Source of the DNA: Selaginella moellendorffii
Lineage: Eukaryota; Plantae; Lycopodiophyta
NCBI RefSeq assembly: GCF_000143415.4
Contig: NW_003314331.1
Coordinates: 103,222 to 167,221 of the forward strand
DNA length: 64,000 nucleotides
Direction: 5' to 3'
The notes below the pieces were generated by a model that searched no databases, was not told the DNA's origin, and was given only the letters and a program-made list of their open reading frames with translations. Each line of letters opens with the position of its first letter. Positions within the stretch are counted from its first letter, which is position 1. The translations under genes and the position numbers were made by a program. This document shows, piece by piece, positions 1-64,000 of the stretch.

Positions 1-517
1 CAGGGAGACGCTGGCGCTCTTCCTGGATATGTGCCATCAAGGGGTGGTGCCGGACGAGATAACTTTCACGGTGCTGGTCGCCGGTTGTGGGCATGCTGGC
101 AAGGTGGACGCTGGCCGGGACGTGTTCCGGCTGTTCCAGGACGACTACCAGGTTGAGGCATTGGTGGATCACTACGGTTGCATGGTAGACGTGTTGGGAC
201 GCAATGGGAAGCTACAGGAAGCCGAGGAGCTCATCGAGAGCATGCCGTTCTATCCGGATCTCGTGGCCTGGACGGCAGTTCTTCGGGCTTGCAAGAACGC
301 GAAGGACGTGAAGAGAGGGTCCCGCTTGGCGCGAGCGGCTCTAGAGACGTATCCAGAGAAGTCGGGGCCGTATGTTATGCTGAGCCAGATCGAGGCTGAG
401 ATCCAGGAGCTGGAGAACAAAGTGGCCAAGAAGAATGGCTGTGAAGAGGAGAAGAAGGCGAACAGTTTCTTCGATTGTTTGCAACCGGCAGTTCTGTGTG
501 CTTGCGCTAATCGTTAG
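1..517 (+). CDS. PLS-class pentatricopeptide repeat protein, C-terminal part (5' end outside window), partial E domain, no DYW
   Basis: Motifs GVVPDEITFTVLVAGCGHAGKVD, HYGCMVDVLGRNGKLQEAEELIESMPFYPDLVAWTAVLRAC and PEKSGPYVMLS; stop at 517. Confidence 0.92.
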   Translation, partial: RETLALFLDMCHQGVVPDEITFTVLVAGCGHAGKVDAGRDVFRLFQDDYQVEALVDHYGCMVDVLGRNGKLQEAEELIESMPFYPDLVAWTAVLRACKNAKDVKRGSRLARAALETYPEKSGPYVMLSQIEAEIQELENKVAKKNGCEEEKKANSFFDCLQPAVLCACANR

Positions 518-835
518 CCGTGGAAGAGCTTGGAGATTTGGAAGGAGATCCAGAGTCCCCATATCTTCCTTGTGATGGACTTTGCCAAGCTCTTGGTACG
601 TACAACTTTTCCACAGATCGTGTAGCTTTTCCTCACTGTTTTTTCTTCTTCTTAGGCTATCTTGTGAGCTAAAAGTCTTTTGAGCGGTACAAGCTTCATG
701 TCTTTTTAAGCTTTCTAGGCATAAAAAGGACTCTCAAACAATGAAAGAGCTAAGATTGTGACTGTGAAATATGCAACAAGCGAAGACAATGAAGCAAAGT
801 AGCCAAAAGACAGGAAACTTCCTTTTACTTCATTC

Positions 836-1191
836 TCAATACACTCGTGCAATGGCCTCATAGATTCTTGCATCTATTGCATCTTGAGTCTCCGCCGGGA
901 TAGACGCCAATTGTGTCCGAAAAGCAAATTGATAGACTTGTGATAACGTTCCCGGACACCTAGAACAGACAAAAAATGAGAGAGTGTAGAAAGAATGAAT
1001 CATAACTTCTCCACATTGGCAAACATATGCTGGTTCCTCTTGATATCACAGAGAGGGTTACTTCACGCTGATCATGAGTCCCAAGGATCTTGGCGATGTT
1101 TTCTCATGATTTCTACGCACGTACTGTTCCTATGTCCACCGTCCGAATGCAGCAGAGTTTTCACGCATTTCTTCACGCGATACCATCCATG
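836..1191 (-). pseudogene. Decayed paralog of the orphan gene at 42734-43264, with an internal inversion
   Basis: Minus strand encodes KRNQHMFANVEK and ETQDAIDARIYEAIARVY*, matching ERNQYMFSNVQK and ETQDAINARIQDAIARGAKVYG*. Donor is mutated (AAG|TTATGA), exon 2 is frameshifted, and about 1047-1110 matches the paralog in the opposite orientation. Confidence 0.75.
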
Positions 1192-1623
1192 ACAATGAGG
1201 CACTAGCTATTAGCCTTAAAATAACAATTTGTATTTAAAATTAAGCCTTGAATTAGAGAAAAGTTTAACAGTAAAAATCACGATGGATAAATATAGAATA
1301 TACTTAGATATTCTAGGTATATTTTTACATTAAAGCAAGCTAAATAATTTTCTTTTGCTTAATAGTAATTTTATTCATGTTTAGAATTATTTATTAATTG
1401 ATCATAATTATAAATATATTTATAGTTTATAAACACTAGATTAATCTCATTTCACGTTAGATGGTAAAATATCACAGAATATCCATTCTAGGTATACTTA
1501 AGCAAACCAAAACTATTTTCTGAAATAATATTTAATAAAAATTTACTAATTAAATAAAAATTATTTGATTTCAGCATTTGATAAACTTTCCAGGTATCTT
1601 CCTCTGCTGAAAGTTTCCATGGA

Positions 1624-4600
1624 TCATGTGAGAAAGATCCCTTCCTCCTCAAGTTGGATGGTCTCTTTCAGCTCATTTACCACAGTGTTCATGTTAGGCC
1701 TCCTCTCAGATCGATGCTCCACACAGTTCATTGCAAGCTCCAAAACTTTCCATGCTACTTGCTCTTTATAGCCTAATAACTTGGGATCTATTATATTTTG
1801 TAGGTTGCCTTTCTCAAGTTCTTTGCATGCCTGGAGGAAGCAAAACTACTATTAGAAGCTAAAGATTTGAAAGAGTGTTTTTACCCATTTTGAAAGAACA
1901 ACTTGTTCCTCTGGAAGTGTTAGATTGATAGGTTCACGGCCACAAATAATTTCAAACAGTACCACTCCAAAGCTGTACACATCTGATTTCTCTGTGAGTC
2001 TGCTGTAGGAATGGTACCTGAGAAACCATTCATAAATCGATCATAACGATGGTTTGAACCTGAATAGATAAAAAAGATTTTTTTTTCTCACTCTGGATCG
2101 AGATATCCTGGAGTCCCTTTGACAATAGTTGAGACATGAGATGTGTTGTTCTTGTCATAAAGCTTGGAAAGCCCAAAGTCAGTGACTTTGGCAACCATAG
2201 CAGAACTTAAGAGTATGTTGGTTGTTTTGATGTCACGATGGATTATATGAAGATTGCAAGACGTATGCAAATACTCCAGTCCTACAAAATTCACTGCTGA
2301 GAGTCACTATACAAACTCATCTCATTTACCTTGAGCAGCGTCTAAAGCAATTTGCAGCCGAGATTTCCAGCTTAAAGTTGGACAGCTTGTACCTATATGA
2401 CACATCAAAGAGAAACAAATGGATCAAAAGAAGATATCGCTTACCATACAAGTGCTTTTTTAAAGTTCCATTTGACAAAAACTCATAGAGCAGTATAAGC
2501 TTCGATCCATGGTCACAGTAGCCAAGAAAAGAGACCAAGTTCCTATGATGTACTACTGATAGAATATCAATCTGCCGGGAAGATACAATCAGTTTGGTAT
2601 TCATGCTTGACGATCAAACGCACCTCCGTGTTAAACTCTTGATATCCTTGCTTTGAGGTGCTTGACAAGACCTTAACAGCAACTTCCACACCATTGGAAA
2701 GGCAGCCATAGTACACTGGTCCAAAGCTTCCTTCGCCTAGAACTCGCTTGAAGTTGTTTGTGGCCTCGACAACAGCTTTATAACTAAAGATTTTGGTGTT
2801 GGAGTTTGGAGACTTTGGAGCCAGGCCTGGGAGATGAAATTCAAGCTATAAACACAAGGCTTAGACCTTTCAACTTACCTGGACTCTTGGTATCTTTGTT
2901 ATCTTTCTCCTGTGTTCCGATGGTTGGGCTGTTATCTGCTGTTTTTCTACGGGACATAAAATACACGACGAGTCCAGTTGCAAGTAGTATCACGGCTATG
3001 CATGGAACCGCTACTCCAATTAGAAGTGTTGTATTTTTTTTCTTCTTTGTGTGGCATAACTTAAAAGTAGTGCTGCGGGAAGTAAAACGATAGATAAATT
3101 TCAAGAGAGAAATTCGTATACTAACTTGAAATGCATTTCTGGTGGTACGCAATCCAAACTGTTGTTTTGTAATGATCTGTAACATAGTGACTATAAGGAC
3201 TATTTTATTATATGCAGTACTCACAAAACCGTGAGGTTTTTCAAAGAGCTAAAGTCTGGAACTGGCCCTGTCAATGCGTTGTTATCCAAATATCTGAAGA
3301 ACTAAAGATGAGAAAAACAAAGAATTGCTAAAGAACTTTCCATACATTTTTGTTAGATGCGATAGGTTCATGATGGACCGTGATATGTTACCACTTAGCC
3401 GCTGATTGGACAAGTTCCTGCAGTGCAGAGCTCTTAAGTTTTTCGTATGATAGATCTAGATACGTATCCCCTTACAGCTCTGTAATTCTCGCTGGGATTT
3501 GAGCTACATCGCAAGTGATCCACCGCCAAGTGTAGGGAAGTGGCAAGCAAGGATCTCCCGACCATCCAGTGATGTTAAATTCGTTCATCACATTGCGAAT
3601 CGCTACCACTGTCCAGAAAAAGGGGGAAAAACGAGACTTTTATAACATAAATTATGCTAAATACCATCGTCGGGTTCTGTCCCTGGAAGGAGACCACCTT
3701 TGTACTCGAAGAGCTCGGCGGCATTGAGGATTGGACCCAGCGTAGAGTTTGGCGTGGGGTTAAGAAAGAAGCGCGTTGGATCTGAAAGCTTCAGTGGAGC
3801 CTCGAGATACATTTGTATTGAAGTGAGTGGAGCCTGGGTGTGCTCCTCGATGTTGATGATCGTCTTAACCTCGGGAATTTCAAGAGAGCTGGTGTTGAAA
3901 CGGAGCGTGAACTCTCTCGTGTCATTCCCCAGAGCAAAAAACTCCGCAAAGTAAAAGTTGACGTAGTACCTCGTCGCATCAAGCGTGGCTGGAAACTCGA
4001 AGACCATCTCGGAATTAGAAACGATCGCGGACCTCATCACCGCGGTGGGAGGCTTGTTCAAAGTTCTCCCCACGGAAACAGTCGAGTTAGTGCTAATCCG
4101 CCTGTAGCTTCCCATGTTTTTGAAGCCCTTGTCAGCTCTCCATATTCGATCATATTCATCCCAAGGATACCTGTTCAAAGATATGAACGCATGAGGAGTT
4201 TCTTACCATACTTTACCTGATATCTTCATCCAAAGTTGCTCCAAGATTGATCCTTCTCCACAGGACCAAGACCTCACTATAATCCGAGACACTTCCACTC
4301 ATCCCAGGAGCCAGCCTTCTAAGCTCGATTGCGGAGATGAATGGGATATTTGCCGGTGAATTCGAGCGGGTTCCAAGGCATAGATCTAACGTCGAGTTTG
4401 TGGCTTTCACCACAAACTCGAAATACCACCGTGATTGGCTATCCAGGCTCGCGTTCGCCAGAGTGTTAGCACCAATTGCAATTTCAAACTCAACTATAGT
4501 TGACTCCAGCCCGTCGTAGTTTCCGTAGTCGAACCGCGGCCTCACGATGTAGCTCTCATCCACGACGACTGGCAAAGCGTAGCAGTGCTTCCGGGAGGTG

Positions 4601-4893
4601 TCGCTAAAGTAGCGAAGACGCTGAAAAATTAGATCCGAGCCTTGTTTCAAAGGGCTTGCAATGGAGGTTTTCACTCCGGTGGTGATGTATTTGTCGTCGG
4701 GTATCCATTTGATACCATTGTCATCCGTGTGGCTGTCGAAAGCTCCACAGTCGAGGCTCAAAAACCCTGGACAAAATCGATAGAGTACTTATATAAGCGT
4801 TTGGATCGTGAAAATGCTATTGCCTGGTTGAGCTGAAACAGAAGTCTGTCCTGCGAGGATCAAGCCACACGTGAAAAGGAGGAGATGCCACAT
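1624..4893 (-). CDS. Malectin-like domain LRR receptor-like kinase (LRR-I type), multi-exon
   Basis: Signal peptide [23 protein letters not shown]|GFLSLDCG; malectin-like motifs ([23 protein letters not shown]); GWSGDPCLP cap; short LRR exons; [25 protein letters not shown]; kinase [49 protein letters not shown]; stop TGA at 1624-1626. Confidence 0.93.
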
Positions 4894-4948
4894 TTTCCGC
4901 TTGAAACTCGGGCCTATTTTGCCAAAGAATTAAGTGCTGATAGTCAAA

Positions 4949-5143
4949 CGAGAGCGTTGCGGCTTGGTCTGTATAAAGACCAAGCAAACGATAACGCATG
5001 TATAAGAATCAGCAGGATTTTTCACGATCTCAGGCAAGAGGGGAGACTTTGGATTTGTCAATGGCAAACCATGCAAATATTCAATGGAAGATATTTTCTT
5101 GCAAATGCTGTAAGAATCTCTAGACGATGCTTTACACCAAGTC
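4949..5143. repeat. About 190-bp segment upstream of the receptor kinase, duplicated with indels at about 7002-7155
   Basis: Shared blocks aaagaccaagcaaacgata, agaatcagcaggatttttcacgatctcagg and acgatgctttacacc. Confidence 0.85.
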
Positions 5144-7805
5144 TGTTAAATAACAAAAATCATTGAAGTTATTATGTTTTTACTTTCATAAAAAGACTAT
5201 TCAAAATTAAATATACCTATATTTTATTTCTAATAAATAATTTTTTACACTGTGAATGGCTAGATTTTTATGAATTTATAGTATGAAAAAAGTTTAATAA
5301 AAATTTAGAAGTAATAAATATATAAACAAAGCTTACAACTTGTCCAATGACAATCTTTTTTTATTACTTTTTATTTTTTTTCTCTTTCAAAATGGAGAGA
5401 GTTTCATAATAGAAAATTCACTTTTGAGTGACTACAATCTCTTACATTATGGATTTCACAATTAATTGTGTTTCTAAGAATAAAAAACTAAAATTAAAAT
5501 AATTTCTTTAATATTTTTGCAACATTAAAAGGCATTTTAACACTAGGTCAGCTATGATTAAAGTTGTTAATATCTATTTTTTTGTAGTTCCTTAATTTTT
5601 ATAGAAACTATGATTAATAAAACTGATATTTATAATATTATTATAAGCTTAATTCTTATTTATTATGTTTTCTTGATAAAAATTATGTTATAAATATAAA
5701 AATTACGAAAAATAATATTTTATTTAGTTCAGAAAATCAATTTACACATAACTTTAAAATTTTAATATATAGTTCTAGAAATTATTTATATTTATAGAAT
5801 TGTTGGGAATTACATTGATTTGAGAAATGATCCAAGCTAAATTTTTATCAATATCATCAACAGGAGAAAGTGGGGTATATTTTCTTCCTTTTCTTCCCTT
5901 TTCTCCTCTTTAGGTGGTTCTTTCCTTCTAGACTTTCAACTTTTGAGAGAATGGCTAAATGTTCATCTTAATAGTAGTATCAAAGCATATTAATATGGAT
6001 ATGGGGAAAGATAGGAATCAAGTTTATCTATACCAGATGTATTTGAGTTGTGGGAAATGAAGGCAAAAGGGAGAAGGTCCTAAACCTAAATCTTAAAAAA
6101 AGGGTGGCTACATTGGTTATGATGTATATAACGAACATGTTATGGCTTGAGATTAATGTAGATCAAGGGTTTTAGGTAGGAAAAGCTACCACCTTTATAA
6201 AAAGGCCTCCAAATGTATAATAAGGATAATGGGTTGGATACTGTATGAGACACTATTTACTAGGGTATCACTCTTTGAAGGATGACATTTAAGCTACCAA
6301 TTGGCTCATATTAAGTTTTTGGGACTTGAGTCATACTTCTCCTTATGGGGGACAACACCTCAGCTACCTAAATAGATGTGGTTAATCCCATCCACAACAC
6401 TTTACTTATATATAGTTCCTCCACTAACAGACTTGTCTTTTATGCCAAATTGCTCCAAAAGATATAAAAGAAGGGAAATGTTTTGATTGTCGAGGAGATT
6501 GTTTCCGGGACACAAATGAATGTATATAAAAGTTCTAAACTCAGAGTTTTTCTTATAAGTTTTCATATAAAACATATGTAGCAACTGTATTTTCTTTCTT
6601 AAAAAATTATAGTATCATACATATTTTTTAATCAGAAAACTTTTTTTGAATAAAGTTTTAGCTTATAAAATTGTGTGTTACAGTTTTATCATTTTGTATA
6701 GATCTCAATAAAGGCCCAATTTTCTTTTTATATTGTAAAGTATACAATGAGAATAGACATTAACAAGTTATAATCTCCTCAAACCCTTCTATAGCTATTA
6801 CAAAATGTTCATTTTTAAAAAAATTATAAAATTTTTAAGCTTTCTGAATTATATAAAAGTAATGCTAAGAAGTGATGACTAATTAGAGCTAAATATTGTC
6901 ATTCTCTCTAGACCCCTTTATAGTAGGAAAATCACAACCGTCGATTTCATATATAAAAGTGTAACACAATTTTTTAATGGTCTTTAGTTAGGTAGAACTG
7001 CGAGAGAGCATCGCGGCCTGGCCTGTACAAAGACCAAGCAAACGATAGAATCAGCAGGATTTTTCACGATCTCAGGTGTCTATGGCAATCCATCTGCAAA
7101 TGTTCAATGGAAGTTTCTCGCAAATGCCGTCCTAAACGATGCTTTACACCGAGTCATGCAGATTCAACACCCGGCTATTTATAATCCAAATTTATTCTCT
7201 TATGTTGCCATTAGGATCAACCTTAGGCTTTTACGGCCCAAGGAACAGGATAATGGTACACAATTCTGGAGAAAAAATGGATGCCGTGCCATCAAATATC
7301 TACAAAATTACTAAACTTACTTGCGTCATTGGAAATAATCGAGTTGCAGCGCCACAGCCAATCATGAAAAGCACGCGAACTTGATGCCATAAGAATGCGT
7401 TTCCTCCATAGTGCATATTTCCAGGACACCATCCTAGAACTCATAAATCTGAAAGATCTCGAATAAGTGAGCTTACGGGGTTTATTTCATCGCCATCTGG
7501 AGTGATATTCAAACGGTAGATCATGAAATCACGAGTGAAGGTACCTGTTTGAATATCTCCTCATCGCGACTCTTGTGACAGCGAATCTAACCGGTGTCAT
7601 CCAGAGCTCTCCTTTCGATTGCAAATACAGTGCAACAACGTTAACCTGCAAGCAAACAAGTGAGCAGCAAAGTTCTCGAACTGGAAAAATGTACTCTCAT
7701 GTTGAAAACAAGAGACCAACGAACATAATTTGAACTTCCCTCTAACCCTAAATCTAAAAGTAATATTGTTATTTAGTACAAAGGATATTCGCGTACGAAT
7801 AGCAT

Positions 7806-8261
7806 TCAAGTACAACACGAAGTATCGCATGCCTCCTCCCGGATCTTGGCCTCTCGACCAGCGGCGCCACTGCCAATTCGATCCCCAGAACGGAACACAA
7901 AGTAGCCCACGCCCAATCCCACCACGATGCTCACAAACACGCCCCCATTGAAGGACATGGCGGCGAGCATGAGCAGCAACCCAAGGGCCGAATTCACCAC
8001 AAACAGGATGGATTCCACCGCCCGGCCATCGATGGAGCTCGGGGGAGGCTCCGTGCAATCGCCCATCAGGGGCTTGCGCAACCCACCTGGCGATTTCGAC
8101 GCCTGGATGAGCAAGATCCTGCGGGAGACGACATACTCGTTGAAGAGGGCCGCCAGGAAGAGCGCCGCGAGGGAGAGAATGTAGCCCAGCCATGTCTTTG
8201 TGATCCAGCCATCGAAGAGAATCGTGGCATTTTTGCTCCAGTAGAAGGTCATGTGCATCAT
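7806..8261 (-). CDS. COPT5: Ctr/COPT copper transporter, COPT5-like
   Basis: N-terminus MMHMTFYWSKNATILFDGW as in COPT5-type proteins; three hydrophobic helices; MxxxM (MLAAM) and GxxxG; Cys-rich tail CDTSCCT; intronless. Confidence 0.88.
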   Translation of the reverse strand: MMHMTFYWSKNATILFDGWITKTWLGYILSLAALFLAALFNEYVVSRRILLIQASKSPGGLRKPLMGDCTEPPPSSIDGRAVESILFVVNSALGLLLMLAAMSFNGGVFVSIVVGLGVGYFVFRSGDRIGSGAAGREAKIREEACDTSCCT

Positions 8262-8516
8262 CTTGTCGAGCTTGGGCTTGACCTAGAGCACTGATCGCCA
8301 GCTCGAGTCTTCTTTGCAACAACACGCAAGAGGGAACAAGGAAGAATTCTTATTCTTTAAAAAAATTCCCAAGTTCCGTGTTCTTTCATGCAAGAAGTGG
8401 GCATCTTTCATCATGGCCATTTTGCAGACTCTCGCTTTCGGGATTTTCTTGACTCCGTCAACTTTTTCCGTCGTATAAGAACCCATGCGATATGGATGAT
8501 CTTCAAGTGTTTCGCA

Positions 8517-8945
8517 ATGGGAGCAACATTCCAGCTTGGTTTTCTCGTGCTTTTTCTTGTGGCAAATGCTTGGCCTCAGGATGATGGTGATGGAGAGATC
8601 GCTCCTGATGCTGGGATTAGTTTTTGTCCCAGTGAAACCGAAGAGAATGTGATTTACTACAACACTGGAGAGAGCTCCGAAGATAGTCCATTCGAGAAGA
8701 ACTTGGCATCGGCTTATGAATCCCTGCTATCTCCGTCTCAGGAATCTCCCCGGCAGGCCCAAGCTGGGGACGATCCAGACACCGTCTATGGCTACGCTGC
8801 ATGTTTCGAGGGAAATTGTGAGGATTGTCTCGCCACTTGCAAGAACTACTTCACACAAGTTGCTCCTCACGCAGTTGGAGCGAGACTATGCCTGAAAAGT
8901 GGCTCTGATGCTTGCTATCTTCGCTATGAAAACTACAGTTTCTAG
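8517..8945 (+). CDS. Secreted single-DUF26 (Gnk2/ginkbilobin-2-like) cysteine-rich protein
   Basis: Signal peptide MGATFQLGFLVLFLVANAW; SPFEKNL, VYGYAAC-x4-C-x2-C, AVGAR, CYLRYENYSF; alternative in-frame ATG at 8496. Confidence 0.88.
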   Translation: MGATFQLGFLVLFLVANAWPQDDGDGEIAPDAGISFCPSETEENVIYYNTGESSEDSPFEKNLASAYESLLSPSQESPRQAQAGDDPDTVYGYAACFEGNCEDCLATCKNYFTQVAPHAVGARLCLKSGSDACYLRYENYSF

Positions 8946-9414
8946 ATGAAAACAACACATATATGAACAAAGTTGGATATCTTTAACATAACATTTGTTC
9001 TCGGAGTGTTCTGTGTGATTTTGTGGTACCAGCAAGCACGACATGTGAGATGAATCGCAATCAAAGTCCCTCTGGCCAAGACATGATCGATACATACCAC
9101 CAAACTCTTTTCCAGCACTGGCAGGTTCTTGTCCCCTCACAAACACTAAACATCGATGCATCTCTATCTCAATCTCGGCCTCTCGAGATAACTTGAGATG
9201 AAGTTGACAAGATCTCGTCTAGTGGCTGACGTGATTCCTCCACTAGAAGAATGGACAAAAGCTGAGCTACAGCAGCTTTAAGGAACATGGTCCGATCGAA
9301 ACAAGACAAATCGTCTCAGACCCAAAGGAAAGAACGCAAAGTTGGCAAGAACTTGCTTAAAACCATGATCTTTGAATTTACACAAAGAAGAGAAGATCTA
9401 AGATCGTTCTAAGT

Positions 9415-10611
9415 TTATGGAGTCTTCCAGAGCCAGGAGAAGTGCTTGAGCAGCCCCCCAGCTCTGTGCTTGGTGGACACGGAGCAATCACACTGAAGAA
9501 CCATCACCATCGTGGACAGGCCACCAGCCTCGAGGAAGGAATCCTCCACTGCGTGAGAACCCACCGAGTGGTGGCACACGATTAGCGCCCAGGCGATGAA
9601 AGTGCCATGCTCGGTGGCTTGTGTGGAGATCTTGAGCACGCAGCCCAGGATTGCTGGCACCGCTCTCGCGTGATCCACCGCCAGAGCTTCTCTCCCCTCG
9701 GCGCAGCAACACAGCGTCCTGAGCAGCTCCAGAGTTTGCTGCTTGATCACCCCCGTGGGCTGCTGCTCGATGAGGAGATCGATCAGGAGCTTTGGAGATC
9801 CGCATTCGATCGCCCGGAGCTTGAGCTTGGTCGGCTGAGTGGCGAGGAGGACCAGCAGGGACTTGAGAAGCGGCGATGCTTGATCACCGGTGGTGTTCTT
9901 GGCGAGGAGCCACACCAGCCCTTGGATGAGCGCATCGAGGCCGTCGATATCTCGCATTTGGCGATGGTCGTGAGCCGAGAGTGATGATAGAAGAGTTTCC
10001 AAGAGGCTGGCGGCGTTTGTTCTCACCGTTTTGCTGCTGCTGGTGAGTAGTCTGGCAAATCTCTTTAGAGAATCGAAGCACGCAGCAAATGCCCTTCTTG
10101 TGAATTTTGCGTCGAGCTTACAGAGCGTGTGTAAAATCGAGAGGGCTGCCGCTTGATCTTCCTCCTGGATGGCCCTCTCCGCTAAGACGGTCGCGAACAG
10201 AGCTTCCAGGAACTCGTCGTGATCGCCCACTCTCTCCCAGATGGAATCACCGCTGGGGAGCTTGCTCAATGCAAGCAAGAAGCTCGAGTCCAGGAGCTCG
10301 GCTATGGCTACGCTACTCGTATCGATTTCTCTGCAAAGTACCTCTTCCAAGCTGATGATCGCCTCCTCGTTGCTGCTAGCGCTCCACGATTTGATGAGCT
10401 GCTTGAGAGTGGAGTTTGGGATGAGCTCGCATGAACCGAGAGCTTGGCGCGTGACTGGACAAGCCCTGTTGCCGTCCAGCAGCCACTTTTGGATGCTGGA
10501 GCGCTCATACGTGATCCCGGAGCTCAAGATCACGGGATCCTCCATGAGCTCGAACGAGATTGGGCAGCGAAAGTATGGGGGGATCTCCGCATTCTTCACA
10601 GGTAGTCTCAT
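9415..10611 (-). CDS. Plant U-box (PUB) E3 ubiquitin ligase with ARM-like repeats, CMPG1/PUB22-type architecture
   Basis: IPPYFRCPISFELMEDPVILSSGITYERSSIQKWL...CPVTRQ...LIPNSTLKQLIKSW; LCCCAEGREAL, ILKIS..ATEH and VLQCDCS..TK.RA..LLK; intronless. Confidence 0.93.
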   Translation of the reverse strand: MRLPVKNAEIPPYFRCPISFELMEDPVILSSGITYERSSIQKWLLDGNRACPVTRQALGSCELIPNSTLKQLIKSWSASSNEEAIISLEEVLCREIDTSSVAIAELLDSSFLLALSKLPSGDSIWERVGDHDEFLEALFATVLAERAIQEEDQAAALSILHTLCKLDAKFTRRAFAACFDSLKRFARLLTSSSKTVRTNAASLLETLLSSLSAHDHRQMRDIDGLDALIQGLVWLLAKNTTGDQASPLLKSLLVLLATQPTKLKLRAIECGSPKLLIDLLIEQQPTGVIKQQTLELLRTLCCCAEGREALAVDHARAVPAILGCVLKISTQATEHGTFIAWALIVCHHSVGSHAVEDSFLEAGGLSTMVMVLQCDCSVSTKHRAGGLLKHFSWLWKTP

Positions 10612-11775
10612 GGATGATCGATCAATCAGATATGCAAAAAGATGCAACTTTGGGAGGAGAAAAAGCCTTCATACCCTGAGGATAGCAACAACTTTTCTTC
10701 TAGATCAAAAGCAGCAAGGATTATCTGTTGATTGACAAGAGAGCATTCGGAGCTCTAGTTTAAAAGATTCCATGAGAGCAATGAAAAGAAGTGGCTATGG
10801 AGTGAAAGGAGTAGCCTTTGGTATACCTAGTATTTTCCAATATTGCTGCTTTACCAACCTGCTTTTGGGCATATGGCCCCAAACAGAATTGTCAAGGCTT
10901 GGCTTTGAAAGTTGAGCCATCTCATTTTTCAAAAAAAGAGAGTAAAAATGCTAGAATATACAAGAAAAACAGAGAAAAACAAAAAACATCCTTTTCTGAT
11001 GAACCATTTTCAAATCTTTAGGAGGCACTGGAAACTCATTCCACAGCAGCCATTCCTTGTTAAAGTGCAGAAGAACTTGCTCAGTTTTCGCCTTCATTTT
11101 CTGCACTCAATCCCTGCGTGCACTTTCGTTTTCACCTCCGAAACTGGTTGTTTCTCAGATTGACCGGTCAGAGCTTGTGTATCAAGTGTGAAATGGGATT
11201 TGTATTCTGGTCAAACTGGACAGTGTAGTGCAGGAAAAAACTATAGTATAGCAAAAGTATATAGCAGTAGTATGTGAGAAGCTATATACGCTGGAAGCGA
11301 CCGACCACGCGTGTTCCTGCTCCTGTAACTATGTCGCCCCCTCGCAAAACACGCACGCAGCATTTCCCCGGTTCTTCCACACACACATAGTCAGGGGTTG
11401 ACTAGAGGTAGTGCCCAAAGAGAAAAAAAGAGAGAAATAATGGTATGGTCGTGCACCGCGAAATAGTCCCAGGAAGACCTCGCGTTTTTCTTGGCGTGCT
11501 CGGTGCGACTTTGGGCGATGGCTGGCTGGCTGGTAGATTTGGAGGTTTTCTTTTTCGCTCTTCTTCCTTCCGTTTTTTGTTCATTGTCAAACCAACTTTA
11601 CACGGTCTTTCTTTTTATAAAGACGCGGTCGATGCAGCGTTTTCTTTCGTACCAAGTTTTTGGAGTTCTCTGTAGAGATCCCAGGGCGATCGCGGTTGTG
11701 GATCAGGAAGACTTGGATCTGGAGATATCACACAGAGTTCCTTGTAAAATTCTCCCGCGGTCGGCAGGAAAGGCG

Positions 11776-12114
11776 ATGAGGAGCACCAGAGTCCTGGCTT
11801 TGATCCTTGTGATGGGTTTGTACTGCTCGAGCTTCATCCAAGTGGCTGTTTCGGGAAGATTGGTTGTCGCAGAGAAGCAGCAGGAGAGCAACGATCATGG
11901 AAAGCACCGGGCTGGTGATCATCCAGCAGCAGCGGTGGAATGGATTCACAAATCTCCTAGCAGCAGCCATGTCTTGCATTCGTCCAATGGAAGAGTGTTT
12001 AGCCTCTCGCTCAACAGGATGCCAAAGAAGGTGACTCCACCGTCGGGGCCGTCCAAATGCCACAACGCGATTTCCACGGCTCGGGCTTCCACCATGGCAA
12101 ATTGCAGGAACTAA
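11776..12114 (+). CDS. Secreted small signalling peptide precursor 1 (IDA-like core, two-Cys tail)
   Basis: 112 aa; signal peptide MRSTRVLALILVMGLYCSSFIQVAVSGR; C-terminal MPKKVTPPSGPSKCHNAISTARASTMANCRN*. Confidence 0.85.
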   Translation: MRSTRVLALILVMGLYCSSFIQVAVSGRLVVAEKQQESNDHGKHRAGDHPAAAVEWIHKSPSSSHVLHSSNGRVFSLSLNRMPKKVTPPSGPSKCHNAISTARASTMANCRN

Positions 12115-12504
12115 CACCAGTGGATTCCACTCATTTTTCATTTCTTTTTCTTGGGTGGGGAGCTTAGATCAACGTTTTAAGATAGTCCATTCTTTTCGGC
12201 GATTTGGAGGCCAGTGTAGAGAAAAGGCTAGACACAGACACTCACACTTGTTTTCTTGTCTATAAGAAAGTTTTGTTCTCATGAAAACTTGTATAGAAAA
12301 CGATCCAAAGCGCTTTGGAGCCAACATGTTTTGACACAAGATTTGGAATCGACAAACCAGCGGCAATTTCTGCTTAGTTGTAACCCAACATCAAATCAAT
12401 CAAACATCACCAAGAAAAATCTAAACAAAAGAATGAGTGAGTGACCCTCTGATTTGTCAAAAAATGGCGGCTCTGAGAATATTGCGTCAATCATGAGACC
12501 GGAT

Positions 12505-12580
12505 TGTCAATGGTCAAAGACCACGTGTCACCGACGTGGCCGAGTAGAAACGCTAGAGAACTCGTAAAAGTCAACCAGCC
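12505..12580. promoter_or_regulatory. Cluster of W-boxes and G-box/ABRE motifs upstream of peptide gene 2
   Basis: GGTCAA 12512-12517, CACGTG 12522-12527, ACGTGGC 12534-12540, AGTCAA 12569-12574; motif presence only. Confidence 0.45.
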
Positions 12581-12881
12581 GAGAACGGAAGTGTGTGTCG
12601 ATGGATTTCGAAGATCTCCACGCGACTATCAAGATCAAGCGGCCTGATCTCCAGACAGTCGAGTTTTCGATTATCCACAAAGCACTGCGCGGAGATTCCA
12701 GCCCGTGGTTCGCATCTCTATATAACACATGGGCTGCCTGTTTCCTCCCAGCGAAGTTTCTGGCTGGCTAGCGAGATATTCACCGCCATCATCAGGTTTG
12801 GAAAGTTCGGGCCGCAGCTTGAATCGTATAAATCCATGCTTCCACCCCGTGCTTTTGATTTCCAAGCCGAGGATCATGTAC

Positions 12882-13145
12882 ATGGCTTGTAGAAGAGCTG
12901 CAGGTGTTTTCGTGATCCTGGCGGCGATGGTTTTCCTGGATTGTTGCGGGGCATCGAGGCTTTTGATCGCTGGTGCTGGTGTTGGAGAGTTGTCACAAGG
13001 ATCATCAAGAGTCTCAAGCCCATCTTTGCATCTGGAGCAACACACGCTCCCAAAGAGAATACCAGTTCCTCCATCGGGTCCTTCTAGATGCCACAACAGT
13101 CTCTCGGCGCGATTCAAAGTTAAGCGTCCAGGGCCATGCCAGTGA
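12882..13145 (+). CDS. Secreted small signalling peptide precursor 2 (IDA-like core, two-Cys tail)
   Basis: 87 aa; signal peptide MACRRAAGVFVILAAMVFLDCCGASR; C-terminal LPKRIPVPPSGPSRCHNSLSARFKVKRPGPCQ*; TATAAA about 50 nt upstream; alternative ATG at 12876. Confidence 0.87.
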   Translation: MACRRAAGVFVILAAMVFLDCCGASRLLIAGAGVGELSQGSSRVSSPSLHLEQHTLPKRIPVPPSGPSRCHNSLSARFKVKRPGPCQ

Positions 13146-15115
13146 CGATCTCCAGTCTCTCACAAACTCTCACAAAAGAAAGCCATTCTTTCCATATTTT
13201 TAAATGTTAATATCAATTATAATTGTACTAAAGCATATACTTATGAATTATAAACACAACAAAGCTATAGTTGTCCTTTTTACTGTGAGATATATTTGAT
13301 TAAGCCCATAGTGGCGTATTAACTGTAATATGCCTGGTAGATGAGCGACAAGGCCATCTTTTCTAGCATTGTTATGCTCGCAAACCCCTTGGTTGGATGT
13401 CTCCAAAGTTTATAATTGCGTCGGGATCGCGAAACTCTCGCCCGGATAGGATCCACCCCTTCGTGCTTTTGATCTTCTCTCGACAGCCCAATGAAGTCTC
13501 GCATCGAGCACAAGCGATGCATGATCCACCGCTGTTCTTCTTTCTTTCTAACGAGAAGATTTTGTCTCGTCTCGGGGCCTGGGACATGGACGCTGCGAGC
13601 CTGGTACCATAATGATTTTAAGAAGCACATTAGTCCAAGCAAAGCTTCCCGACCTGGTCGTGACTGGCAGCAGCAATCCAGTGTGCCTGCCATTTAAGTC
13701 TGCGGTGTATAGAATAAGTGTACGTGCTGGCTGGATCTGTCCCGGCGCTGCACTCCAGAGTGAGTCATCACAATGTATGTAATCTAGCATTTTTTTCCTA
13801 GAGATAAGAACTTACATCCACTTGGAAGAGCTTCGCACGCAAAGCATATAACGCGAGGAGACACTCCAATGCCATCTGTGACCGTGTTGGAGTTGAACAC
13901 TTCAAAAGGTTGTGTTGGAAAAACCATCGAAATGCTACAGCAACATGACGGAAGGCTGGCGTTAAAACACAAACGAAACGACCAACAGACCGGCAGTAAA
14001 GCAAGGCGAAAAACCATAGAAAAGAGAAAACGAAAAGGGAGGAGATCAAAAGTCTAAAAGCAAGTGAAAAAAAAAAGGAAAAAAGAAGAGGAAGCGGTAC
14101 CCGTTTGGACAATGCCGGCTCCCGTACCGCACCAGTCGGTGATGTCCCACGCGCAGCGATCGATCTCAACTAAAAACAGTGAATCAACTCATTACCAGGC
14201 AATACTAAGCAGCCTAGAAACGAAAGACTTACCAGTTTCCGTGATGTGATGGAACATAAAACACCGACTGTCGTCGTCCACTGTTGAATCCTAGCAGTCA
14301 TAAAAGAATAAGTAGCAAAAGTCGGCTCGGCTTGGCTCTAAGAAAATTAAATCTGAAAAAAAAAGAAAAGAAAAAAGAGATGAAGAACCAAGACGAGTGG
14401 AAGGGTCATATAACTCTGAACGAAGCTTCACAAAAATGCACTTTTTTGTGAGATTGAACGAAGCTCTACAGTAGGATCCCCTCGCTTTTGCTGGACGCAC
14501 AGATACTATCCCTTGTGAAGTGGGCCGGGGAGGAGCTCCTTTCTTACAAAATCCCGTGTCCGATGATCCTGTGTCCAAACTCTCCTCGTTAGACAAATAA
14601 GCTTTCGAGTAAAAGGATAACTCACCTACTTCTCGCACCATACTTTACACTCCGTTTTCCCTCTCTTTCGGCTGAACAGCTTAATTTGGTCGCGTCTGAG
14701 TCGAGCAAGCGAAAGGGAAACCTGTGAGGCCGCGACTTGTGTTGATAGAAATCCACACATCTCCCCCCATCTCCATCACAGCTTTCTTTTCTCTTTGCTT
14801 GTTGCTTTCCTTCGCTCACTCGCAATCCCACCTCATCTTCCAGCCAGCGAGAGAGAGCCTCTGTCTGTCTCGGAAGTACTCGCAGCTAGCTACGCTTTCC
14901 TTCTTTGATTGATTGAGAGCTCTTCTCCGCGAGTGCGTGCTTGTTCACCGAAGTAAAGGTTCCCTCTTCCGTCTTGTGCAGCTTCCAAGCTTTCATGCAA
15001 TTATTTGCCACCGGCGCCACCACTTCTCGCTAGTCCCTGCTTCATTCTTTCTCGTTGCGTGTCGAGGCTACTCTGAAGATATTCTTGCTGCCCGGCATAT
15101 GATCGTATCACCACC

Positions 15116-15454
15116 ATGGAAGCAGCTACCGACAGAAAGAAGATGACGATCGTCGTGTTGAATTTCATCCTGCTGGGACTTCTCGCCGAGAATGCTTTGT
15201 GTGCCAGGTATGGAGTAGCAGGAATTCCAGCGGCTTCTCCCTCTGCCTCTGCTCTTTCCCATGTTCCGTCTAAGGTCCAGTCTCAATTCTTCACAGTTCC
15301 CGCAAAGAAAGAGGCCGATCCAGCATTGCTTTCCGAGCAGAGAATGATCCACAATATGCTTCCCCGAGTTCTCACCACTCCACCTTCTGGTCCCAGCAGA
15401 GGAGGAAACGATATCGGTCTACAGTCCACCACGGCCCAGGATAGTGCACCTTAA
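15116..15454 (+). CDS. Secreted small signalling peptide precursor 3 (IDA/PIP-like SGPS motif, no Cys tail)
   Basis: Signal peptide MTIVVLNFILLGLLAENALCAR; motif MLPRVLTTPPSGPSRGGN. Confidence 0.8.
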   Translation: MEAATDRKKMTIVVLNFILLGLLAENALCARYGVAGIPAASPSASALSHVPSKVQSQFFTVPAKKEADPALLSEQRMIHNMLPRVLTTPPSGPSRGGNDIGLQSTTAQDSAP

Positions 15455-16245
15455 GCAGCTAGAACCGGGATATATCTCCATGCATATAAAGGCAGCGAGT
15501 ATGATATCGAGTCACGTCCTCGGTTTGTCTCTGTCTTCGTAAATGATCGTCCGATGATGGTGATCAGTAGTACCGCGGGAAGATCCAGCAAGTTTCTCGA
15601 GGGACCCTTAGAAAAAGAGGGACAGCTGCTGCACCAGGAAAAATTTTGTAAGGAGGAGATTGAAGTTTTTTTTATCATAGCGAGCTTACTGTTAGCAGAG
15701 ATTGTTCATGTACATTTCCCAATGTCTTGGTTCTTTTTTTGATTCCTATCGTAAACCTGAAAAAAACACAAGTCAGACCAAAGCGTAGGTGGTAATCAGT
15801 GTAAAACACTGACCGTTCTCCATTCAAACAGCACCAACATGGGACTTTGATCACCAGTTTTTGTCTCCAATCCCGGCAGCACCCATCGCTGGCCGGATCT
15901 CTTTCGTAAAAGAAAGCCGCAGACTTTGAAAACTTAAGAACCTGTTTGAATAAAACACTGCAGAGCAGAATAAGAAGTTCAAGATCACATGCTTCACATG
16001 CATTCATAATGCACAAATCCATCACAGTCAAAGCTCAAATCCCCCGAAAAAAAGAAGAGAAACCAAAAGTTTTAGTTTGCAGTTAAGAAACTTGTAGTTA
16101 GCACCGAGCTAAAACCACAAAATTGCACGAAAACACGACCTCCTATAGCTTAGCGTTAAGAAAGCACGGGAATCTAGGTAGTTACACAACAGCATAGTGT
16201 ACATTACCAGCAGATCCAAACCCGTTATCAAGCTTTTATTAGCCT

Positions 16246-18194
16246 TCATACAGCAGCCGGTTGATGTGGTCGACCACCTCGTCGAAACTGTCCACCTCGG
16301 TAGCCACCTCTGTAGCCTCCCCGACCACGAGACCTCAAAAAAGCGTCCCCGAAAGTCTATCAATCAAAGAAACCGAGTGAGAACCCAAACCAAGCACTGA
16401 CACTCGACTAACCTCAGTGTTGATCTTACGTTGCTCTGAAAATCTGGGGCGCTCGGTACCACCCTCACGATCCAGAGTGTCACAGGAGAGAGAATCGAAA
16501 AAGTCATCCTTGACGTATACCGGCTGAATGCAAAGCTTTATCAGAAATGTGATCCATAATGTCAAAGCGTCATTCGTACCTTTTTCCCGTCCTCCGGTTT
16601 CTGCCAGTTCTCGCTCACAGGCTCGTCCTCTCCGTTCCTTGGTTCAACCTTTCCTCCAAGCTCACCCCAAACCTCGTCCTTGTTGAACTTTTCATTCATC
16701 GCCATGAAATCAAAGTCCTCCGTAAAGTTCGTACGTTGAGAAGGCTGTCCATGATATCAAAATAAATACCACAAGAAAGAAGAAAAGCTCGAGTAAACAT
16801 ACCCCACGACCCCTTCCGCCGCGCCTTCCATTTCCTCGCCAGTTATACCTTCCGTTGTACTCGTGCCTTGGACCATCGTGCCTCGGACCCTCGTGCCTCA
16901 AGTTCTCAGGCCTAGGTCCGTTGTTAGCCTGCCAAAACCACGTAAGTATGCCAAGACATTGACAAAACTCTACTCGCACCTGCTGCTCCTTGGAGTGAGA
17001 TGATGACTCTTGCAGAGAGTTTTCGGCAGGTTGTAACTTCGATGGCTCCACCCCTTCCACTGGCGGTTGCTCGAGTGGAGTGGGAGTGTTCTTCTTCAAC
17101 TCTTGAGAGGAATCCAATGGTGCCTGAGAAACAGACGGCAGCCGTGGGAGCTTGGCGATCGGTGTCAATATCGCCGTCATTCCAACCGAGGAAGTAGTCT
17201 CGCGGGGCTTCTCCGTCTCCGGCGGACCTGTTGGATGTGTCGAGCTCGGCTGACTAACTTGAGGCGGTGGCCGCTGGTCAGGAGGTAAGAGCGGCTGCGA
17301 TGGCAAATACGGTGGCTGCATTGCGTTTCCGCTAGGTGGTGGATAGTATCCCGGCCAGTAGAGTGCGTTTCCGACGGGCGGAGGCGGACGAGGACCCCAT
17401 GCACCCAAGCCGACTGCTGGCGGATATGACGAGCTGAGAAAACCCGGTGGCAGCAGCGCCTGTGAGTCACGCGGTGGTGGCATTCCCACTGGAGGATGGG
17501 GAATTGCTGGAGCGTGCGAGAACCCCGCTGGAACTTGAGGTGGTGGAACACCTCCGCTTGGAGGCTGTGGCATTCCTATCGGTGGAGCCATAATGGGTTG
17601 AGACATTCGTTGCGCTTTCTGGGGCTGCTGAGACTGAAAGAAAACAAAACTTGACAGCTTAGTACCTCGTATCATCACAGCATGGAAGTCTCACCTGAGC
17701 AATGATCGCCGGATCGTTGTAAGGCTGCGAATGGACCGCATGAGCTTGCGGAGAAGATTTCACCTGTAAATCCTGGAAAGGAAAGAGGCACAAAAAAAGA
17801 TAGAAACTAATCAGAGAGGAAACAATGAAACCACGGAAGAAATCCATACCTTGATGTCCGACCCACGAAAAATAATGTAGTCATAGACGCTATCCCTGGG
17901 AGGAATCTGCGGCCCTTCCTTCTTCCTCCCTTCGGTTCCATACGAACGAACTGGAAACAAAGCAAGAGCGCACGGATTCGTGAGCTCCCGAGCTCCAACC
18001 CTAGAGAAATATCGCCATAGCCTACCGTTTTGGAGCGCGATGTTGCAGTTCTCGGCGTCGATGGTGTAGAGCACGCCCTCGTAGCGGATGTCGCTCTTGG
18101 ATGTGAGGCTGATGAGGCTTCCAATGTAGGAATCGAAGTTGGCACTACCTTTGCTGCTGTCGCCCCCGGGCGCCACGGCGCTAGCGTCCCCCAT
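16246..18194 (-). CDS. DCP5: Decapping 5 / LSm14 (Scd6) P-body protein, multi-exon
   Basis: LSm14 domain [25 protein letters not shown]...[35 protein letters not shown]; Pro-rich linker; FDF ([21 protein letters not shown]), FFD ([13 protein letters not shown]), TFG box and RGG tail. Confidence 0.95.
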
Positions 18195-18455
18195 CCCGCG
18201 CACAAAGACGAAGAACCCTAGTGTTGCTTAACAGCTTAAATGCTACCTCTCAATGCGGTAAAAATTTCAAGGCAAAAAATAAAAACTATGTATAACGTAG
18301 AACTCTTCTTCGCGCTCGATGATGATTCTCTTCTCTACTGTTTCGGCGATTACACAGAGAAAACTATCAATAGCGTTTCTACCACTTGTACAGGAACTCT
18401 ACGCGAGTTCTTCCTCTTCTTGGAGCTCGCTCGAGTTCTTCTTTTTCTTCGAGCT

Positions 18456-20551
18456 CTAGGCGTGTTCTTCTTCTTCTTCTTCGAGCTCGCTACCGAAGTA
18501 AGTGTCGAGGAGGTGATTCGCCATGTTTCTCAGCTCATCGTTCTCGTGGAAGTGGAGCATCTCAATCGCCAGCATCCCATCGCAACCTTCCACGAGCTTT
18601 GTGCCGTTTTGGAGGCAGCGCATCACCTGTGAGGAGGAAGAACAAAGAGCTTCGTGTCAGCGAAGGAAGAAAATGGTTGATCCGCTTACCAGTTCCAGGA
18701 ACTGGAGGCCGAGTTTCGATCCCTCCGGGTCGGGCGACTTCACCAGATTGACGAACTCGGCAACACAGCCGGATTGGGCGAGCGCCGAGAGATGAGCGTG
18801 GATGGGCTGTGACGCTGTCTGTGCTGCTGTTGCTTCTTTCGGCATCACGCAGAGGTTTCCCAGCGCGTAGACGGCTTCCTTCTTCACGTCGAAGCTGGCT
18901 GTCGCGAGCAGATTCACCAGTGGACCACAGGCTACAGGGAAGACGTGCTCTTTGTGCTGCATGGATCCAGCAGCTAAGTTGGAGATCACCCACGCAGCTT
19001 CCTGTTTCGAGTGTGATGAGTTTTCATGAAAGAAGACCAAAAGTCTACCTTCTGCAACGCTCTATGATTCGTCTGTAAGCAGCGGACAAGCGCTCCAACA
19101 ACACCACCTGGAAGATATCTCTCGGTAAAAGCTCCTAGGATATAGAAAATATAATGTTACCAGGGACAGTGGAGCCAGCAGCAATCACGCCATCACTCAT
19201 CTTGTTGTCTCCACAAACTATGTTCCCAATAACTCGTAGCACCTAAAACAAGATAGTGAGAAAACAAGCGACCAAGACCAAAAACTAACTTACAGGGGTA
19301 AGAACTGTAAGCTGGTTGGATGTTGCCAGCCACTCCACGAGAGGTCGAAGCAAAGTAGCGTTAATCAGCTGCTTAGTATCAGCGAGAGCACTGATATAGA
19401 CGAGGACCCACGCCGTCTCTGCAACCAAATCTTCATCCCTGGAATATAAACAATCAAAAGTGTATCAAACCAAAAACTACGATCATCTTACTTTGAATGC
19501 AAGTGTTGAACGAGACCTGGCAGAATGCCATCGATGCTAAGCAAATCCGAAGCACCTTTCGTGCTTGGACCCTGCAAGGAGCGCATCAAAAACTCATCAG
19601 AACGAAGTCAAGCGTTACACTACCTTGATGAGATTTGACAGAGCCCAGCAAGCAGTTCGTGCGACAGACGTTTTTTGAGACAAGGCCAATCGAGCAAGCG
19701 GCCGAAGAGATCCTTGAGCAAGAAGTATTTTTCTTATCTCCTCGCTGTCACCGGCAAAGTTTCCCAGAGCCCATGCACACTGCTCCGCAACAAGAAGAGA
19801 GCTATTTTCTGGAAAGAAAAACGTCGTCATACACATAAAAAAAAAAAAAAAACAAAAACGCACATACCTCCAAGATGAGCAATGAGAAGAGGAACGGGCA
19901 TTAGCAAATCTTCTTGCTGCTGGACATCCTCTACAGCGATGTTTGTCAAACACCAAGAAGCTTCAAGCAGCTTGCAGAAAGAAGAAAAAAAATCTTAACA
20001 GCAAAAAAGAAGAAAAAGGTAGAGCACTTACCTGTTCTTCGCTTGATCCAAATTTCAGGCACTCCACAAGCACTGGGATGAGACCAGCTTCCACAGCAAC
20101 GCTCACTGGCGGCAAAGAGCTGCACGAAAGAAATCGCCTCACCTTCTTAAGAGCTTCTAGCTTCCGATTAGAAGCTCCCTTGGAGCTAAGCAGCTGCTAG
20201 CATTAGTCCCAAGCATTCCAAGCAAAAACTAAGAAACTTACATGTCTTGGCTAGCGCTGACTAGCTCCGCCACTGCCGATTTCACGTCATTCTCCAAGGC
20301 GATCCTCGAATCCTCGTCGCCCTCGCAGTACATTTCCATCCCATCCTCCACGTCTTGGCTCCTGCGCATTCGCTTGGCTCGCACGGCAGCATCCCGGCGC
20401 TCTTTGCTCAGCGCGACCGCCAATTTGCGCCGCCTCTGCCCAGCTCCACTCGCGACTGCTTGAACAATGAGGCGAGAGTGGAAATGGAGGAGATCGAGAT
20501 CTTACCCGATGGCTTGAAGTGATCGCGACGAGCGGGGCTCACAGCATCCAT
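18456..20551 (-). CDS. IMPA9: Importin subunit alpha, IMPA-9-like, multi-exon
   Basis: IBB-like N-terminus MDAVSPARRDHFKPS...GQRRRKLAVALSKERRDAAVRAKR; ARM repeats AEQCAWALGNFAGD, TACWALSNLIK, EAAWVISNLAAG, FDVKKEAVYALGN; C-terminus FHENDELRNMANHLLDTYFG. Confidence 0.9.
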
Positions 20552-20599
20552 CTTGCTCGCTTATTTAGGGTTTAAGAGGAATTCTAGGGTTCTTGTCAT

Positions 20600-21448
20600 T
20601 TAGGCGCCATTTACAAGCTCTTCGATTTCTTTCTCCGTGTCGCTGCCCTGCATTTGATCATAGTCGTCCAGATCTTGGTAGCACGCCAGAAGGATCTTTG
20701 CGATCTCGGTGTCGATGCAAGCTTCTTCCAGATCGGAGTCAGCTATGGATTCCAAATCGCCTGCGCGAAGCAAGAAATTGGTAAATTTTTGCTCTAGAGG
20801 TATGTTCCAGCACCTTGAGGCATTTGTGACTGTGTGAGAATGCCGCTAGCTTCCTGCGAAGAAATCTGTAAGCTGGATTGTTCTTCAGATTTCTAGTAAC
20901 GCTGTGGATTTTTTTCTTTATTTCTTGAGGAACTTATAGCTTACTGTTTGGAAATTATGCTACTTTTGTGAGAAACTTACTTGAGCTCGCTCTTCTTCAT
21001 CCAATTGTGGAGGATCCGTTCGAGCTTTTCTACCAAGAACAACTCCCACAGCTGCTGCAAGCTTTTCAGCGTGAACAGCATTACCAGTGTTTTGGACGAC
21101 GACTTCCAGCGCTTCCGCTGCTTTCGGAATGAGGTCAGTCGCTATACTATCACCCTCTTGCTTTTGATGATCGTTTCTCTCACTTCTGAGTTTGTTCTTC
21201 CCAGCACTGGTGCCGCTAGAATCGTCACCACTGCTGCTAAGCAAAGCACTACCATCACCATCGTCTACGTCCTCACCAGGTAACGAAACTACACTTTCTC
21301 TCGCATTCTCGTTCCCTAACGTTTGCTTGGTCAGGATCCCGGAGTTTTTCGCAATAAGTAGCTTCAACTGTGCCAGATCCAGCGCCTCCAAAGAATTACC
21401 AGCGGTCGAGAGCTTGTCCATTTCGCTCTTGGAGACGCCACAGCCCAT
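20600..21448 (-). CDS. Unknown protein with N-terminal myristoylation/palmitoylation motif (predicted 3 exons)
   Basis: Starts MGCGVSK; exon 1 21448-20981 ends at a GTAAGT donor; phase-consistent exons KSEEQSSLQ...MPQ|GDLESIADSDLEEAC...ELVNGA*. Downstream exon model is my inference. Confidence 0.55.
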
Positions 21449-22141
21449 CAGTTGCCAGCCGGGGTCATCGAGTCAGGTGTTCCAATCGATCAAATATTAC
21501 GAGGCTGGCACCAAAAGCGACCTCTCCTCTCTCTTTTCCTTAAAGACGGGGAGGAGGGAGTGACCATCAAAATTCATGGCGCACTGCTGTGAGGGACGAG
21601 GTCGGTGATTCCTACTCTCTCTGGTTTAACAAACTTCTTCCACCTTCACAGGCCCAAGCGGCTCTCACGTTTCACGCATGACTTCTGCAAGCACTGATCT
21701 GTTTCAGTTTGTTGAAAGAGACGTCATCGGGGCCGTCGGATGCCCGCCAACGGACGGCTGCTGTTCACGCAAAACTTAAGAAAAACGGGAGAGCAAGGCA
21801 GTTGTCACTCTCTTGGGACTCGCGGATCATCCAGGTGAGTGCGCAAAAAAGCGGGCAAAATTGTTTTGGGAGTCGTTTGTTTCTTGAAACGCTTGGTGGT
21901 GGTGATTTTCTCGCTTGGCGATTCGCGCTTGATTGATTGCGGGTATTCATTTTTCTCTTTTCTTCTTGCTGCTAGTACTTGGCTTCCATTTGCTCTGTAC
22001 TTTACTTTTTGTTGCACTGTGGTGCATTTGTTTTTTTCCTGTTGGATCTCTCGGAGTTAATGCTGCCAATTTCCAGCTCTCCTGCTCCAGAAGGCAGATT
22101 AAAAGCCGAGAAACCAAGGGGAGAAATCTACGCCCAGGTTC

Positions 22142-22807
22142 ATGTCAGATTTTGATATCCAAATTCCTGGCGCCTTCGGTGAGTGAGCCTTTTGCAGCGC
22201 TCTCAAACGATTTACTAACTATTCTCCATGCGGCAGACCCGTTCGCAGAAGCGAATGTTGATGACCAAGGAGCGGGGTCCAAAGAATACGTTCATGTTCG
22301 CATCCAGCAGAGGAATGGGCGCAAGAGCTTGACCACCGTCCAGGGCCTCAAGAAAGAGTTCAACTACAACAGGATACTCAAAGACTTCAAGCGAGTGAGA
22401 GCCCTTCTTTTCCTCTTTCCTTTTCGAGTGATCTACTTAAGAGCCTTCAAGTGAACTGGTTTTACTGTCTCAGGAATTTTGCTGTAACGGGACAGTTGTG
22501 GACGACACAGAGCTAGGACAGGTTTGTTTTTTTGCTTGTGTGTGGTTGCTGTTGCACGGATTCTGGCACTGAGAAGAAGTCGTACGTTTTGAATTTTTTC
22601 TCTCCTTTTTTTGCAGGTGATCCAGCTCCAGGGCGACCAGCGAAAAAATGTCTCCCAGTTCCTGGTACAGGTCTGTCTAGTAGCGTAGCAGTCCTATCGC
22701 TGAAAGTAATAAATTTTGTGCTGCTGAGAGCTTATAAGTTTCTCGACGTGGTTCCTTTTCAGGCTGGCGTTGCCAAGAAGGACCAGATCAAGATACATGG
22801 TTTCTAG
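22142..22807 (+). CDS. SUI1: Translation initiation factor eIF1 (SUI1), multi-exon
   Basis: MSDFDIQIPGAF|DPFAEAN...YVHVRIQQRNGRKSLTTVQGLKKEFNYNRILKDFK|EFCCNGTVVDDTELGQ|VIQLQGDQRKNVSQFLVQ|AGVAKKDQIKIHGF*. Confidence 0.97.
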
Positions 22808-24183
22808 GAGGAGAGAGGACGTGCGATTATTTTTGCTCCCCCAAGGAAGGATAGAGAAGAGATAAGTATTTTTTCTTGGATTGGATTTAATAAGGTGAGA
22901 GCTTGAAGGAGATCTAGACAAGAGTCTTCGCAGCACGACCCAGAGAAGATCGATGCGATGTTTTCTCGTCGCAGTTAAGAAGCGCGCTCTCTATTGACGG
23001 CTACGCGGATCAATGGATTCGTCTTCGTGCTTGGATGAGAAATCGATGCAGAGACAAGGAAGATCATGGGAAGGAAGCACAAGACATGTTTAAGCGTTCT
23101 TCTCAAAGCCAGAGCGAGCAAGCAAGCGCTTTGAGGTGTGTGTAGAGTTATGAGGCTTCACTTAAGTTAAACTATGGATGTTTGTTTCTCGCTCGTATGT
23201 GTGTACACACGACTACGTATCTTTTCGGAGTTTCGAGGGAATCTCTACAATTGGAAAAAGCAGATGTGTGTTCTTTCTGTGTGAGAAGATCTCTTTAATT
23301 TGAATCAAAGCGTGGGTATAAAGGTTTGCTTTTTGCTCCCTCCATCCACCAGCTTTTGGTTTCCAAAAATTTTTGCTCGTTATCTTTTGATTCGAAAAAA
23401 AGATCATTCCAAAACCTTGTGGAGAACTTTAGGCTCAGTGGAGATGATAAAGGTGGCAAACAATGCCCCATCTAGAGAATATCATACCATAATATCTAAG
23501 AAGTTGTCAACAAAATGATTGTCCAAGAAATGCTATTACCCATATGGTAATAAGATCTATATCTACCTGGCCAGTTGGTGGCCAGGGTGGCCCACGTTGG
23601 GCCAGTTGTGGCCACCGAATTACCCGGGTTATTTTTTTGAAAAATCCGCCAAAAGGATGGGACATCCATGCGCATGGATGTTGGTGACGCGCATGCGCAT
23701 CCATGCCCATCATGTGGGATTAAACATTAAACCGGTTAAACACACCACTAAAACCGCCCACGTTTAACCGAAAGGGTTAAGTTAATCTGGTAGCTTAGCT
23801 TAAGCAACCCTTTAGCTCTAGCTCGAGCTCCAATGTAGGCAGAGGGAGGACGAGAGGTCTTGCGGTGTCACTGCGCGTTTTGTTTCCAGCGCTTGTGTTC
23901 TTCCGCCGATCATTCCCTCGTCGCCGCGGCAGCGCGGGAGGATCCTGGCAGGGCTAGGGCTGCCGGGAATCCGATCGCAAGAAGCAGCGCTGCTCTCCGA
24001 TTATCTCGAGCGGCGCCAAGCAGATAGGGCCAAGGATCTCCACAAAGCTGCCGCCGCTGAGGTACTGCTGCGCGATTGACTGGATTAGAGCGTGGTGTGT
24101 GTCGGCATTGGCATTTCCAGGTGTGTGTGGGGTGCGTGTGATCGATAATCTTGTGATTTGAGGCGTTTTCTTGCAACTCCCTC

Positions 24184-24205
24184 CCTCTCTCTCTCTCTCT
24201 CTCTC
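24184..24205. repeat. (CT)n microsatellite in the RopGAP upstream/leader region
   Basis: Run of ctctctctctctctctctctc. Confidence 0.9.
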
Positions 24206-24723
24206 ACACGCGCACACGATTCTTGGGTTTTTTTTCTCTTTTTTTTCTCTGCTCGAGCAGTGTAACATGTGACTGCTCTCACAGCTCACAAGAAAGCCAA
24301 AAAACGGTGATGGTCACAAATTTCGTCCGCGGGAGAGCACTCTCACAGGATAAAAAAGAGGGCTTCTTTTCTACTGCTGCTCGTCATGGGTCGCGGCATT
24401 TGGGTGTTGGGCAGGTGCTCCCAGGTGAGAGTCTCCTCCTCGTGAGTTTTTTTCGTTTCTTATCTATGGTTTTTATCGTTGTTTACTTGTCTTTGGATCC
24501 CGAGGCTGGGTCTTGGTCTTTTCTGTGATTTCTGCGAGAGATTGAAGGTTCTTGTGTGAGCTTGCTCGGAAGAATTCGCTTCTTTTGCTTGTAAGCTTTT
24601 GGAAAAGACTGTTTTTTGCATGCATGCTTGTTGGTTGTTTAGCTGCTTTTCTTTTCGATATATAGTTCGTTGTTCTAAATCTTGTCTCCTTGTTTTGTAT
24701 CACAGAAGTAGCAGCCTCTTTCG

Positions 24724-26534
24724 ATGCACAGTGATCGTAGACCCACCAAGAAGAACAGCAACGCGAGGCTGGTACTAGTAGCGCAGGGAAATCGCCAAAA
24801 TCTCAAGAAGGAACAGGCTGACGAAGAGTCAAAAGGAGAGAAGGCTCCCAATCTTTCGTCGCCAATGACAATGGCGGATTTACTCACGCACCGGCATTTC
24901 TCTCCAGATATCTTGGAGTCCGATGCTTACAGCATTTCGGGTCTCTCGCCGCCGCTCTTTGTTTCGGATCACAACACCACCGATTCGGAAGAAGGGTCCC
25001 GGTCAGACTCGGGTGTAGTTTCTTCTTCGCCGGTCAATCTTCCCGCTACTCACGCCACAGCAAGAGCGGCCACTGACGGCATGCATTTGTCGCTGGAGTT
25101 TGAAGATCTGGTGATACGTCGGGAGAAGATGAGGCTCCGCGGCGAGCAGCTCGCAGGTGGAGAAGGCGAAGAGGAGGCTAACAGGGAAGAGCTCTCTATG
25201 TTGGCTCTGGTGCTGGACACGCTGAGAAGATCCTTGCTAACATGCAAGGCTTCCGAGGAGGAGGTTGCGTCCATGGATATTGGCTGGCCTACCAACGTCC
25301 GGCATGTAACGCACGTCACATTTGACAGGTTCAATGGCTTTCTCGGCTTGCCGGTGGAGTTTGAGATCGAGATCCCCCGAAGAGTTCCCAGTGCAAGGTT
25401 CGTTCCTGGCGTTTGTTTTAGCTGTTTACTTATGCTGTTTTGTTTTGTTTTTTTTTTCTCGTGTATCAGTGCCAGTGTTTTCGGTGTCTCTCCAGAGTCG
25501 ATGCAATGCTCTTATGATTCCAAAGGCAACAGCGTTCCGACCATTTTGCTGCTCATGCAGGAAAGGCTTTACAGCCAGGGGGGCCTTAAGGTCTGTGATT
25601 CTTTGTTTTCCTCTTCTCTTGACGTGAGTCTTTGTCGGTGTCCAGGCGGAAGGAATTTTCAGAATAAACGCCGAAAACAGCCACGAAGAAATCGTACGGG
25701 AGCAGCTCAACCGTGGGATCGTCCCACACGATATTGATCTTCACTGCCTAGCTGGTCTCATCAAGGTATGAAAACAGCACGCACTTCCGTTAGTCTGAAA
25801 CTATAAAGGCTCTGTCTCAGGCATGGTTCCGTGAGCTTCCTAAGGGGGTCCTCGACACTTTAACGCCCGAGCAAGTGATGCAGTGCCACAACGAGGAGCA
25901 ATGTGTTGAGCTCGTGAAGTTGCTGCCTCCGACGCAAGCAGCTCTTCTAGACTGGGCGCTGAATCTCATGGCCGACGTCGCCCAGGAGGAGGCGTCAAAC
26001 AAGATGAACTCCCGGAACATCGCAATGGTTTTTGCTCCCAACATGACTCAGGTACGTTCCTCTTTCATTTGGTTCTTGGTTTTTGTTTTGTTTTCTGTAA
26101 TGTATTTCCTTTTGCTGTCCCAGATGGCGGATCCACTAACAGCACTCATGCACGCTGTACAAGTGATGAACATTCTAAAGACGCTGATTGTGAGGACGCT
26201 ACGGGACAGGCAAGAGGCTGTGCTCGATCCAGGCCCTGCACCGTCTTTGCCGAGTAACAAGGACGAAGATGACGACCAGCAGCACTGTGGGAGTGGACTG
26301 ATTGACAAGGCAACTTCGGCAGAAGAAGAGTACGATGACTACAGGCAACACCAACAACAGCAGCAGGAGCAAGAGGAGCTGGATCAAAATCACCGTCACC
26401 ACCATCTTCACAATCACCATCAGCAGCAGCAACAGGTGATGATGCTCCACGCGAAGCAAAAGAAAATCCGGTCTGCCGCGCCGAGGCTGCTCAACAGAAT
26501 AGACAAGCAAAGCGAGAGGGCCGAAGCCTGGTAA
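24724..26534 (+). CDS. CRIB-domain Rho GTPase-activating protein (RopGAP), multi-exon
   Basis: CRIB MDIGWPTNVRHVTHVTFDRFNGFLGLP; SASVFGVSPESMQCSYDSKGNSVPTILLLMQ; AEGIFRINAEN; AWFRELP; NKMNSRNIAMVFAPNMTQ; poly-Q/H tail; ends ERAEAW. True start may be ATG 24865 or 24871. Confidence 0.95.
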
Positions 26535-26750
26535 GAACAAACTTTTGCTCGTTCTTACCATCGCTTTGCACAGATTGTTGTACCATAGCTAGCCAGTCGA
26601 TCGCCAACAGCCGTTTGTAAAATAATCTGGCTGCTCGCTCGGTTCTCTCGAGTCTAACTTTAGTACCTTTTTTTCTCCTTATAAAACTTACATTTTGGTT
26701 TTGCAAAGCCAGAGTTCTAGGAAGACGAAAGAGAGAAGAAGAAGAAGATA

Positions 26751-27149
26751 ATGGCGGACGAGCGAGAGTGGCTGGACGCTTGCTTGTTTTTGAGCAAAGG
26801 GCCATCGTTGGCGATGGAGTTTCTGGACGAGGAAGCTCGCGTGATGCTGTGGGCTTACTGGGAGCAAGCTCTGGAGGGTCCGGCGGAGGAGCTCTCGCAG
26901 GAACAGGGGATGAGCGATGAGAGGGCGAGGAAGCGGAGGGAGGCGAGGAGGAGGCTGGGAGAGATGCCCAAGTCGGAGGCGAGGAGAAAATTGGTGGGGT
27001 TACTGTCGAGTGTGGTTCCCGAGTGGCGAGAGTGGTGTAGAGAGCATGGCGAGAGGATCCGGGAGGAGCAAAGGAGTGGCGGCGAGGCACAAAAGCTGCT
27101 GAGAGCGTTTAGCTTGAAAACCGGGATTAAATTGTCGCCTAAGTTGTGA
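26751..27149 (+). CDS. Divergent acyl-CoA-binding-domain (ACBP-like) protein with C-terminal PTS1-like PKL
   Basis: LWAYWEQALEGP ~ LYxLYKQATxGP; ARKRREARRRLGEMPKSEARRKLVGLLSSVVPEW ~ RAKWDAWxxLxGMSKEEAMxxYVxxVxxxxPxW; ends GIKLSPKL*. Confidence 0.72.
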   Translation: MADEREWLDACLFLSKGPSLAMEFLDEEARVMLWAYWEQALEGPAEELSQEQGMSDERARKRREARRRLGEMPKSEARRKLVGLLSSVVPEWREWCREHGERIREEQRSGGEAQKLLRAFSLKTGIKLSPKL

Positions 27150-27309
27150 ATCAGTCTCAGCTAAAAGTGACAAAGTAAAACTTGTTAAGAACCCTAAAAT
27201 CTATTTATTTATGAATGCCGAGACAAAGTTTAGAAAAAGGGTAATATGTGATTTTGCACATGCCTTCTATGCATCATTATATTGTGTGATTTGTTGTTAG
27301 TTTGAAATG

Positions 27310-27860
27310 ATTAATTTAAAATGGATTAAAGTGTGCAAAAATGATTTTTCCTTAAATTTTTTTTTAAATTTAATCTAAGTAAACAATCTTACCAAATTGT
27401 TAAAATTTTATAAAGTGTACATCAATTTTTTTTTGGATATTAAGAAAACAAAAATAATGTACTTTATGTGTGCAATAAGATAGTGATTTATCCATTTAAC
27501 AAAATTAATTAGGAATGTCTTCAAATGTTACTTACAGAACTAAAATCAGTAAATTTCTTTACTCTATGATTTTTTTGTGAAGATGGAAAAGCTTTAATTT
27601 TTAAAGTATTTCTAAAATACAAGCAATATTGTTATTTTTGTTTAAACTATAAACTAGTGTTCAAATAAATTTGTATTAGGGACAAATTAAGTTTTTTGGA
27701 CATAAAGTTGTAGTTTAAACAAAAATAAAAAACTAATAGTGTTTTAATAACACTTTAAAAATCAAACCTTTTTTATCCTCACTAAAAAATCTTTAAACTT
27801 TAGTTCGTTAAACAAACTTCCAAAATATTTCTAATTAATTCTCTCACACAGATAAATTAG
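27310..27860. mobile_element. AT-rich foldback/MITE-like element, same family as 44430-46300, cut by an LTR insertion
   Basis: Arm at about 27500-27652 is an imperfect reverse complement of about 27711-27860 (tttttgtttaaacta / tagtttaaacaaaaa); it also matches the units at 44.5-46.3 kb. Confidence 0.65.
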
Positions 27861-29341
27861 TGTTGTGAATGCATGGAATATGGAAAGGGAATACAGAAAT
27901 GTGTATATCAATTAGCCCAAAAACCCTAGCTTATATACAGGAGTGAGTGGTTCAGATTGAAACCAATTTGACGGCTACCAAAACCCCATTACGCTAATAT
28001 TAGTATACGGCATCGTAGCCGTACACTTGGCCCTCACATCATCCCCTCCTCTTGGAATAATGGAAGACCATCAGAGTTCTTTTGTAGATGGGCCAGGATA
28101 TGGAGGAACATCAGAAGGAGGCATCAGTGGATCTATAGGTGGTATTAATTATTCCTGATCCCTTTGTATGAAGCGTTTCAACCGCTGCACATGCACAATC
28201 TCTGGAGGATTGGCCTGCTGGACGTCATGCCAAACCTCATAAACTTGTGGTCCAACTTGCCGCAACACCCGATACAGTCCTTTCCACTGCACAAGGAGCC
28301 CCTTAGATAAACCACATACTGTAAGATGGGGAAAATGAATTAACACTAAATCATCCACTATGTACTCCACAAGTGAATGATGATGGGAGTTGTACTGCCG
28401 TTGTTGTCCCACTTGTATGCGGCCTAAGTGTTCGGCAGACTCCACTCGGACAAGTGGAAGAATGCTCGTCAAATACTGATCCCACGACCTAGCATCCACA
28501 GTTCGTGACTATTGCGAAGGTAAACCTAGCTCCATTGGTAATATTGGATTATGACCATATAGAAGTTTATATGGTGAAGCACCAATAGAACTCTGCACTT
28601 CTGTAACATATGCATACCGAAGAGACGGCAAATAACCATCCCAATCCGAATGTTGAAAGTTCACATATTTCGCAATCATCCCCTTGAATGTCCGAACGAG
28701 CCGTTCCACCAGACCATTTGATTGTGGATGATAAGCACTCGTGAAAGTGTGGCGTATCCCCAATTGAGACGTCAAAACATGAAATGCCTCAGCCATAAAT
28801 GCAGGACCATTTTTCAAAAGAATCCGCTCTGGACAAAAATGCTAGAACACCACTCGATTGAGGAGGAAGTATCCAACAGCAGTTGCAAAGGCACTAGCAA
28901 GAGCACCAACTTCCACCCAACGAGTCAAGTAGTCAGAAGCAATAATAACATACTCATTGCCAGTAGTCAACCGTGAAAAAGGTCCCATAAGATCAAACAC
29001 TACCAACACAAACGGATGGGAAACTGCAATTGACTCCAACCGTCCTTCCATAGCCCAAGGGGGAGTATTACAAGCTTGGCACTAAACGCAGCTACACACA
29101 TACCGGATAATATCATGTCACATCTCCGGCCAAGAGAAAGACCTGCACAACTTCTCGGTTACACGACGATGTCCCATATGCCCACCTAGAACAGGAGAAT
29201 CATGGTAGGCATGGAGAAACTGCGGAATAAAGATAGAAGGCACCACCAGCCTTAAATAATCATCAGGATTCGTCCCCACAAAATAAAGAAGACGGTCTTC
29301 AAGGCGATATTGAAAATATAAATGCCGGAAAGGCAAGTCAT
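27861..29341 (-). mobile_element. Ty3/gypsy LTR retrotransposon 3' remnant: degenerate integrase, PPT and 178-bp 3' LTR
   Basis: LTR 27861-28038 with TG...CA ends; PPT AGAGGAGGGGATGA at 28039-28052; integrase fragments HDSPVLGGHMG...C-x2-C, DLMGPF...DYLTRWVE, NGPAF...SAYHPQSNGLVER, VHVQRLKRF, with stops and frameshifts. Confidence 0.92.
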
Positions 29342-32227
29342 TGTGAGACACAAATCCCTAAGCCCCAAAATGGAGCTAAAAGAGTGCCATGTGGTAGTGG
29401 CCGAAGCGAAGGCCAAACGAGCATAACACGTTTGGACTAAAATCTCTGACTTGAAAGATTGAGAGCGGGAGTGGAACTCCCAATGAAGTGCTCGAGGAAC
29501 AAGCATGAAGCAAGCAATAAATGAGTCTTTAGAAAAGGGACACAAGAGGACCAAAACATGACATATGGAGAAGTCTGAGATGGACGATGGACCCGAGACA
29601 GAGTTCGAGATGGAGTCCGAGATGGACCGAGATGGAGTCTGAGATGGACCGAGATGGAGTCTGAGATGGACCCGAGACGGAGTCCGAGATGGACTGAGAT
29701 GGAGTCCGAGATGGACCAGAGATGGAGCTTGAGATGGAATCCAAGATGGAGTCCGAGAAGGACCTGAGATGGAGTCCGAAGTCGAGACCGAGACCGAGAC
29801 CGGGACCGAGGCCGAGACCGAGGCCGAGGCCGAGATTGAGCCCAAGCCCGAGTCCAAGTCCAAGTTTGAGTCCGAGTCCAAGTTCAAGTCTGAGAGGGTG
29901 AAAGCCCAAAGCGTTCGTCTTCCAAACCCTAGGGGGTTTGGTGAGCTCCAAAAGTATAGTAGGGGGGAGGACTCCAGTGGAGCTAGTTTGGCCAGGAAAG
30001 GCTAGTTTAGCCCAAGAAGGTTATATCCAGGTGTTGGGTGACGGGATAACCACTGGGAGGTCTAAGGCTAGAGTGAATATGGACTGTCAAGCAGGGTAAC
30101 TTAGTGAAGTGTTCAAGAGCTAGCTCTAGCTCCCCCGGGAGATCGAATGGTCAATGCTCCCAGTCTAAGTGTGGGTGGCACTACCTACTTGGATACCTGA
30201 TGTGGCTCAATGGAACCTCGCTCTAAGCCCATAGCTAGAGCACCTAAAGGCAGAAGGTGGGGAGAGTACCCACAGGGTTCGTGTAGGGCCACGGTGTTTC
30301 GAAATGTTGTCCCGAACTCCCAAATGGGGGAAAGGAGGAGGAGTAATCCTCTAATGTAGTGACTAAGGATACGGTCACATGGTGAGGAAGTCCCAGAGGA
30401 CAATGGGACTTAGTGGCTAGGCCTGCAAGCTTTGATTTAGTGGCAGTGTTAGCAAACATAGCCATGGACGGAAAAGGGACTTGGTAGGACTGACAAAGGG
30501 ATATTGGGGAAGGCTATTCCCCATGTCTGTGGGCATCCTAAGGATGCTAAGGAGTGGATCTGGGATGACCACTCGTGAACGGATGGCCTAGTCTTGGAGA
30601 GACGGGATTGTGATGCAAGTGGTATCGGACCACCAGTGCGGCAAAGGTGAATGGGCATGGCATTAGTGTAACAGGCTGATATGTCAGTGGTACCTTTGGG
30701 TGTCGGTCTTGGGACCGGACACGTGGAGCACTTGGACCAAGTGCAAGGGATGAGTGGCATGGATGCCATTCTCGGGGCTAGCAAGTCCCAAGTCCTAAAT
30801 TGGACTTAAGGAGGTTGTGAATGAGACTCCTCCAAGTAGTCGGAAGTGTGGTTAAATGACTAAAGTAGAATGGAAAATTTAGTCGCTTACAATTTGGTAT
30901 CGGAGCTGTTCCTTAGTCTGACTTTTATTGGTGCTCATGTATATCACCACTGGTGTTGGCATCGGAAGGTTCTAGGAGTGGGCCTATCTGTGAGGAGTAG
31001 CAGGTTGGGAAGACATGGCTATCCACTACAGTTCATGTGTGAACTTGTAGGTGAGGTGATGGATAGAAAAGGGCTAATAATGGAATGACTTCGGGATCTT
31101 GGGAACAATATATAGTTTTCCTCAAAGAGTTGAGGATGTGATCCAGATGAATGTTTGACTCAGCAAATAGGCTAATGTAGTTGTGGTAAACAACTATAGT
31201 TGGGATCATGGGAAAAATAAAGACTCCAAAACAATAAAGGAGTCACAAGATTATCCTCATATAGTTGAGGTTGGTGCTCATGAATTTGAGACCAAAACTA
31301 AGGATTGTGGAAGGTCAAATACGGAAGAGGACACAAGTCCTTGAAATGGTAGCTGAGGCTACCCTTGATAAATGCTAGAACAACGCAAGGAGTTGGGGGT
31401 GTACTTTGAGGATGAGTTGGTATTCTCATTACATGGACAAGTAGTCCTAAAGGGCAAAGGTTGTCCCCAAGGAACAACATCAAGTGTTTGAGTGACACTT
31501 GCAAAGATGGTCCTTGTGAGTAGGACATGAATATAAGAAGTTGTATTCCAATGAACTAGCACTTTAAATAAGACCTTATGGGTCATTGAATTTTAAAGTC
31601 CAAAAATGCTAAATGACTTAAGTAGAGTCAAGGAATGGCCCTAAGGGATTGCTAAAAACATTTGGACTGAGGTGTGTTGTGCCCCACAAAGGTTGGGGAG
31701 GATCATAGGATCCAAGTATGAGAACAGTGAGTATCTCATCGATGGCAGAATGTGCCATACTAAAGTTGTGGGGAAGGTGTTCCTAAAAGAAAACAACTTT
31801 GACATAAAGTTATGAGTAAACTCTATGGTGCAGTGCTAATGGATAGTTGGCATGAGAAAGAACTGTATTGGTCTTGGCAAGGACCTAAACACAAATGAGA
31901 AGTATCATAAAGGTAGGCTCGTGGAGCCGATGGTGTGGAGACACCAAATGTGCCAAGGCATAATGCCTTAAGGTGAGTTGGCGGGCTCACGAGAATGTGA
32001 GACACAAAATCCCTAGGCCCCAAAGTGGAGTCGGAAAGGGTGCCACGTGGTAGTGGCTGAAGCGAGAGCCAAACGAGCGTAACACGTTTGGACCAAAAGC
32101 TCCGACTTGAAAAGTCAAGAGCGGGAGTGGAACTCCCAACGAAGTGCTCGAGGAACGAGCACGAAGCGAGCAAAAGGCGAGGCTCCAAAAAGGGACCCAA
32201 AAGGACCAACACATGACACGTGGGAGT

Positions 32228-32757
32228 GTCCGAGATGGACTTGAGTTGGAGTCCGAAGTGGAGTCCGAGATGGACCCAAGTTGGAGTCCAAAGTGGAGTC
32301 CGAGATGGAGTCCGAAGTGGAGTCCGAGGTGGACCCGAGATGGACCCGAGTTGGAGTCCGAAGTGGAGTCCGAGATGGACCCGAGTTGGAGTCCGAAGTG
32401 GAGTTCGAGATGGACCCGAGATGGAGTCCGAGATGGAGTCCGAAGTGGAGTCTGAGGTGGACCCGAGATGGACCCGAGTTGGAGTCCGAAGTGGAGTCCG
32501 AGATGGACCCGAGATGGAGTCCAAGATGGAGTCCGAGATGGACCCGAGATGGAGTTCGAGATGGAGTCCGAGATGGAGTCCGAGATGGAGTCCGAAGTTG
32601 AGACCGAGACCGGGACCGAGACCGGGACCGAGACCGAGACCGAGATCGGGACCGAGACCGAGACCGAGGCCGAGGCCGAGACCGAGCCCAAGCCCGAGTC
32701 CGAGTCCGAATCCGAGTCCGAGTCCGAGTCCGAGTCCGAGTCCGAGTCCGAGTCCGG
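32228..32757. repeat. Compound minisatellite inside the LTR: 12-mer GAGATGGAGTCC variants, then 6-mers GAGACC and GAGTCC; copies at about 29575-29890 and 38103-38643
   Basis: Directly visible tandem arrays; they produce the low-complexity ORFs in all six frames. Confidence 0.95.
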
Positions 32758-33762
32758 AGCTTGAGAGGGTGAAAGCCCAAAGCGTTCGTCTCCCAGACCC
32801 TGGGGGGTTTGGTGAGCTCCAAAAGTATAGTAGGGGGAGGACTGCAGTGGAGCCAGTTTGGCCAGGAAAGGCCAGTTTGGCCCAGGAAGGCCGGACCCAG
32901 TGTTGGGTGATGAGCTGCCCACTGGGAAGTCCAAGACTAGAGTGAACACGGACCGACAAGCGGGGTAGCTTGGTGAAGTGTTCAAGAGCCGGCTCTAGTT
33001 CCCCCGGGAGATCGACTGGCCGATGCTCCCAGTCCAAGTGTGGGTGGCACTACCTACTTGGATACCTGGTGTGGCTCAACGGAACCCGCTCTAAGCCCAT
33101 GGCTAGAGCACCCAAGAGTAGAAGGCGAGGAGAGTACCCAGGTGGCTCGCGTAAGGCCACGGTGTTCCGAAATGTTGTCCCAAAGGCCCAGACTGTGGAA
33201 AGGAAGAGGAGCAGTCCTCTGGGGTAGTGACCAAGGACACAGTCACACAGTGAGGAAGTCCTAGAGGATAGTGGGACTTAGTGGTCGGGCCAGTGGGCCT
33301 CGATCTAGTGGCAGTGTTGGCGAACACAGCCAAGGACAGAAAGGGACTTGGTGGGAACCGGAACAGAGATATTGGGGAAGGCTATTCCCCATGTCTGTAG
33401 GCATCCTAAGGATGTTAAGGAGTGGATCTGGGATGATCACACATGGATGGATGACCCAGTCTTTGAGAGACGGGATTGGAATGTAGGTGGTGTTGGACCA
33501 CCAGTGTGACCGAGGTAAATGGGCATGGCCTTAGCGTAACGGGCCGATATGTCGGTGGTACCTTGGGGTGTCGATCATGGGATCGGACACGTGGAGCACT
33601 TGGACCAAGTGCTAAGGTTGAGTGGCATGGATGCCATTCTCGGGGCTAGCAAGCCCCAAGTCCTGAGTTGGGCTTATGGAGGTTGTGAATGAGACTCCTC
33701 CAAGTGGTCGGAGGTGTGGTTAAGTGACTAAAGTAGAATGGAAAAATTAGTCGCTTACAACT

Positions 33763-33774
33763 TGGTATCGGAGC
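33763..33774 (+). promoter_or_regulatory. Primer-binding site complementary to initiator tRNA-Met (one mismatch)
   Basis: TGGTATCGGAGC versus canonical TGGTATCAGAGC, 3 nt after the LTR end; same variant at 30895. Confidence 0.88.
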
Positions 33775-36700
33775 TATTCCTTAGTCTGACTTTTATTGGT
33801 GCTCAAGTATATCACCACTAGTGTTGGCATCGGAAGGTCCGAGGAGTGAGCCTATCCTTGAGGAGTAGCAAGTCGGGAAGACATGGCTCTCCATTACAGT
33901 TCATGTGTGAACTTGTAGACGAGGTGGTGGATAGAAAAGGGCCAATAATGGAACGACTTTGGGATCTTGGGAACAGTGTAAGGTTTTCCTCATTGAGTTG
34001 AGGATGTGATCCGGATGAGCATTTGTCTCAGCAAATTGGCTAAGGTTGTTGTGGTAAACAACTAAAGTTGGGATCACGGGAAAGATAGAGACTCCAAAAC
34101 AATAAAGGAGTCACAAGATTATCCTCATATAGTTGAGGTTGGTGCTCATGAATGTGAGACCAAAGGTAATGACCGTGGAAGGTCAAATACGGAAGAGGAC
34201 TCAAGTCCTTGAAATGGTAGCCGGGGCTACCTTTAATAAATGCTGGAACAACCCAAGGAGTTGGGGGGTGTACTTAAAGATGAGTGGTATTCTCATCGCA
34301 TGGACAAGTAGTCCTAAGGGGCAAAAGTTGCCCCCAGAGAACAAAATCAAGTGTCGGAGTAACACTTGTGAAAATAGTCCTTTTGAGTAGGATAGGAATG
34401 CAAGAAGTGTATTCCAGTGAGCTAGTGCCTCACAAGTAGGACCTTACGGGTCTGTGGATTAACCAAGTCCAAAACTGCTGGATAACTCAAGTAGAGTCAA
34501 GGGATGGTCCTAAAAGGACTGATGGAAGCATTTGGACTGAGATGTGTTGTACCCCACAAAGGATGGGAGGGGATCATAGGATCCAAGGATGAGAACAGAG
34601 GGTATTTCATCGATGGCAAAATGTGCCATGCTAAAGTTATGGGAAAGGTGTTCCCAGAAGAAAATAACTTTGACATAGAATTGTGTGTGACCTCTATGGG
34701 GCAGTGCTAACGGATGGTTGGCATGAGAAAGAATGGTGTTGGTCTTGGCAAAGACTTAGACACGAAGGGGAAATGTCATAGAGGTAGGCTCGTGGAGCCG
34801 ATGGTGTGGAGACACCAAATGTGCCAAGGTGTGATACCTTGAGGCTATGTTGGTGGGTTCATGAGAACCCCTTGCCAAAGGAATCCCAATGGAAATGGGA
34901 ATGGCATAGCCTAAGCTGCAGAGCATGCAGTTGGAGTGTGGTGACCCAGATAATGATGGAGGTGTGAAAGCACCAAGCAATGAGTTGTAGGACTTGACAA
35001 CTATGAGGCAACTAAGCAAGAGGTGCAAAATAACTGGTTAAACGGGTAGAAGATAGCTACCCAAGACTTCTTAATAGCATAAGGAAGTTGGATATACCCT
35101 TACAGGGGATAAGTTGCTTGTGTTGCGATATAGTAAGTCAATGTCATTAAAGGAAATACTCATTGTCAAGAAAGCCATCATTGGGACACCCGGACACTCT
35201 AGAACACAAGAAGGTGGTGGTTGATGTCGCGAGGGCAATGGATAAAGCCCAAGGGACTAAGTCCCTAGCGAATGATGGATAGAAGGTGCTATCCAAATGT
35301 CCAAGGTTGCGGAGACAGGAGAGGACTGTCTACCTGAGTTGGACAAAGCCAAAAATGGAATTTTGGCAAGGCTAGGGATGGGCATGTAAAGGCCCATAAG
35401 CAACAATGTAATCCCAGTGTGTGGGATTATAAGGTGAGCATACCCGGATTGAGGAACCACTCCCTAGGCTATTGGGTAGGTTCATCCCCAAGAATACTTG
35501 CTAAAGCGTGATAGAAAGTGCAAAGTTATCCTCTTGGTCTGGAGGAGAATGACCAAAGGAAAGATGCGAAGCCAAAAAGCAAGAAGTAAGGGGATAGAAC
35601 CGAACCATAGGAATCAAAGGGCATAACCAAGGTTGGTTATGCCAGCTGGGAGTGGAGAATCAAGTGGGGGCTCGAGGGTGTTGCCGCTAGCAACCGTGAT
35701 GCCATGGAGAGTCTAAAATATGGAATTGTCCATGTTAGACTATGTGGCATTTTGAAGGCTTGCAAAAAGGGAGGCCTTAGCAAGCTGAGGGACAGAGTTC
35801 CTTCAAGGTTCCCAAAGACGATTCTAGGTAGCTTAGTACCTAGAAAGGCCAAGTGTAAATGGTTCATGGAACGCGCGAAATCAGAGTGGCGCAGCAGGAG
35901 CGTGGTGTTGAAGCTTGCCATGAGGCAAGGCTATCAAGGTTAGGGAAGTAGTTCCCGAGTGTTCAAAGAGAGGGCTTTGAACGAAAGTCGATGGTCAAGG
36001 ACTTTCACGCTTATGTAGGAACCATGTTACAGTGGTCGGAGGACTTGCCAAGCGAGATTGGCACGTCGGGGGAACAAATACCCTAGTTGAAGGTGATAAC
36101 TTCAAAAAGGGTGGGCCATGGGGCCGAGCATGGAGGAGTCCATGCATGATCACAGACATGTCAAGTGAGAGGACTTGGCAGTGTGGAGGAACTAGGTTCC
36201 TAAGCTGTGATCTGTAGCGCGCTTTAAAAATAAGTTGGTGCACCGGCGTGGGGAGTCATGCCAGGCATCTTGTGTGATGCCGTCCGTAGATGCATATACG
36301 GAGGTTGGGTTCGAGTCCCGACCCTCTAGTGCTTGGGTTCGAGTCCCAAATCACTAGGGCGTGGTGATGGTTTGGAATATGAGGACACTCATATTTCGGT
36401 GGTCATGGACTCTCAGTGGGGAGACTGGTTTGGGCACACTGCCAAGCGAGGGATGCCTCGGAGTCGTGATGCACGGTTAGATTGCTTAGTGTGAAAGCTC
36501 AGCATATCTAACTTGAACGCTTTGGTGCAAGTGGCACCAAGGTCGTGGTGAGTGAGATGGGGACACCTAATCTCAGTTGCTATGAACCCTTGGCCGTAAG
36601 GGCTGGCTTGGGTGCACCGCCAAGTGTGGGGGATGCCCCCGGGGTTATAGTCAACAACTTGGAGGTCTAGAAGACCAAGTACCTCTTGGCAACTCTGTTA

Positions 36701-39700
36701 AGGTGCCAAGGTGAGATCACTAGGTGATCTTATGGCCAGATAAGGACAAGGTCCTTGGTTGGCTAAGGAATGAAGTTCCTGGTTCAAAATGTTGAAATTG
36801 AACTGTTTAAGGTGGTGTGGCTTGGTCGTGATGACCAAGTGGGAAGAGCACCTAAGGGAAATAAACTATGTCCGTGAGATGGCATAGTGAGTCCGAGGAA
36901 AGTAGTCTCTATAAAAGACCTATGGGAGGGTCACGAAGTTGGGCCGTGGATAGAGCCCATAGCAGAAGATGCTAAAGAGACGTACTAGGGGTGAACATCC
37001 TCCGGACTTGGCAAAGGAGAGTCTTTGCTATGGAACCGAAACAATACCTCAAGGAGGGAGGTAGAGATTCGATGTTGCTTGGTGCAACAATCAACGAATA
37101 GGAGCAAAAGATGAGTGGCCAAGATAGGGCCGTGGAATCCCTTGGGGGGAATCCAAGTGACAAAGTTAGGCGAGGAACACTAATGTGTTGGACGCTAATA
37201 AGTTGCGGGAAAGGAAGTGTGTTTCCAAGGAGGGATTCCGAAATGCTCCGGTTTGGCGAAAGTGGAAGCTCCAAGGGAGGGAGCGGTAAGGTAGCCAAAT
37301 GATAGGGCAATGGACAACCCTAGCACAAAGTGTGATAAATGGAACTTAGTGCCCAAGGTGGCACGAAATAGAAGAGAGGATGATGGTGCCCTCAAGTAAT
37401 GAACTTCCTAGGATAGGGAAGTGGAGTTGCACAATCTGTGCAATGCAAGGTGTTGGAGACACCTAGGGAATTGACTTCCAAAAGTCAAAAGAGTAAAAGT
37501 TCCAAGGTGCAAACATTCAATAGATGGAAATTGAGACTACTCAAGAAGGAGTAGTGGGATTGACTTAGAGAAGGGTCTCTAAGAGGTTTAGTGAGAACTA
37601 AACCAATAAAAGGAGAGAACCACTACATGTGGTCCAATCAGTCTCTAAGTTGGAGAGGCTACCCTCCTTAGAGGAAAGGCAAGGCATGGTGAGCCTTGGG
37701 TGTCAAACCATTGAGGCATATGCAAAAGGCATGGTGAGCCTTCAATGTCAAACCATTGACAAATATTGGCTAGGTGCCAAGGATGGAAATGGTAACACAT
37801 GCGAGTGTTACTTTACAAAATGGTTTACCGTTCGATGAGGACATCGAACTTCGTCTATGGGTGGTGGAGTTGTGAGACACAAAATCCCTAGGCCCCAAAG
37901 TGGAGCCGGAAAGGGTGCCACGTGGTAGTGGCTGAAGCGAGAGCCAAACGAGCGTAACACGTTTGGACCAAAAGCTCCGACTTGAAAAGTCAAGAGCGGG
38001 AGTGGAACTCCCAACGAAGTGCTCGAGGAACGAGCACGAAGCGAGAAAAAGGCGAGGCTCCAAAAAGGGACCCAAAAGGACCAACACATGACACGTGGGA
38101 GTGTCCGAGATGGACTCGAGTTGGAGTCCGAAGTGGAGTCCGAGATGGACCCAAGTTGGAGTCCAAAGTGGAGTCCGAGATGGAGTCCGAAGTGGAGTCC
38201 GAGGTGGACCCGAGATGGACCCGAGTTGGAGTCCGAAGTGGAGTCCGAGATGGACCCGAGTTGGAGTCCGAAGTGGAGTTCGAGATGGACCCGAGATGGA
38301 GTCCGAGATGGAGTCCGAAGTGGAGTCCGAGGTGGACCCGAGATGGACCCGAGTTGGAGTCCGAAGTGGAGTCCGAGATGGACCCGAGATGGAGTCCGAG
38401 ATGGAGTCCGAGATGGAGTCCGAGATGGACCCGAGATGGAGTCCGAGATGGAGTCCGAGATGGAGTCCGAGATGGAGTCCGAGATGGAGTCCGAAGTCGA
38501 GACCGAGACCGGGACCGAGACCGGGACCGAGACCGAGACCGAGACCGAGATCGGGACCGAGACCGAGACCGAGGCCGAGGCCGAGACCGAGCCCAAGCCC
38601 GAGTCCGAGTCTGAATCCGAGTCCGAGTCCGAGTCCGAGTCCGGAGCCTGAGAGGGTGAAAGCCCAAAGCGTTCGTCTCCCAGACCCTGGGGGGTTTGGT
38701 GAGCTCCAAAAGTATAGTAGGGGGAGGACTGCAGTGGAGCCAGTTTGGCCAGGAAAGGCCAGTTTGGCCCAGGAAGGCCGGACCCAGTGTTGGGTGATGA
38801 GCTGCCCACTGGGAAGTCCAAGACTAGAGTGAACACGGACCGACAAGCGGGGTAGCTTGGTGAAGTGTTCAAGAGCCGGCTCTAGTTCCCCCGGGAGATC
38901 GACTGGCCGATGCTCCCAGTCCAAGTGTGGGTGGCACTACCTACTTGGATACCTGGTGTGGCTCAACGGAACCCGCTCTAAGCCCATGGCTAGAGCACCC
39001 AAGAGTAGAAGGCGAGGAGAGTACCCAGGTGGCTCGCGTAAGGCCACGGTGTTCCGAAATGTTGTCCCAAAGGCCTAGACTGTGGAAAGGAAGAGGAGCA
39101 GTCCTCTGGGGTAGTGACCAAGGACACAGTCACACAGTGAGGAAGTCCTAGAGGATAGTGGGACTTAGTGGTCGGGCCGGTGGGCCTCGATCCAGTGGCA
39201 GTGTTGGCGAACACAGCCAAGGACAGAAAGGGACTTGGTGGGGACCAGAACAGAGATATTGGGGAAGGCTATTCCCCATGTCTGTAGGCATCCTAAGGAT
39301 GTTAAGGAGTGGATCTGGGATGATCACGCATGGATGGATGACCCAGTCTTTGAGAGACGGGATTGGAATGTAGGTGGTGTTGGACCACCAGTGTGACCGA
39401 GGTAAATGGGCATGGCCTTAGCGTAACGGGCCGATATGTCGGTGGTACCTTGGGGTGTCGATCATGGGATCGGACACGTGGAGCACTTGGACCAAGTGCT
39501 AAGGTTGAGTGGCATGGATGCCATTCTCGGGGCTAGCAAGCCCCAAGTCCTGAGTTAGGCTTATGGAGGTTGTGAATAAGACTCCTCCAAGTGGTCGGAG
39601 GTGTGGTTAAGTGACTAAAGTAGAATGGAAAAATTAGTCGCTTACAGAGAACCCCTTCCCAAAGGCATCCTAATGGAAATGGGAATGGCATATCCTAAGT

Positions 39701-41475
39701 TGGAAGGCATGTAGTTGAAGTGTGGTGACCCAGATAATGATGGAGGTGTGGAAACACCAGCAATGAGTTGTAAGATTTGACAATTATGAGGCAACTAAGC
39801 AAAAGGTGCAAAATAATTGGTTAAACTGGTAGCAAGTAGCTACCCAAGACTTCTTAATGGCATAAAGAAGTTAAATATACCCTTATGGGTGGATAAATTG
39901 CTTATGTGCCAATATAGTAAGTCAATGTCATAAAAGAGAATGTTCATTGTCAAAGAAGCTATCATTTGGGACACCTAAACACTCTAGAACACCAAAAGGT
40001 GGTGTTTGGTGTCGCAAAGGCAATAAATAAGGCCCAAGTGACTAAGTCTTTAATGAACAATGAATAGAAGGTGTTATCTAAATGTCCAAGGTTGCGGAGA
40101 TGGGAGAAGACTGTCTATTTGAATTGGACAAAGCAAAAAATGAAATTTTGGCAAGGCTAATGATGGGTATATAAAAGCCCATAAGTAGCAACGTTAATCC
40201 CGATGTGTGGGATTATAAAGTAAGCATACCTGGATTGAGGAACCACTCCCTAGGCTATTGGGTAGGTTCATTTATAAGAATACATGCTAAAGCATAATAG
40301 AAAGTGCAAAGCTATCCTTCTAGTCTGGAGGAGAATAACCGAAGGAAAGGTGTGAAGCCAAAAAGCAAGTAGTGAGGAGATAGGACCAAACTATAGGGAT
40401 TGAAGAGCATAACTAAAGGTGGTTATACAAGTTGGGAGTAGAGAATCAAGTGGGCGCTCAAGCATGTTGTCATTAGTAACCAGGATGCTATGGAGAGTCT
40501 AAAGTATGGAATTGTTTGTGCTAGACCATATAGCAATTAGAAAGCTTGCGAAAGGAGAGGCCTTAGCAAGCTAAGGGACAGAGTTCATTTAAGGTTCCCA
40601 AAGACAATTCTAGGTAACATAGTACTTAGAAAGCCAAGTGTAAATGGTTCATAGAATGCGCGAAATCAGAATGGCGCAGCAGAAACGTGGTCTTGAAGCT
40701 TGCTATAAGGCAATGCTATCAAGGTTGGGGAAGTAGTTCTTGAGTGTTCAAAGGGATGACTTTGAACAAAAGTCAATGGTCAAGGACTTTCACGCTTATG
40801 CATGAAACCATGTTACATTGGTTGGATGACTTGCTAAGTGAGAGTGGCAAGTCAGGGGAACAAATCCCCTAGTGAAAGAGTTAACTTCAAAAAGGGTGGC
40901 CCATTGGGCCAGTCTATGCATGATTATAGACTTATTAAGTGAGAGGACTTGGCAATTTGGAGGGACTAGATTTCTAAGTTATGATCTGTAGTGTGCTTTG
41001 GGTATAAATTGGTGCACCGGTGTGGGGAGTCATGCCAGGCATCTAAGGTGATGCCATCCGTAGATGCATATACGGAGGTTGGGTTTGAGTCCAGACCCTC
41101 TAGTGCTTGGGTTCGAGTCCCAAATCACTAGGGTGTGGTGATGGTTTGGAATATGAGGACATTCATATTTCGGTGGTTATGGACTCTCAGTGAGGAAACT
41201 GGCTTGAACACACTGCCAAGCGGGGGATGCTCCAGAGTCGTGATGCACAATTAGATTGCTTAGAGTGAAAACTTAGCATGTCTAATTTGAACGCTTTGGT
41301 GCAAAGGGCACCAAATACGTAGTGAATGAGATGGGGACACCTAGTCTCAGTTGCTATGGATCCTTAGCCAGAAGGGCTGGCTTGGGTGCACTGCCAAGTG
41401 TGGTGAACTGGTCAGGCTCGAGGTATATAAAATATGAGCTCGCTTTATCATTTCCTACTAATAATCTGTCCTTGA

Positions 41476-42425
41476 TGGAAACAAAGGTTGGTCCACTTTT
41501 GCAGAAACCTCAGGGTCTTTCAAATGAGGATGCTCTTGCAGTATACAGGAGAATGCAATGAAACCAGCCATTGGCATTGTTGTTGGTGCTCTCAAGGCAT
41601 GTAGAAGCACGAGAGATCTACAACTAGGCAGGAGAATTCACAAGGATGTTTCCGAGACAGGTGACTTCTCAAAAATTATCATCACCAACATCCTGCTCGA
41701 TCTGTATGCAAAATGCGGAACCATGATAGATGCTCGTGGTGCATTTGACAGCATGCCGCATCGCGATGTGGTCTCCTGGAATTCGATCATACAGGGCTAT
41801 GCACAGAGGGGAAATGGTGAAATGGCTCTACAGTTGTTTGCTGGGATGGAAGACGAAGGGTATGAACCGGATCGGGTATCAGTTCTTGGTGCTCTCAAGG
41901 CTTGTTCAGCTCTTGATTCCCCGCGAGCAAACCTGCAGTTAGACTCCATTCCATGACAACAGTGCCAGAACGGGTTCTCGACGTCACTGCTGCTTTCATC
42001 GTCCAAGAACTCTTCTTCCTCTTGCTTAATGTAGCGCTCGTCCCAGAGGTTTCAGGTGCACATTTGTATCTTATGCCACAGAAGAAAACGCAGAAAAAAT
42101 CAAGAGCTTGATAGAGAAGGATTCCGGGCAGGCTTTAGATGGTCGATGGGTGGTATGCTTAGAGAGGAGCAGGGAGATTCACAGGAGCTTTGCTTAGATT
42201 CGGATCTCATGATCTTTACGCAAAACATGGGAGCTTGACAGAGGCTCGTCAAGTTTTCGAGCCATCATAGTGTGGTGACATGGAACTCATGGTGACATGA
42301 TTGTCGGGTATGCAGCAGCAGCGAGTGGTGAGCTCTTGATATCTATGATCGAATGCATCGTGGAGCGGCTCCACCAGATGCTTTAACTTTCATCGCTGCG
42401 CTGAAAGCTTGTTGCCGTCTCGCGA
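41476..42425 (+). pseudogene. Fragmented PLS-type PPR pseudogene
   Basis: ALKAC...LGRRIH...NILLDLYAKCG...DARGAFDSMPHRDVVSWNSIIQGYAQ at 41558-41956; frameshift at about 41558; further broken repeats (DLYAKHGSLTEARQVF, PDALTFIAALKAC) to about 42425. Confidence 0.85.
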
Positions 42426-42733
42426 ACGAGGAACTTGGGACAGTGAAGAAGAAACATTGATACGAAGCTTAAGAAGTGCATAGGTAGCAAGAAAATCCAC
42501 TTCTCCAGTGTTGCCGCAGCTCGTCTCGATTCCCAGAACGGACCAGCAGCCGCAGTGAGAAACGAAGCGCATTTGGGACGAATGTGAGGCACCATTGCCA
42601 GGGATTGGCAAGAGCATAGCTCGCAAAACCATAGGCTATAATGTTTTAGTTCATAGAGTGTCAATTGCCAATAAAACAGTTGGTTTAGTGCATGATGGGA
42701 TAAGCAATTGAATGAAGAAAGCAATGGGAAGGA

Positions 42734-43264
42734 CTATCCGTACACTTTAGCGCCTCGTGCAATAGCATCCTGGATCCTTGCATTGATTGCGTCCTGGGTC
42801 TCCTTCCAACACCACCGGGCTTTACGCCAATCTGGTTTAACCTCCCAATCTGTAGATTGAAGCACCTCACCATCCTTCGAAACCTAGAACAAGAAGAAAC
42901 ACCAGTTCATGTTTTCAATCCTCTTGTGCCCAACTGAAAAGCATAAGTTCAAGTGTGCTCTTGGTGTAAAAGAACGGATCAATGACATTACCTTCTGCAC
43001 ATTGGAAAACATATACTGGTTCCTCTCAGCATCCTCGGCATCATCAAGTATTACTGCAGTGCAACGCACGCCCTCTTCATCTGCGGGGTAAAATCTTCCC
43101 CCAGTCATGGTAAATCCATCGCCAAAATCCTTAGGACTCATGATCAGCGGGAAATAATCCCTCTCTGTGACTGGATCATGGACCATACTCTCCCCAAATG
43201 TGAAATCCGCCAAGTATTCCTGGCCTATGCGCCTCAGCATCCCACGCACAGCCTCCTCGTCCAT
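42734..43264 (-). CDS. Two-exon orphan protein, 140 aa, no family recognised
   Basis: Exon 1 43264-42992 (91 codons, AAG|GTAATG donor); exon 2 42883-42734 stays open in frame (VSKDGEVLQSTDWEVKPDWRKARWCWKETQDAINARIQDAIARGAKVYG*); telo-box-like AACCCTAA just upstream; paralogous pseudogene at 836-1191. Confidence 0.7.
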
Positions 43265-43358
43265 GCTCACGATAAAATGTTAAGAACCCTAAAACCTCAA
43301 AATCAAAGTTTTAGGATCAAGCTTGTGGAACACGATGGTTTATGCATATGCCCATTTC

Positions 43359-43615
43359 TAAGAACAAACTTTTGCTCGTTCTTACCTTAGCTTTGCACCG
43401 ATTGTTGTACCATAGCTAGCCAGCCGGTTGCAAACAGGTTTCTCGTAGAACTTACATTTTGTGTTTGCAAAGCTGACCGAGAGTGGCTGGACGCTTGTTT
43501 TTTTGTGAGCAAAGGGCCACGATCTGGCGGAGGAGCTCTCATAGGAACAAGGGATGGCAAGGAGAAATTTGGTGGGCTTGCTCTTTCAGTTTGTTTCCCG
43601 AGTGTTTATGTAGCA
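43359..43615 (+). pseudogene. Deleted duplicate of the RopGAP 3' flank and the ACBP-like gene
   Basis: taagaacaaacttttgctcgttcttacc, gattgttgtaccatagctagccag, gagagtggctggacgcttg, gagcaaagggcc and ggcggaggagctctc match 26532-27040 with large deletions. Confidence 0.88.
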
Positions 43616-43829
43616 GAAGAGAGAATATATGCTCTAGAATAACATCCAAGCATATAGTTATGTACGAGAAAATCATGAACTGGTATCATGAAATGTGGTA
43701 ATCCCCAAGTCAAAATTGTGATATTTTGTTACTATCTAGGCAAACTTTTTTGTTTTAAATTTCAAATGAACGAATATACTTCGACTTGAGATGCCAGCCT
43801 AGCAATGATCATATTACCACAGCCGGCCA

Positions 43830-44092
43830 TAATTTACCAAATTCAAATGAATTACCATGCCATTAAGTGACTTACATGTAATGTGGAATGTGATTCCTCA
43901 CTATACAGCAAATTACCATGGATTCAAATAAGTTATTATGCAATGCCACCCGAGCAGCTTACATATAATTCCTCATGATAAAGAAAATTACCATGGATTC
44001 AAATGAATTACCATGGGATGCCAACCATGTATAGTTTAGAATGTGATTCCTCACTATAAAGCAAATTACCATGGATTCAAATAAGTTACCAT
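43830..44092. repeat. Tandem repeat of about 75-80 bp (core aaattaccatggattcaaat.a.ttaccatg); second array at about 46304-46586
   Basis: Core recurs at about 43835, 43910, 43985, 44063, 46366, 46441 and 46512. Confidence 0.88.
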
Positions 44093-44429
44093 TTTAGATT
44101 TTCCCATTGTGTCATGGAACTGGGAGATTGAGAACTTTGCTGCAACCTTCTTGGCAATGATGGAGAGGGATGATAGATCCATTCAAGCCTTTCTAAAGAT
44201 GCCTTAACACCATTGGGATTCCTTGAAACAAAAAGAGGAATGCCATGGCAATTATAGCTGCACATGCCATGGACAGCCTGGAGTGCGTGGAGATCTGATC
44301 CAATGGATGCCATAACAATTTTTAGGGTTTGTTATAGCACTAGAGATGAAAAAATAAAGAACAAAAGGTAAGGTAATAATATTTATTAAGTATATAAAAC
44401 CCTTTTAATCAAATTAAATTTCCTTTTGG

Positions 44430-46300
44430 GAAGTTCAGGCAAAAGAATTCACTTTTGCACATTTTAATCCACTAACAATACACACTTACAAAACAGTCAA
44501 AATTTTACAAAGTGTATATTAATTCACTTTCATAAATATTAAGACAATAAAATAGCATCTCTTATATGTTAATTATGCCATGAGATAGTAATTTATCTGT
44601 GTGAGATAATTAGTTATAAATATTTTGAAAGTTTACTTGATGAACTAAAGTTTGAAAATTTTTTTGCTCTAAGATTTATTGGTGAGGACAAAGAAGCTTT
44701 AATTTTTAAAATGTTGCTAACCACAACTAACATCTCAATTTAGTTCAAATTATTAATATATGTTCAAATAGCTTAATTGGTCACCACATATAAAACTAAT
44801 CACTATATGTTTTTGCATGTGTGATAGAGATTACATAAATTTGTTTGGATGCAATATTATAGTTTGAACAAAAATAAAATGTTGGTTGTATTTTAGAAAT
44901 ACTTTAAAAATTAAAACTCTTCCATCGTCACTAAAATATCATAGAGTAAATAAATATTTAGACTTTATTTCACTAGGTAAACTTTTAAAATGTTCTTAAT
45001 TAATTCTTTCAGATAGATAAATCATCTCACTACACATATAAAGTATATTATTTTTTAATATTTATAAAAAGAATTGATATACAGTTTATAAAATTTTAAC
45101 CATTTAGTAAGATCTTATAATTAGATCAAATTTCTTGCTGGAAATTAAAGAAAAGTCATTTTTTTCATAAATATTATGACAACAAAATAACATCCCTTAT
45201 ATGTATAGTGAGATAGTGTATGAGATAGTTAATTAAAAATATTTCAAAAGTTTGCTTAATGAATTAAAGTTTTAAAATATGTTTTGCTCTAATATTTCTT
45301 GATGAGGACAAAAAAGTTTAGAATTTTAAAATGTTGCTAAAACACAATCAACATTTCATTTTGTTCAAATTATAAACTTGTATTTAAATAGTTTAATTGT
45401 TCACTATATACTTTTGTATATGTGATAGAGATTAAGCCTTGAGGTTCCCTCAGTATAATAAGACATAAACATGGGACCTCTTAAATCCCAAGCCTTAAAA
45501 CAAACTTGTTTATATACAAGCTTATAATTTGAATGAAAATAAAATGTTGATTGTGTTTTATGAATATTTTAAAAATTAAAGTTTCTCCATTTTCAGAAAA
45601 AAATCATGGAGTAAATAAATCTTCAAACTTTAGTTTACTAAAAAACCTTTTGAAATTTTACTAATTAATTATTTTAAATGACTAAATCATAATCTTACTG
45701 CATATATAAAGTATATTATTTTTGCTATCCTAATATTCACAAAAAAGAATTCATATATACTTTTTAAAATTTTAACCGTTTGCTAAGTTCTTTTAATTAG
45801 ATTGAATTTTTTTGGCAAATTTAAATAGAAAAAATTAATTTATTTTCATAAATATTGTGATAAAAAAATAACATCTTTTTTATGTTTAGTGAGATAGTAA
45901 TTTATCTGTGTAAGATAGTTAATTAGAAATATTTTGAAAGTTTATTTAACAAATTAAAGTTTGAATATTTCTTTGCTCTAAGATTTTTTGGTGAGACAAA
46001 AAAGCTTTAATTTTAAAAATGTTGTTAAAAGACAACTAATATCTCATTTTTTTATAATTATAAGTTTACATTCAAATAACTTAATTGTTCACTATATATA
46101 TCACTATATATATGATAGATACTAAAATAAACTTGTGTAGTCTCAAAGTTCTAGTTTAAATGAAAATAAAAATGTTAGTTGTGTTTTAGAAATACTTTAA
46201 AAATTAAAGTTTCTCGATTTTCACAAAAAATTTATAGAGTAAATAAATTTTCAAAAATTAGTTTACAAAAAAAAATTTAAAATTTTTCTAATTCATTCTT
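44430..46300. repeat. About three tandem AT-rich foldback units of 640-680 bp each
   Basis: Unit starts (cataaatatt...) at about 44531, 45166 and 45847; each unit has an arm, a spacer and an inverted arm. Confidence 0.75.
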
Positions 46301-46630
46301 CTTAAATGAATTACTATGGGATGCCAGCCAGGTGTAGTTTAGAATGTGATTCCTCACTATAAAGAAAATTACTATGGATTCAAATAAGTTACTATGCAAT
46401 GCTAGTCGAGCGGCTTACATGTAATTCCTCACGATAAAGAAAATTACCATGGATTTAAATGAATTACCATGGGATGCCAACCAAGTGGAATGTAATTCCT
46501 CACAATAAAACAAACTACAATGGATTCAAATCAATTACCATGTGATGCCAGTAGAGCTTTTGTCGTGCTAAAGCAAATTACCATGGGTGTAAATTTCAAA
46601 ACCAAGAATATTCCTTTCTTGGGAGCGGGA

Positions 46631-46654
46631 GGAGAGAGAGAGAGAGAGAGAGAG
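46631..46654. repeat. (GA)n microsatellite
   Basis: Run of gagagagagagagagagagagag. Confidence 0.9.
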
Positions 46655-47947
46655 GGCGAGAGCGAGTGAGCGACAACGACAATGACGATGCCGATGAAGA
46701 AAGACATGGAGGAGGGGCGGAACAGCAGGAAGGGGAAGCGCTTCACCACAAAGACACCAGCACGAGAGATCTCCAGTGTCACAATCGTGGGATGAAAGAA
46801 TACTATGGCATCTTTGTTTTAAATTTAGGATTTTGGCAATGGCATCGCTTCACGGCGTGACGCTCTCGGGATTGTGCGCTTGAAAATGATCGGCCTCGAG
46901 TGCCGGAATAGCTGCTCAGCGACACTGTTTTTTTTTTCTAACTCCAAGCTTTGGTTTCTTCCTTTTTCTTCTGATGCCTTGGGCTTATTCCACGATGGCT
47001 CCACCTCCACAAGTCTCTCAGTCTCCCGGCATTAAGTGTTTCTAACGCAGTGCCAGTGTATGTGCAGCATAAGCAGGGCTGTGCGCTCCTACTGCTAAAC
47101 CATTTTCGCGCACTGAACAACATTTCACTGCTGACTTACGATCGGGTATGAAAGTTTTTTTAACATTTAAGGCTCCTTTTTCTAATCAACAGGATCTTTC
47201 AGAGTGGTGGAAATTCCAAAAGTGGGAAGCTTGCCTAGACCTGGACAAATGGAGCCGTTTGTCTGTGTAAGTGTCAAGCTCGATTCGTATGTTATTGTCT
47301 TTCTACTGACATATTTTATGACCATACGAGGGTTATGCATTCGCAAACATGTTCCCGAAGTTGAGGTACGTAAGATCTCAGTTTACTCAACTGATAAATG
47401 TAAACCAGACGGTCCATCCACTGAAGACTAGGAGGTATACTTGAGATTTTACGGCGAATGTTTTTGAAACATCTCCTTGTTCTTTTCTGTGCAGGCTTCT
47501 CTCAAAGGCACACGGAAGTTCTCGGGCCTTTTAAAAGGAGTCTGCTGCAAATGGCAAAGCTGCTGAAGGACAGACAATGTTATATCGATTGCTCTTTAGT
47601 CGATCGACTGGCGTGCTTTTCAGTAGCCGTGCAACATCCCACCAGCTTAATGACAGCTTTGTTTCTTACAAGGATGAGGAGAGTGGTTCCCCCTGCATTG
47701 GCAGCGAGCGAAAGAAACTTACATGGTGAATGTGCAGGTTATCTGGGAGGATGTCTTTTTCAAGCCGTCACCCATCTCCTTCGATCTAATAGGCGTCGCA
47801 AAGTTGGACCTTTAGATACTAAGCATTGAGGGAGAACTGTGCTGGCCTTCCACTGTCCATAGTGACGCGATACTTTTGACGATGCTAAAGGGGTCAATCT
47901 GAAAGGGTATAAATTCCCCTTGTATGATTGTGTAAAGTTAAGGTTTG

Positions 47948-48706
47948 ATGGCAAAAGCTTTTGGAAGGTTGGTTGGAGACTTTGGGCTTGAAAGGAAAAT
48001 CAATATTTTTTGGGACTCTGGTTTACTTTGTGATGCTATTTCTCAAAAGTTGGTGGATGAATTCAATATTTCTGTGGACAGTAATTCACAGGTTAAGGAC
48101 TTTAAGTTTATGGTGGAGGATTGTGAGTTGAAAAGGACTCTGACTGTATTACCTGTGATTCTCTGTTATGTTATAATTTTGGGTTCGCCTTGGATGCATC
48201 AATACTGCTTAGAATTAGACACTAGTGGTTCCATAAGCACTTTAACTTTTGAGATTGATGATACTATATATTGCCTCAGGGGTAATTATAATTTATCGAT
48301 GTCCAGAAAGTATAAGAAAATAAACCAGCATATATGTACTACTTTTCATCAGGTATATTATAGCAGGATGATTAATGGCCATAAAATCAGGATTGAATTA
48401 GATAATGGTTGTGAAAGGTGTGCTATATCATTTGAACTTATCAAGAAACTTGGGCTTGAAGTAGTTCCTGATGAAAAGTATTTTACAAAAAGGCTAGTTG
48501 CAAATGATCAGACAAAAGATGGTTATGGAGTTGAGAATTTATGTTATCACCTGGCAAACTTTTCAGAAAGTAGAAATTTTTTTGCTATAAAAGATCCTAG
48601 AGAGAACCTATTTCTTGGGATGGACTGGCTTCATAAGCACTCAGAAATAATTGACTACAGGAATCACGTTGTTACTTTTAAATCTAATGAATTAGATTGC
48701 TGGTAG
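47948..48706 (+). CDS. Retropepsin-like aspartic protease ORF with two tandem protease-like domains (retroelement-derived; may be a pseudogene)
   Basis: Domain 1 INIFWDSGLLCDAISQKLVDEFNI...ILGSPWMHQY; domain 2 INGHKIRIELDNGCERCAISFELIKKLGL...LFLGMDWLHKHSEIIDYRNHVVTF. Confidence 0.65.
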   Translation: MAKAFGRLVGDFGLERKINIFWDSGLLCDAISQKLVDEFNISVDSNSQVKDFKFMVEDCELKRTLTVLPVILCYVIILGSPWMHQYCLELDTSGSISTLTFEIDDTIYCLRGNYNLSMSRKYKKINQHICTTFHQVYYSRMINGHKIRIELDNGCERCAISFELIKKLGLEVVPDEKYFTKRLVANDQTKDGYGVENLCYHLANFSESRNFFAIKDPRENLFLGMDWLHKHSEIIDYRNHVVTFKSNELDCW

Positions 48707-49384
48707 AGATTTCAATACCCATCTGGTACATATGAAATAAGTAAACATAAATTTACTGAAGAGATGAGTAGTTTATGTTGGTGCTCATTTTAATAAATAC
48801 TTATTTGCTTTATGAGCTTGAAAAAATCTTTATAAATTTGATCTTGGATAAGTTTTAGATTGATTTTGTTTCTCGCATTCTTTACAAAGAGAGCAAAGGC
48901 TGGTGTGGTAAGCCAGAAACAACATTCTCACCCATGCCATTCACTCTTCTAGAAGAGCTAAATTGATTGATTCAAAAATAATCTTATGCCAAAGCTATAT
49001 ATATTTGATTTTTCAACATTAACATGATAATGGTATTTTTACACTTTTATAGTTTCTTTTACATCGTTCCTTTTACATCAATTGAGACATATGAACTTGT
49101 TTGCCCTATAATTCTTTACAATTGTGTTTTCCATCTTAAGGCATATACCATCATTACTAGTAAAAAGCTCACTATTTGCCAAAAGCTCATACACTAGTTA
49201 ATATAAGCTCAAACTATTAGCCAAAAGAAATTATTAGGTTTCTAAACAATAGAATATTAGAAAACATAAATATACACAATTTTTAGATATCCAAAGTCAC
49301 TTCTTTATTAAAATTTTAATGCCTTTGCTTTGAGCTATTTAAAAAAGCTTTCATTGCAACTTTAGTACCAAACCATAATACACT

Positions 49385-51055
49385 AATTTTAGGTAAACTA
49401 GTACTTAGAAAGACAAGTGTAAATGATTCATAGGAACACGCAAAATCATGGCAAAAGCATGGTCTAAAAGCTTGCTATAAGGCAAGGCTATCAAAGTTAG
49501 GGAAGTAGTTCCTAAGTGTTTAAAGAGATGGCTTTGAACAAAAGTAAATAGTTGAAAACTTACATGCTTATGCATAAAACTATATTACATTGGTCGAGTG
49601 ACTTGATAAGTGAGATTGATAAGTCGGGGGAACAAAAACCCTAATTGAAGGTGTTGATTTCAAAAAGGGTGGCCCATGGGGCAAAGCATGGAGGAGTCCA
49701 TGCATGATCACAAACTTGTTAAAGGAGAGGACTTAGTAGTTTGGAGGAACAAAATTTTTAAATTATGATTCATATGGTGCACTAACATAGAGAGTCATGC
49801 TATGCATCATGGGTAATGCTGTCTATAGATGCATATATAAAAGTTGGGTTTAAGTCCTAACCCTTTAGTGCTTGGGTTCAAGTCCCACACTAAGGTATGG
49901 TGATAATTTGGAATATGAGAACACTCATTTCTTTATGGTCATGAATTCTTAGTAAGGAGACTGACTTGGGCACACTACTAAATAGAGGATGTTAAGTGCC
50001 AAGTTAGGATAATAGGATAAGAAAAGGGCTCTATAATCACCCTTTTAGTCAGTTGGCTTAGAGTGTAAGGGATAGGATCTTAATAGGGGATGCCCCAGGG
50101 TCGTGATGCATGATTAAATTGCTTATTGTGAAAGTTTAATATATTTAACTTGACCACTTTGGTGTAAGTGGTGAATGAGATGGGGACAACCAATTTTAGT
50201 TCTTATGGACCTTTGGCCGGAAAGGTTGGCTTGGGCGCATTGCCAAGTGTGGTGGATGCCCCCAGGGTCATGGTCAACAATTTAAAGGTCTAGAAGATTT
50301 AATACCTATTAGCAAACCTATTAAAGTGTCAAGGTTATCATTAGGTGATCTTAAGGCTAAACAAAGACAACATCCTTATGAGGTTAAGGAATAAAATTCC
50401 TAATTCAAAGTGTTAATTTGAATTATTGGTAATAATGTGGCTTGGTTAAAGTGATCAAGTGGGAAGGACATCTAAGGGAAATGAAGTGCAACAATGCAAT
50501 GGTATTGTGAGTTCAAAAAAATAGTCTCAAAGGAAGGACTCATGAGTGGGTTACAAGGTTTGGCCATGGATAGAACCCACAATAGAAAATATTAAGGAAA
50601 CTTACTAGGGGTGAACACTTCATGAACTTGGCAAAGCAAAACTTTTGCTATGGAACCAAAAAAATACCTCAAAGATGGAGGTAGTGATTCTATATTGCAT
50701 GGTGCAATAAAGGATAGAAGCAAAAGACTAGTGACTAAGAATGGGCTATGAAAATCATTGGAAGGAATATAAAAAACAAGTTAAACAAGGAATACCCATA
50801 TGGTAGATACTAACGGATTGTGGGAAAGGAAATATGTTTTCAATGATGGATTCCCAAATACTCCAATTTGACGAAGGTAAAAACTCCAAACGAGATAGAG
50901 GCCAAATGATAAGGCCATAAATAGCCCTAGTATGAATTATAGATAAATAAAACTTAGTGCCAAGGGTGGCATGAAATAATAGAAAGGATGATGGTGCCTT
51001 TAAATAAAGAACTTCCTAGAATGGGGAAGTGGTGTTTGCTTATCTAGTGTAATGC
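49385..51055 (+). mobile_element. Heavily mutated third copy of the non-autonomous LTR element's internal region, without LTRs
   Basis: Colinear with about 35820-37447 (catggaggagtccatgcatgatcaca, ctaggggtgaaca, ggatgatggtgcc); many G>A and C>T changes. Confidence 0.85.
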
Positions 51056-52517
51056 ACCACTGTGGCACAAAGATCATTAGATGCATTTAAAGAGGGAATA
51101 GAGGAGCAAGATAAAAACACAATAGGAAGAAAGGGGAAGATAAAAGTGATGGAAGCACATATAGAAATGGAGGGAAGAAAATAAAAATGAGAAGAATGGA
51201 AAAAATATAAGGAAGTATGAGATAAAGGGGAAGAGCTTTAAAGTCACACTTGGCATGATTGAGTAATAGAAGATAAACTTGAGCTTATATCAACCAACAT
51301 GGAAAGAATAATAGAAGACCTTTTATTATAAAATTGAGATTGGAAAGTAAATATTGATGAACTTGTGTTAAGTAACCTGTTGATGATCCTCTTAAAAGAA
51401 GGATAAAGGGGTCATTAACTTATTCATGCAAAAACCCTTTATTACTTGTGTGACTCTTTATTTCCTAAAAGAATATTTGTGTTAAAACCTTCTATTATAG
51501 CAGCATTAATAGGACATTGTTGACACTAAAGCCTCCATCTAGGAAATGGAGAATGTCAATCTAGAAAATACTAACAATGTCAATAAGTGTGGCCAACCTT
51601 ATCACACACCTAGCAATGAATATCACAACAATGACAACGTTCTTGTATTTATTTTTGAACATGAGCAAAAGCAATATTAACCTCTATTAGAACATAACTA
51701 TCTCCTATAGAAAGTGGAGCTAAATGACATATAGTGAGAAATGGAAAATGCACTGTCTTATAACGTTGTTCTAATCGAATAACATCGTTAAGAGTGGGTA
51801 GAGCAAGCACATGCATAAGTTCTACAAGATCTTGACAAAGTGTTGGCCACAATGTTTTTAACTTAATCTGCTATGACATGTTTGACTTCACACATAATAA
51901 AGGGTTTCGGAAGTGAATGCCAAATTGTATCATTGACTCAAACAGCCCTTGACAAAAATAATGCAATTTTTGGAAGACATCATCACAATCATTAGCATGT
52001 CTAAATACATGCTTGAAGACATCTAAGAGAATGCTTTAATTCACATGAGTGGCTGTGTTTAAACCATTGTACCATTGCAATACTGTTCTATGGAGATATA
52101 TATGGGAAACTCATGCAAATGCCAACCATCATCCCAAGAATGACAAATAACAATCATTGTAAAATTATCAAACCAATCATATATATCATCCCCAAGATTC
52201 CCTTAATCAATAGAAACACCATTAGGAAGCACCAGCAGAGAGCACTCTACTATACTTTTTGGAACCTTCCCCCAAGGAGATAATCACTTTGGGTTTTCAC
52301 CCTATGACTTTGTATTAGTCAAAGTTGCCCCTAGAAATTTAATATAAAAACATATATGTTAATTAATCCAAAAATTTTAACTTATATACAAGAATAAATG
52401 GTCCGAATTGAAACCAATCCCCCACTATACTAATATTAATATACATCTTAGCCATACACTTTGGACCTCACAATATATCATTAAAGTGAATGCAAATTTC
52501 AATAATTCTATCTCGAC

Positions 52518-54275
52518 TTACCCATCCAAATTAGCAAACATTTTCTGCAGCCGATCCGTGCAGGAGGTCATTGTTGGTCTAGCCTTAGGCTGCTCCTCCA
52601 GGCAGTCATCTCGAAGTTCTTCCAGCTCTTGGGTCAGAGTCACCTTGGACGTATGGATTAGCCAGCCTAGACCCCACACGTCGACTGCAGTATCGTGAGG
52701 GCCCAGAGAAATCTCAGGTGCATGACAGGCACCGGAAAGCATTGCTGCAGCACACGGAGCTGGAGAAGTGCAGGACTCATCCCAGTCAAAGAGCACCCAC
52801 TGGTTGGAAGTGAGATCGAGTCCCACGTTCCTCCAGCTCACGTCCCTGTGTATCACACCCCTCTCATGGGCATAACACAGCGCACTGGAGACATGAAGCA
52901 AGGCCTTTAACAGCTCGGGAACGGGCCTGGCTTGCTGGTTCGTATCCAGCCGCGGCGTGAACGTCAAAGTGTACAACCGATCGTCCTCATCAGGATCATT
53001 CCGTTTCCTCTTGCGGGGACAGGTCCTTGTATGACACTTCTCTGCATTTGGGCAGCCCTGTATGCGTGAATACGTGTTCCACACCTTCTTTGCCTTCTCC
53101 AGGTCCATATACCCCTTGATGACCGAGTATCCCGAAAGAACCACGGACTTGCCACCCTTCTCAGAATCCACTTCCTGCACCGTGAACGTATCAGAAATCT
53201 CGTTCCTCTTCGAGCATAGATCACAAAGGCCCGCCAGAACCCTCCCCAAGTTGAAAAGTATCAGCTGGGACCGCACCCTGCCAGTCATGCTGCTCAGATC
53301 CACCGTGACCAAATCTTCGCACTGCACCTTGCCCCCACCATGGTAGAGTGCACCGAATGTCACGTTGGGACCCCTTGCATGGTAGCCAAGCAGATAAGGC
53401 ACGTCCTTGTACACCCAGACCAGCTTGTTCATGAGCTCCTTCTTTGGATTCCCTGGCCCCCGAACTACCTTTTCTTCACCCCGGAACAAAGAATAAAGAG
53501 CGCCCACATATCCAACGTAGTCAGGAAGTTGAGACAGTGTCTGCGTCTCGCAGTTTGTGTTCCTGTCGAAAGTGAATGGCACAGAAGTCTGAAGGTACCC
53601 CTTGATTGCTTCGTGTATAAGCGTGTTCCAAAACGGAATGTAAGAAAATTCTGTAATGCCTGTAAGAGTATAGAATGGCATCAGCAACCTGAGGTTGAAG
53701 AGAAAGAGGAAACGCACCAACTTCGGGAGGTTTGATGACGCTAAGAGCCAGAAGGCTTTCCAGGTCAACGCAATACGAATTTGGGGTGCCCTTGCTGAAC
53801 ATCCCAGCTACATCATGGGACTCTAGAGTCGCATACCTCGCGGGGCTCAGCGGAAAACATAATCCCGCCGGTTTCGATACCAGGAATTCCTTGAGCGATG
53901 CAAGATCAGGAACAGCCGGGGTTGCGTATTCGCTGAGTATGTGGCGTGTGGGATCATCAACGCCTGCCAGAAGACTCAGATCATGCAGCGGAGGAAAGAG
54001 GGCATACCTTCAGCCACTGTCACTCGAGCTTGGACGACGCGGCGGGAAAGAGCTTCGACTGTCAGAAGAGCGACATCGAGGGTAGCACCCACAGCTTTCT
54101 TGCTGATTCGAACAAGCGATTCCCTCGCCCACGGCAGGAGAGATTCAGCCTGGGTAGAGCTCAGAGATTCGACAGCAACTTGGAGTACCCTCTGAGCACC
54201 CAGGTACGAGCGAGGATCATCCAGAAACCCCTCGGCAGCGTCCACCACTCCCACGAGATCGTCAAGCGTACCCAT
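52518..54275 (-). CDS. Crinkler (CRN/CR)-like protein: helical N-terminal header, PD-(D/E)xK REase-like domain, CR-type Ser/Thr kinase; 3 exons, 551 aa
   Basis: Exons 54275-54008, 53963-53718 and 53659-52518 with GT-AG phase-1 introns of 44 and 58 nt join into one open frame. TEFSYIPFWNTLI...DRNT...LPDY...FRGEEK...PKKELMNKLVWVYKDVPYLLGYHARG; kinase VIK, IHRDVSWRNV, LFDWDES, HAPEI, VDVWGLG; basic patch PRKRKR. Confidence 0.8.
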
Positions 54276-54565
54276 AGCAGCAGAATTTAGGGCCCTAAAA
54301 CACATGGAATACTTTATAGGGCCAGTTGTTCCAGTGGATATTCTCTCAGGTCAATGGCTGAGATCTGTTCTGGCTAGATTATTCAAATAATTTGCTTTCA
54401 GGGATTTTAAATTTAAATAAATGTTTAATATTTCTATATTAAAGGTATACTTTTTTAAAAAACTATATTTTATTATAAATAATTTTAAAATAAATATGCA
54501 TATTCATTTGAAAAAACAGTAATAGTAATCTAGTATTTAATATCAATTACCAGAAATAATAATAA

Positions 54566-54568
<3 letters not shown>

Positions 54569-54601
<33 letters not shown>
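54569..54601. repeat. (TA)n microsatellite
   Basis: About 16 TA units. Confidence 0.95.
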
Positions 54602-54604
<3 letters not shown>

Positions 54605-56419
54605 TCAAACAAAACCTCTAAATAAAAATTTAAGGAATTCATTAAAAATTTAGTAAAAGAGGATGATATTTAAATTTTTTATCTTATTTTAATTTTTAGT
54701 ATATTTTTATGGTCATGCATATTTTTTTAAAAGTTACACACTAAGTAAATAACACATTTATATTAAATGAAAATAATTGGTATTTGAATATACCATTTTG
54801 GTTTGCAATTATAGATGAAAGCGTTTTAGAATATTTTAAATAAATTATCTTTTAAACCACCAATTTTGGAAGAAACATGACAACATTTTCAATAGTGAGC
54901 AATAAGTAGCATGACAATTCAACAAGTTAAGTTAATCATTTATTGTGGTACATAATGTAATTAGGAGATAGGTGATATTGATTTCTTTCACATGTGTTTT
55001 AATGCTTTAGATTGTGATCTCTCAATCCATATTTCTGTTGTGCTCAAGTGTGGCTTTTATACAAGAGTGATAGAAAATTATAGGATTATAATATTTTTAA
55101 AGATTTTTCATCTCATTTCATTAGTTAAACAGTAGAATTAGGGAGTTGTTATGATAAGTGAGGATAGTGGGATGATAGAGTTTGTGTGTGGGGATACTGG
55201 TATGTTTGTTATTGTGTGTGTACTTCCATGCATTTATGCTTTTTTGTAGTTTTTTTCTTCCCAGGAGAAAGATTCATACTCAATTGGATTAGGGGGTCCT
55301 AGGAGTTTCCAAACACATCTTAGCATAGTACTTACTTGCACCCTTGAGATTAGGGACCATATTGTTCTCCTTTCTCCTGACACAACAAGCATCCATGTGT
55401 GGGGATTAACCTCCTCCATTACAAATTGTAGAGCTAGCAATGCAAATAAAGGATGGGGAGTGTTGGAGCATGAGCTCCAACATGGCTCTGTCACCATGCT
55501 CACTCACATTTCACTCTCTCTTTCTCTCGAGGTGTTAAAGAAGAAATAGGGTAGAACCAAATATTCATTCTAGGCAGCAGAATATCCTTAGTATCTAGGA
55601 GGCTACTCCCAACAAATGACCACTGGACGATCAAGTGCCTCTAGCATAAAAAGAACCAATGACTTCACCTTGTGATGTGGCCAAAGTAGAAACTTGAAAG
55701 AAAACAATGAAAATGACACAAGAAGAAAGTACAATAGGAAGTAGTAAAAAAGCTAGAAGAAATAACACATTGGACCACCTAATGTGATTGTTAAAATCCC
55801 CAATAATCATGAGGGATCTTAAATGCTCTATTATGACATATCATCTTCTGAAGTGGGAAGAAAGGAGATGAAATCATATACCCTAATTCCATACGCTCTT
55901 TTCTTTTATCTTCTCATATGTTCATCTTATAGCTTTTTGTGATAAACGGAAGACAGAACTAGAGTTTCTAGAACTAGAGTTCCTTGGTAAATGTGACCAT
56001 CACAGATGGTCCAATCCGGTTGGTCACTAAAATGAGTAAGATATCTCAACATTCTTTAACTTACTCATGTTCCACTTCAAGAGTAACTACATTGATTGAG
56101 GCTCATAATGCCGAAGGGGCAATGAAATATTGGTCGTGGCCAGTGGCATTCACCAAAGTAGACAGCTCAAGGATGTGTTGGTTCTTTCCAAGCTTAAGAG
56201 GAATGTGAAGAAGAATGTCCTTGAAAGTATGATCAAGATGTATGCGATGGATAGCATTTTGTACTCTCCTCCTCCCACTCACATCAAGCACACTTCTTTT
56301 CCCTTTTTCTTCTGTGATTTTTAGTTTCTACTTCTCTTTGTTTTAATTGCCTACTGTATTTCTTTTTCCTTTTCTAACTTTTTTCTCTTGGAGGTTAGCT
56401 TGATTCTTTTGGGGTACCA

Positions 56420-57290
56420 GGTGAGATTACCAGAGGCTCACGAATTGTTTTGAAGGAGATTTGTGGATAAATCGATCATTCCCAGCTCCACGGTGTATTT
56501 TGCAAGTTTTAAACTGCCAATAGCCTCGTTCTCGATATGGTTCAACTGTGGCAGAGTGACCTGAGGCTGACAGACTTGTTGTTGACATCCCAATTATACT
56601 TTTGACAAGTCAGACGTCTACATTCTAACAATTAGGAGTTGCAACATACGTCTGTAAATAATTCTATGGATAGCCAAAGAGCTAAAGCTATACTTGCCTC
56701 ACATAGAAATTGGTATATGCCAGTAGAGCGTTATTTCTACTTGATATAGCCACATAATATAGGATGATCAAAAAGAGGTTCAGTTGAATTCTGGCTGGTT
56801 CGCATTCTTTGGATGTCAAACCTAAGCTACTTGAGATCTAGTAAGCTTCTACAGCAGTTTAAGATCTCGAGAAGTATTGTTTGTGTGGCTCTCTGTAGGA
56901 CCTGGATGAGATTCCAGGCTATATTCTTCCCGCGAGGCTTATGGAAAATAGCCCGTGCAATTATCCATTACTTGGTTACAGCGTATTTTATTCAAGTATT
57001 AATGTGGAAGTTTTCCGGGTTGCACTTTCTGGAAAGACTGATGCACCCGCCTTGACAATGCAATGCATGTCTCGAAAGGTCTAGGGTCTGGGGAAATGGG
57101 CACTCCGAAACCTGAATCACGTAGTCACTTCTACTCTTTCCCATGTCTCTGATGCTTTGTTTCTTACAGGATTCCAGTTTTTCAGACGCTTGGGCCGATG
57201 AAATAGTTTCAGAAGAGTCCTTGCTTATGGACATCTTATCTATGACATTTTTGGACTCCCGCTGCAGCTGGAAAGATTGTTTCTCTTCAG
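56420..57290 (+). pseudogene. Probable Nup188-like N-terminal pseudogene fragments
   Basis: Exon 57170-57290 DSSFSDAWADEIVSEESLLMDILSMTFLDSRCSW resembles my recollection of plant Nup188 (WAEETLIEDNLILDILFL); also LDEIPGYIL and FLER fragments; frameshifts and stops present. Confidence 0.45.
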
Positions 57291-58062
57291 GTATGTGGCA
57301 CTGATTTTCTTGCTGACCCTGCAGTTTGTATTCGAAGCACGGTACAGGCTAGCAGTTACATGGGAGGCAGAAAAGACGCTTGTGCACGTAGAAGTCAGGG
57401 TTTATTGATCCTTATAGAGGACGATTTCTTTTTTGACATAGAAGACGCTATCTTATTTCATTGTTGTTATTATTAGTAGTGTTATATAAATATTCTTGGA
57501 TATTCCTGGCATATCTGATTAAAGTTATTTATTAAAAGTGTCTAAACCAACATAGATTAGTTTTACATTTTAGTAAATTCTCAAAAATCTGTTCCACCGA
57601 TTTTACTCAAACGTTCTCAAAACTAGAAGCTCACTCGCGCCATACCGGATGCTGACAGGACATCAAAGTTCCGTGTAATGGCAAAAAAAAATAAGAATAA
57701 CCTTAAAACCCGGAGGAGCCCTAAAATTCCTCCAAGTGAGAATGAATGGAGCCCTAGTCGATGCTGGCCTGCGCGAGAGGTCGGATGGCAGCGCGCGGAG
57801 CCACGGATGCAGGCGCCGGCGAGAATGTAAGCCTTGCGTAGCTCTCAAATCTCGTAGCAGAGGTTTTGCGATTAGGGTTTTAGGTAGCTCGTTGGGAAGA
57901 GAATTAAGTTTCGAATCTTTGGTTTTTTAAAAACTTGCTCTTTCGCTTCCTTTGTAGCTTCCGTGGAATGACATTTTCACTGTAGGATTGGCGAGTAGAG
58001 GCGCGGGGCTGGATTGATTTATGACTTGGGCGAGAGCGAGGAGTCGAGTTAGCGATTTTTCC

Positions 58063-61000
58063 ATGGGTATTGGAGCCAATGCAGCGGCAAGGATTGAACG
58101 AGAGCATTCGTGTGCTGCTGTGGAAAGGCTTGTAGGAGAACTCAGGTCGGGAAAATTCTTTTCTTTTTTGCTTTCGTTTAGTTTTCTCTAGTTCTCATAT
58201 GTTTGTCTGTCAGGCAAGAGGTAGCTTTTCGTGATAAACGGAAGAAAGAGCTAGAGTTTCTAGAGAAGGTATGATTGTCTCGTTGTTTTTTTTTTTTTGG
58301 TTCTCTCTTTACACGTTAGAGTGTAACAGGGAGGTAATCCGCTTGACTTTGAATACGGCGACTTAGTTTCTTTGCCATCTACTTTATCGGTAGTTTTAAG
58401 GTAACACTGTGTTCTTCTTTTGTGGACTTATCGTCGTTTCACTATTTTTTGTTTAGTGACTCCGAGGCCAAGGAGAGAAAACTTTTCGTTCTTCAGAATA
58501 ATATTCATCCCAAGCACGGGATCTTGACAGAGTTGCTGGTGTCAAGACTCCAAAGGAACGGCGAATTTAACGAGCCGATCAAGCAGGTGTTGCGGAGAGG
58601 AACTCTGTCGAGTATTGTACGAGTAAAAGAAGAGAAGTCCGGTACACCACCGCCCACAATTGTAGCTGATCCAAAAGCTGAGAATGGATCGTGCGCGTCA
58701 TCTCACTCCATAGACGCTAGAGTCTCAAGCGTGGAAGCAACAACAGTATCTAAGAGTCCGTTGCAGGAAGGTAACAGGGAAGAAAAGAATGGCATCGCCA
58801 GCCAGGAGGACATTAAAGAAGAAGGAAGCGAACTTGTTGTCACAGAGAAAAAAAGCGAAGAAGAAATTCTTGGCGCTGCAATATCGATCAAGGTATCACA
58901 CACAAAAGCGAGAGGCTAGCCCGAGCTGTGGCACACGCATTTCGTCGTGCATTTGATTCGGACTAACTCAATTTACTCGTTGCTAGGCTGTCGCGGACTC
59001 TGCTGCTAAGAAACCTCTGTCGGCTCCTCCAACACAAAAGTCTCATTGGGATTTTGTGCTGGAGGAGATGGCTTGGATGGCAAATGATTTCATGCAGGCA
59101 AGTGAACGTTCAGGTTTTTGAAAGAATGTATCTCTAACACTTGTTTCAGGAACGACTATGGAAAGCTAGCGCAGCAGCTCATCTTTGTAGAAGCGCATCT
59201 CAAGCTCCGTTTTGGGCCACTGCTGAGGCGTTCACAAAGTCGTCAACTGATATAGTAAGCGAGACTACGTTGATGAGAGGTTCTTATTACACTACTGGGA
59301 TTTCAGGCACTGTCCAAGGACACTCAAAGGCTTCCTTTTGAAAACTATGCCATCAAGTTTTTAGCAAATACGATGGAATCGCCACCTAGTTTGAAGGCTC
59401 CATGCACGCCAGAACTAAAGGAACGAGCTGTGTCTTTAAGCAATTTGCCTTTGCCGGTAATTGGTTTTTCCACTGTTTTTTCAGTATGCTAACACTGCTA
59501 TAATGTTTGAAGCTCCATTATATCATACCTCCCGGGGTTGCCGAAGCATACAGAACATACATAGAAGATTCATGGGCATCTGTAAGCCTTTTTCCTGCTT
59601 TTCGTGACTAGAATGAACCTTGTTCTCGCAGGCCTATGATTATAATTCACGAAGGCAAAGTTCGCAAGATAGTGATTCCGAACTGGAAGATGATCTTTTG
59701 AAACTTGACAACGATGTCAGTTATGCGACTGGTCTGAAAAAGAAGAGAAGGCAACAAGACGAGTTCAACTACATTATACCTGCGAAAAAACAACGGACAG
59801 TGAGCATTCCAGGCCGACAACGCTCCGATAAGGTAAGGAATGCTGTTCGTGCTCGATTGCTAATTTCAATTGGCTGCATGGCAGAAATCAAAGAAGTTAA
59901 AGTCAAATAAATCGACTAAGGTTTGCTTTCTCCTTACCGCGTCTGGACTTTTTCTGATTGTTGTGCTGTTAGGGAACGGATTCTGAGAATGAATGGGTAC
60001 CAGAAGCATGCTACTCTGAGAAGGTATTTCTTCCGTCTATTCGCTGTTTTGGCTAATCTGATTGTCCTTTGCAGCAGCCCAAGCGTAAACGGGACCAGTT
60101 TTTTGGGAACAAATCAACTGGTATGTTCTACGATAGTATAGTGAGACCAAACACTTACGTGCATCTTTACAGATTTATCTGGATTTAAAAGGCCTAAACT
60201 TTCAAATCTAATCAGCAGAAAAAGCATTTTACGAAAGGTTCAAAGCAGCTTGTGCGAGTTGAATTGCACTAAGTTTCCCCGTTTAGCAGGGAGAATTTTG
60301 TTCTAATGGGACCGGAAATGGGAGTTCCTGGTCATCGCTTGAGGATCAGGTACTTTTATCTGTTTCAGCATAGCGACTAACTATATTGGCAGGCGATACT
60401 TGTGTTGGAGCACGATTTTGGTGGCAATTGGAAACTACTCAGTGACATTCTCAACAATGGGAGCCATATCAAGGTACGAAAGGGAAAATTGCCGTGAGTT
60501 TTTTGTAATAATTCTGTGAGTGTTTTACAGGGGCATTTTCGCAGCTCAAAATCTTGCCAAGAGCGGCACATGTTTCTCGAAGAAACAGCTGGTGATCCAA
60601 GTGTTTGGGGAATTCTTAAAGTAGGAGATGTTGCATGTTTTCTTGTCTCTAATTCTTTTCTAGCAGGGATCCGCGATGCTGCTACTGCAAAAGCTGCAGG
60701 GACCCCTGGAACATGACACCTTGAAGCTGCACTTTGAAGAAATTGTGAAAGCAAAGCAAAGATATGCTTCCGCGCAGCGGGTTAGACACTCCCTTTTACT
60801 TACATTGTTTCCGGAAACTTCAAAAACTGGCTTGTCATTTCCAGGATCAACCGCCTGAAACCGTACAGCCTCACGAATCACATGTGGCCATCATTGCTCA
60901 AGCTCAGAGGAGCAAAGGGCGATTTTTAAGGTGCGACAACCACTCAAATGTAGGCTATACACTGGAGAGCTGACTCTTTCGCTGTGCAGTCCACTAGATT

Positions 61001-62131
61001 TTCCCGAAGATCAAGGAGAATCGAAACCAGGTGGACGATGCGTCAAAAGAGAAACTGCATCGGAACCAAAAACTTTACCTTCTCAGGCGAGGAACCCCCA
61101 GGTATTGAGTTTTAGTCGAGACTCCTTTTGCTGATGATTTTGGTTGTAGGAGAAGAATAATAACGACACAAAAGACGGCCCAAGTAGTCAGCCCTCTTCA
61201 AAGCCCGATGGTCAGAAAATCGCTAGAAACGGTCAAGTTGGAAGAAAAGCTGGGACCCAGAAGCAGCAGATACAAAGACCGAATCCGGTGAATAGTGTTA
61301 AGCAGGAGCCGCTCCAGAGAATATCTAGCGACGCTGCCAAGATAGAACAGCAGCCACAAACGATTCAAGCACAGCAGCCACATGCGATTCAAGCACAGCA
61401 GCAGCAGCCACCACAGAGAAACTTTTCTCTACAGAAACTGGAATATCGACAAGAGCAACACCAACCGCAGCAGCTCTTGGGGATCACTCCAAGACCAACC
61501 TTTCAACAAAAGCAGAAGTTACCGGCGTGTTCTACTTCTACTTCTCAGCAGCTGCCGGCTCACAAGTCTTTCGCGGAGCAGCACCACCAACACCATTTTT
61601 CCAGGCCGCCACAATCGATGCAGCAGTCGATCCAGCAGCCGGGCTTCCACTACAACAGTCGATGCTTTGCTGCCGGACCGGGGCCTCAAGCTCGAGCTGC
61701 TGTTGCCGCTGGTGCTATACGTGCTCAAGCTCCCGGAGGACAGTGGAGGCCATCTCAAAGCTCGGCTCATACTTACAGCCATGCTGTGGACGCTCCGGCC
61801 TTTCGCTTCCAGAACCAAAGCTCCGGAAGACCGATGAAGCAAGCTCAGAGATCACTTGCACAGCATCACCAGCAAGCAGCGCAGCCACAACAGTGTGGAG
61901 TTTCGTATCTTCCGTCTTCCATGACCGGGGCAGTGCGGTATCAAGCGTCTCACGCGGCCGTTCCTGCAAAGGTTGGAGCGATTTCTTTTAGCTTGCTTTC
62001 TCATCTTTGTTGGTTTTATTTTGTTCTAGACATGGAGTCCTTCGGAGAGGCCCACTGCTGGAACAGTGGTAACATCGTCACCTCCAACAGCAGCAGCAGC
62101 AGCAGATCCTCCTCCAGCAAGCTGTAAATAA
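58063..62131 (+). CDS. EAF1: Chromatin modification-related protein EAF1-like (NuA4 scaffold; HSA and SANT/Myb domains, Q-rich tail), multi-exon
   Basis: ELR|QE...RKKELEFLEK|GGNPLDF; HSA KSHWDFVLEEMAWMANDFMQ|ERLWK; SANT GSSWSSLEDQ|AILVLEHDFGGNWKLLSDIL...GHFRSSKSCQERH; LLLQKLQGPLEHDTLKLHFEEIV; end is 62127 or 62131 depending on the last intron. Confidence 0.9.
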
Positions 62132-62769
62132 TGTGAGCTGAGGAAGTTCTCGCTTTTCGTTCTTTGGTTCTTTGCTTCCTTTCCATTCGTCTGTGTTGAG
62201 TGTAAATTTTTGTGCCGTGTACATGGCCCGGACCTAAAGAGAGTTTCTTTTTGCTTGACAACATATGTTTCTTACGTGGGCTTTGCATTCCGTTATACAA
62301 ATGATCCTCGGTGAACTTTGAGAGACACACGGAGTGATCTTTCTTTTCCAATCGTCTCTCCTTATATATAGCACAAGCTCGGCCAAGGTAAACGAGACGT
62401 ATGATTTGCCCAGCAGTGATTGCCACCGGATTGGAGTATTTCCGCACGTTTTGCAATCAACACGACATAAAATGTTTATGTTGTGGACGTGGACCACGCC
62501 AGAGGAACAAGTTGTTCTTTGGAAATGGTAAGAACACGCTTTCGCTTGCTTGACAGTAGCGTGCTTCAAGCATGCAAGAAGCTCAAGAAAGGCAAGCTGC
62601 AAACTTCAAGTAAACTTCAAGCTGCAAGAAGGCATGCTGGAGCTTGACTGTCCAGGCAATTTACATGCTTCTCTGAAGCGCATGGAGCTGCGATGGCCAT
62701 GCAATGGAGGCAACCATAATCAGAGACCTTGAACGGCCAAGATGGGTAGGCATGGCCAGTGAGCTGGAG

Positions 62770-64000
62770 CGCGCGCGACAATGAGGATGCCACTGACGTC
62801 AAAACAATAATCCAGTGGCTCCAAAAGCAATGGCAGCACAATTTCTTTTTCAGATCATATAGTTCTGCTCTTCCACTTGGCAGTTCCTCAGGCACGAACT
62901 CTTACAATCCTTAAAATACAATCCGTAACATCCGTGTATAATAATCCAACAGAGACCATCTTTTGAGAACTGTGAGATAACCTGGGAGATGGGTGATTTA
63001 GTTTGCATCGGGATTGCTAGCATCCACATACGAAGAATAGCTCAGGGGACAAATGCAATAGTACTCACCACAAGATCCCGGGAACTTTCGACATAATGTC
63101 GTCGGTGATGCTTTTCCCAGTGTCCACAAGAACATCGCCGTGGACCCGGAGATCGCCGCTTGGAAGGAGCCACAAGAATCTGTTTCTTAAAGTGATGGAC
63201 TCAATCTTGGAACCATCCCTCTTGTGGTTGCAACTTATTGTTTATCGCAAAGAATCCAATCTCCTCTCCGTAAGAGCACCACTCGCCATAACTCACCCCA
63301 GAGGTGGAGAACTTCTCGGGTTCCACGAGGAGGCGGAAGTAACCGCGAAGACACTAGAAAACGGAGGACATTGCCTCGTAGTGAACTGAAGCCAATCCCG
63401 CAGCCAGATTGCGAGAAGGCTGATAGAGGATGATGCCCGCTTAAACCGAATCGCCACGAGGAGTTTGTGGGAACCAAGGCTTAAGCACTTCCATAGGAGT
63501 TCTTGACAGAGAGATCAGGTGTCATGCTGCCAGGCTGCTAGGATTGTCTTCCAGACAACCTCTACACCCAAGACGTTTGATCGGCTTGGATCGAACGTAA
63601 CAAGAAGAATACTCCAGGATTTTATGTGATCCAGCACCTCCAGATGGTCAATGTGATCTTTCTTTCAGCGATCCGATGCTCGAAGAGGCTGACCGACGCA
63701 AATCCATCTTCCATCGGATTAAGCTCTCTGTGCGACCGACGATGAGAATGGGAGCTCGAGAATGAGTCCAGTGTCAAGGTACGAGCTTGACCCCAGGGCA
63801 AGCTTTTCTACAATCGCGTTGGAACCTTCGTTCGAGAAAAATCTCGAGGTATGGAGACAGAGCAATTTCACCGCTAACTAAGGTTTGCGCCTAGATCAAA
63901 CTATTCATAGCAAGCTCTTGTATGATTCCAGATCAAGTCCAATCTCGCCGAGAAACATTGACGAACTGCCGAGTTTTCTGTATCTCCGGAAGTTTACGAG
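62770..64000 (-). pseudogene. Possible degenerate S-domain (G-lectin/EGF/PAN) receptor kinase ectodomain
   Basis: Fragments FLWLLPSGDLRVH and DCKSSCLRNC (PAN-like), and a KK-plus-hydrophobic TM-like start; no continuous frame. Confidence 0.3.

Follow-up and report, generated by a model that had tools for sequence, protein, structure and literature searches.

Tandem IDA-family precursor genes of Selaginella moellendorffii with a cysteine pair that may close a C-terminal ring

Structures published in 2025–2026 reveal that HSL3/NUT reads a disulfide-locked ring peptide, that HAESA, HSL1, and HSL2 read linear IDA/IDL peptides, and that the linear and ring ligands share a proline-rich core in the same pocket. 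By what steps a linear ligand family yielded a cyclic one, and whether the ligand or the receptor changed first, is a question on which a locus of Selaginella moellendorffii bears. Within the window, the whole 64,000-nucleotide stretch of DNA that was analyzed, two neighboring small genes are seen by sequence analysis to encode secreted IDA-family precursors. A preliminary description had read both as open reading frames with a signal peptide, and what it observed is confirmed: both are intact on the plus strand and have signal-peptide-like N-termini; the cores it reported, PKKVTPPSGPSKCHN in ORF1 and PKRIPVPPSGPSRCHN in ORF2, are present, and the C-terminal ends before the stop are NRMPKKVTPPSGPSKCHNAISTARASTMANCRN and TLPKRIPVPPSGPSRCHNSLSARFKVKRPGPCQ, respectively. 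A third gene, ORF3, follows 2 kb downstream, also on the plus strand, and has the PPSGPS core in common with ORF1 and ORF2. The features of the locus are these.

11776..12114, + strand: ORF1, gene for an IDA-like prepropeptide of 112 aa plus stop; SELMODRAFT_424795, whose annotated model is longer at the 5' end
11776..11856, + strand: predicted signal peptide of ORF1, about residues 1–27, cleavage near AVS/G or VSG/R, on a heuristic basis
12025..12066, + strand: IDA-type core of ORF1, KKVTPPSGPSKCHN, residues 84–97, from alignment with angiosperm IDL cores; Cys95 codon at 12058–12060
12067..12111, + strand: tail of ORF1, AISTARASTMANCRN, residues 98–112; Cys110 codon at 12103–12105
12876..13145, + strand: ORF2, gene for an IDA-like prepropeptide of 89 aa plus stop; without annotation
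13053..13097, + strand: IDA-type core of ORF2, KRIPVPPSGPSRCHN, residues 60–74; Cys72 codon at 13089–13091
13098..13142, + strand: tail of ORF2, SLSARFKVKRPGPCQ, residues 75–89; Cys88 codon at 13137–13139
15116..15454, + strand: ORF3, third paralog of the tandem, 112 aa; without annotation; core RVLTTPPSGPSRGGN and Cys-free tail DIGLQSTTAQDSAP of angiosperm IDL type

Public annotation thus misses two of the three genes of the trio, ORF2 and ORF3, and labels ORF1 a hypothetical protein and nothing more. The N-termini of all three ORFs resemble signal peptides, as judged by a heuristic check of hydrophobicity and AXA sites rather than by SignalP. Those of ORF1 and ORF2 have a basic n-region, a 12-residue hydrophobic core with a mean Kyte-Doolittle value of 2.7–2.9 (VLALILVMGLYC in ORF1, mean 2.72), and AXA-type sites at about residues 25–27. 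After the predicted cleavage exactly two cysteines are left in the propeptide of ORF1, two in that of ORF2, and none in that of ORF3. The spacing proposed for the pair is exact: Cys95 and Cys110 of ORF1 form a C-x14-C arrangement, with the second cysteine 2 residues before the stop, and Cys72 and Cys88 of ORF2 form C-x15-C, with the second 1 residue before the stop. Both tails are 15 residues long. Alignment places the first cysteine of either precursor at the position of Arg67 of IDA, bearing out the suggestion that the Arg of RHN has been replaced by Cys; the basic Lys-Arg pair that precedes His-Asn and contacts SERK in IDA is not kept, the Arg position being Cys. Both cysteines are absent together from ORF3 and from all nine of the named or IDL-type angiosperm relatives aligned. 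The known carriers of the pair are two paralogs of one species, and the argument for selection on it rests on these two.

Do these genes belong to the IDA family? The IDA core pattern P-[IVT]-P-P-S-[GA]-P-S-x-x-H-N is seen as VTPPSGPSKCHN in ORF1 and PVPPSGPSRCHN in ORF2; ORF3 has GGN where the pattern has xHN. A profile built from the three ORFs, run against 1.84 billion sequences, retrieves angiosperm IDA-LIKE 2, 3, and 4 with E values of 2.6e-5 to 1e-3, and no fern or gymnosperm link. Single BLASTP comparisons with named family members give 5e-09 and 1e-09; LPKRIPVPPSGPSRCHN of ORF2 aligns with Morus LPKRIPIPYSGPSRKHN, and ORF3 is identical to a Brassica napus IDA-LIKE 3-like protein at 18 of 31 positions, in an alignment that reaches the C-terminus. 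The nearest ESM Atlas clusters carry the Pfam family IDL5 (PF27884), and the C-terminal part of ORF1 alone gives a weak lead there. The agreement of profile search, BLASTP, and ESM Atlas upholds the earlier assignment of ORF1 and ORF2 to the IDA/IDL family, and these comparisons show all three predicted precursors to be members. Neither the ORFs nor bona fide angiosperm IDLs have a match in the Pfam library used, from which the PF27884 model is missing. Exact-protein look-ups of ORF1, of its longer start, of ORF2 with two starts, and of ORF3 returned no match, and word-indexed protein searches returned the two NCBI models of ORF1 and nothing else. Metagenome DNA, scanned with a degenerate pattern for PPSGPS[KR]CHN, gave a single match, which was rejected as chance, lying antisense to a bacterial regulator ORF.

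Like the ORFs, the angiosperm IDA/IDL precursors, which supply ligands for HAESA/HSL2 and HSL1, consist of a signal peptide, a region of variable sequence, a conserved C-terminal motif, and a short tail, and the similarity across the core [LM]P[KR]xxPxPPSGPSxxHN is statistically supported. ORF1 and ORF2 differ from them in having Cys where Arg or Lys precedes His-Asn, in the second Cys that their tails carry 1–2 residues from the end, and in tails unlike the conserved DIGLQS or SxVNS types. The tail of ORF3 (NDIGLQS...SAP), on the other hand, matches those of angiosperm IDA-LIKE proteins. With its PPSGPSRGGN ending, the core of ORF3 also resembles the PPSGPS(K/R)G modules of the multi-repeat angiosperm matches, which are of the PIP/PIPL and multi-module IDL-like kind, where Gly-rich ends come after an SGPS core, but ORF3 has a single module followed by an IDL-type tail, and ORF1 and ORF2 end the motif with His-Asn rather than being Gly-rich.

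The second haplotype (locus L001) carries the three ORFs intact, and none of their cores or tails differs there in amino acids. ORF1 has four amino-acid changes on that haplotype, each of them in the signal peptide or the variable region, and ORF2 is identical in amino acids, with one synonymous difference; divergence between haplotypes is half as great in coding DNA as in the flanks. In the 13-codon core pN is 0.15 between ORF1 and ORF2, and synonymous sites are saturated (pS 0.67–0.77). Because synonymous sites are saturated while the core peptide is conserved, the substitution pattern shows genes that are old and constrained, with an ancient duplication and, by this codon comparison, purifying selection on the core. 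RNA-like runs of five studies contain as many as half of the 31-mers sampled from 11700–13250; the intergenic segment 12400–12700 occurs in DNA-like runs only and in none of those RNA-like runs. This is indirect evidence that ORF1 and ORF2 are transcribed. Chance ORFs are ruled out by the haplotype, profile, and codon evidence.

The preliminary description saw in both precursors a hybrid of IDA and CTNIP/SCREW, the ligands of HSL3/NUT. Published CTNIPs have the form ...GPVPPSGPSGC-TYIP...C or else ...SGSGPNGC-TNIP...C-HG/HN, their second cysteine lying 1–2 residues from the C-terminus, and the ring of CTNIP4 is closed by Cys58 and Cys68 (PMC13585564, PMC9191895). According to PMC13261660, a PVPxSGPN/S core is common to IDA and SCREW and lies in the same receptor pocket. 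The hybrid look survives as far as the first cysteine and in the near-terminal position of the second. The proline-rich core PVPPSGPSxC is identical; the ORF1 core aligns with the CTNIP core through the first Cys, as does that of ORF2 with an Aquilegia CTNIP (10 of 13 identical by BLASTP). Like CTNIPs, ORF1 and ORF2 have just two cysteines, the second almost C-terminal, and the predicted mature size is similar, about 25–29 residues. Past the first Cys the likeness ends, and the BLASTP alignments of ORF1 and ORF2 stop there. From this residue ORF1 reads C-H-N-A-I and ORF2 C-H-N-S-L, keeping the His-Asn of IDA, whereas CTNIPs read CTNIP, CSHIP, CTHIP, CTFIP, or CTYIP. The C-T-x-I-P motif is missing: nothing corresponds to Ile61, which is important in binding to HSL3, or to Pro62, which is highly conserved. 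At 14–15 residues versus 9–10, the loop is 5–6 residues longer than CTNIP loops and has no sequence resemblance to them. Lycophytes are reported to lack the receptor clade. Membership of ORF1 and ORF2 in the CTNIP family is rejected on the motif and on the length and sequence of the loop.

IDA-like genes were already known in Selaginella. Putative orthologs SmIDA1–3 have been described in S. moellendorffii (Furumizu et al. 2021, PMC8462819), so the earlier view that IDA signaling is not expected in a non-seed plant is outdated. The text of that article reports three undifferentiated HSL-clade genes in Selaginella, models SmIDA peptides on SmHSL2 as linear 12-mers without difficulty, and gives MpIDA1 as ending in ...PSPIHN, with Pro-Ile before His-Asn, so that the basic pair is not universal. 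SmIDA1–3, which may include ORF1 or ORF2, are of the same species and family and are treated there as linear 12-mers. The article text of PMC8462819 holds no remark on cysteines, tails, or tandem arrangement of SmIDA1–3. Searches of the literature, with PMC8462819 and PMC13261660 covered by their main texts, yielded no description of the ORF peptide strings, the locus tags, or a disulfide in a Selaginella IDA.

The reading that we favor, and to which we give close to but short of an even chance, is that ORF1 and ORF2 are functional IDA/IDL precursor genes of a tandem trio, with a looped, lycophyte-derived Cys pair convergent with that of CTNIP. The two cysteines would form an intramolecular disulfide in the oxidizing secretory pathway, closing a ring of 16 or 17 residues, both Cys counted, and tying the post-HN tail to the position of Arg67 of IDA. 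A subtilase-type cut behind the conserved [ML]-P-[KR] would release a peptide of about 28–29 residues, in which a linear proline-rich IDA core is followed by a C-terminal loop, with the overall topology and size of CTNIP/SCREW. Cleavage sites, disulfide, and proline hydroxylation are all predicted features of the ORF1 and ORF2 peptides. Since HAESA needs a free Asn carboxylate and cannot bind C-terminally extended IDA (PMC4848090), the looped form would need a more open C-terminal pocket in one of Selaginella's three HSL-clade LRR receptor kinases, and a SERK co-receptor besides. It is possible, with the balance tilted somewhat against it, that this lycophyte makes a disulfide-cyclized IDA-type hormone by way of the Arg-to-Cys change and the tail-end Cys, which would turn a linear IDA/IDL ligand into a CTNIP-like one with a ring tail, and that the hormone's receptor is one of the HSL clade older than the HAE/HSL3 split.

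Several observations run counter to a ring: the loop is longer than CTNIP loops and unlike them, SmIDA peptides fit SmHSL2 as linear 12-mers in the model described in PMC8462819, and IDA/IDL precursors normally have their post-HN tails removed, so that the mature peptide could be formed without any part for the tail Cys. ORF1 and ORF2 might then encode ordinary linear ligands, their precursors cut before the proline-rich core and after His-Asn as in Arabidopsis IDA, and the tail discarded with its Cys. The mature 12–14-mer ...PPSGPS(K/R)CHN would bind an HAE/HSL2-type RxR pocket through its free Asn carboxylate, and the core Cys would be a tolerated substitution at a variable position. Post-HN tails are indeed found in all angiosperm IDA/IDL precursors aligned, HAESA requires their removal (PMC4848090), MpIDA1 illustrates variability before His-Asn outside seed plants, and linear modeling on SmHSL2 suits such a ligand. 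However, a single reactive Cys is unusual in a secreted 12-mer, and the second Cys lies 1–2 residues from the C-terminus in both paralogs despite very different tails, while the paralog ORF3 has neither Cys. If a disulfide forms in the ER, moreover, the tail stays tethered even after cleavage behind Asn. We consider linear ligands unlikely, though a serious alternative. Far less probable is that the genes do not function as read, being silent or decaying duplicates, or that splicing of the ORF1 mRNA removes the part that encodes the peptide, as NCBI models it for the other allele. That model, SELMODRAFT_416410, removes the equivalent of 12033–12287 and ends in unrelated sequence, but the two NCBI models of the ORF1 gene conflict, so they cannot both be true to the transcript. 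For ORF2 and ORF3 there is no annotation and no matching called protein among 15 billion sequences, and none of the runs found to contain the genes is recorded as RNA; yet RNA-like runs contain genic and not intergenic words. Intact ORFs on both haplotypes, coding divergence half that of the flanks, a core conserved across saturated synonymous sites, and a motif that matches angiosperm IDLs likewise argue against decay.

The origin of the Cys pair is a separate matter. ORF1, ORF2, and the CTNIP/SCREW precursors of seed plants could share a Cys-bearing ancestor, in which case cyclized IDA-type ligands were already present when vascular plants had their last common ancestor. Ser-Gly and the first Cys are equally spaced in the two, and x-Asn comes after that Cys (SGPSK-C-H-N versus SGRNG-C-T-N); in both, the second Cys is close to the C-terminal end, the C-R-N end of ORF1 resembles C-H-N of CTNIP4, and the core PVPPSGPSxC is identical to that of Aquilegia and Medicago CTNIPs. 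Against such an ancestor, nothing is similar past the first Cys, CTxIP is missing, loop lengths differ, and the profile search found no fern or gymnosperm link. CTNIPs are reported from angiosperms only (PMC9191895), and PMC13261660 has the HSL3/NUT clade emerge in gymnosperms. ORF3, the in-cluster reference for the ancestral state, retains a Cys-free tail conserved with angiosperm IDLs, which points to a deeply conserved condition. We therefore hold a shared Cys-bearing ancestor to be quite improbable, and the preliminary placement of these peptides as an intermediate or ancestral ligand class is not sustained. Because ORF3 keeps this angiosperm-like tail, the Cys pair is most simply a derivation within the lycophyte lineage, and the Cys-free state looks ancestral. 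Taken with the reported restriction of HSL3/NUT to gymnosperms onward, this leads us to read the pair as a lineage-specific and probably convergent derivative of an ordinary IDL ancestor.

Two precursors with a full IDA core, Cys for Arg, and a terminal partner Cys, beside the Cys-free ORF3, offer a natural three-state comparison, and the system is small, with three peptides and three HSL-clade receptors. If the looped reading is correct, a cyclized lycophyte IDA would illustrate in a living plant, whether independently or as an ancestral form, the route from IDA-like precursors to CTNIP/SCREW. The BLASTP alignments of ORF3 with eudicot IDLs reveal, in addition, that lycophytes and eudicots have a conserved post-HN tail in their IDL precursors, and this conservation suggests a separate function for the tail.

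Two IDA-like prepropeptide genes that carry a pair of Cys residues, ORF1 and ORF2, are found in the window exactly as the preliminary description gave them, in coordinates, cores, tails, and Cys spacing. Because a third gene, ORF3, turned up on the same strand in a six-frame motif scan, the two belong to a tandem trio of IDA-like genes, which extends across 3.7 kb and is flanked by a U-box/ARM gene and an LSM14-type gene.

Tandem IDA-like genes (core, Pro-rich IDA-type motif; tail, residues after the core)
11776-12114, + strand: ORF1, 112 aa; core PKKVTPPSGPSKCHN; 15-residue tail, C-x14-C, second Cys 2 residues before the stop
12876-13145, + strand: ORF2, 89 aa; core PKRIPVPPSGPSRCHN; 15-residue tail, C-x15-C, second Cys 1 residue before the stop
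15116-15454, + strand: ORF3, 112 aa; core MLPRVLTTPPSGPSRGGN, tail DIGLQSTTAQDSAP; no Cys after the predicted signal peptide

The N-termini of ORF1 and ORF2 display a basic n-region, a hydrophobic core of ~12 residues, and AXA-type sites near residue 26; the signal peptides of ORF1-ORF3 are predictions from a heuristic check. Once they are cut off, the propeptides of ORF1 and ORF2 each contain exactly two Cys. In ORF3, Gly-Gly-Asn stands where the His-Asn end would be.

All three ORFs are intact in the second haplotype (GL377595.1, locus L001), which is 98.7% identical over the region. ORF2 and ORF3 show no amino-acid difference between haplotypes, and the four replacements in ORF1 all lie in the signal or variable region, with none in the core and tail. 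Per base, haplotype differences in the ORFs are half as frequent as in the flanks. When paralogs are compared over the 13-codon block PPSGPSxxxNxxx, synonymous differences are saturated (pS 0.67-0.77), whereas pN is only 0.15 between ORF1 and ORF2; the duplications are thus ancient, and selection, not recent copying, accounts for the conserved peptide. In 11 RNA-like runs, small contig sets from five studies, 7-51% of the words sampled from 11700-13250 are present; words of the intergenic 12400-12700 are found only in DNA-like runs and in none of those 11. For the two genes taken together, transcripts would be expected to give such a pattern, though the evidence is indirect.

ORF2 and ORF3 are absent from the public annotation, and the protein collections searched contain no called protein identical or similar to either. 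ORF1 is a 100% match to the C-terminal 112 residues of the NCBI hypothetical protein SELMODRAFT_424795 (scaffold GL377635.1), the model on this haplotype, which has an added spliced 5' extension. For the other allele, the NCBI model SELMODRAFT_416410 instead removes a GT..AG interval containing the IDA motif (window 12033-12287; L001 6001-6602), although the DNA beneath it still has the unspliced ORF. These are conflicting models of one gene, and neither fits the simple 112-aa ORF.

When a profile built from the three ORFs was run against 1.84 billion representatives, 23 matches reached E <= 1e-3. The small single-module matches, two self models aside, are angiosperm IDLs, and several matches bear the names IDA-LIKE or IDA-LIKE 2/3/4 (Brassica, Citrus, Quillaja, Arachis, Apostasia). 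In the ESM Atlas, the clusters closest to ORF2 are labelled Pfam IDL5; aligned with a Morus IDL, ORF2 reads LPKRIPVPPSGPSRCHN and Morus LPKRIPIPYSGPSRKHN. ORF3 is 58% identical to a Brassica napus IDA-LIKE 3-like protein over 31 residues that take in the whole tail through the last residue, and its tail is conserved with those of eudicot IDL2/3/4. Because of this conservation, the IDL tail, usually taken as discarded, is suggested to have a function of its own.

The other profile matches are mostly multi-module angiosperm proteins that consist of MLPKxxPxPPSGPSxG repeats. Six of them (P0004, P0006, P0009, P0011, P0016, P0018), with 2-5 tandem modules MLPKxxPxPPSGPS(K/R)G, are annotated merely as hypothetical, "proline-rich proteoglycan" or "extensin domain"; from their sequences they look like multi-copy IDA/PIP-like peptide precursors.

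IDA-like genes as such are not new for Selaginella moellendorffii. An older study found none (PMC4526919); Furumizu et al. 2021 described SmIDA1-3 from this species and modelled these as linear 12-mers on SmHSL2, and their text makes no remark on Cys or tails (PMC8462819). ORF1 or ORF2 may be among SmIDA1-3.

The CTNIP layout given in the preliminary description agrees with published sequences, which sharpen it. CTNIP4(46-70) is QRGPVRGSGRNGCTNIPRGSGRCHN, and its Cys58-Cys68 disulfide is essential for HSL3 binding (PMC13585564); CTNIP1, CTNIP2, and CTNIP3 end in C-HG, C-RP, and C-HG, and the Medicago and Aquilegia peptides read GPVAPSGPSGCTFIP...C and GPVPPSGPSGCTYIP...C (PMC13585564, PMC9191895). 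What ORF1 and ORF2 have in common with CTNIPs is a Pro-rich core that runs to the first Cys and includes it, the x-Asn/x-x that comes next, and another Cys very near the C-terminus. The BLASTP alignment of ORF2 with the Aquilegia CTNIP (10/13) runs through the first Cys, whereas that of an ordinary angiosperm IDL goes no further than SGPS. According to two structure papers (one PMC13261660), IDA/IDL and CTNIP/SCREW peptides have this core in common and occupy the same receptor pocket, but differ at the C-terminal end. ORF1 and ORF2 also depart from CTNIPs: the alignment ends at the first Cys, the loop between the Cys has 14-15 residues rather than 9-10, and they lack the C-T-x-I-P motif, whose Ile61 matters for HSL3 binding and whose Pro62 is strongly conserved. 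These differences rule out ORF1 and ORF2 as CTNIPs; judged by sequence, they belong to the IDA family and have a topology like that of CTNIPs.

Since ORF3 and eudicot IDLs have a Cys-free tail in common, that tail is the old state, and those of ORF1 and ORF2 have changed. The lycophyte split was earlier than that between HAE/HSL2 and HSL3. The latter is placed at about 363 My (PMC10588794); the NUT/HSL3 clade reportedly arose in gymnosperms (PMC13261660), CTNIPs were found in angiosperms only, Amborella included (PMC9191895), and Selaginella is described as having three undifferentiated HSL-clade receptors (PMC8462819). The simplest reading is that the Cys pair was acquired lineage-specifically and is convergent with CTNIP; an ancestral origin is less likely. 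Of the proposal that these are disulfide-cyclised IDA x CTNIP/SCREW hybrids, perhaps intermediate or ancestral, IDA-family membership and CTNIP-like topology stand; an intermediate or ancestral origin is not supported.

IDA ends in an Asn whose free carboxylate is gripped by HAESA Arg407 and Arg409, and HAESA cannot bind IDA extended by SFVN (PMC4848090). IDA Lys66/Arg67 contribute about tenfold of affinity and make contacts to SERK1 (PMC4848090); in ORF1 and ORF2, Cys occupies the Arg67 position. A bond between the core Cys and the tail Cys would keep the tail tethered even after a cut behind Asn, and a HAESA-type pocket would be blocked. Two options for the product arise from this. The one we prefer, at somewhat short of an even chance, is that the two Cys close a ring and an open-pocket receptor reads the ligand in CTNIP fashion. 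With cleavage behind the conserved [ML]P[KR], the peptides would come to 28-29 residues, as long as active CTNIPs. It is unlikely, though by no means far-fetched, that the mature product has unpaired Cys and is a linear IDA-like ligand of the ordinary kind. A real pair is favored over such a ligand by the co-occurrence or joint absence of both Cys across three paralogs, by the presence of exactly two Cys per mature region in ORF1 and ORF2, and by the position of the second Cys at the extreme C-terminus of both, in tails otherwise dissimilar, although the sample for all three points is just two Cys-bearing paralogs. The observation of Cys-paired, IDA-like tandem ORFs is confirmed, and its interpretation is supported in part, by sequence from one species and indirect transcript evidence. 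Such a gene pair bears on how linear IDA-type ligands could give cyclic CTNIP-type ones, a matter of interest to the peptide-receptor field.

Elsewhere in the window, a 12-bp minisatellite, GTCCGAGATGGA, reaches up to 33 copies in three arrays (29572-29793, 32228-32609, 38103-38508) in a region of strong GC skew; the two near 32 and 38 kb seem to belong to a repeated unit. The minus strand has a 416-aa ORF at 52518-54275.

Follow-up and report, generated by a model that had tools for sequence, protein, structure and literature searches.

The locus analysed here raises the question of what an intact gene for a Crinkler-type (CR) REase + kinase protein is, and what it might do, in the genome of a plant. 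The gene, LOC9640554 / SELMODRAFT_424801, lies in a 64,000-nucleotide stretch of Selaginella moellendorffii DNA (the window) and is intact, with three exons on the minus strand separated by GT–AG introns (Table 1). The first-pass annotation had these exons splicing in phase into a 551-residue reading frame without lesions. Indeed, the phase arithmetic gives 1656 nt for the joined exons, that is, 551 codons plus the stop; none of the exons is interrupted by a stop codon, and the codon split at either intron reads GGC (Gly). Furthermore, the exon peptides are exact substrings of the 551-residue public protein EFJ13076.1 / XP_002985899.1 (residues 1–89, 91–171 and 173–551, with glycine at 90 and 172), and therefore two independent public annotations use exactly this model. 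The motifs quoted by that annotation (TEFSYIPFW, PD, RGEEK, HRDVSWRN, DWD, HAPE, DVWGLG and RKRKR) are likewise all present in codons of the window. Public annotation of EFJ13076.1 / XP_002985899.1 has so far been hypothetical only, and our literature search found no paper naming the locus.

Table 1. Features of the gene and its upstream region, in window coordinates; residues are numbered on the 551-residue protein.
Feature	Position	Strand	Basis
Whole gene, start to stop codon, 551 codons in 3 exons	52518..54275	-	Sequence reading and public protein match
Exon 1, 268 nt, residues 1–89 and base 1 of codon 90; N-terminal header	54008..54275	-	
Intron 1, 44 nt, GT..AG, phase 1; header/module boundary	53964..54007	-	
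Exon 2, 246 nt, residues 90–172; N-terminal extension of the module	53718..53963	-	
Intron 2, 58 nt, GT..AG, phase 1	53660..53717	-	
Exon 3, residues 172–551 and stop	52518..53659	-	
REase-like (PD-(D/E)xK-like) domain, residues 173–325	53199..53657	-	Domain model, weak Foldseek matches, motif conservation
P217-D218 codons, 'PD', start of predicted strand 2	53520..53525	-	P in 82/86 and D in 70/86 homologues
R231-G232-E233-E234-K235 codons, '(D/E)xK', predicted strand 3	53469..53483	-	E in 85/92, E in 89/92 and K in 66/92 homologues
Protein kinase domain, RD type, residues 326–551, D-W-D for DFG	52521..53198	-	Pfam Pkinase 2.8e-9, PDB sequence and fold
R387-K-R-K-R391 codons, NLS-like basic cluster in the extended loop joining kinase strands 4 and 5	53001..53015	-	
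TATAAA, 38 nt before the annotated ATG; candidate promoter	54313..54318	-	Read directly
ATG in frame, ten codons before the annotated start	54303..54305	-	Read directly

The upstream in-frame ATG is probably outside the mRNA, because it lies merely 8 nt past the TATAAA. Among related models, the sister copy (P0001) is spliced at the same intron 2 junction in its RefSeq version, an older model of that copy (P0179) starts further upstream, and the model of paralogue P0003 reads across the intron 1 junction. The exons of the window were searched one by one, with the whole protein represented by the database entries P0001 and P0180 (EFJ13076.1 / XP_002985899.1). In exact-protein look-ups, the genome scaffold was the sole match of P0180, with no transcript assembly, and P0001 and P0002 matched no contig.

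The host is a real plant, as had been proposed. Thus, the window is 100% identical to the S. moellendorffii scaffold GL377635.1, which is 998 kb long, and plant U-box and CRIB-RhoGAP genes lie within the same 64 kb; therefore, the gene is not contamination, and this check speaks against a mis-assembly reading.

To what family does the protein belong? Searched with phmmer, 1.84 billion representatives yielded 174 matches at E ≤ 1e-10, and in most of these the alignment falls on residues ~165–550. The named matches are found in plants (Selaginella), fungi and oomycetes, and comprise the Selaginella paralogues, a chytrid, Glomeromycota, basidiomycetes and oomycete Crinklers, including the CRN8 cluster, whose representative was matched with an E of 9e-22. 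BLASTP aligned exon 3 with residues 219–578 of Phytophthora infestans CRN8 (Q2M405) over 387 columns, at 28% identity and with an E of 2e-31. The nearest homologues beyond the paralogues, at 31–33% identity, are from Obelidium, Ambispora and Funneliformis. The word-indexed protein search with exon 3 reached only close Selaginella copies, and that with profile A1 had close Selaginella copies among the matches listed. All family-conserved motifs (E...PD...RGEEK in the first domain; K, HRD, N and D-[FW]-[DE] in the kinase) are intact in the window protein. The Crinkler-type architecture claimed for this gene is thereby borne out: exons 2–3 are homologous along their length to the C-terminal module of true Crinklers and, as judged from sequence comparison, encode the CR REase + kinase module, the same as that at the C-terminus of CRN8, the part that induces cell death.

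Two Pfam families place the protein further. PF17667 (Pkinase_fungal) is matched by 40 of 97 homologues at E ≤ 0.001, and the window protein scores 14 bits (E 0.021), below the gathering cut-off of 24.1; therefore, its relation to this FunK1-like group is that of a sister only. The Crinkler header PF20147 is present in 17 of the 97 homologues. Homologues from the eudicots Rubus and Oxalis have Myb-type N-termini, which we searched for in the window protein and found not to be present, as well as substitutions at key columns of both the REase and the kinase domains, all of which the Selaginella gene keeps. The REase motif residues are lost in all angiosperm homologues checked. The homologues of a fern and of Ancistrocladus have no intron at the site of intron 2, in a tblastn comparison that is coarse because tblastn dropped short exons. 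In an NJ tree the six Selaginella paralogues cluster, with a bootstrap of 82 for five and 60 for all six, and the deep branches are not resolved.

Is the N-terminal half of the module a nuclease? The whole-protein AF2 model has a pLDDT of 88.8, and Foldseek with this model matched kinases only, for which reason the REase-like domain was modelled alone (window positions 53199-53657). The domain model (pLDDT 92.4) has the predicted topology alpha-beta-beta-beta-alpha-beta-beta-beta-alpha. Its best Foldseek match has an E of 0.02 at a TM of about 0.4; the matches range over E 0.02–0.35 and TM 0.3–0.47, and none reaches an E of 0.001. About 30 of the best 50 of these weak matches are PD-(D/E)xK nucleases, among them Hjc, RecU, DrdV, BpuSI, SPARDA and a 'restriction endonuclease domain' protein. 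Sequence searches of this part in Pfam, NCBIfam and the PDB returned nothing above chance. The putative catalytic residues, namely E175 in helix 1, P217-D218 and E233-E234-K235, are all kept, in columns that are 70–97% conserved, and in 97 homologues no columns of the N-terminal half are better conserved than those of E...PD...EEK. The predicted structure thus lends weak support to a nuclease fold for this domain.

The C-terminal half is readily recognized as a kinase, by a Pfam Pkinase score above the cut-off, by its fold (Foldseek E ~1e-9) and by sequence matches to PDB kinases. It retains K353, H442-R443-D444, N449, D463 and D498; the glycine of DFG is replaced family-wide, giving the family motif D-[FW]-[DE]. 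The basic patch RKRKR noticed at first reading is indeed encoded, and a K/R cluster is common to the Selaginella paralogues: in six of six checked, the loop is 18–27 residues long and carries the cluster, compared with a family median of 13 residues and a cluster in 15 of 97 homologues. This insertion has been kept even though the Selaginella paralogues share a mere 33–43% identity. From its sequence we infer that the RKRKR loop may act as an NLS.

In place of the LxLFLAK header of Crinklers, the first-pass annotation had described a helical header of about 90 residues on its own exon, and no signal peptide. Both points stand. For exons 1 and 2 Pfam returns nothing even with E relaxed to 10, and thus no Crinkler/Ubl LxLFLAK header (PF20147); sequence searches of the two exons in Pfam, NCBIfam and the PDB yielded no match above chance. 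AF2 predicts an all-helical header of four helices, not a ubiquitin-like one, at a moderate pLDDT of 61–81 with about three sequences behind the model. In protein searches, which included one with P0001 residues 1–92, the header was common only to the closest Selaginella copies, and we take it to be a lineage-restricted, predicted helical segment. The N-terminus is acidic (net charge −5) and has no hydrophobic region, which argues against secretion as far as sequence composition can tell. The product of exon 2, modelled with a pLDDT above 93, is a small alpha/beta element that extends the module at its N-terminus, and is common to the Selaginella paralogues and a few other homologues, including one from a chytrid.

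The genomic surroundings are, as had been noted, AT-rich with decayed transposable elements: GC content is 0.32–0.37 in the flanks and 0.43–0.52 over the gene. The flanks contain a gag-protease remnant and old dispersed repeats at 73–76% identity; the flanking repeats, at 68–77% identity, do not frame the gene. Terminal inverted repeats, an LTR pair and a transposase were looked for around the gene and none was found. Nothing ties the gene to immunity: an NLR or other defence domain was seen neither fused to it nor adjoining it. Family copies occur on about ten Selaginella scaffolds, and divergent paralogues sit between ordinary plant genes on other Mb-sized scaffolds. Identity to the sister copy is 98.8% in the CDS and 84–96% in the flanks, of which at least 6 kb are collinear; this suggests that the copy arose by segmental duplication or is a second haplotype, and not that a unit was transposed. 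The dN/dS between the two copies is 0.42, a value that is uninformative because it comes from only 22 differences. One closely related copy has decayed, with four frame-shifting and five in-frame indels. No Selaginella paralogue departs from the kinase catalytic set, the Asp or Lys of the REase is replaced in P0005, P0007 and P0013, and the whole E...PD...EEK set is kept in the window copy, P0001, P0006 and P0008, as in CRN8. Since REase residues have been lost in some Selaginella paralogues and in angiosperm homologues, nuclease activity seems dispensable in parts of the family.

What, then, would the protein do? That this is an intact Selaginella gene with the CR REase + kinase module we hold to be nearly certain. 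For its action we propose the following, drawing on its sequence and on analogy with CRN8. The protein would not be secreted, and would enter the plant's own nucleus by means of the RKRKR loop, where the PD-(D/E)xK-like domain may act on DNA. The fused RD-type kinase might regulate the nuclease by auto- or trans-phosphorylation, a division of labour as proposed for CRN8. The helical header could have a regulatory or partner-binding role, holding the enzyme inactive until infection, foreign DNA or another such conflict signal is perceived. The protein would accordingly be a plant-side conflict or cell-death module, not a housekeeping kinase. This mechanism is tentative, evenly poised at best, and the explanation as a whole, identity and mechanism together, we consider about evenly balanced. 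A bolder form of it we find doubtful: here the gene would encode the lycophyte's own nuclear executor of cell death or of defence against invaders, an intact nuclease-kinase with the four-helix header as its switch, and the fern and angiosperm relatives would be either catalytically dead, Myb-fused descendants or an independent acquisition.

Several other readings have to be weighed against the proposed conflict module. The REase-like domain might be a non-catalytic module that binds nucleic acid or protein, in which case the whole would be a nuclear regulatory kinase. Consistent with this, the kinase set is the invariant one among the Selaginella paralogues, three of which have replaced the REase Asp or Lys, and the nuclease fold is weakly supported. 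However, the full E...PD...EEK set persists here and in P0001, P0006, P0008 and CRN8, and forms the best-conserved columns of its half in 97 homologues. Furthermore, the cell death caused by CRN8, which acts in the nucleus, needed the REase part and not kinase activity (Zhang et al. 2016 and van Damme et al. 2012, as relayed in PMC5289972). We therefore think a purely signalling kinase unlikely. Rather unlikely, too, is a selfish or genomic-conflict element, or a transposon-borne REase relic, that multiplies without serving the plant. The multi-copy family spread over about ten scaffolds, the AT- and repeat-rich DNA beside a retroelement remnant and the at least one decayed copy would fit such an element, and there are precedents: the fish gene AACRNL, an ART-type Crinkler-like gene, is reported to multiply in this selfish manner and spreads with adjacent hAT elements (PMC12957317), and CR toxins have been proposed to derive from transposon-borne REase modules (PMC5289972). 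Nevertheless, the gene is not framed by TIRs, an LTR pair or a transposase, the repeats beside it are old, the sister copy resembles a segmental or haplotype duplicate with its collinear flank, and other paralogues are situated between ordinary genes.

The gene could also be unexpressed or recently dead and merely look intact. A closely related copy has, after all, decayed, and the locus is named in no paper that we found; yet 551 open codons run across two canonical introns with every motif residue kept, a TATAAA stands upstream of the ATG, the sister copy differs much less in the CDS than in the flanks, and RefSeq keeps the protein model. This makes a dead gene improbable. As for fungal or oomycete DNA brought in by contamination or mis-assembly, the closest relatives outside Selaginella are indeed fungi and oomycetes, and the introns are very short; short introns are a general trait of Selaginella. 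Opposed to it are the 998-kb scaffold with plant genes in the same window, the divergent paralogues between plant genes on other Mb-sized scaffolds, and the grouping of the six Selaginella paralogues, which share a loop insertion of their own. Nor are the best matches ordinary plant kinases, so that contamination and an ordinary plant kinase are, taken together, extremely improbable.

If the bolder form of the proposal holds, the plant would employ for itself the very weapon that oomycetes and fungi introduce into plants. For the role of a Crinkler-type module in non-pathogens, the only worked case found was the fish ART-type gene (PMC12957317). The present locus offers a compact plant example of ~1.8 kb, with both catalytic sets intact, an NLS-like loop and a swapped header on its own exon, and its genome is small and holds intact, motif-degenerate and decayed paralogues together. 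The key residues appear to have been lost in the fern and angiosperm relatives; with the enzyme kept in Selaginella, the question of its function can therefore be addressed by comparison. There is also a caution for annotation, as the label 'protein kinase domain-containing protein' conceals a nuclease-like half.

It remains to set the protein beside known systems. The window's REase-like domain is predicted to have the alpha-beta-beta-beta-alpha-beta core of the archaeal Hjc resolvases, RecU, the nuclease domains of DrdV/BpuSI and the SPARDA DREN, with an Asp starting strand 2 and an E-x-K on strand 3, as in PD-(D/E)xK enzymes. It differs from the solved members in its extra strands and long C-terminal helix, it matches none of them at the sequence level, and its structural matches all fall below significance. 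With CRN8 it shares a REase-like + RD-kinase module homologous from end to end and the same motifs (TE..FW, PD, FRGEEK, HRD.xW.N, D-[FW]-[DE], HA and D.W..G). Unlike CRN8, however, the window protein is encoded by a plant gene with two spliceosomal introns, has a helical header on a separate exon instead of an LxLFLAK header or a signal-peptide-like start, and carries an additional basic loop within its kinase N-lobe; it is thus not a canonical oomycete CRN. The fungal CR or FunK1-like kinases of chytrids, Glomeromycota and basidiomycetes are the nearest relatives after the paralogues, and several of them, unlike the window protein, carry the Crinkler header.

AACRNL of fish (PMC12957317) sets a precedent, as a Crinkler-derived gene whose header has degenerated or been replaced and which resides in a non-pathogen, but it is of ART rather than REase + kinase type, belongs to another kingdom and spreads with hAT elements, of which the window gives no sign. 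The closest parallel in kind is found among the CR proteins of land plants and free-living eukaryotes (Zhang et al. 2016, via PMC5289972 and PMC12957317), which likewise combine a non-pathogen host with a CR module behind a non-Ubl header. CR headers include assorted, unrelated alpha-helical types, and REase + kinase modules make up about one-sixth of CR C-termini, according to PMC5289972. Zhang et al. 2016, as cited in the same source, described both the REase + kinase module and land-plant CR proteins with alpha-helical headers or, in eudicots, Myb/HTH ones; to that extent the novelty originally attached to the Selaginella gene was overrated, and the gene is not new as a kind, plant CR relatives having been known since 2016. 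With its helical header, its CR module and its place on a Selaginella scaffold, it is a land-plant CR protein with an alternative header.

The window gene (LOC9640554) is an intact, plant-encoded gene for a Crinkler-type (CR) protein, in which a REase-like domain and a kinase stand behind a swapped header. Its structure was obtained by reading 54340–53600 directly and translating the pieces, with each exon searched separately. The exons of 268, 246 and 1142 nt sum to 1656 nt, that is, 551 codons and a stop, and the codon split at either junction is GGC. The exon peptides are exact substrings (1–89, 91–171 and 173–551, with Gly at 90 and 172) of P0180, the public 551-aa protein (EFJ13076.1/XP_002985899.1, SELMODRAFT_424801), whose locus on scaffold GL377635.1 (GCA_000143415.2) is 100% identical to window 49518–57275. 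Thus, the three-exon, in-phase reading frame proposed in the first-pass annotation holds in every detail, and the gene already has a public model, which carries no name beyond 'hypothetical protein / protein kinase domain-containing protein'. The Selaginella genome is compact, and introns of 44 and 58 nt fit it. In P0179, an older 563-aa model of the sister copy, the start is placed further upstream.

Features of the window and of the encoded protein (nucleotide positions in the window; residues as indicated)
Feature	Position	Strand	Remark
Exon 1	54275–54008	-	268 nt; direct reading and translation
Intron 1	54007–53964	-	44 nt, GT..AG
Exon 2	53963–53718	-	246 nt
Intron 2	53717–53660	-	58 nt, GT..AG
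Exon 3	53659–52518	-	1142 nt
TATAAA	within 54303–54318	-	38 nt upstream of annotated ATG; direct reading
In-frame ATG	within 54303–54318	-	ten codons upstream of annotated ATG, 8 nt after TATAAA
Predicted four-helix header	residues 4–90 (P0001)		AlphaFold2, pLDDT 61–81
Small alpha/beta piece	residues 94–174 (P0001)		AlphaFold2 model
Alpha-beta-beta-beta-alpha-beta-beta-beta-alpha domain	residues 175–326 (P0001)		AlphaFold2 model
Complete kinase	residues 328–554 (P0001)		AlphaFold2 model
RKRKR basic cluster	residues 387–391; 53001–53015	-	lengthened loop, kinase strands 4–5
U-box/ARM-repeat gene	9418–10647	-	intronless; ordinary plant gene
CRIB/PBD + RhoGAP gene	24724–26531	+	ordinary plant gene
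Gag-type aspartyl-protease remnant	47945–48703	+	retroelement; flank of window gene
Dispersed repeat, ~1.6 kb	49386–51056		beside protease remnant; 73–76% identity to 35821–37447 and 40606–41405
Tandem array of 12-nt unit GTCCGAGATGGA, three copies	29593–29779; 32228–32756; 38103–38643
Tandem repeat of ~75 nt, two arrays	43886–44092; 46342–46557		2.7–3 copies each; very AT-rich DNA

Contamination or mis-assembly is very unlikely as the source of this gene, and as a rival it is practically excluded, since the U-box/ARM and CRIB/RhoGAP genes tie the window to a plant genome, the GC of the gene (0.43–0.52) resembles that of the window's other genic parts, and copies reside elsewhere in the assembly. 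Divergent paralogues (33–43% identity) occupy other Selaginella scaffolds of Mb size, in some cases between ordinary genes, and a sister copy on GL377595.1 is collinear with the window over at least 6 kb. The identity of this copy is 98.8% in the CDS, against 95.6% in the 1 kb upstream and 84.3% in the 1 kb downstream. A residence in the plant genome, as first claimed, is what these data argue for; the surroundings were likewise described correctly, the AT-rich flanks carrying old dispersed repeats and the gag-protease remnant. Elsewhere in the window, 29500–41500 shows a strongly positive GC skew (0.2–0.3), and the long ORFs in several frames there are repeat artefacts; related repeats also occur near the sister locus.

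The copies differ in their state of preservation. A third close copy on GL377632.1 (L003:9973–11834, ~95% nucleotide identity) is decayed, with four frame-shifting and five in-frame indels relative to the window exons and no in-frame stop; the public models P0003 and P0004 omit parts of it. By aligned columns, all REase and kinase key residues are kept in the window protein and its sister (P0180/P0001) and in the paralogues P0006 and P0008, while in P0005, P0007 and P0013 one or two REase residues are gone and the kinase set is complete.

The window protein can be assigned to the Crinkler-type (CR) proteins by its relatives. On its own, Pfam recognizes only the C-lobe of Pkinase (E 2.8e-9), with a sub-threshold Pkinase_fungal match, and PDB sequence matches are generic kinases at ~1e-5. 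A HMMER scan of 1.84 billion representatives with the sister protein P0001 returned 663 relatives (174 at E<=1e-10), most aligning to ~165–550 and some from ~94, the start of exon 2. Those named include further Selaginella paralogues, the chytrid Obelidium, the Glomeromycota Ambispora and Funneliformis, the basidiomycetes Mycena, Cantharellus, Dendrothele and Rhodocollybia, and Crinkler-annotated oomycete proteins, among them a cluster with Phytophthora infestans CRN8 and CRN1. The Pfam Crinkler header is present in 17 of 97 aligned homologues (best E 2.8e-43), and a direct alignment of exon 3 with CRN8 (Q2M405) spans 387 columns, with 28% identity (E 2e-31). On the strength of this alignment and of the header-bearing homologues, we identify exons 2–3, at the level of sequence, as a CRN8-type CR module, in keeping with the Crinkler-type pairing recognized at first reading.

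An AlphaFold2 model of the whole protein, built with the 97-sequence alignment, has a pLDDT of 88.8 and a pTM of 0.82; the REase-like domain modelled alone from window 53199–53657 reaches a pLDDT of 92.4. In Foldseek searches of the PDB, that domain gave no match at E<=0.001. Even so, PD-(D/E)xK enzymes make up about 30 of the 50 top-ranked weak matches (E 0.02–0.35, probability up to 0.93, TM 0.3–0.47), with Hjc resolvases, RecU, DrdV and BpuSI (by their nuclease parts), SPARDA and a 'putative restriction endonuclease domain' protein among them. Conservation in this half is strongest at a helix 1 Glu (57/81), at a P (82/86) and a D (70/86) that open strand 2, and at R-G-E-E-K in strand 3 (85/92 and 89/92 for the two Glu, 66/92 for the Lys), which reads as the layout of a PD-(D/E)xK site. 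The window protein contains this motif set in its own codons (E175, P217, D218, E233, E234 and K235), and the modelling, with its sub-threshold matches, leans towards a PD-(D/E)xK fold.

For the kinase half, Foldseek with the whole model returned kinase matches at E~1e-9. The strand 3 Lys, HRD, Asn and metal-binding Asp are near-invariant among homologues, and the window's own codons supply K353, H442, R443, D444, N449, D463 and D498. The DWD noted in place of DFG is indeed there; because this position is D-[F/W]-[D/E] family-wide, it is a family trait and no lesion. The basic patch was also seen correctly. A loop of 18–27 residues with a K/R cluster between strands 4 and 5 is common to all six Selaginella paralogues checked; family-wide, its median length is 13 residues, and only 15 of 97 members have a K/R cluster. 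That the cluster is kept throughout the clade is the strongest reason to think the patch functional; it may serve in nuclear import.

Exon 1 had been read as a helical header of ~90 aa on its own exon, without a signal peptide, and the four-helix model agrees. Sequence searches with this exon gave no Pfam or PDB relatives; it is common only to the closest Selaginella copies, the other paralogues having differing N-termini, 0 to ~140 residues long, before the part that resembles exon 2. A signal peptide is unlikely because the N-terminus is acidic, its first 25 residues carrying a net charge of -5, and lacks any hydrophobic stretch.

The fern Ceratopteris (P0067/P0182) and the eudicots Rubus (P0015/P0158), Oxalis (P0031) and Ancistrocladus (P0021) also have homologues, all on contigs the size of chromosomes; in Brassica napus (P0026) the homologue sits on a contig of 10 kb. 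The fern and Ancistrocladus genes encode the module in one exon, preceded by an intron near the header/module boundary, and have no counterpart of the window gene's intron 2. The Ceratopteris gene model (L006:11158–12999, CM035436.1) extends over 63 kb, and its 60-kb intron contains a hAT-transposase-like gene; the model probably fuses unrelated upstream exons to the CR module. In a neighbour-joining tree (344 columns, 84 sequences, 100 replicates), bootstrap values were 100 for angiosperms, 99 for angiosperms plus fern, 82 for five Selaginella paralogues, 60 for all six and 0 for all plants together, with short deep branches. Plant CR genes may thus reflect ancient retention or one or two transfers, as the tree fits either.

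As to function, we consider it about an even chance that the window protein is an intracellular module with a conflict or cell-death role on the plant side. It would stay within the plant cell and enter the nucleus, where the nuclease-like half, controlled by the fused kinase, would act on DNA, the helical header serving as a regulatory or partner-binding part. According to the review PMC5289972, Zhang et al. 2016 annotated the corresponding part of CRN8 as a REase domain, and the cell death caused by CRN8 required this part but no kinase activity.

Such a role has to be weighed against others. The gene might be selfish and multiplying, for which PMC12957317 offers a precedent; however, mobile-element borders were looked for around the window gene and none were found. 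Alternatively, the protein might be a regulatory kinase in which the REase-like half has a binding role only, a reading to be set beside the intact motif in the window protein and the REase losses in three paralogues. The gene might also be an unexpressed relic; its frame is intact, and comparison with the sister copy gives dS 0.024, dN 0.010 and dN/dS 0.42, from only 22 differences, which say little about selection.

Having proposed a plant-side role, we would note that our literature search found no functional study of a plant CR member and no paper naming this locus, Zhang et al. 2016 being represented through reviews. The kind itself is already known: PMC5289972 and PMC12957317 credit Zhang et al. 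2016 with land-plant CR proteins bearing non-Ubl helical and Myb headers, and with REase+kinase as a major CR module. Added here are a precise gene model, an alignment made directly with CRN8, the Selaginella-specific basic loop, and intact, motif-degenerate and decayed paralogues side by side. The Myb/SANT-like N-termini of the Rubus and Oxalis homologues match the Myb HTH headers that PMC5289972 describes in eudicot CR proteins. In the angiosperm homologues, aligned columns show Asn in place of the REase Asp and residues other than Lys at the ExK Lys; three of the four have Lys at the kinase Asn, and all four have Gly at the metal-binding Asp. With these replacements they are probable pseudo-enzymes. 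Unlike them, the Selaginella window gene keeps both motif sets, a further new point, and its exon 3 resembles CRN8 across the C-terminal residues 219–578 of that effector.
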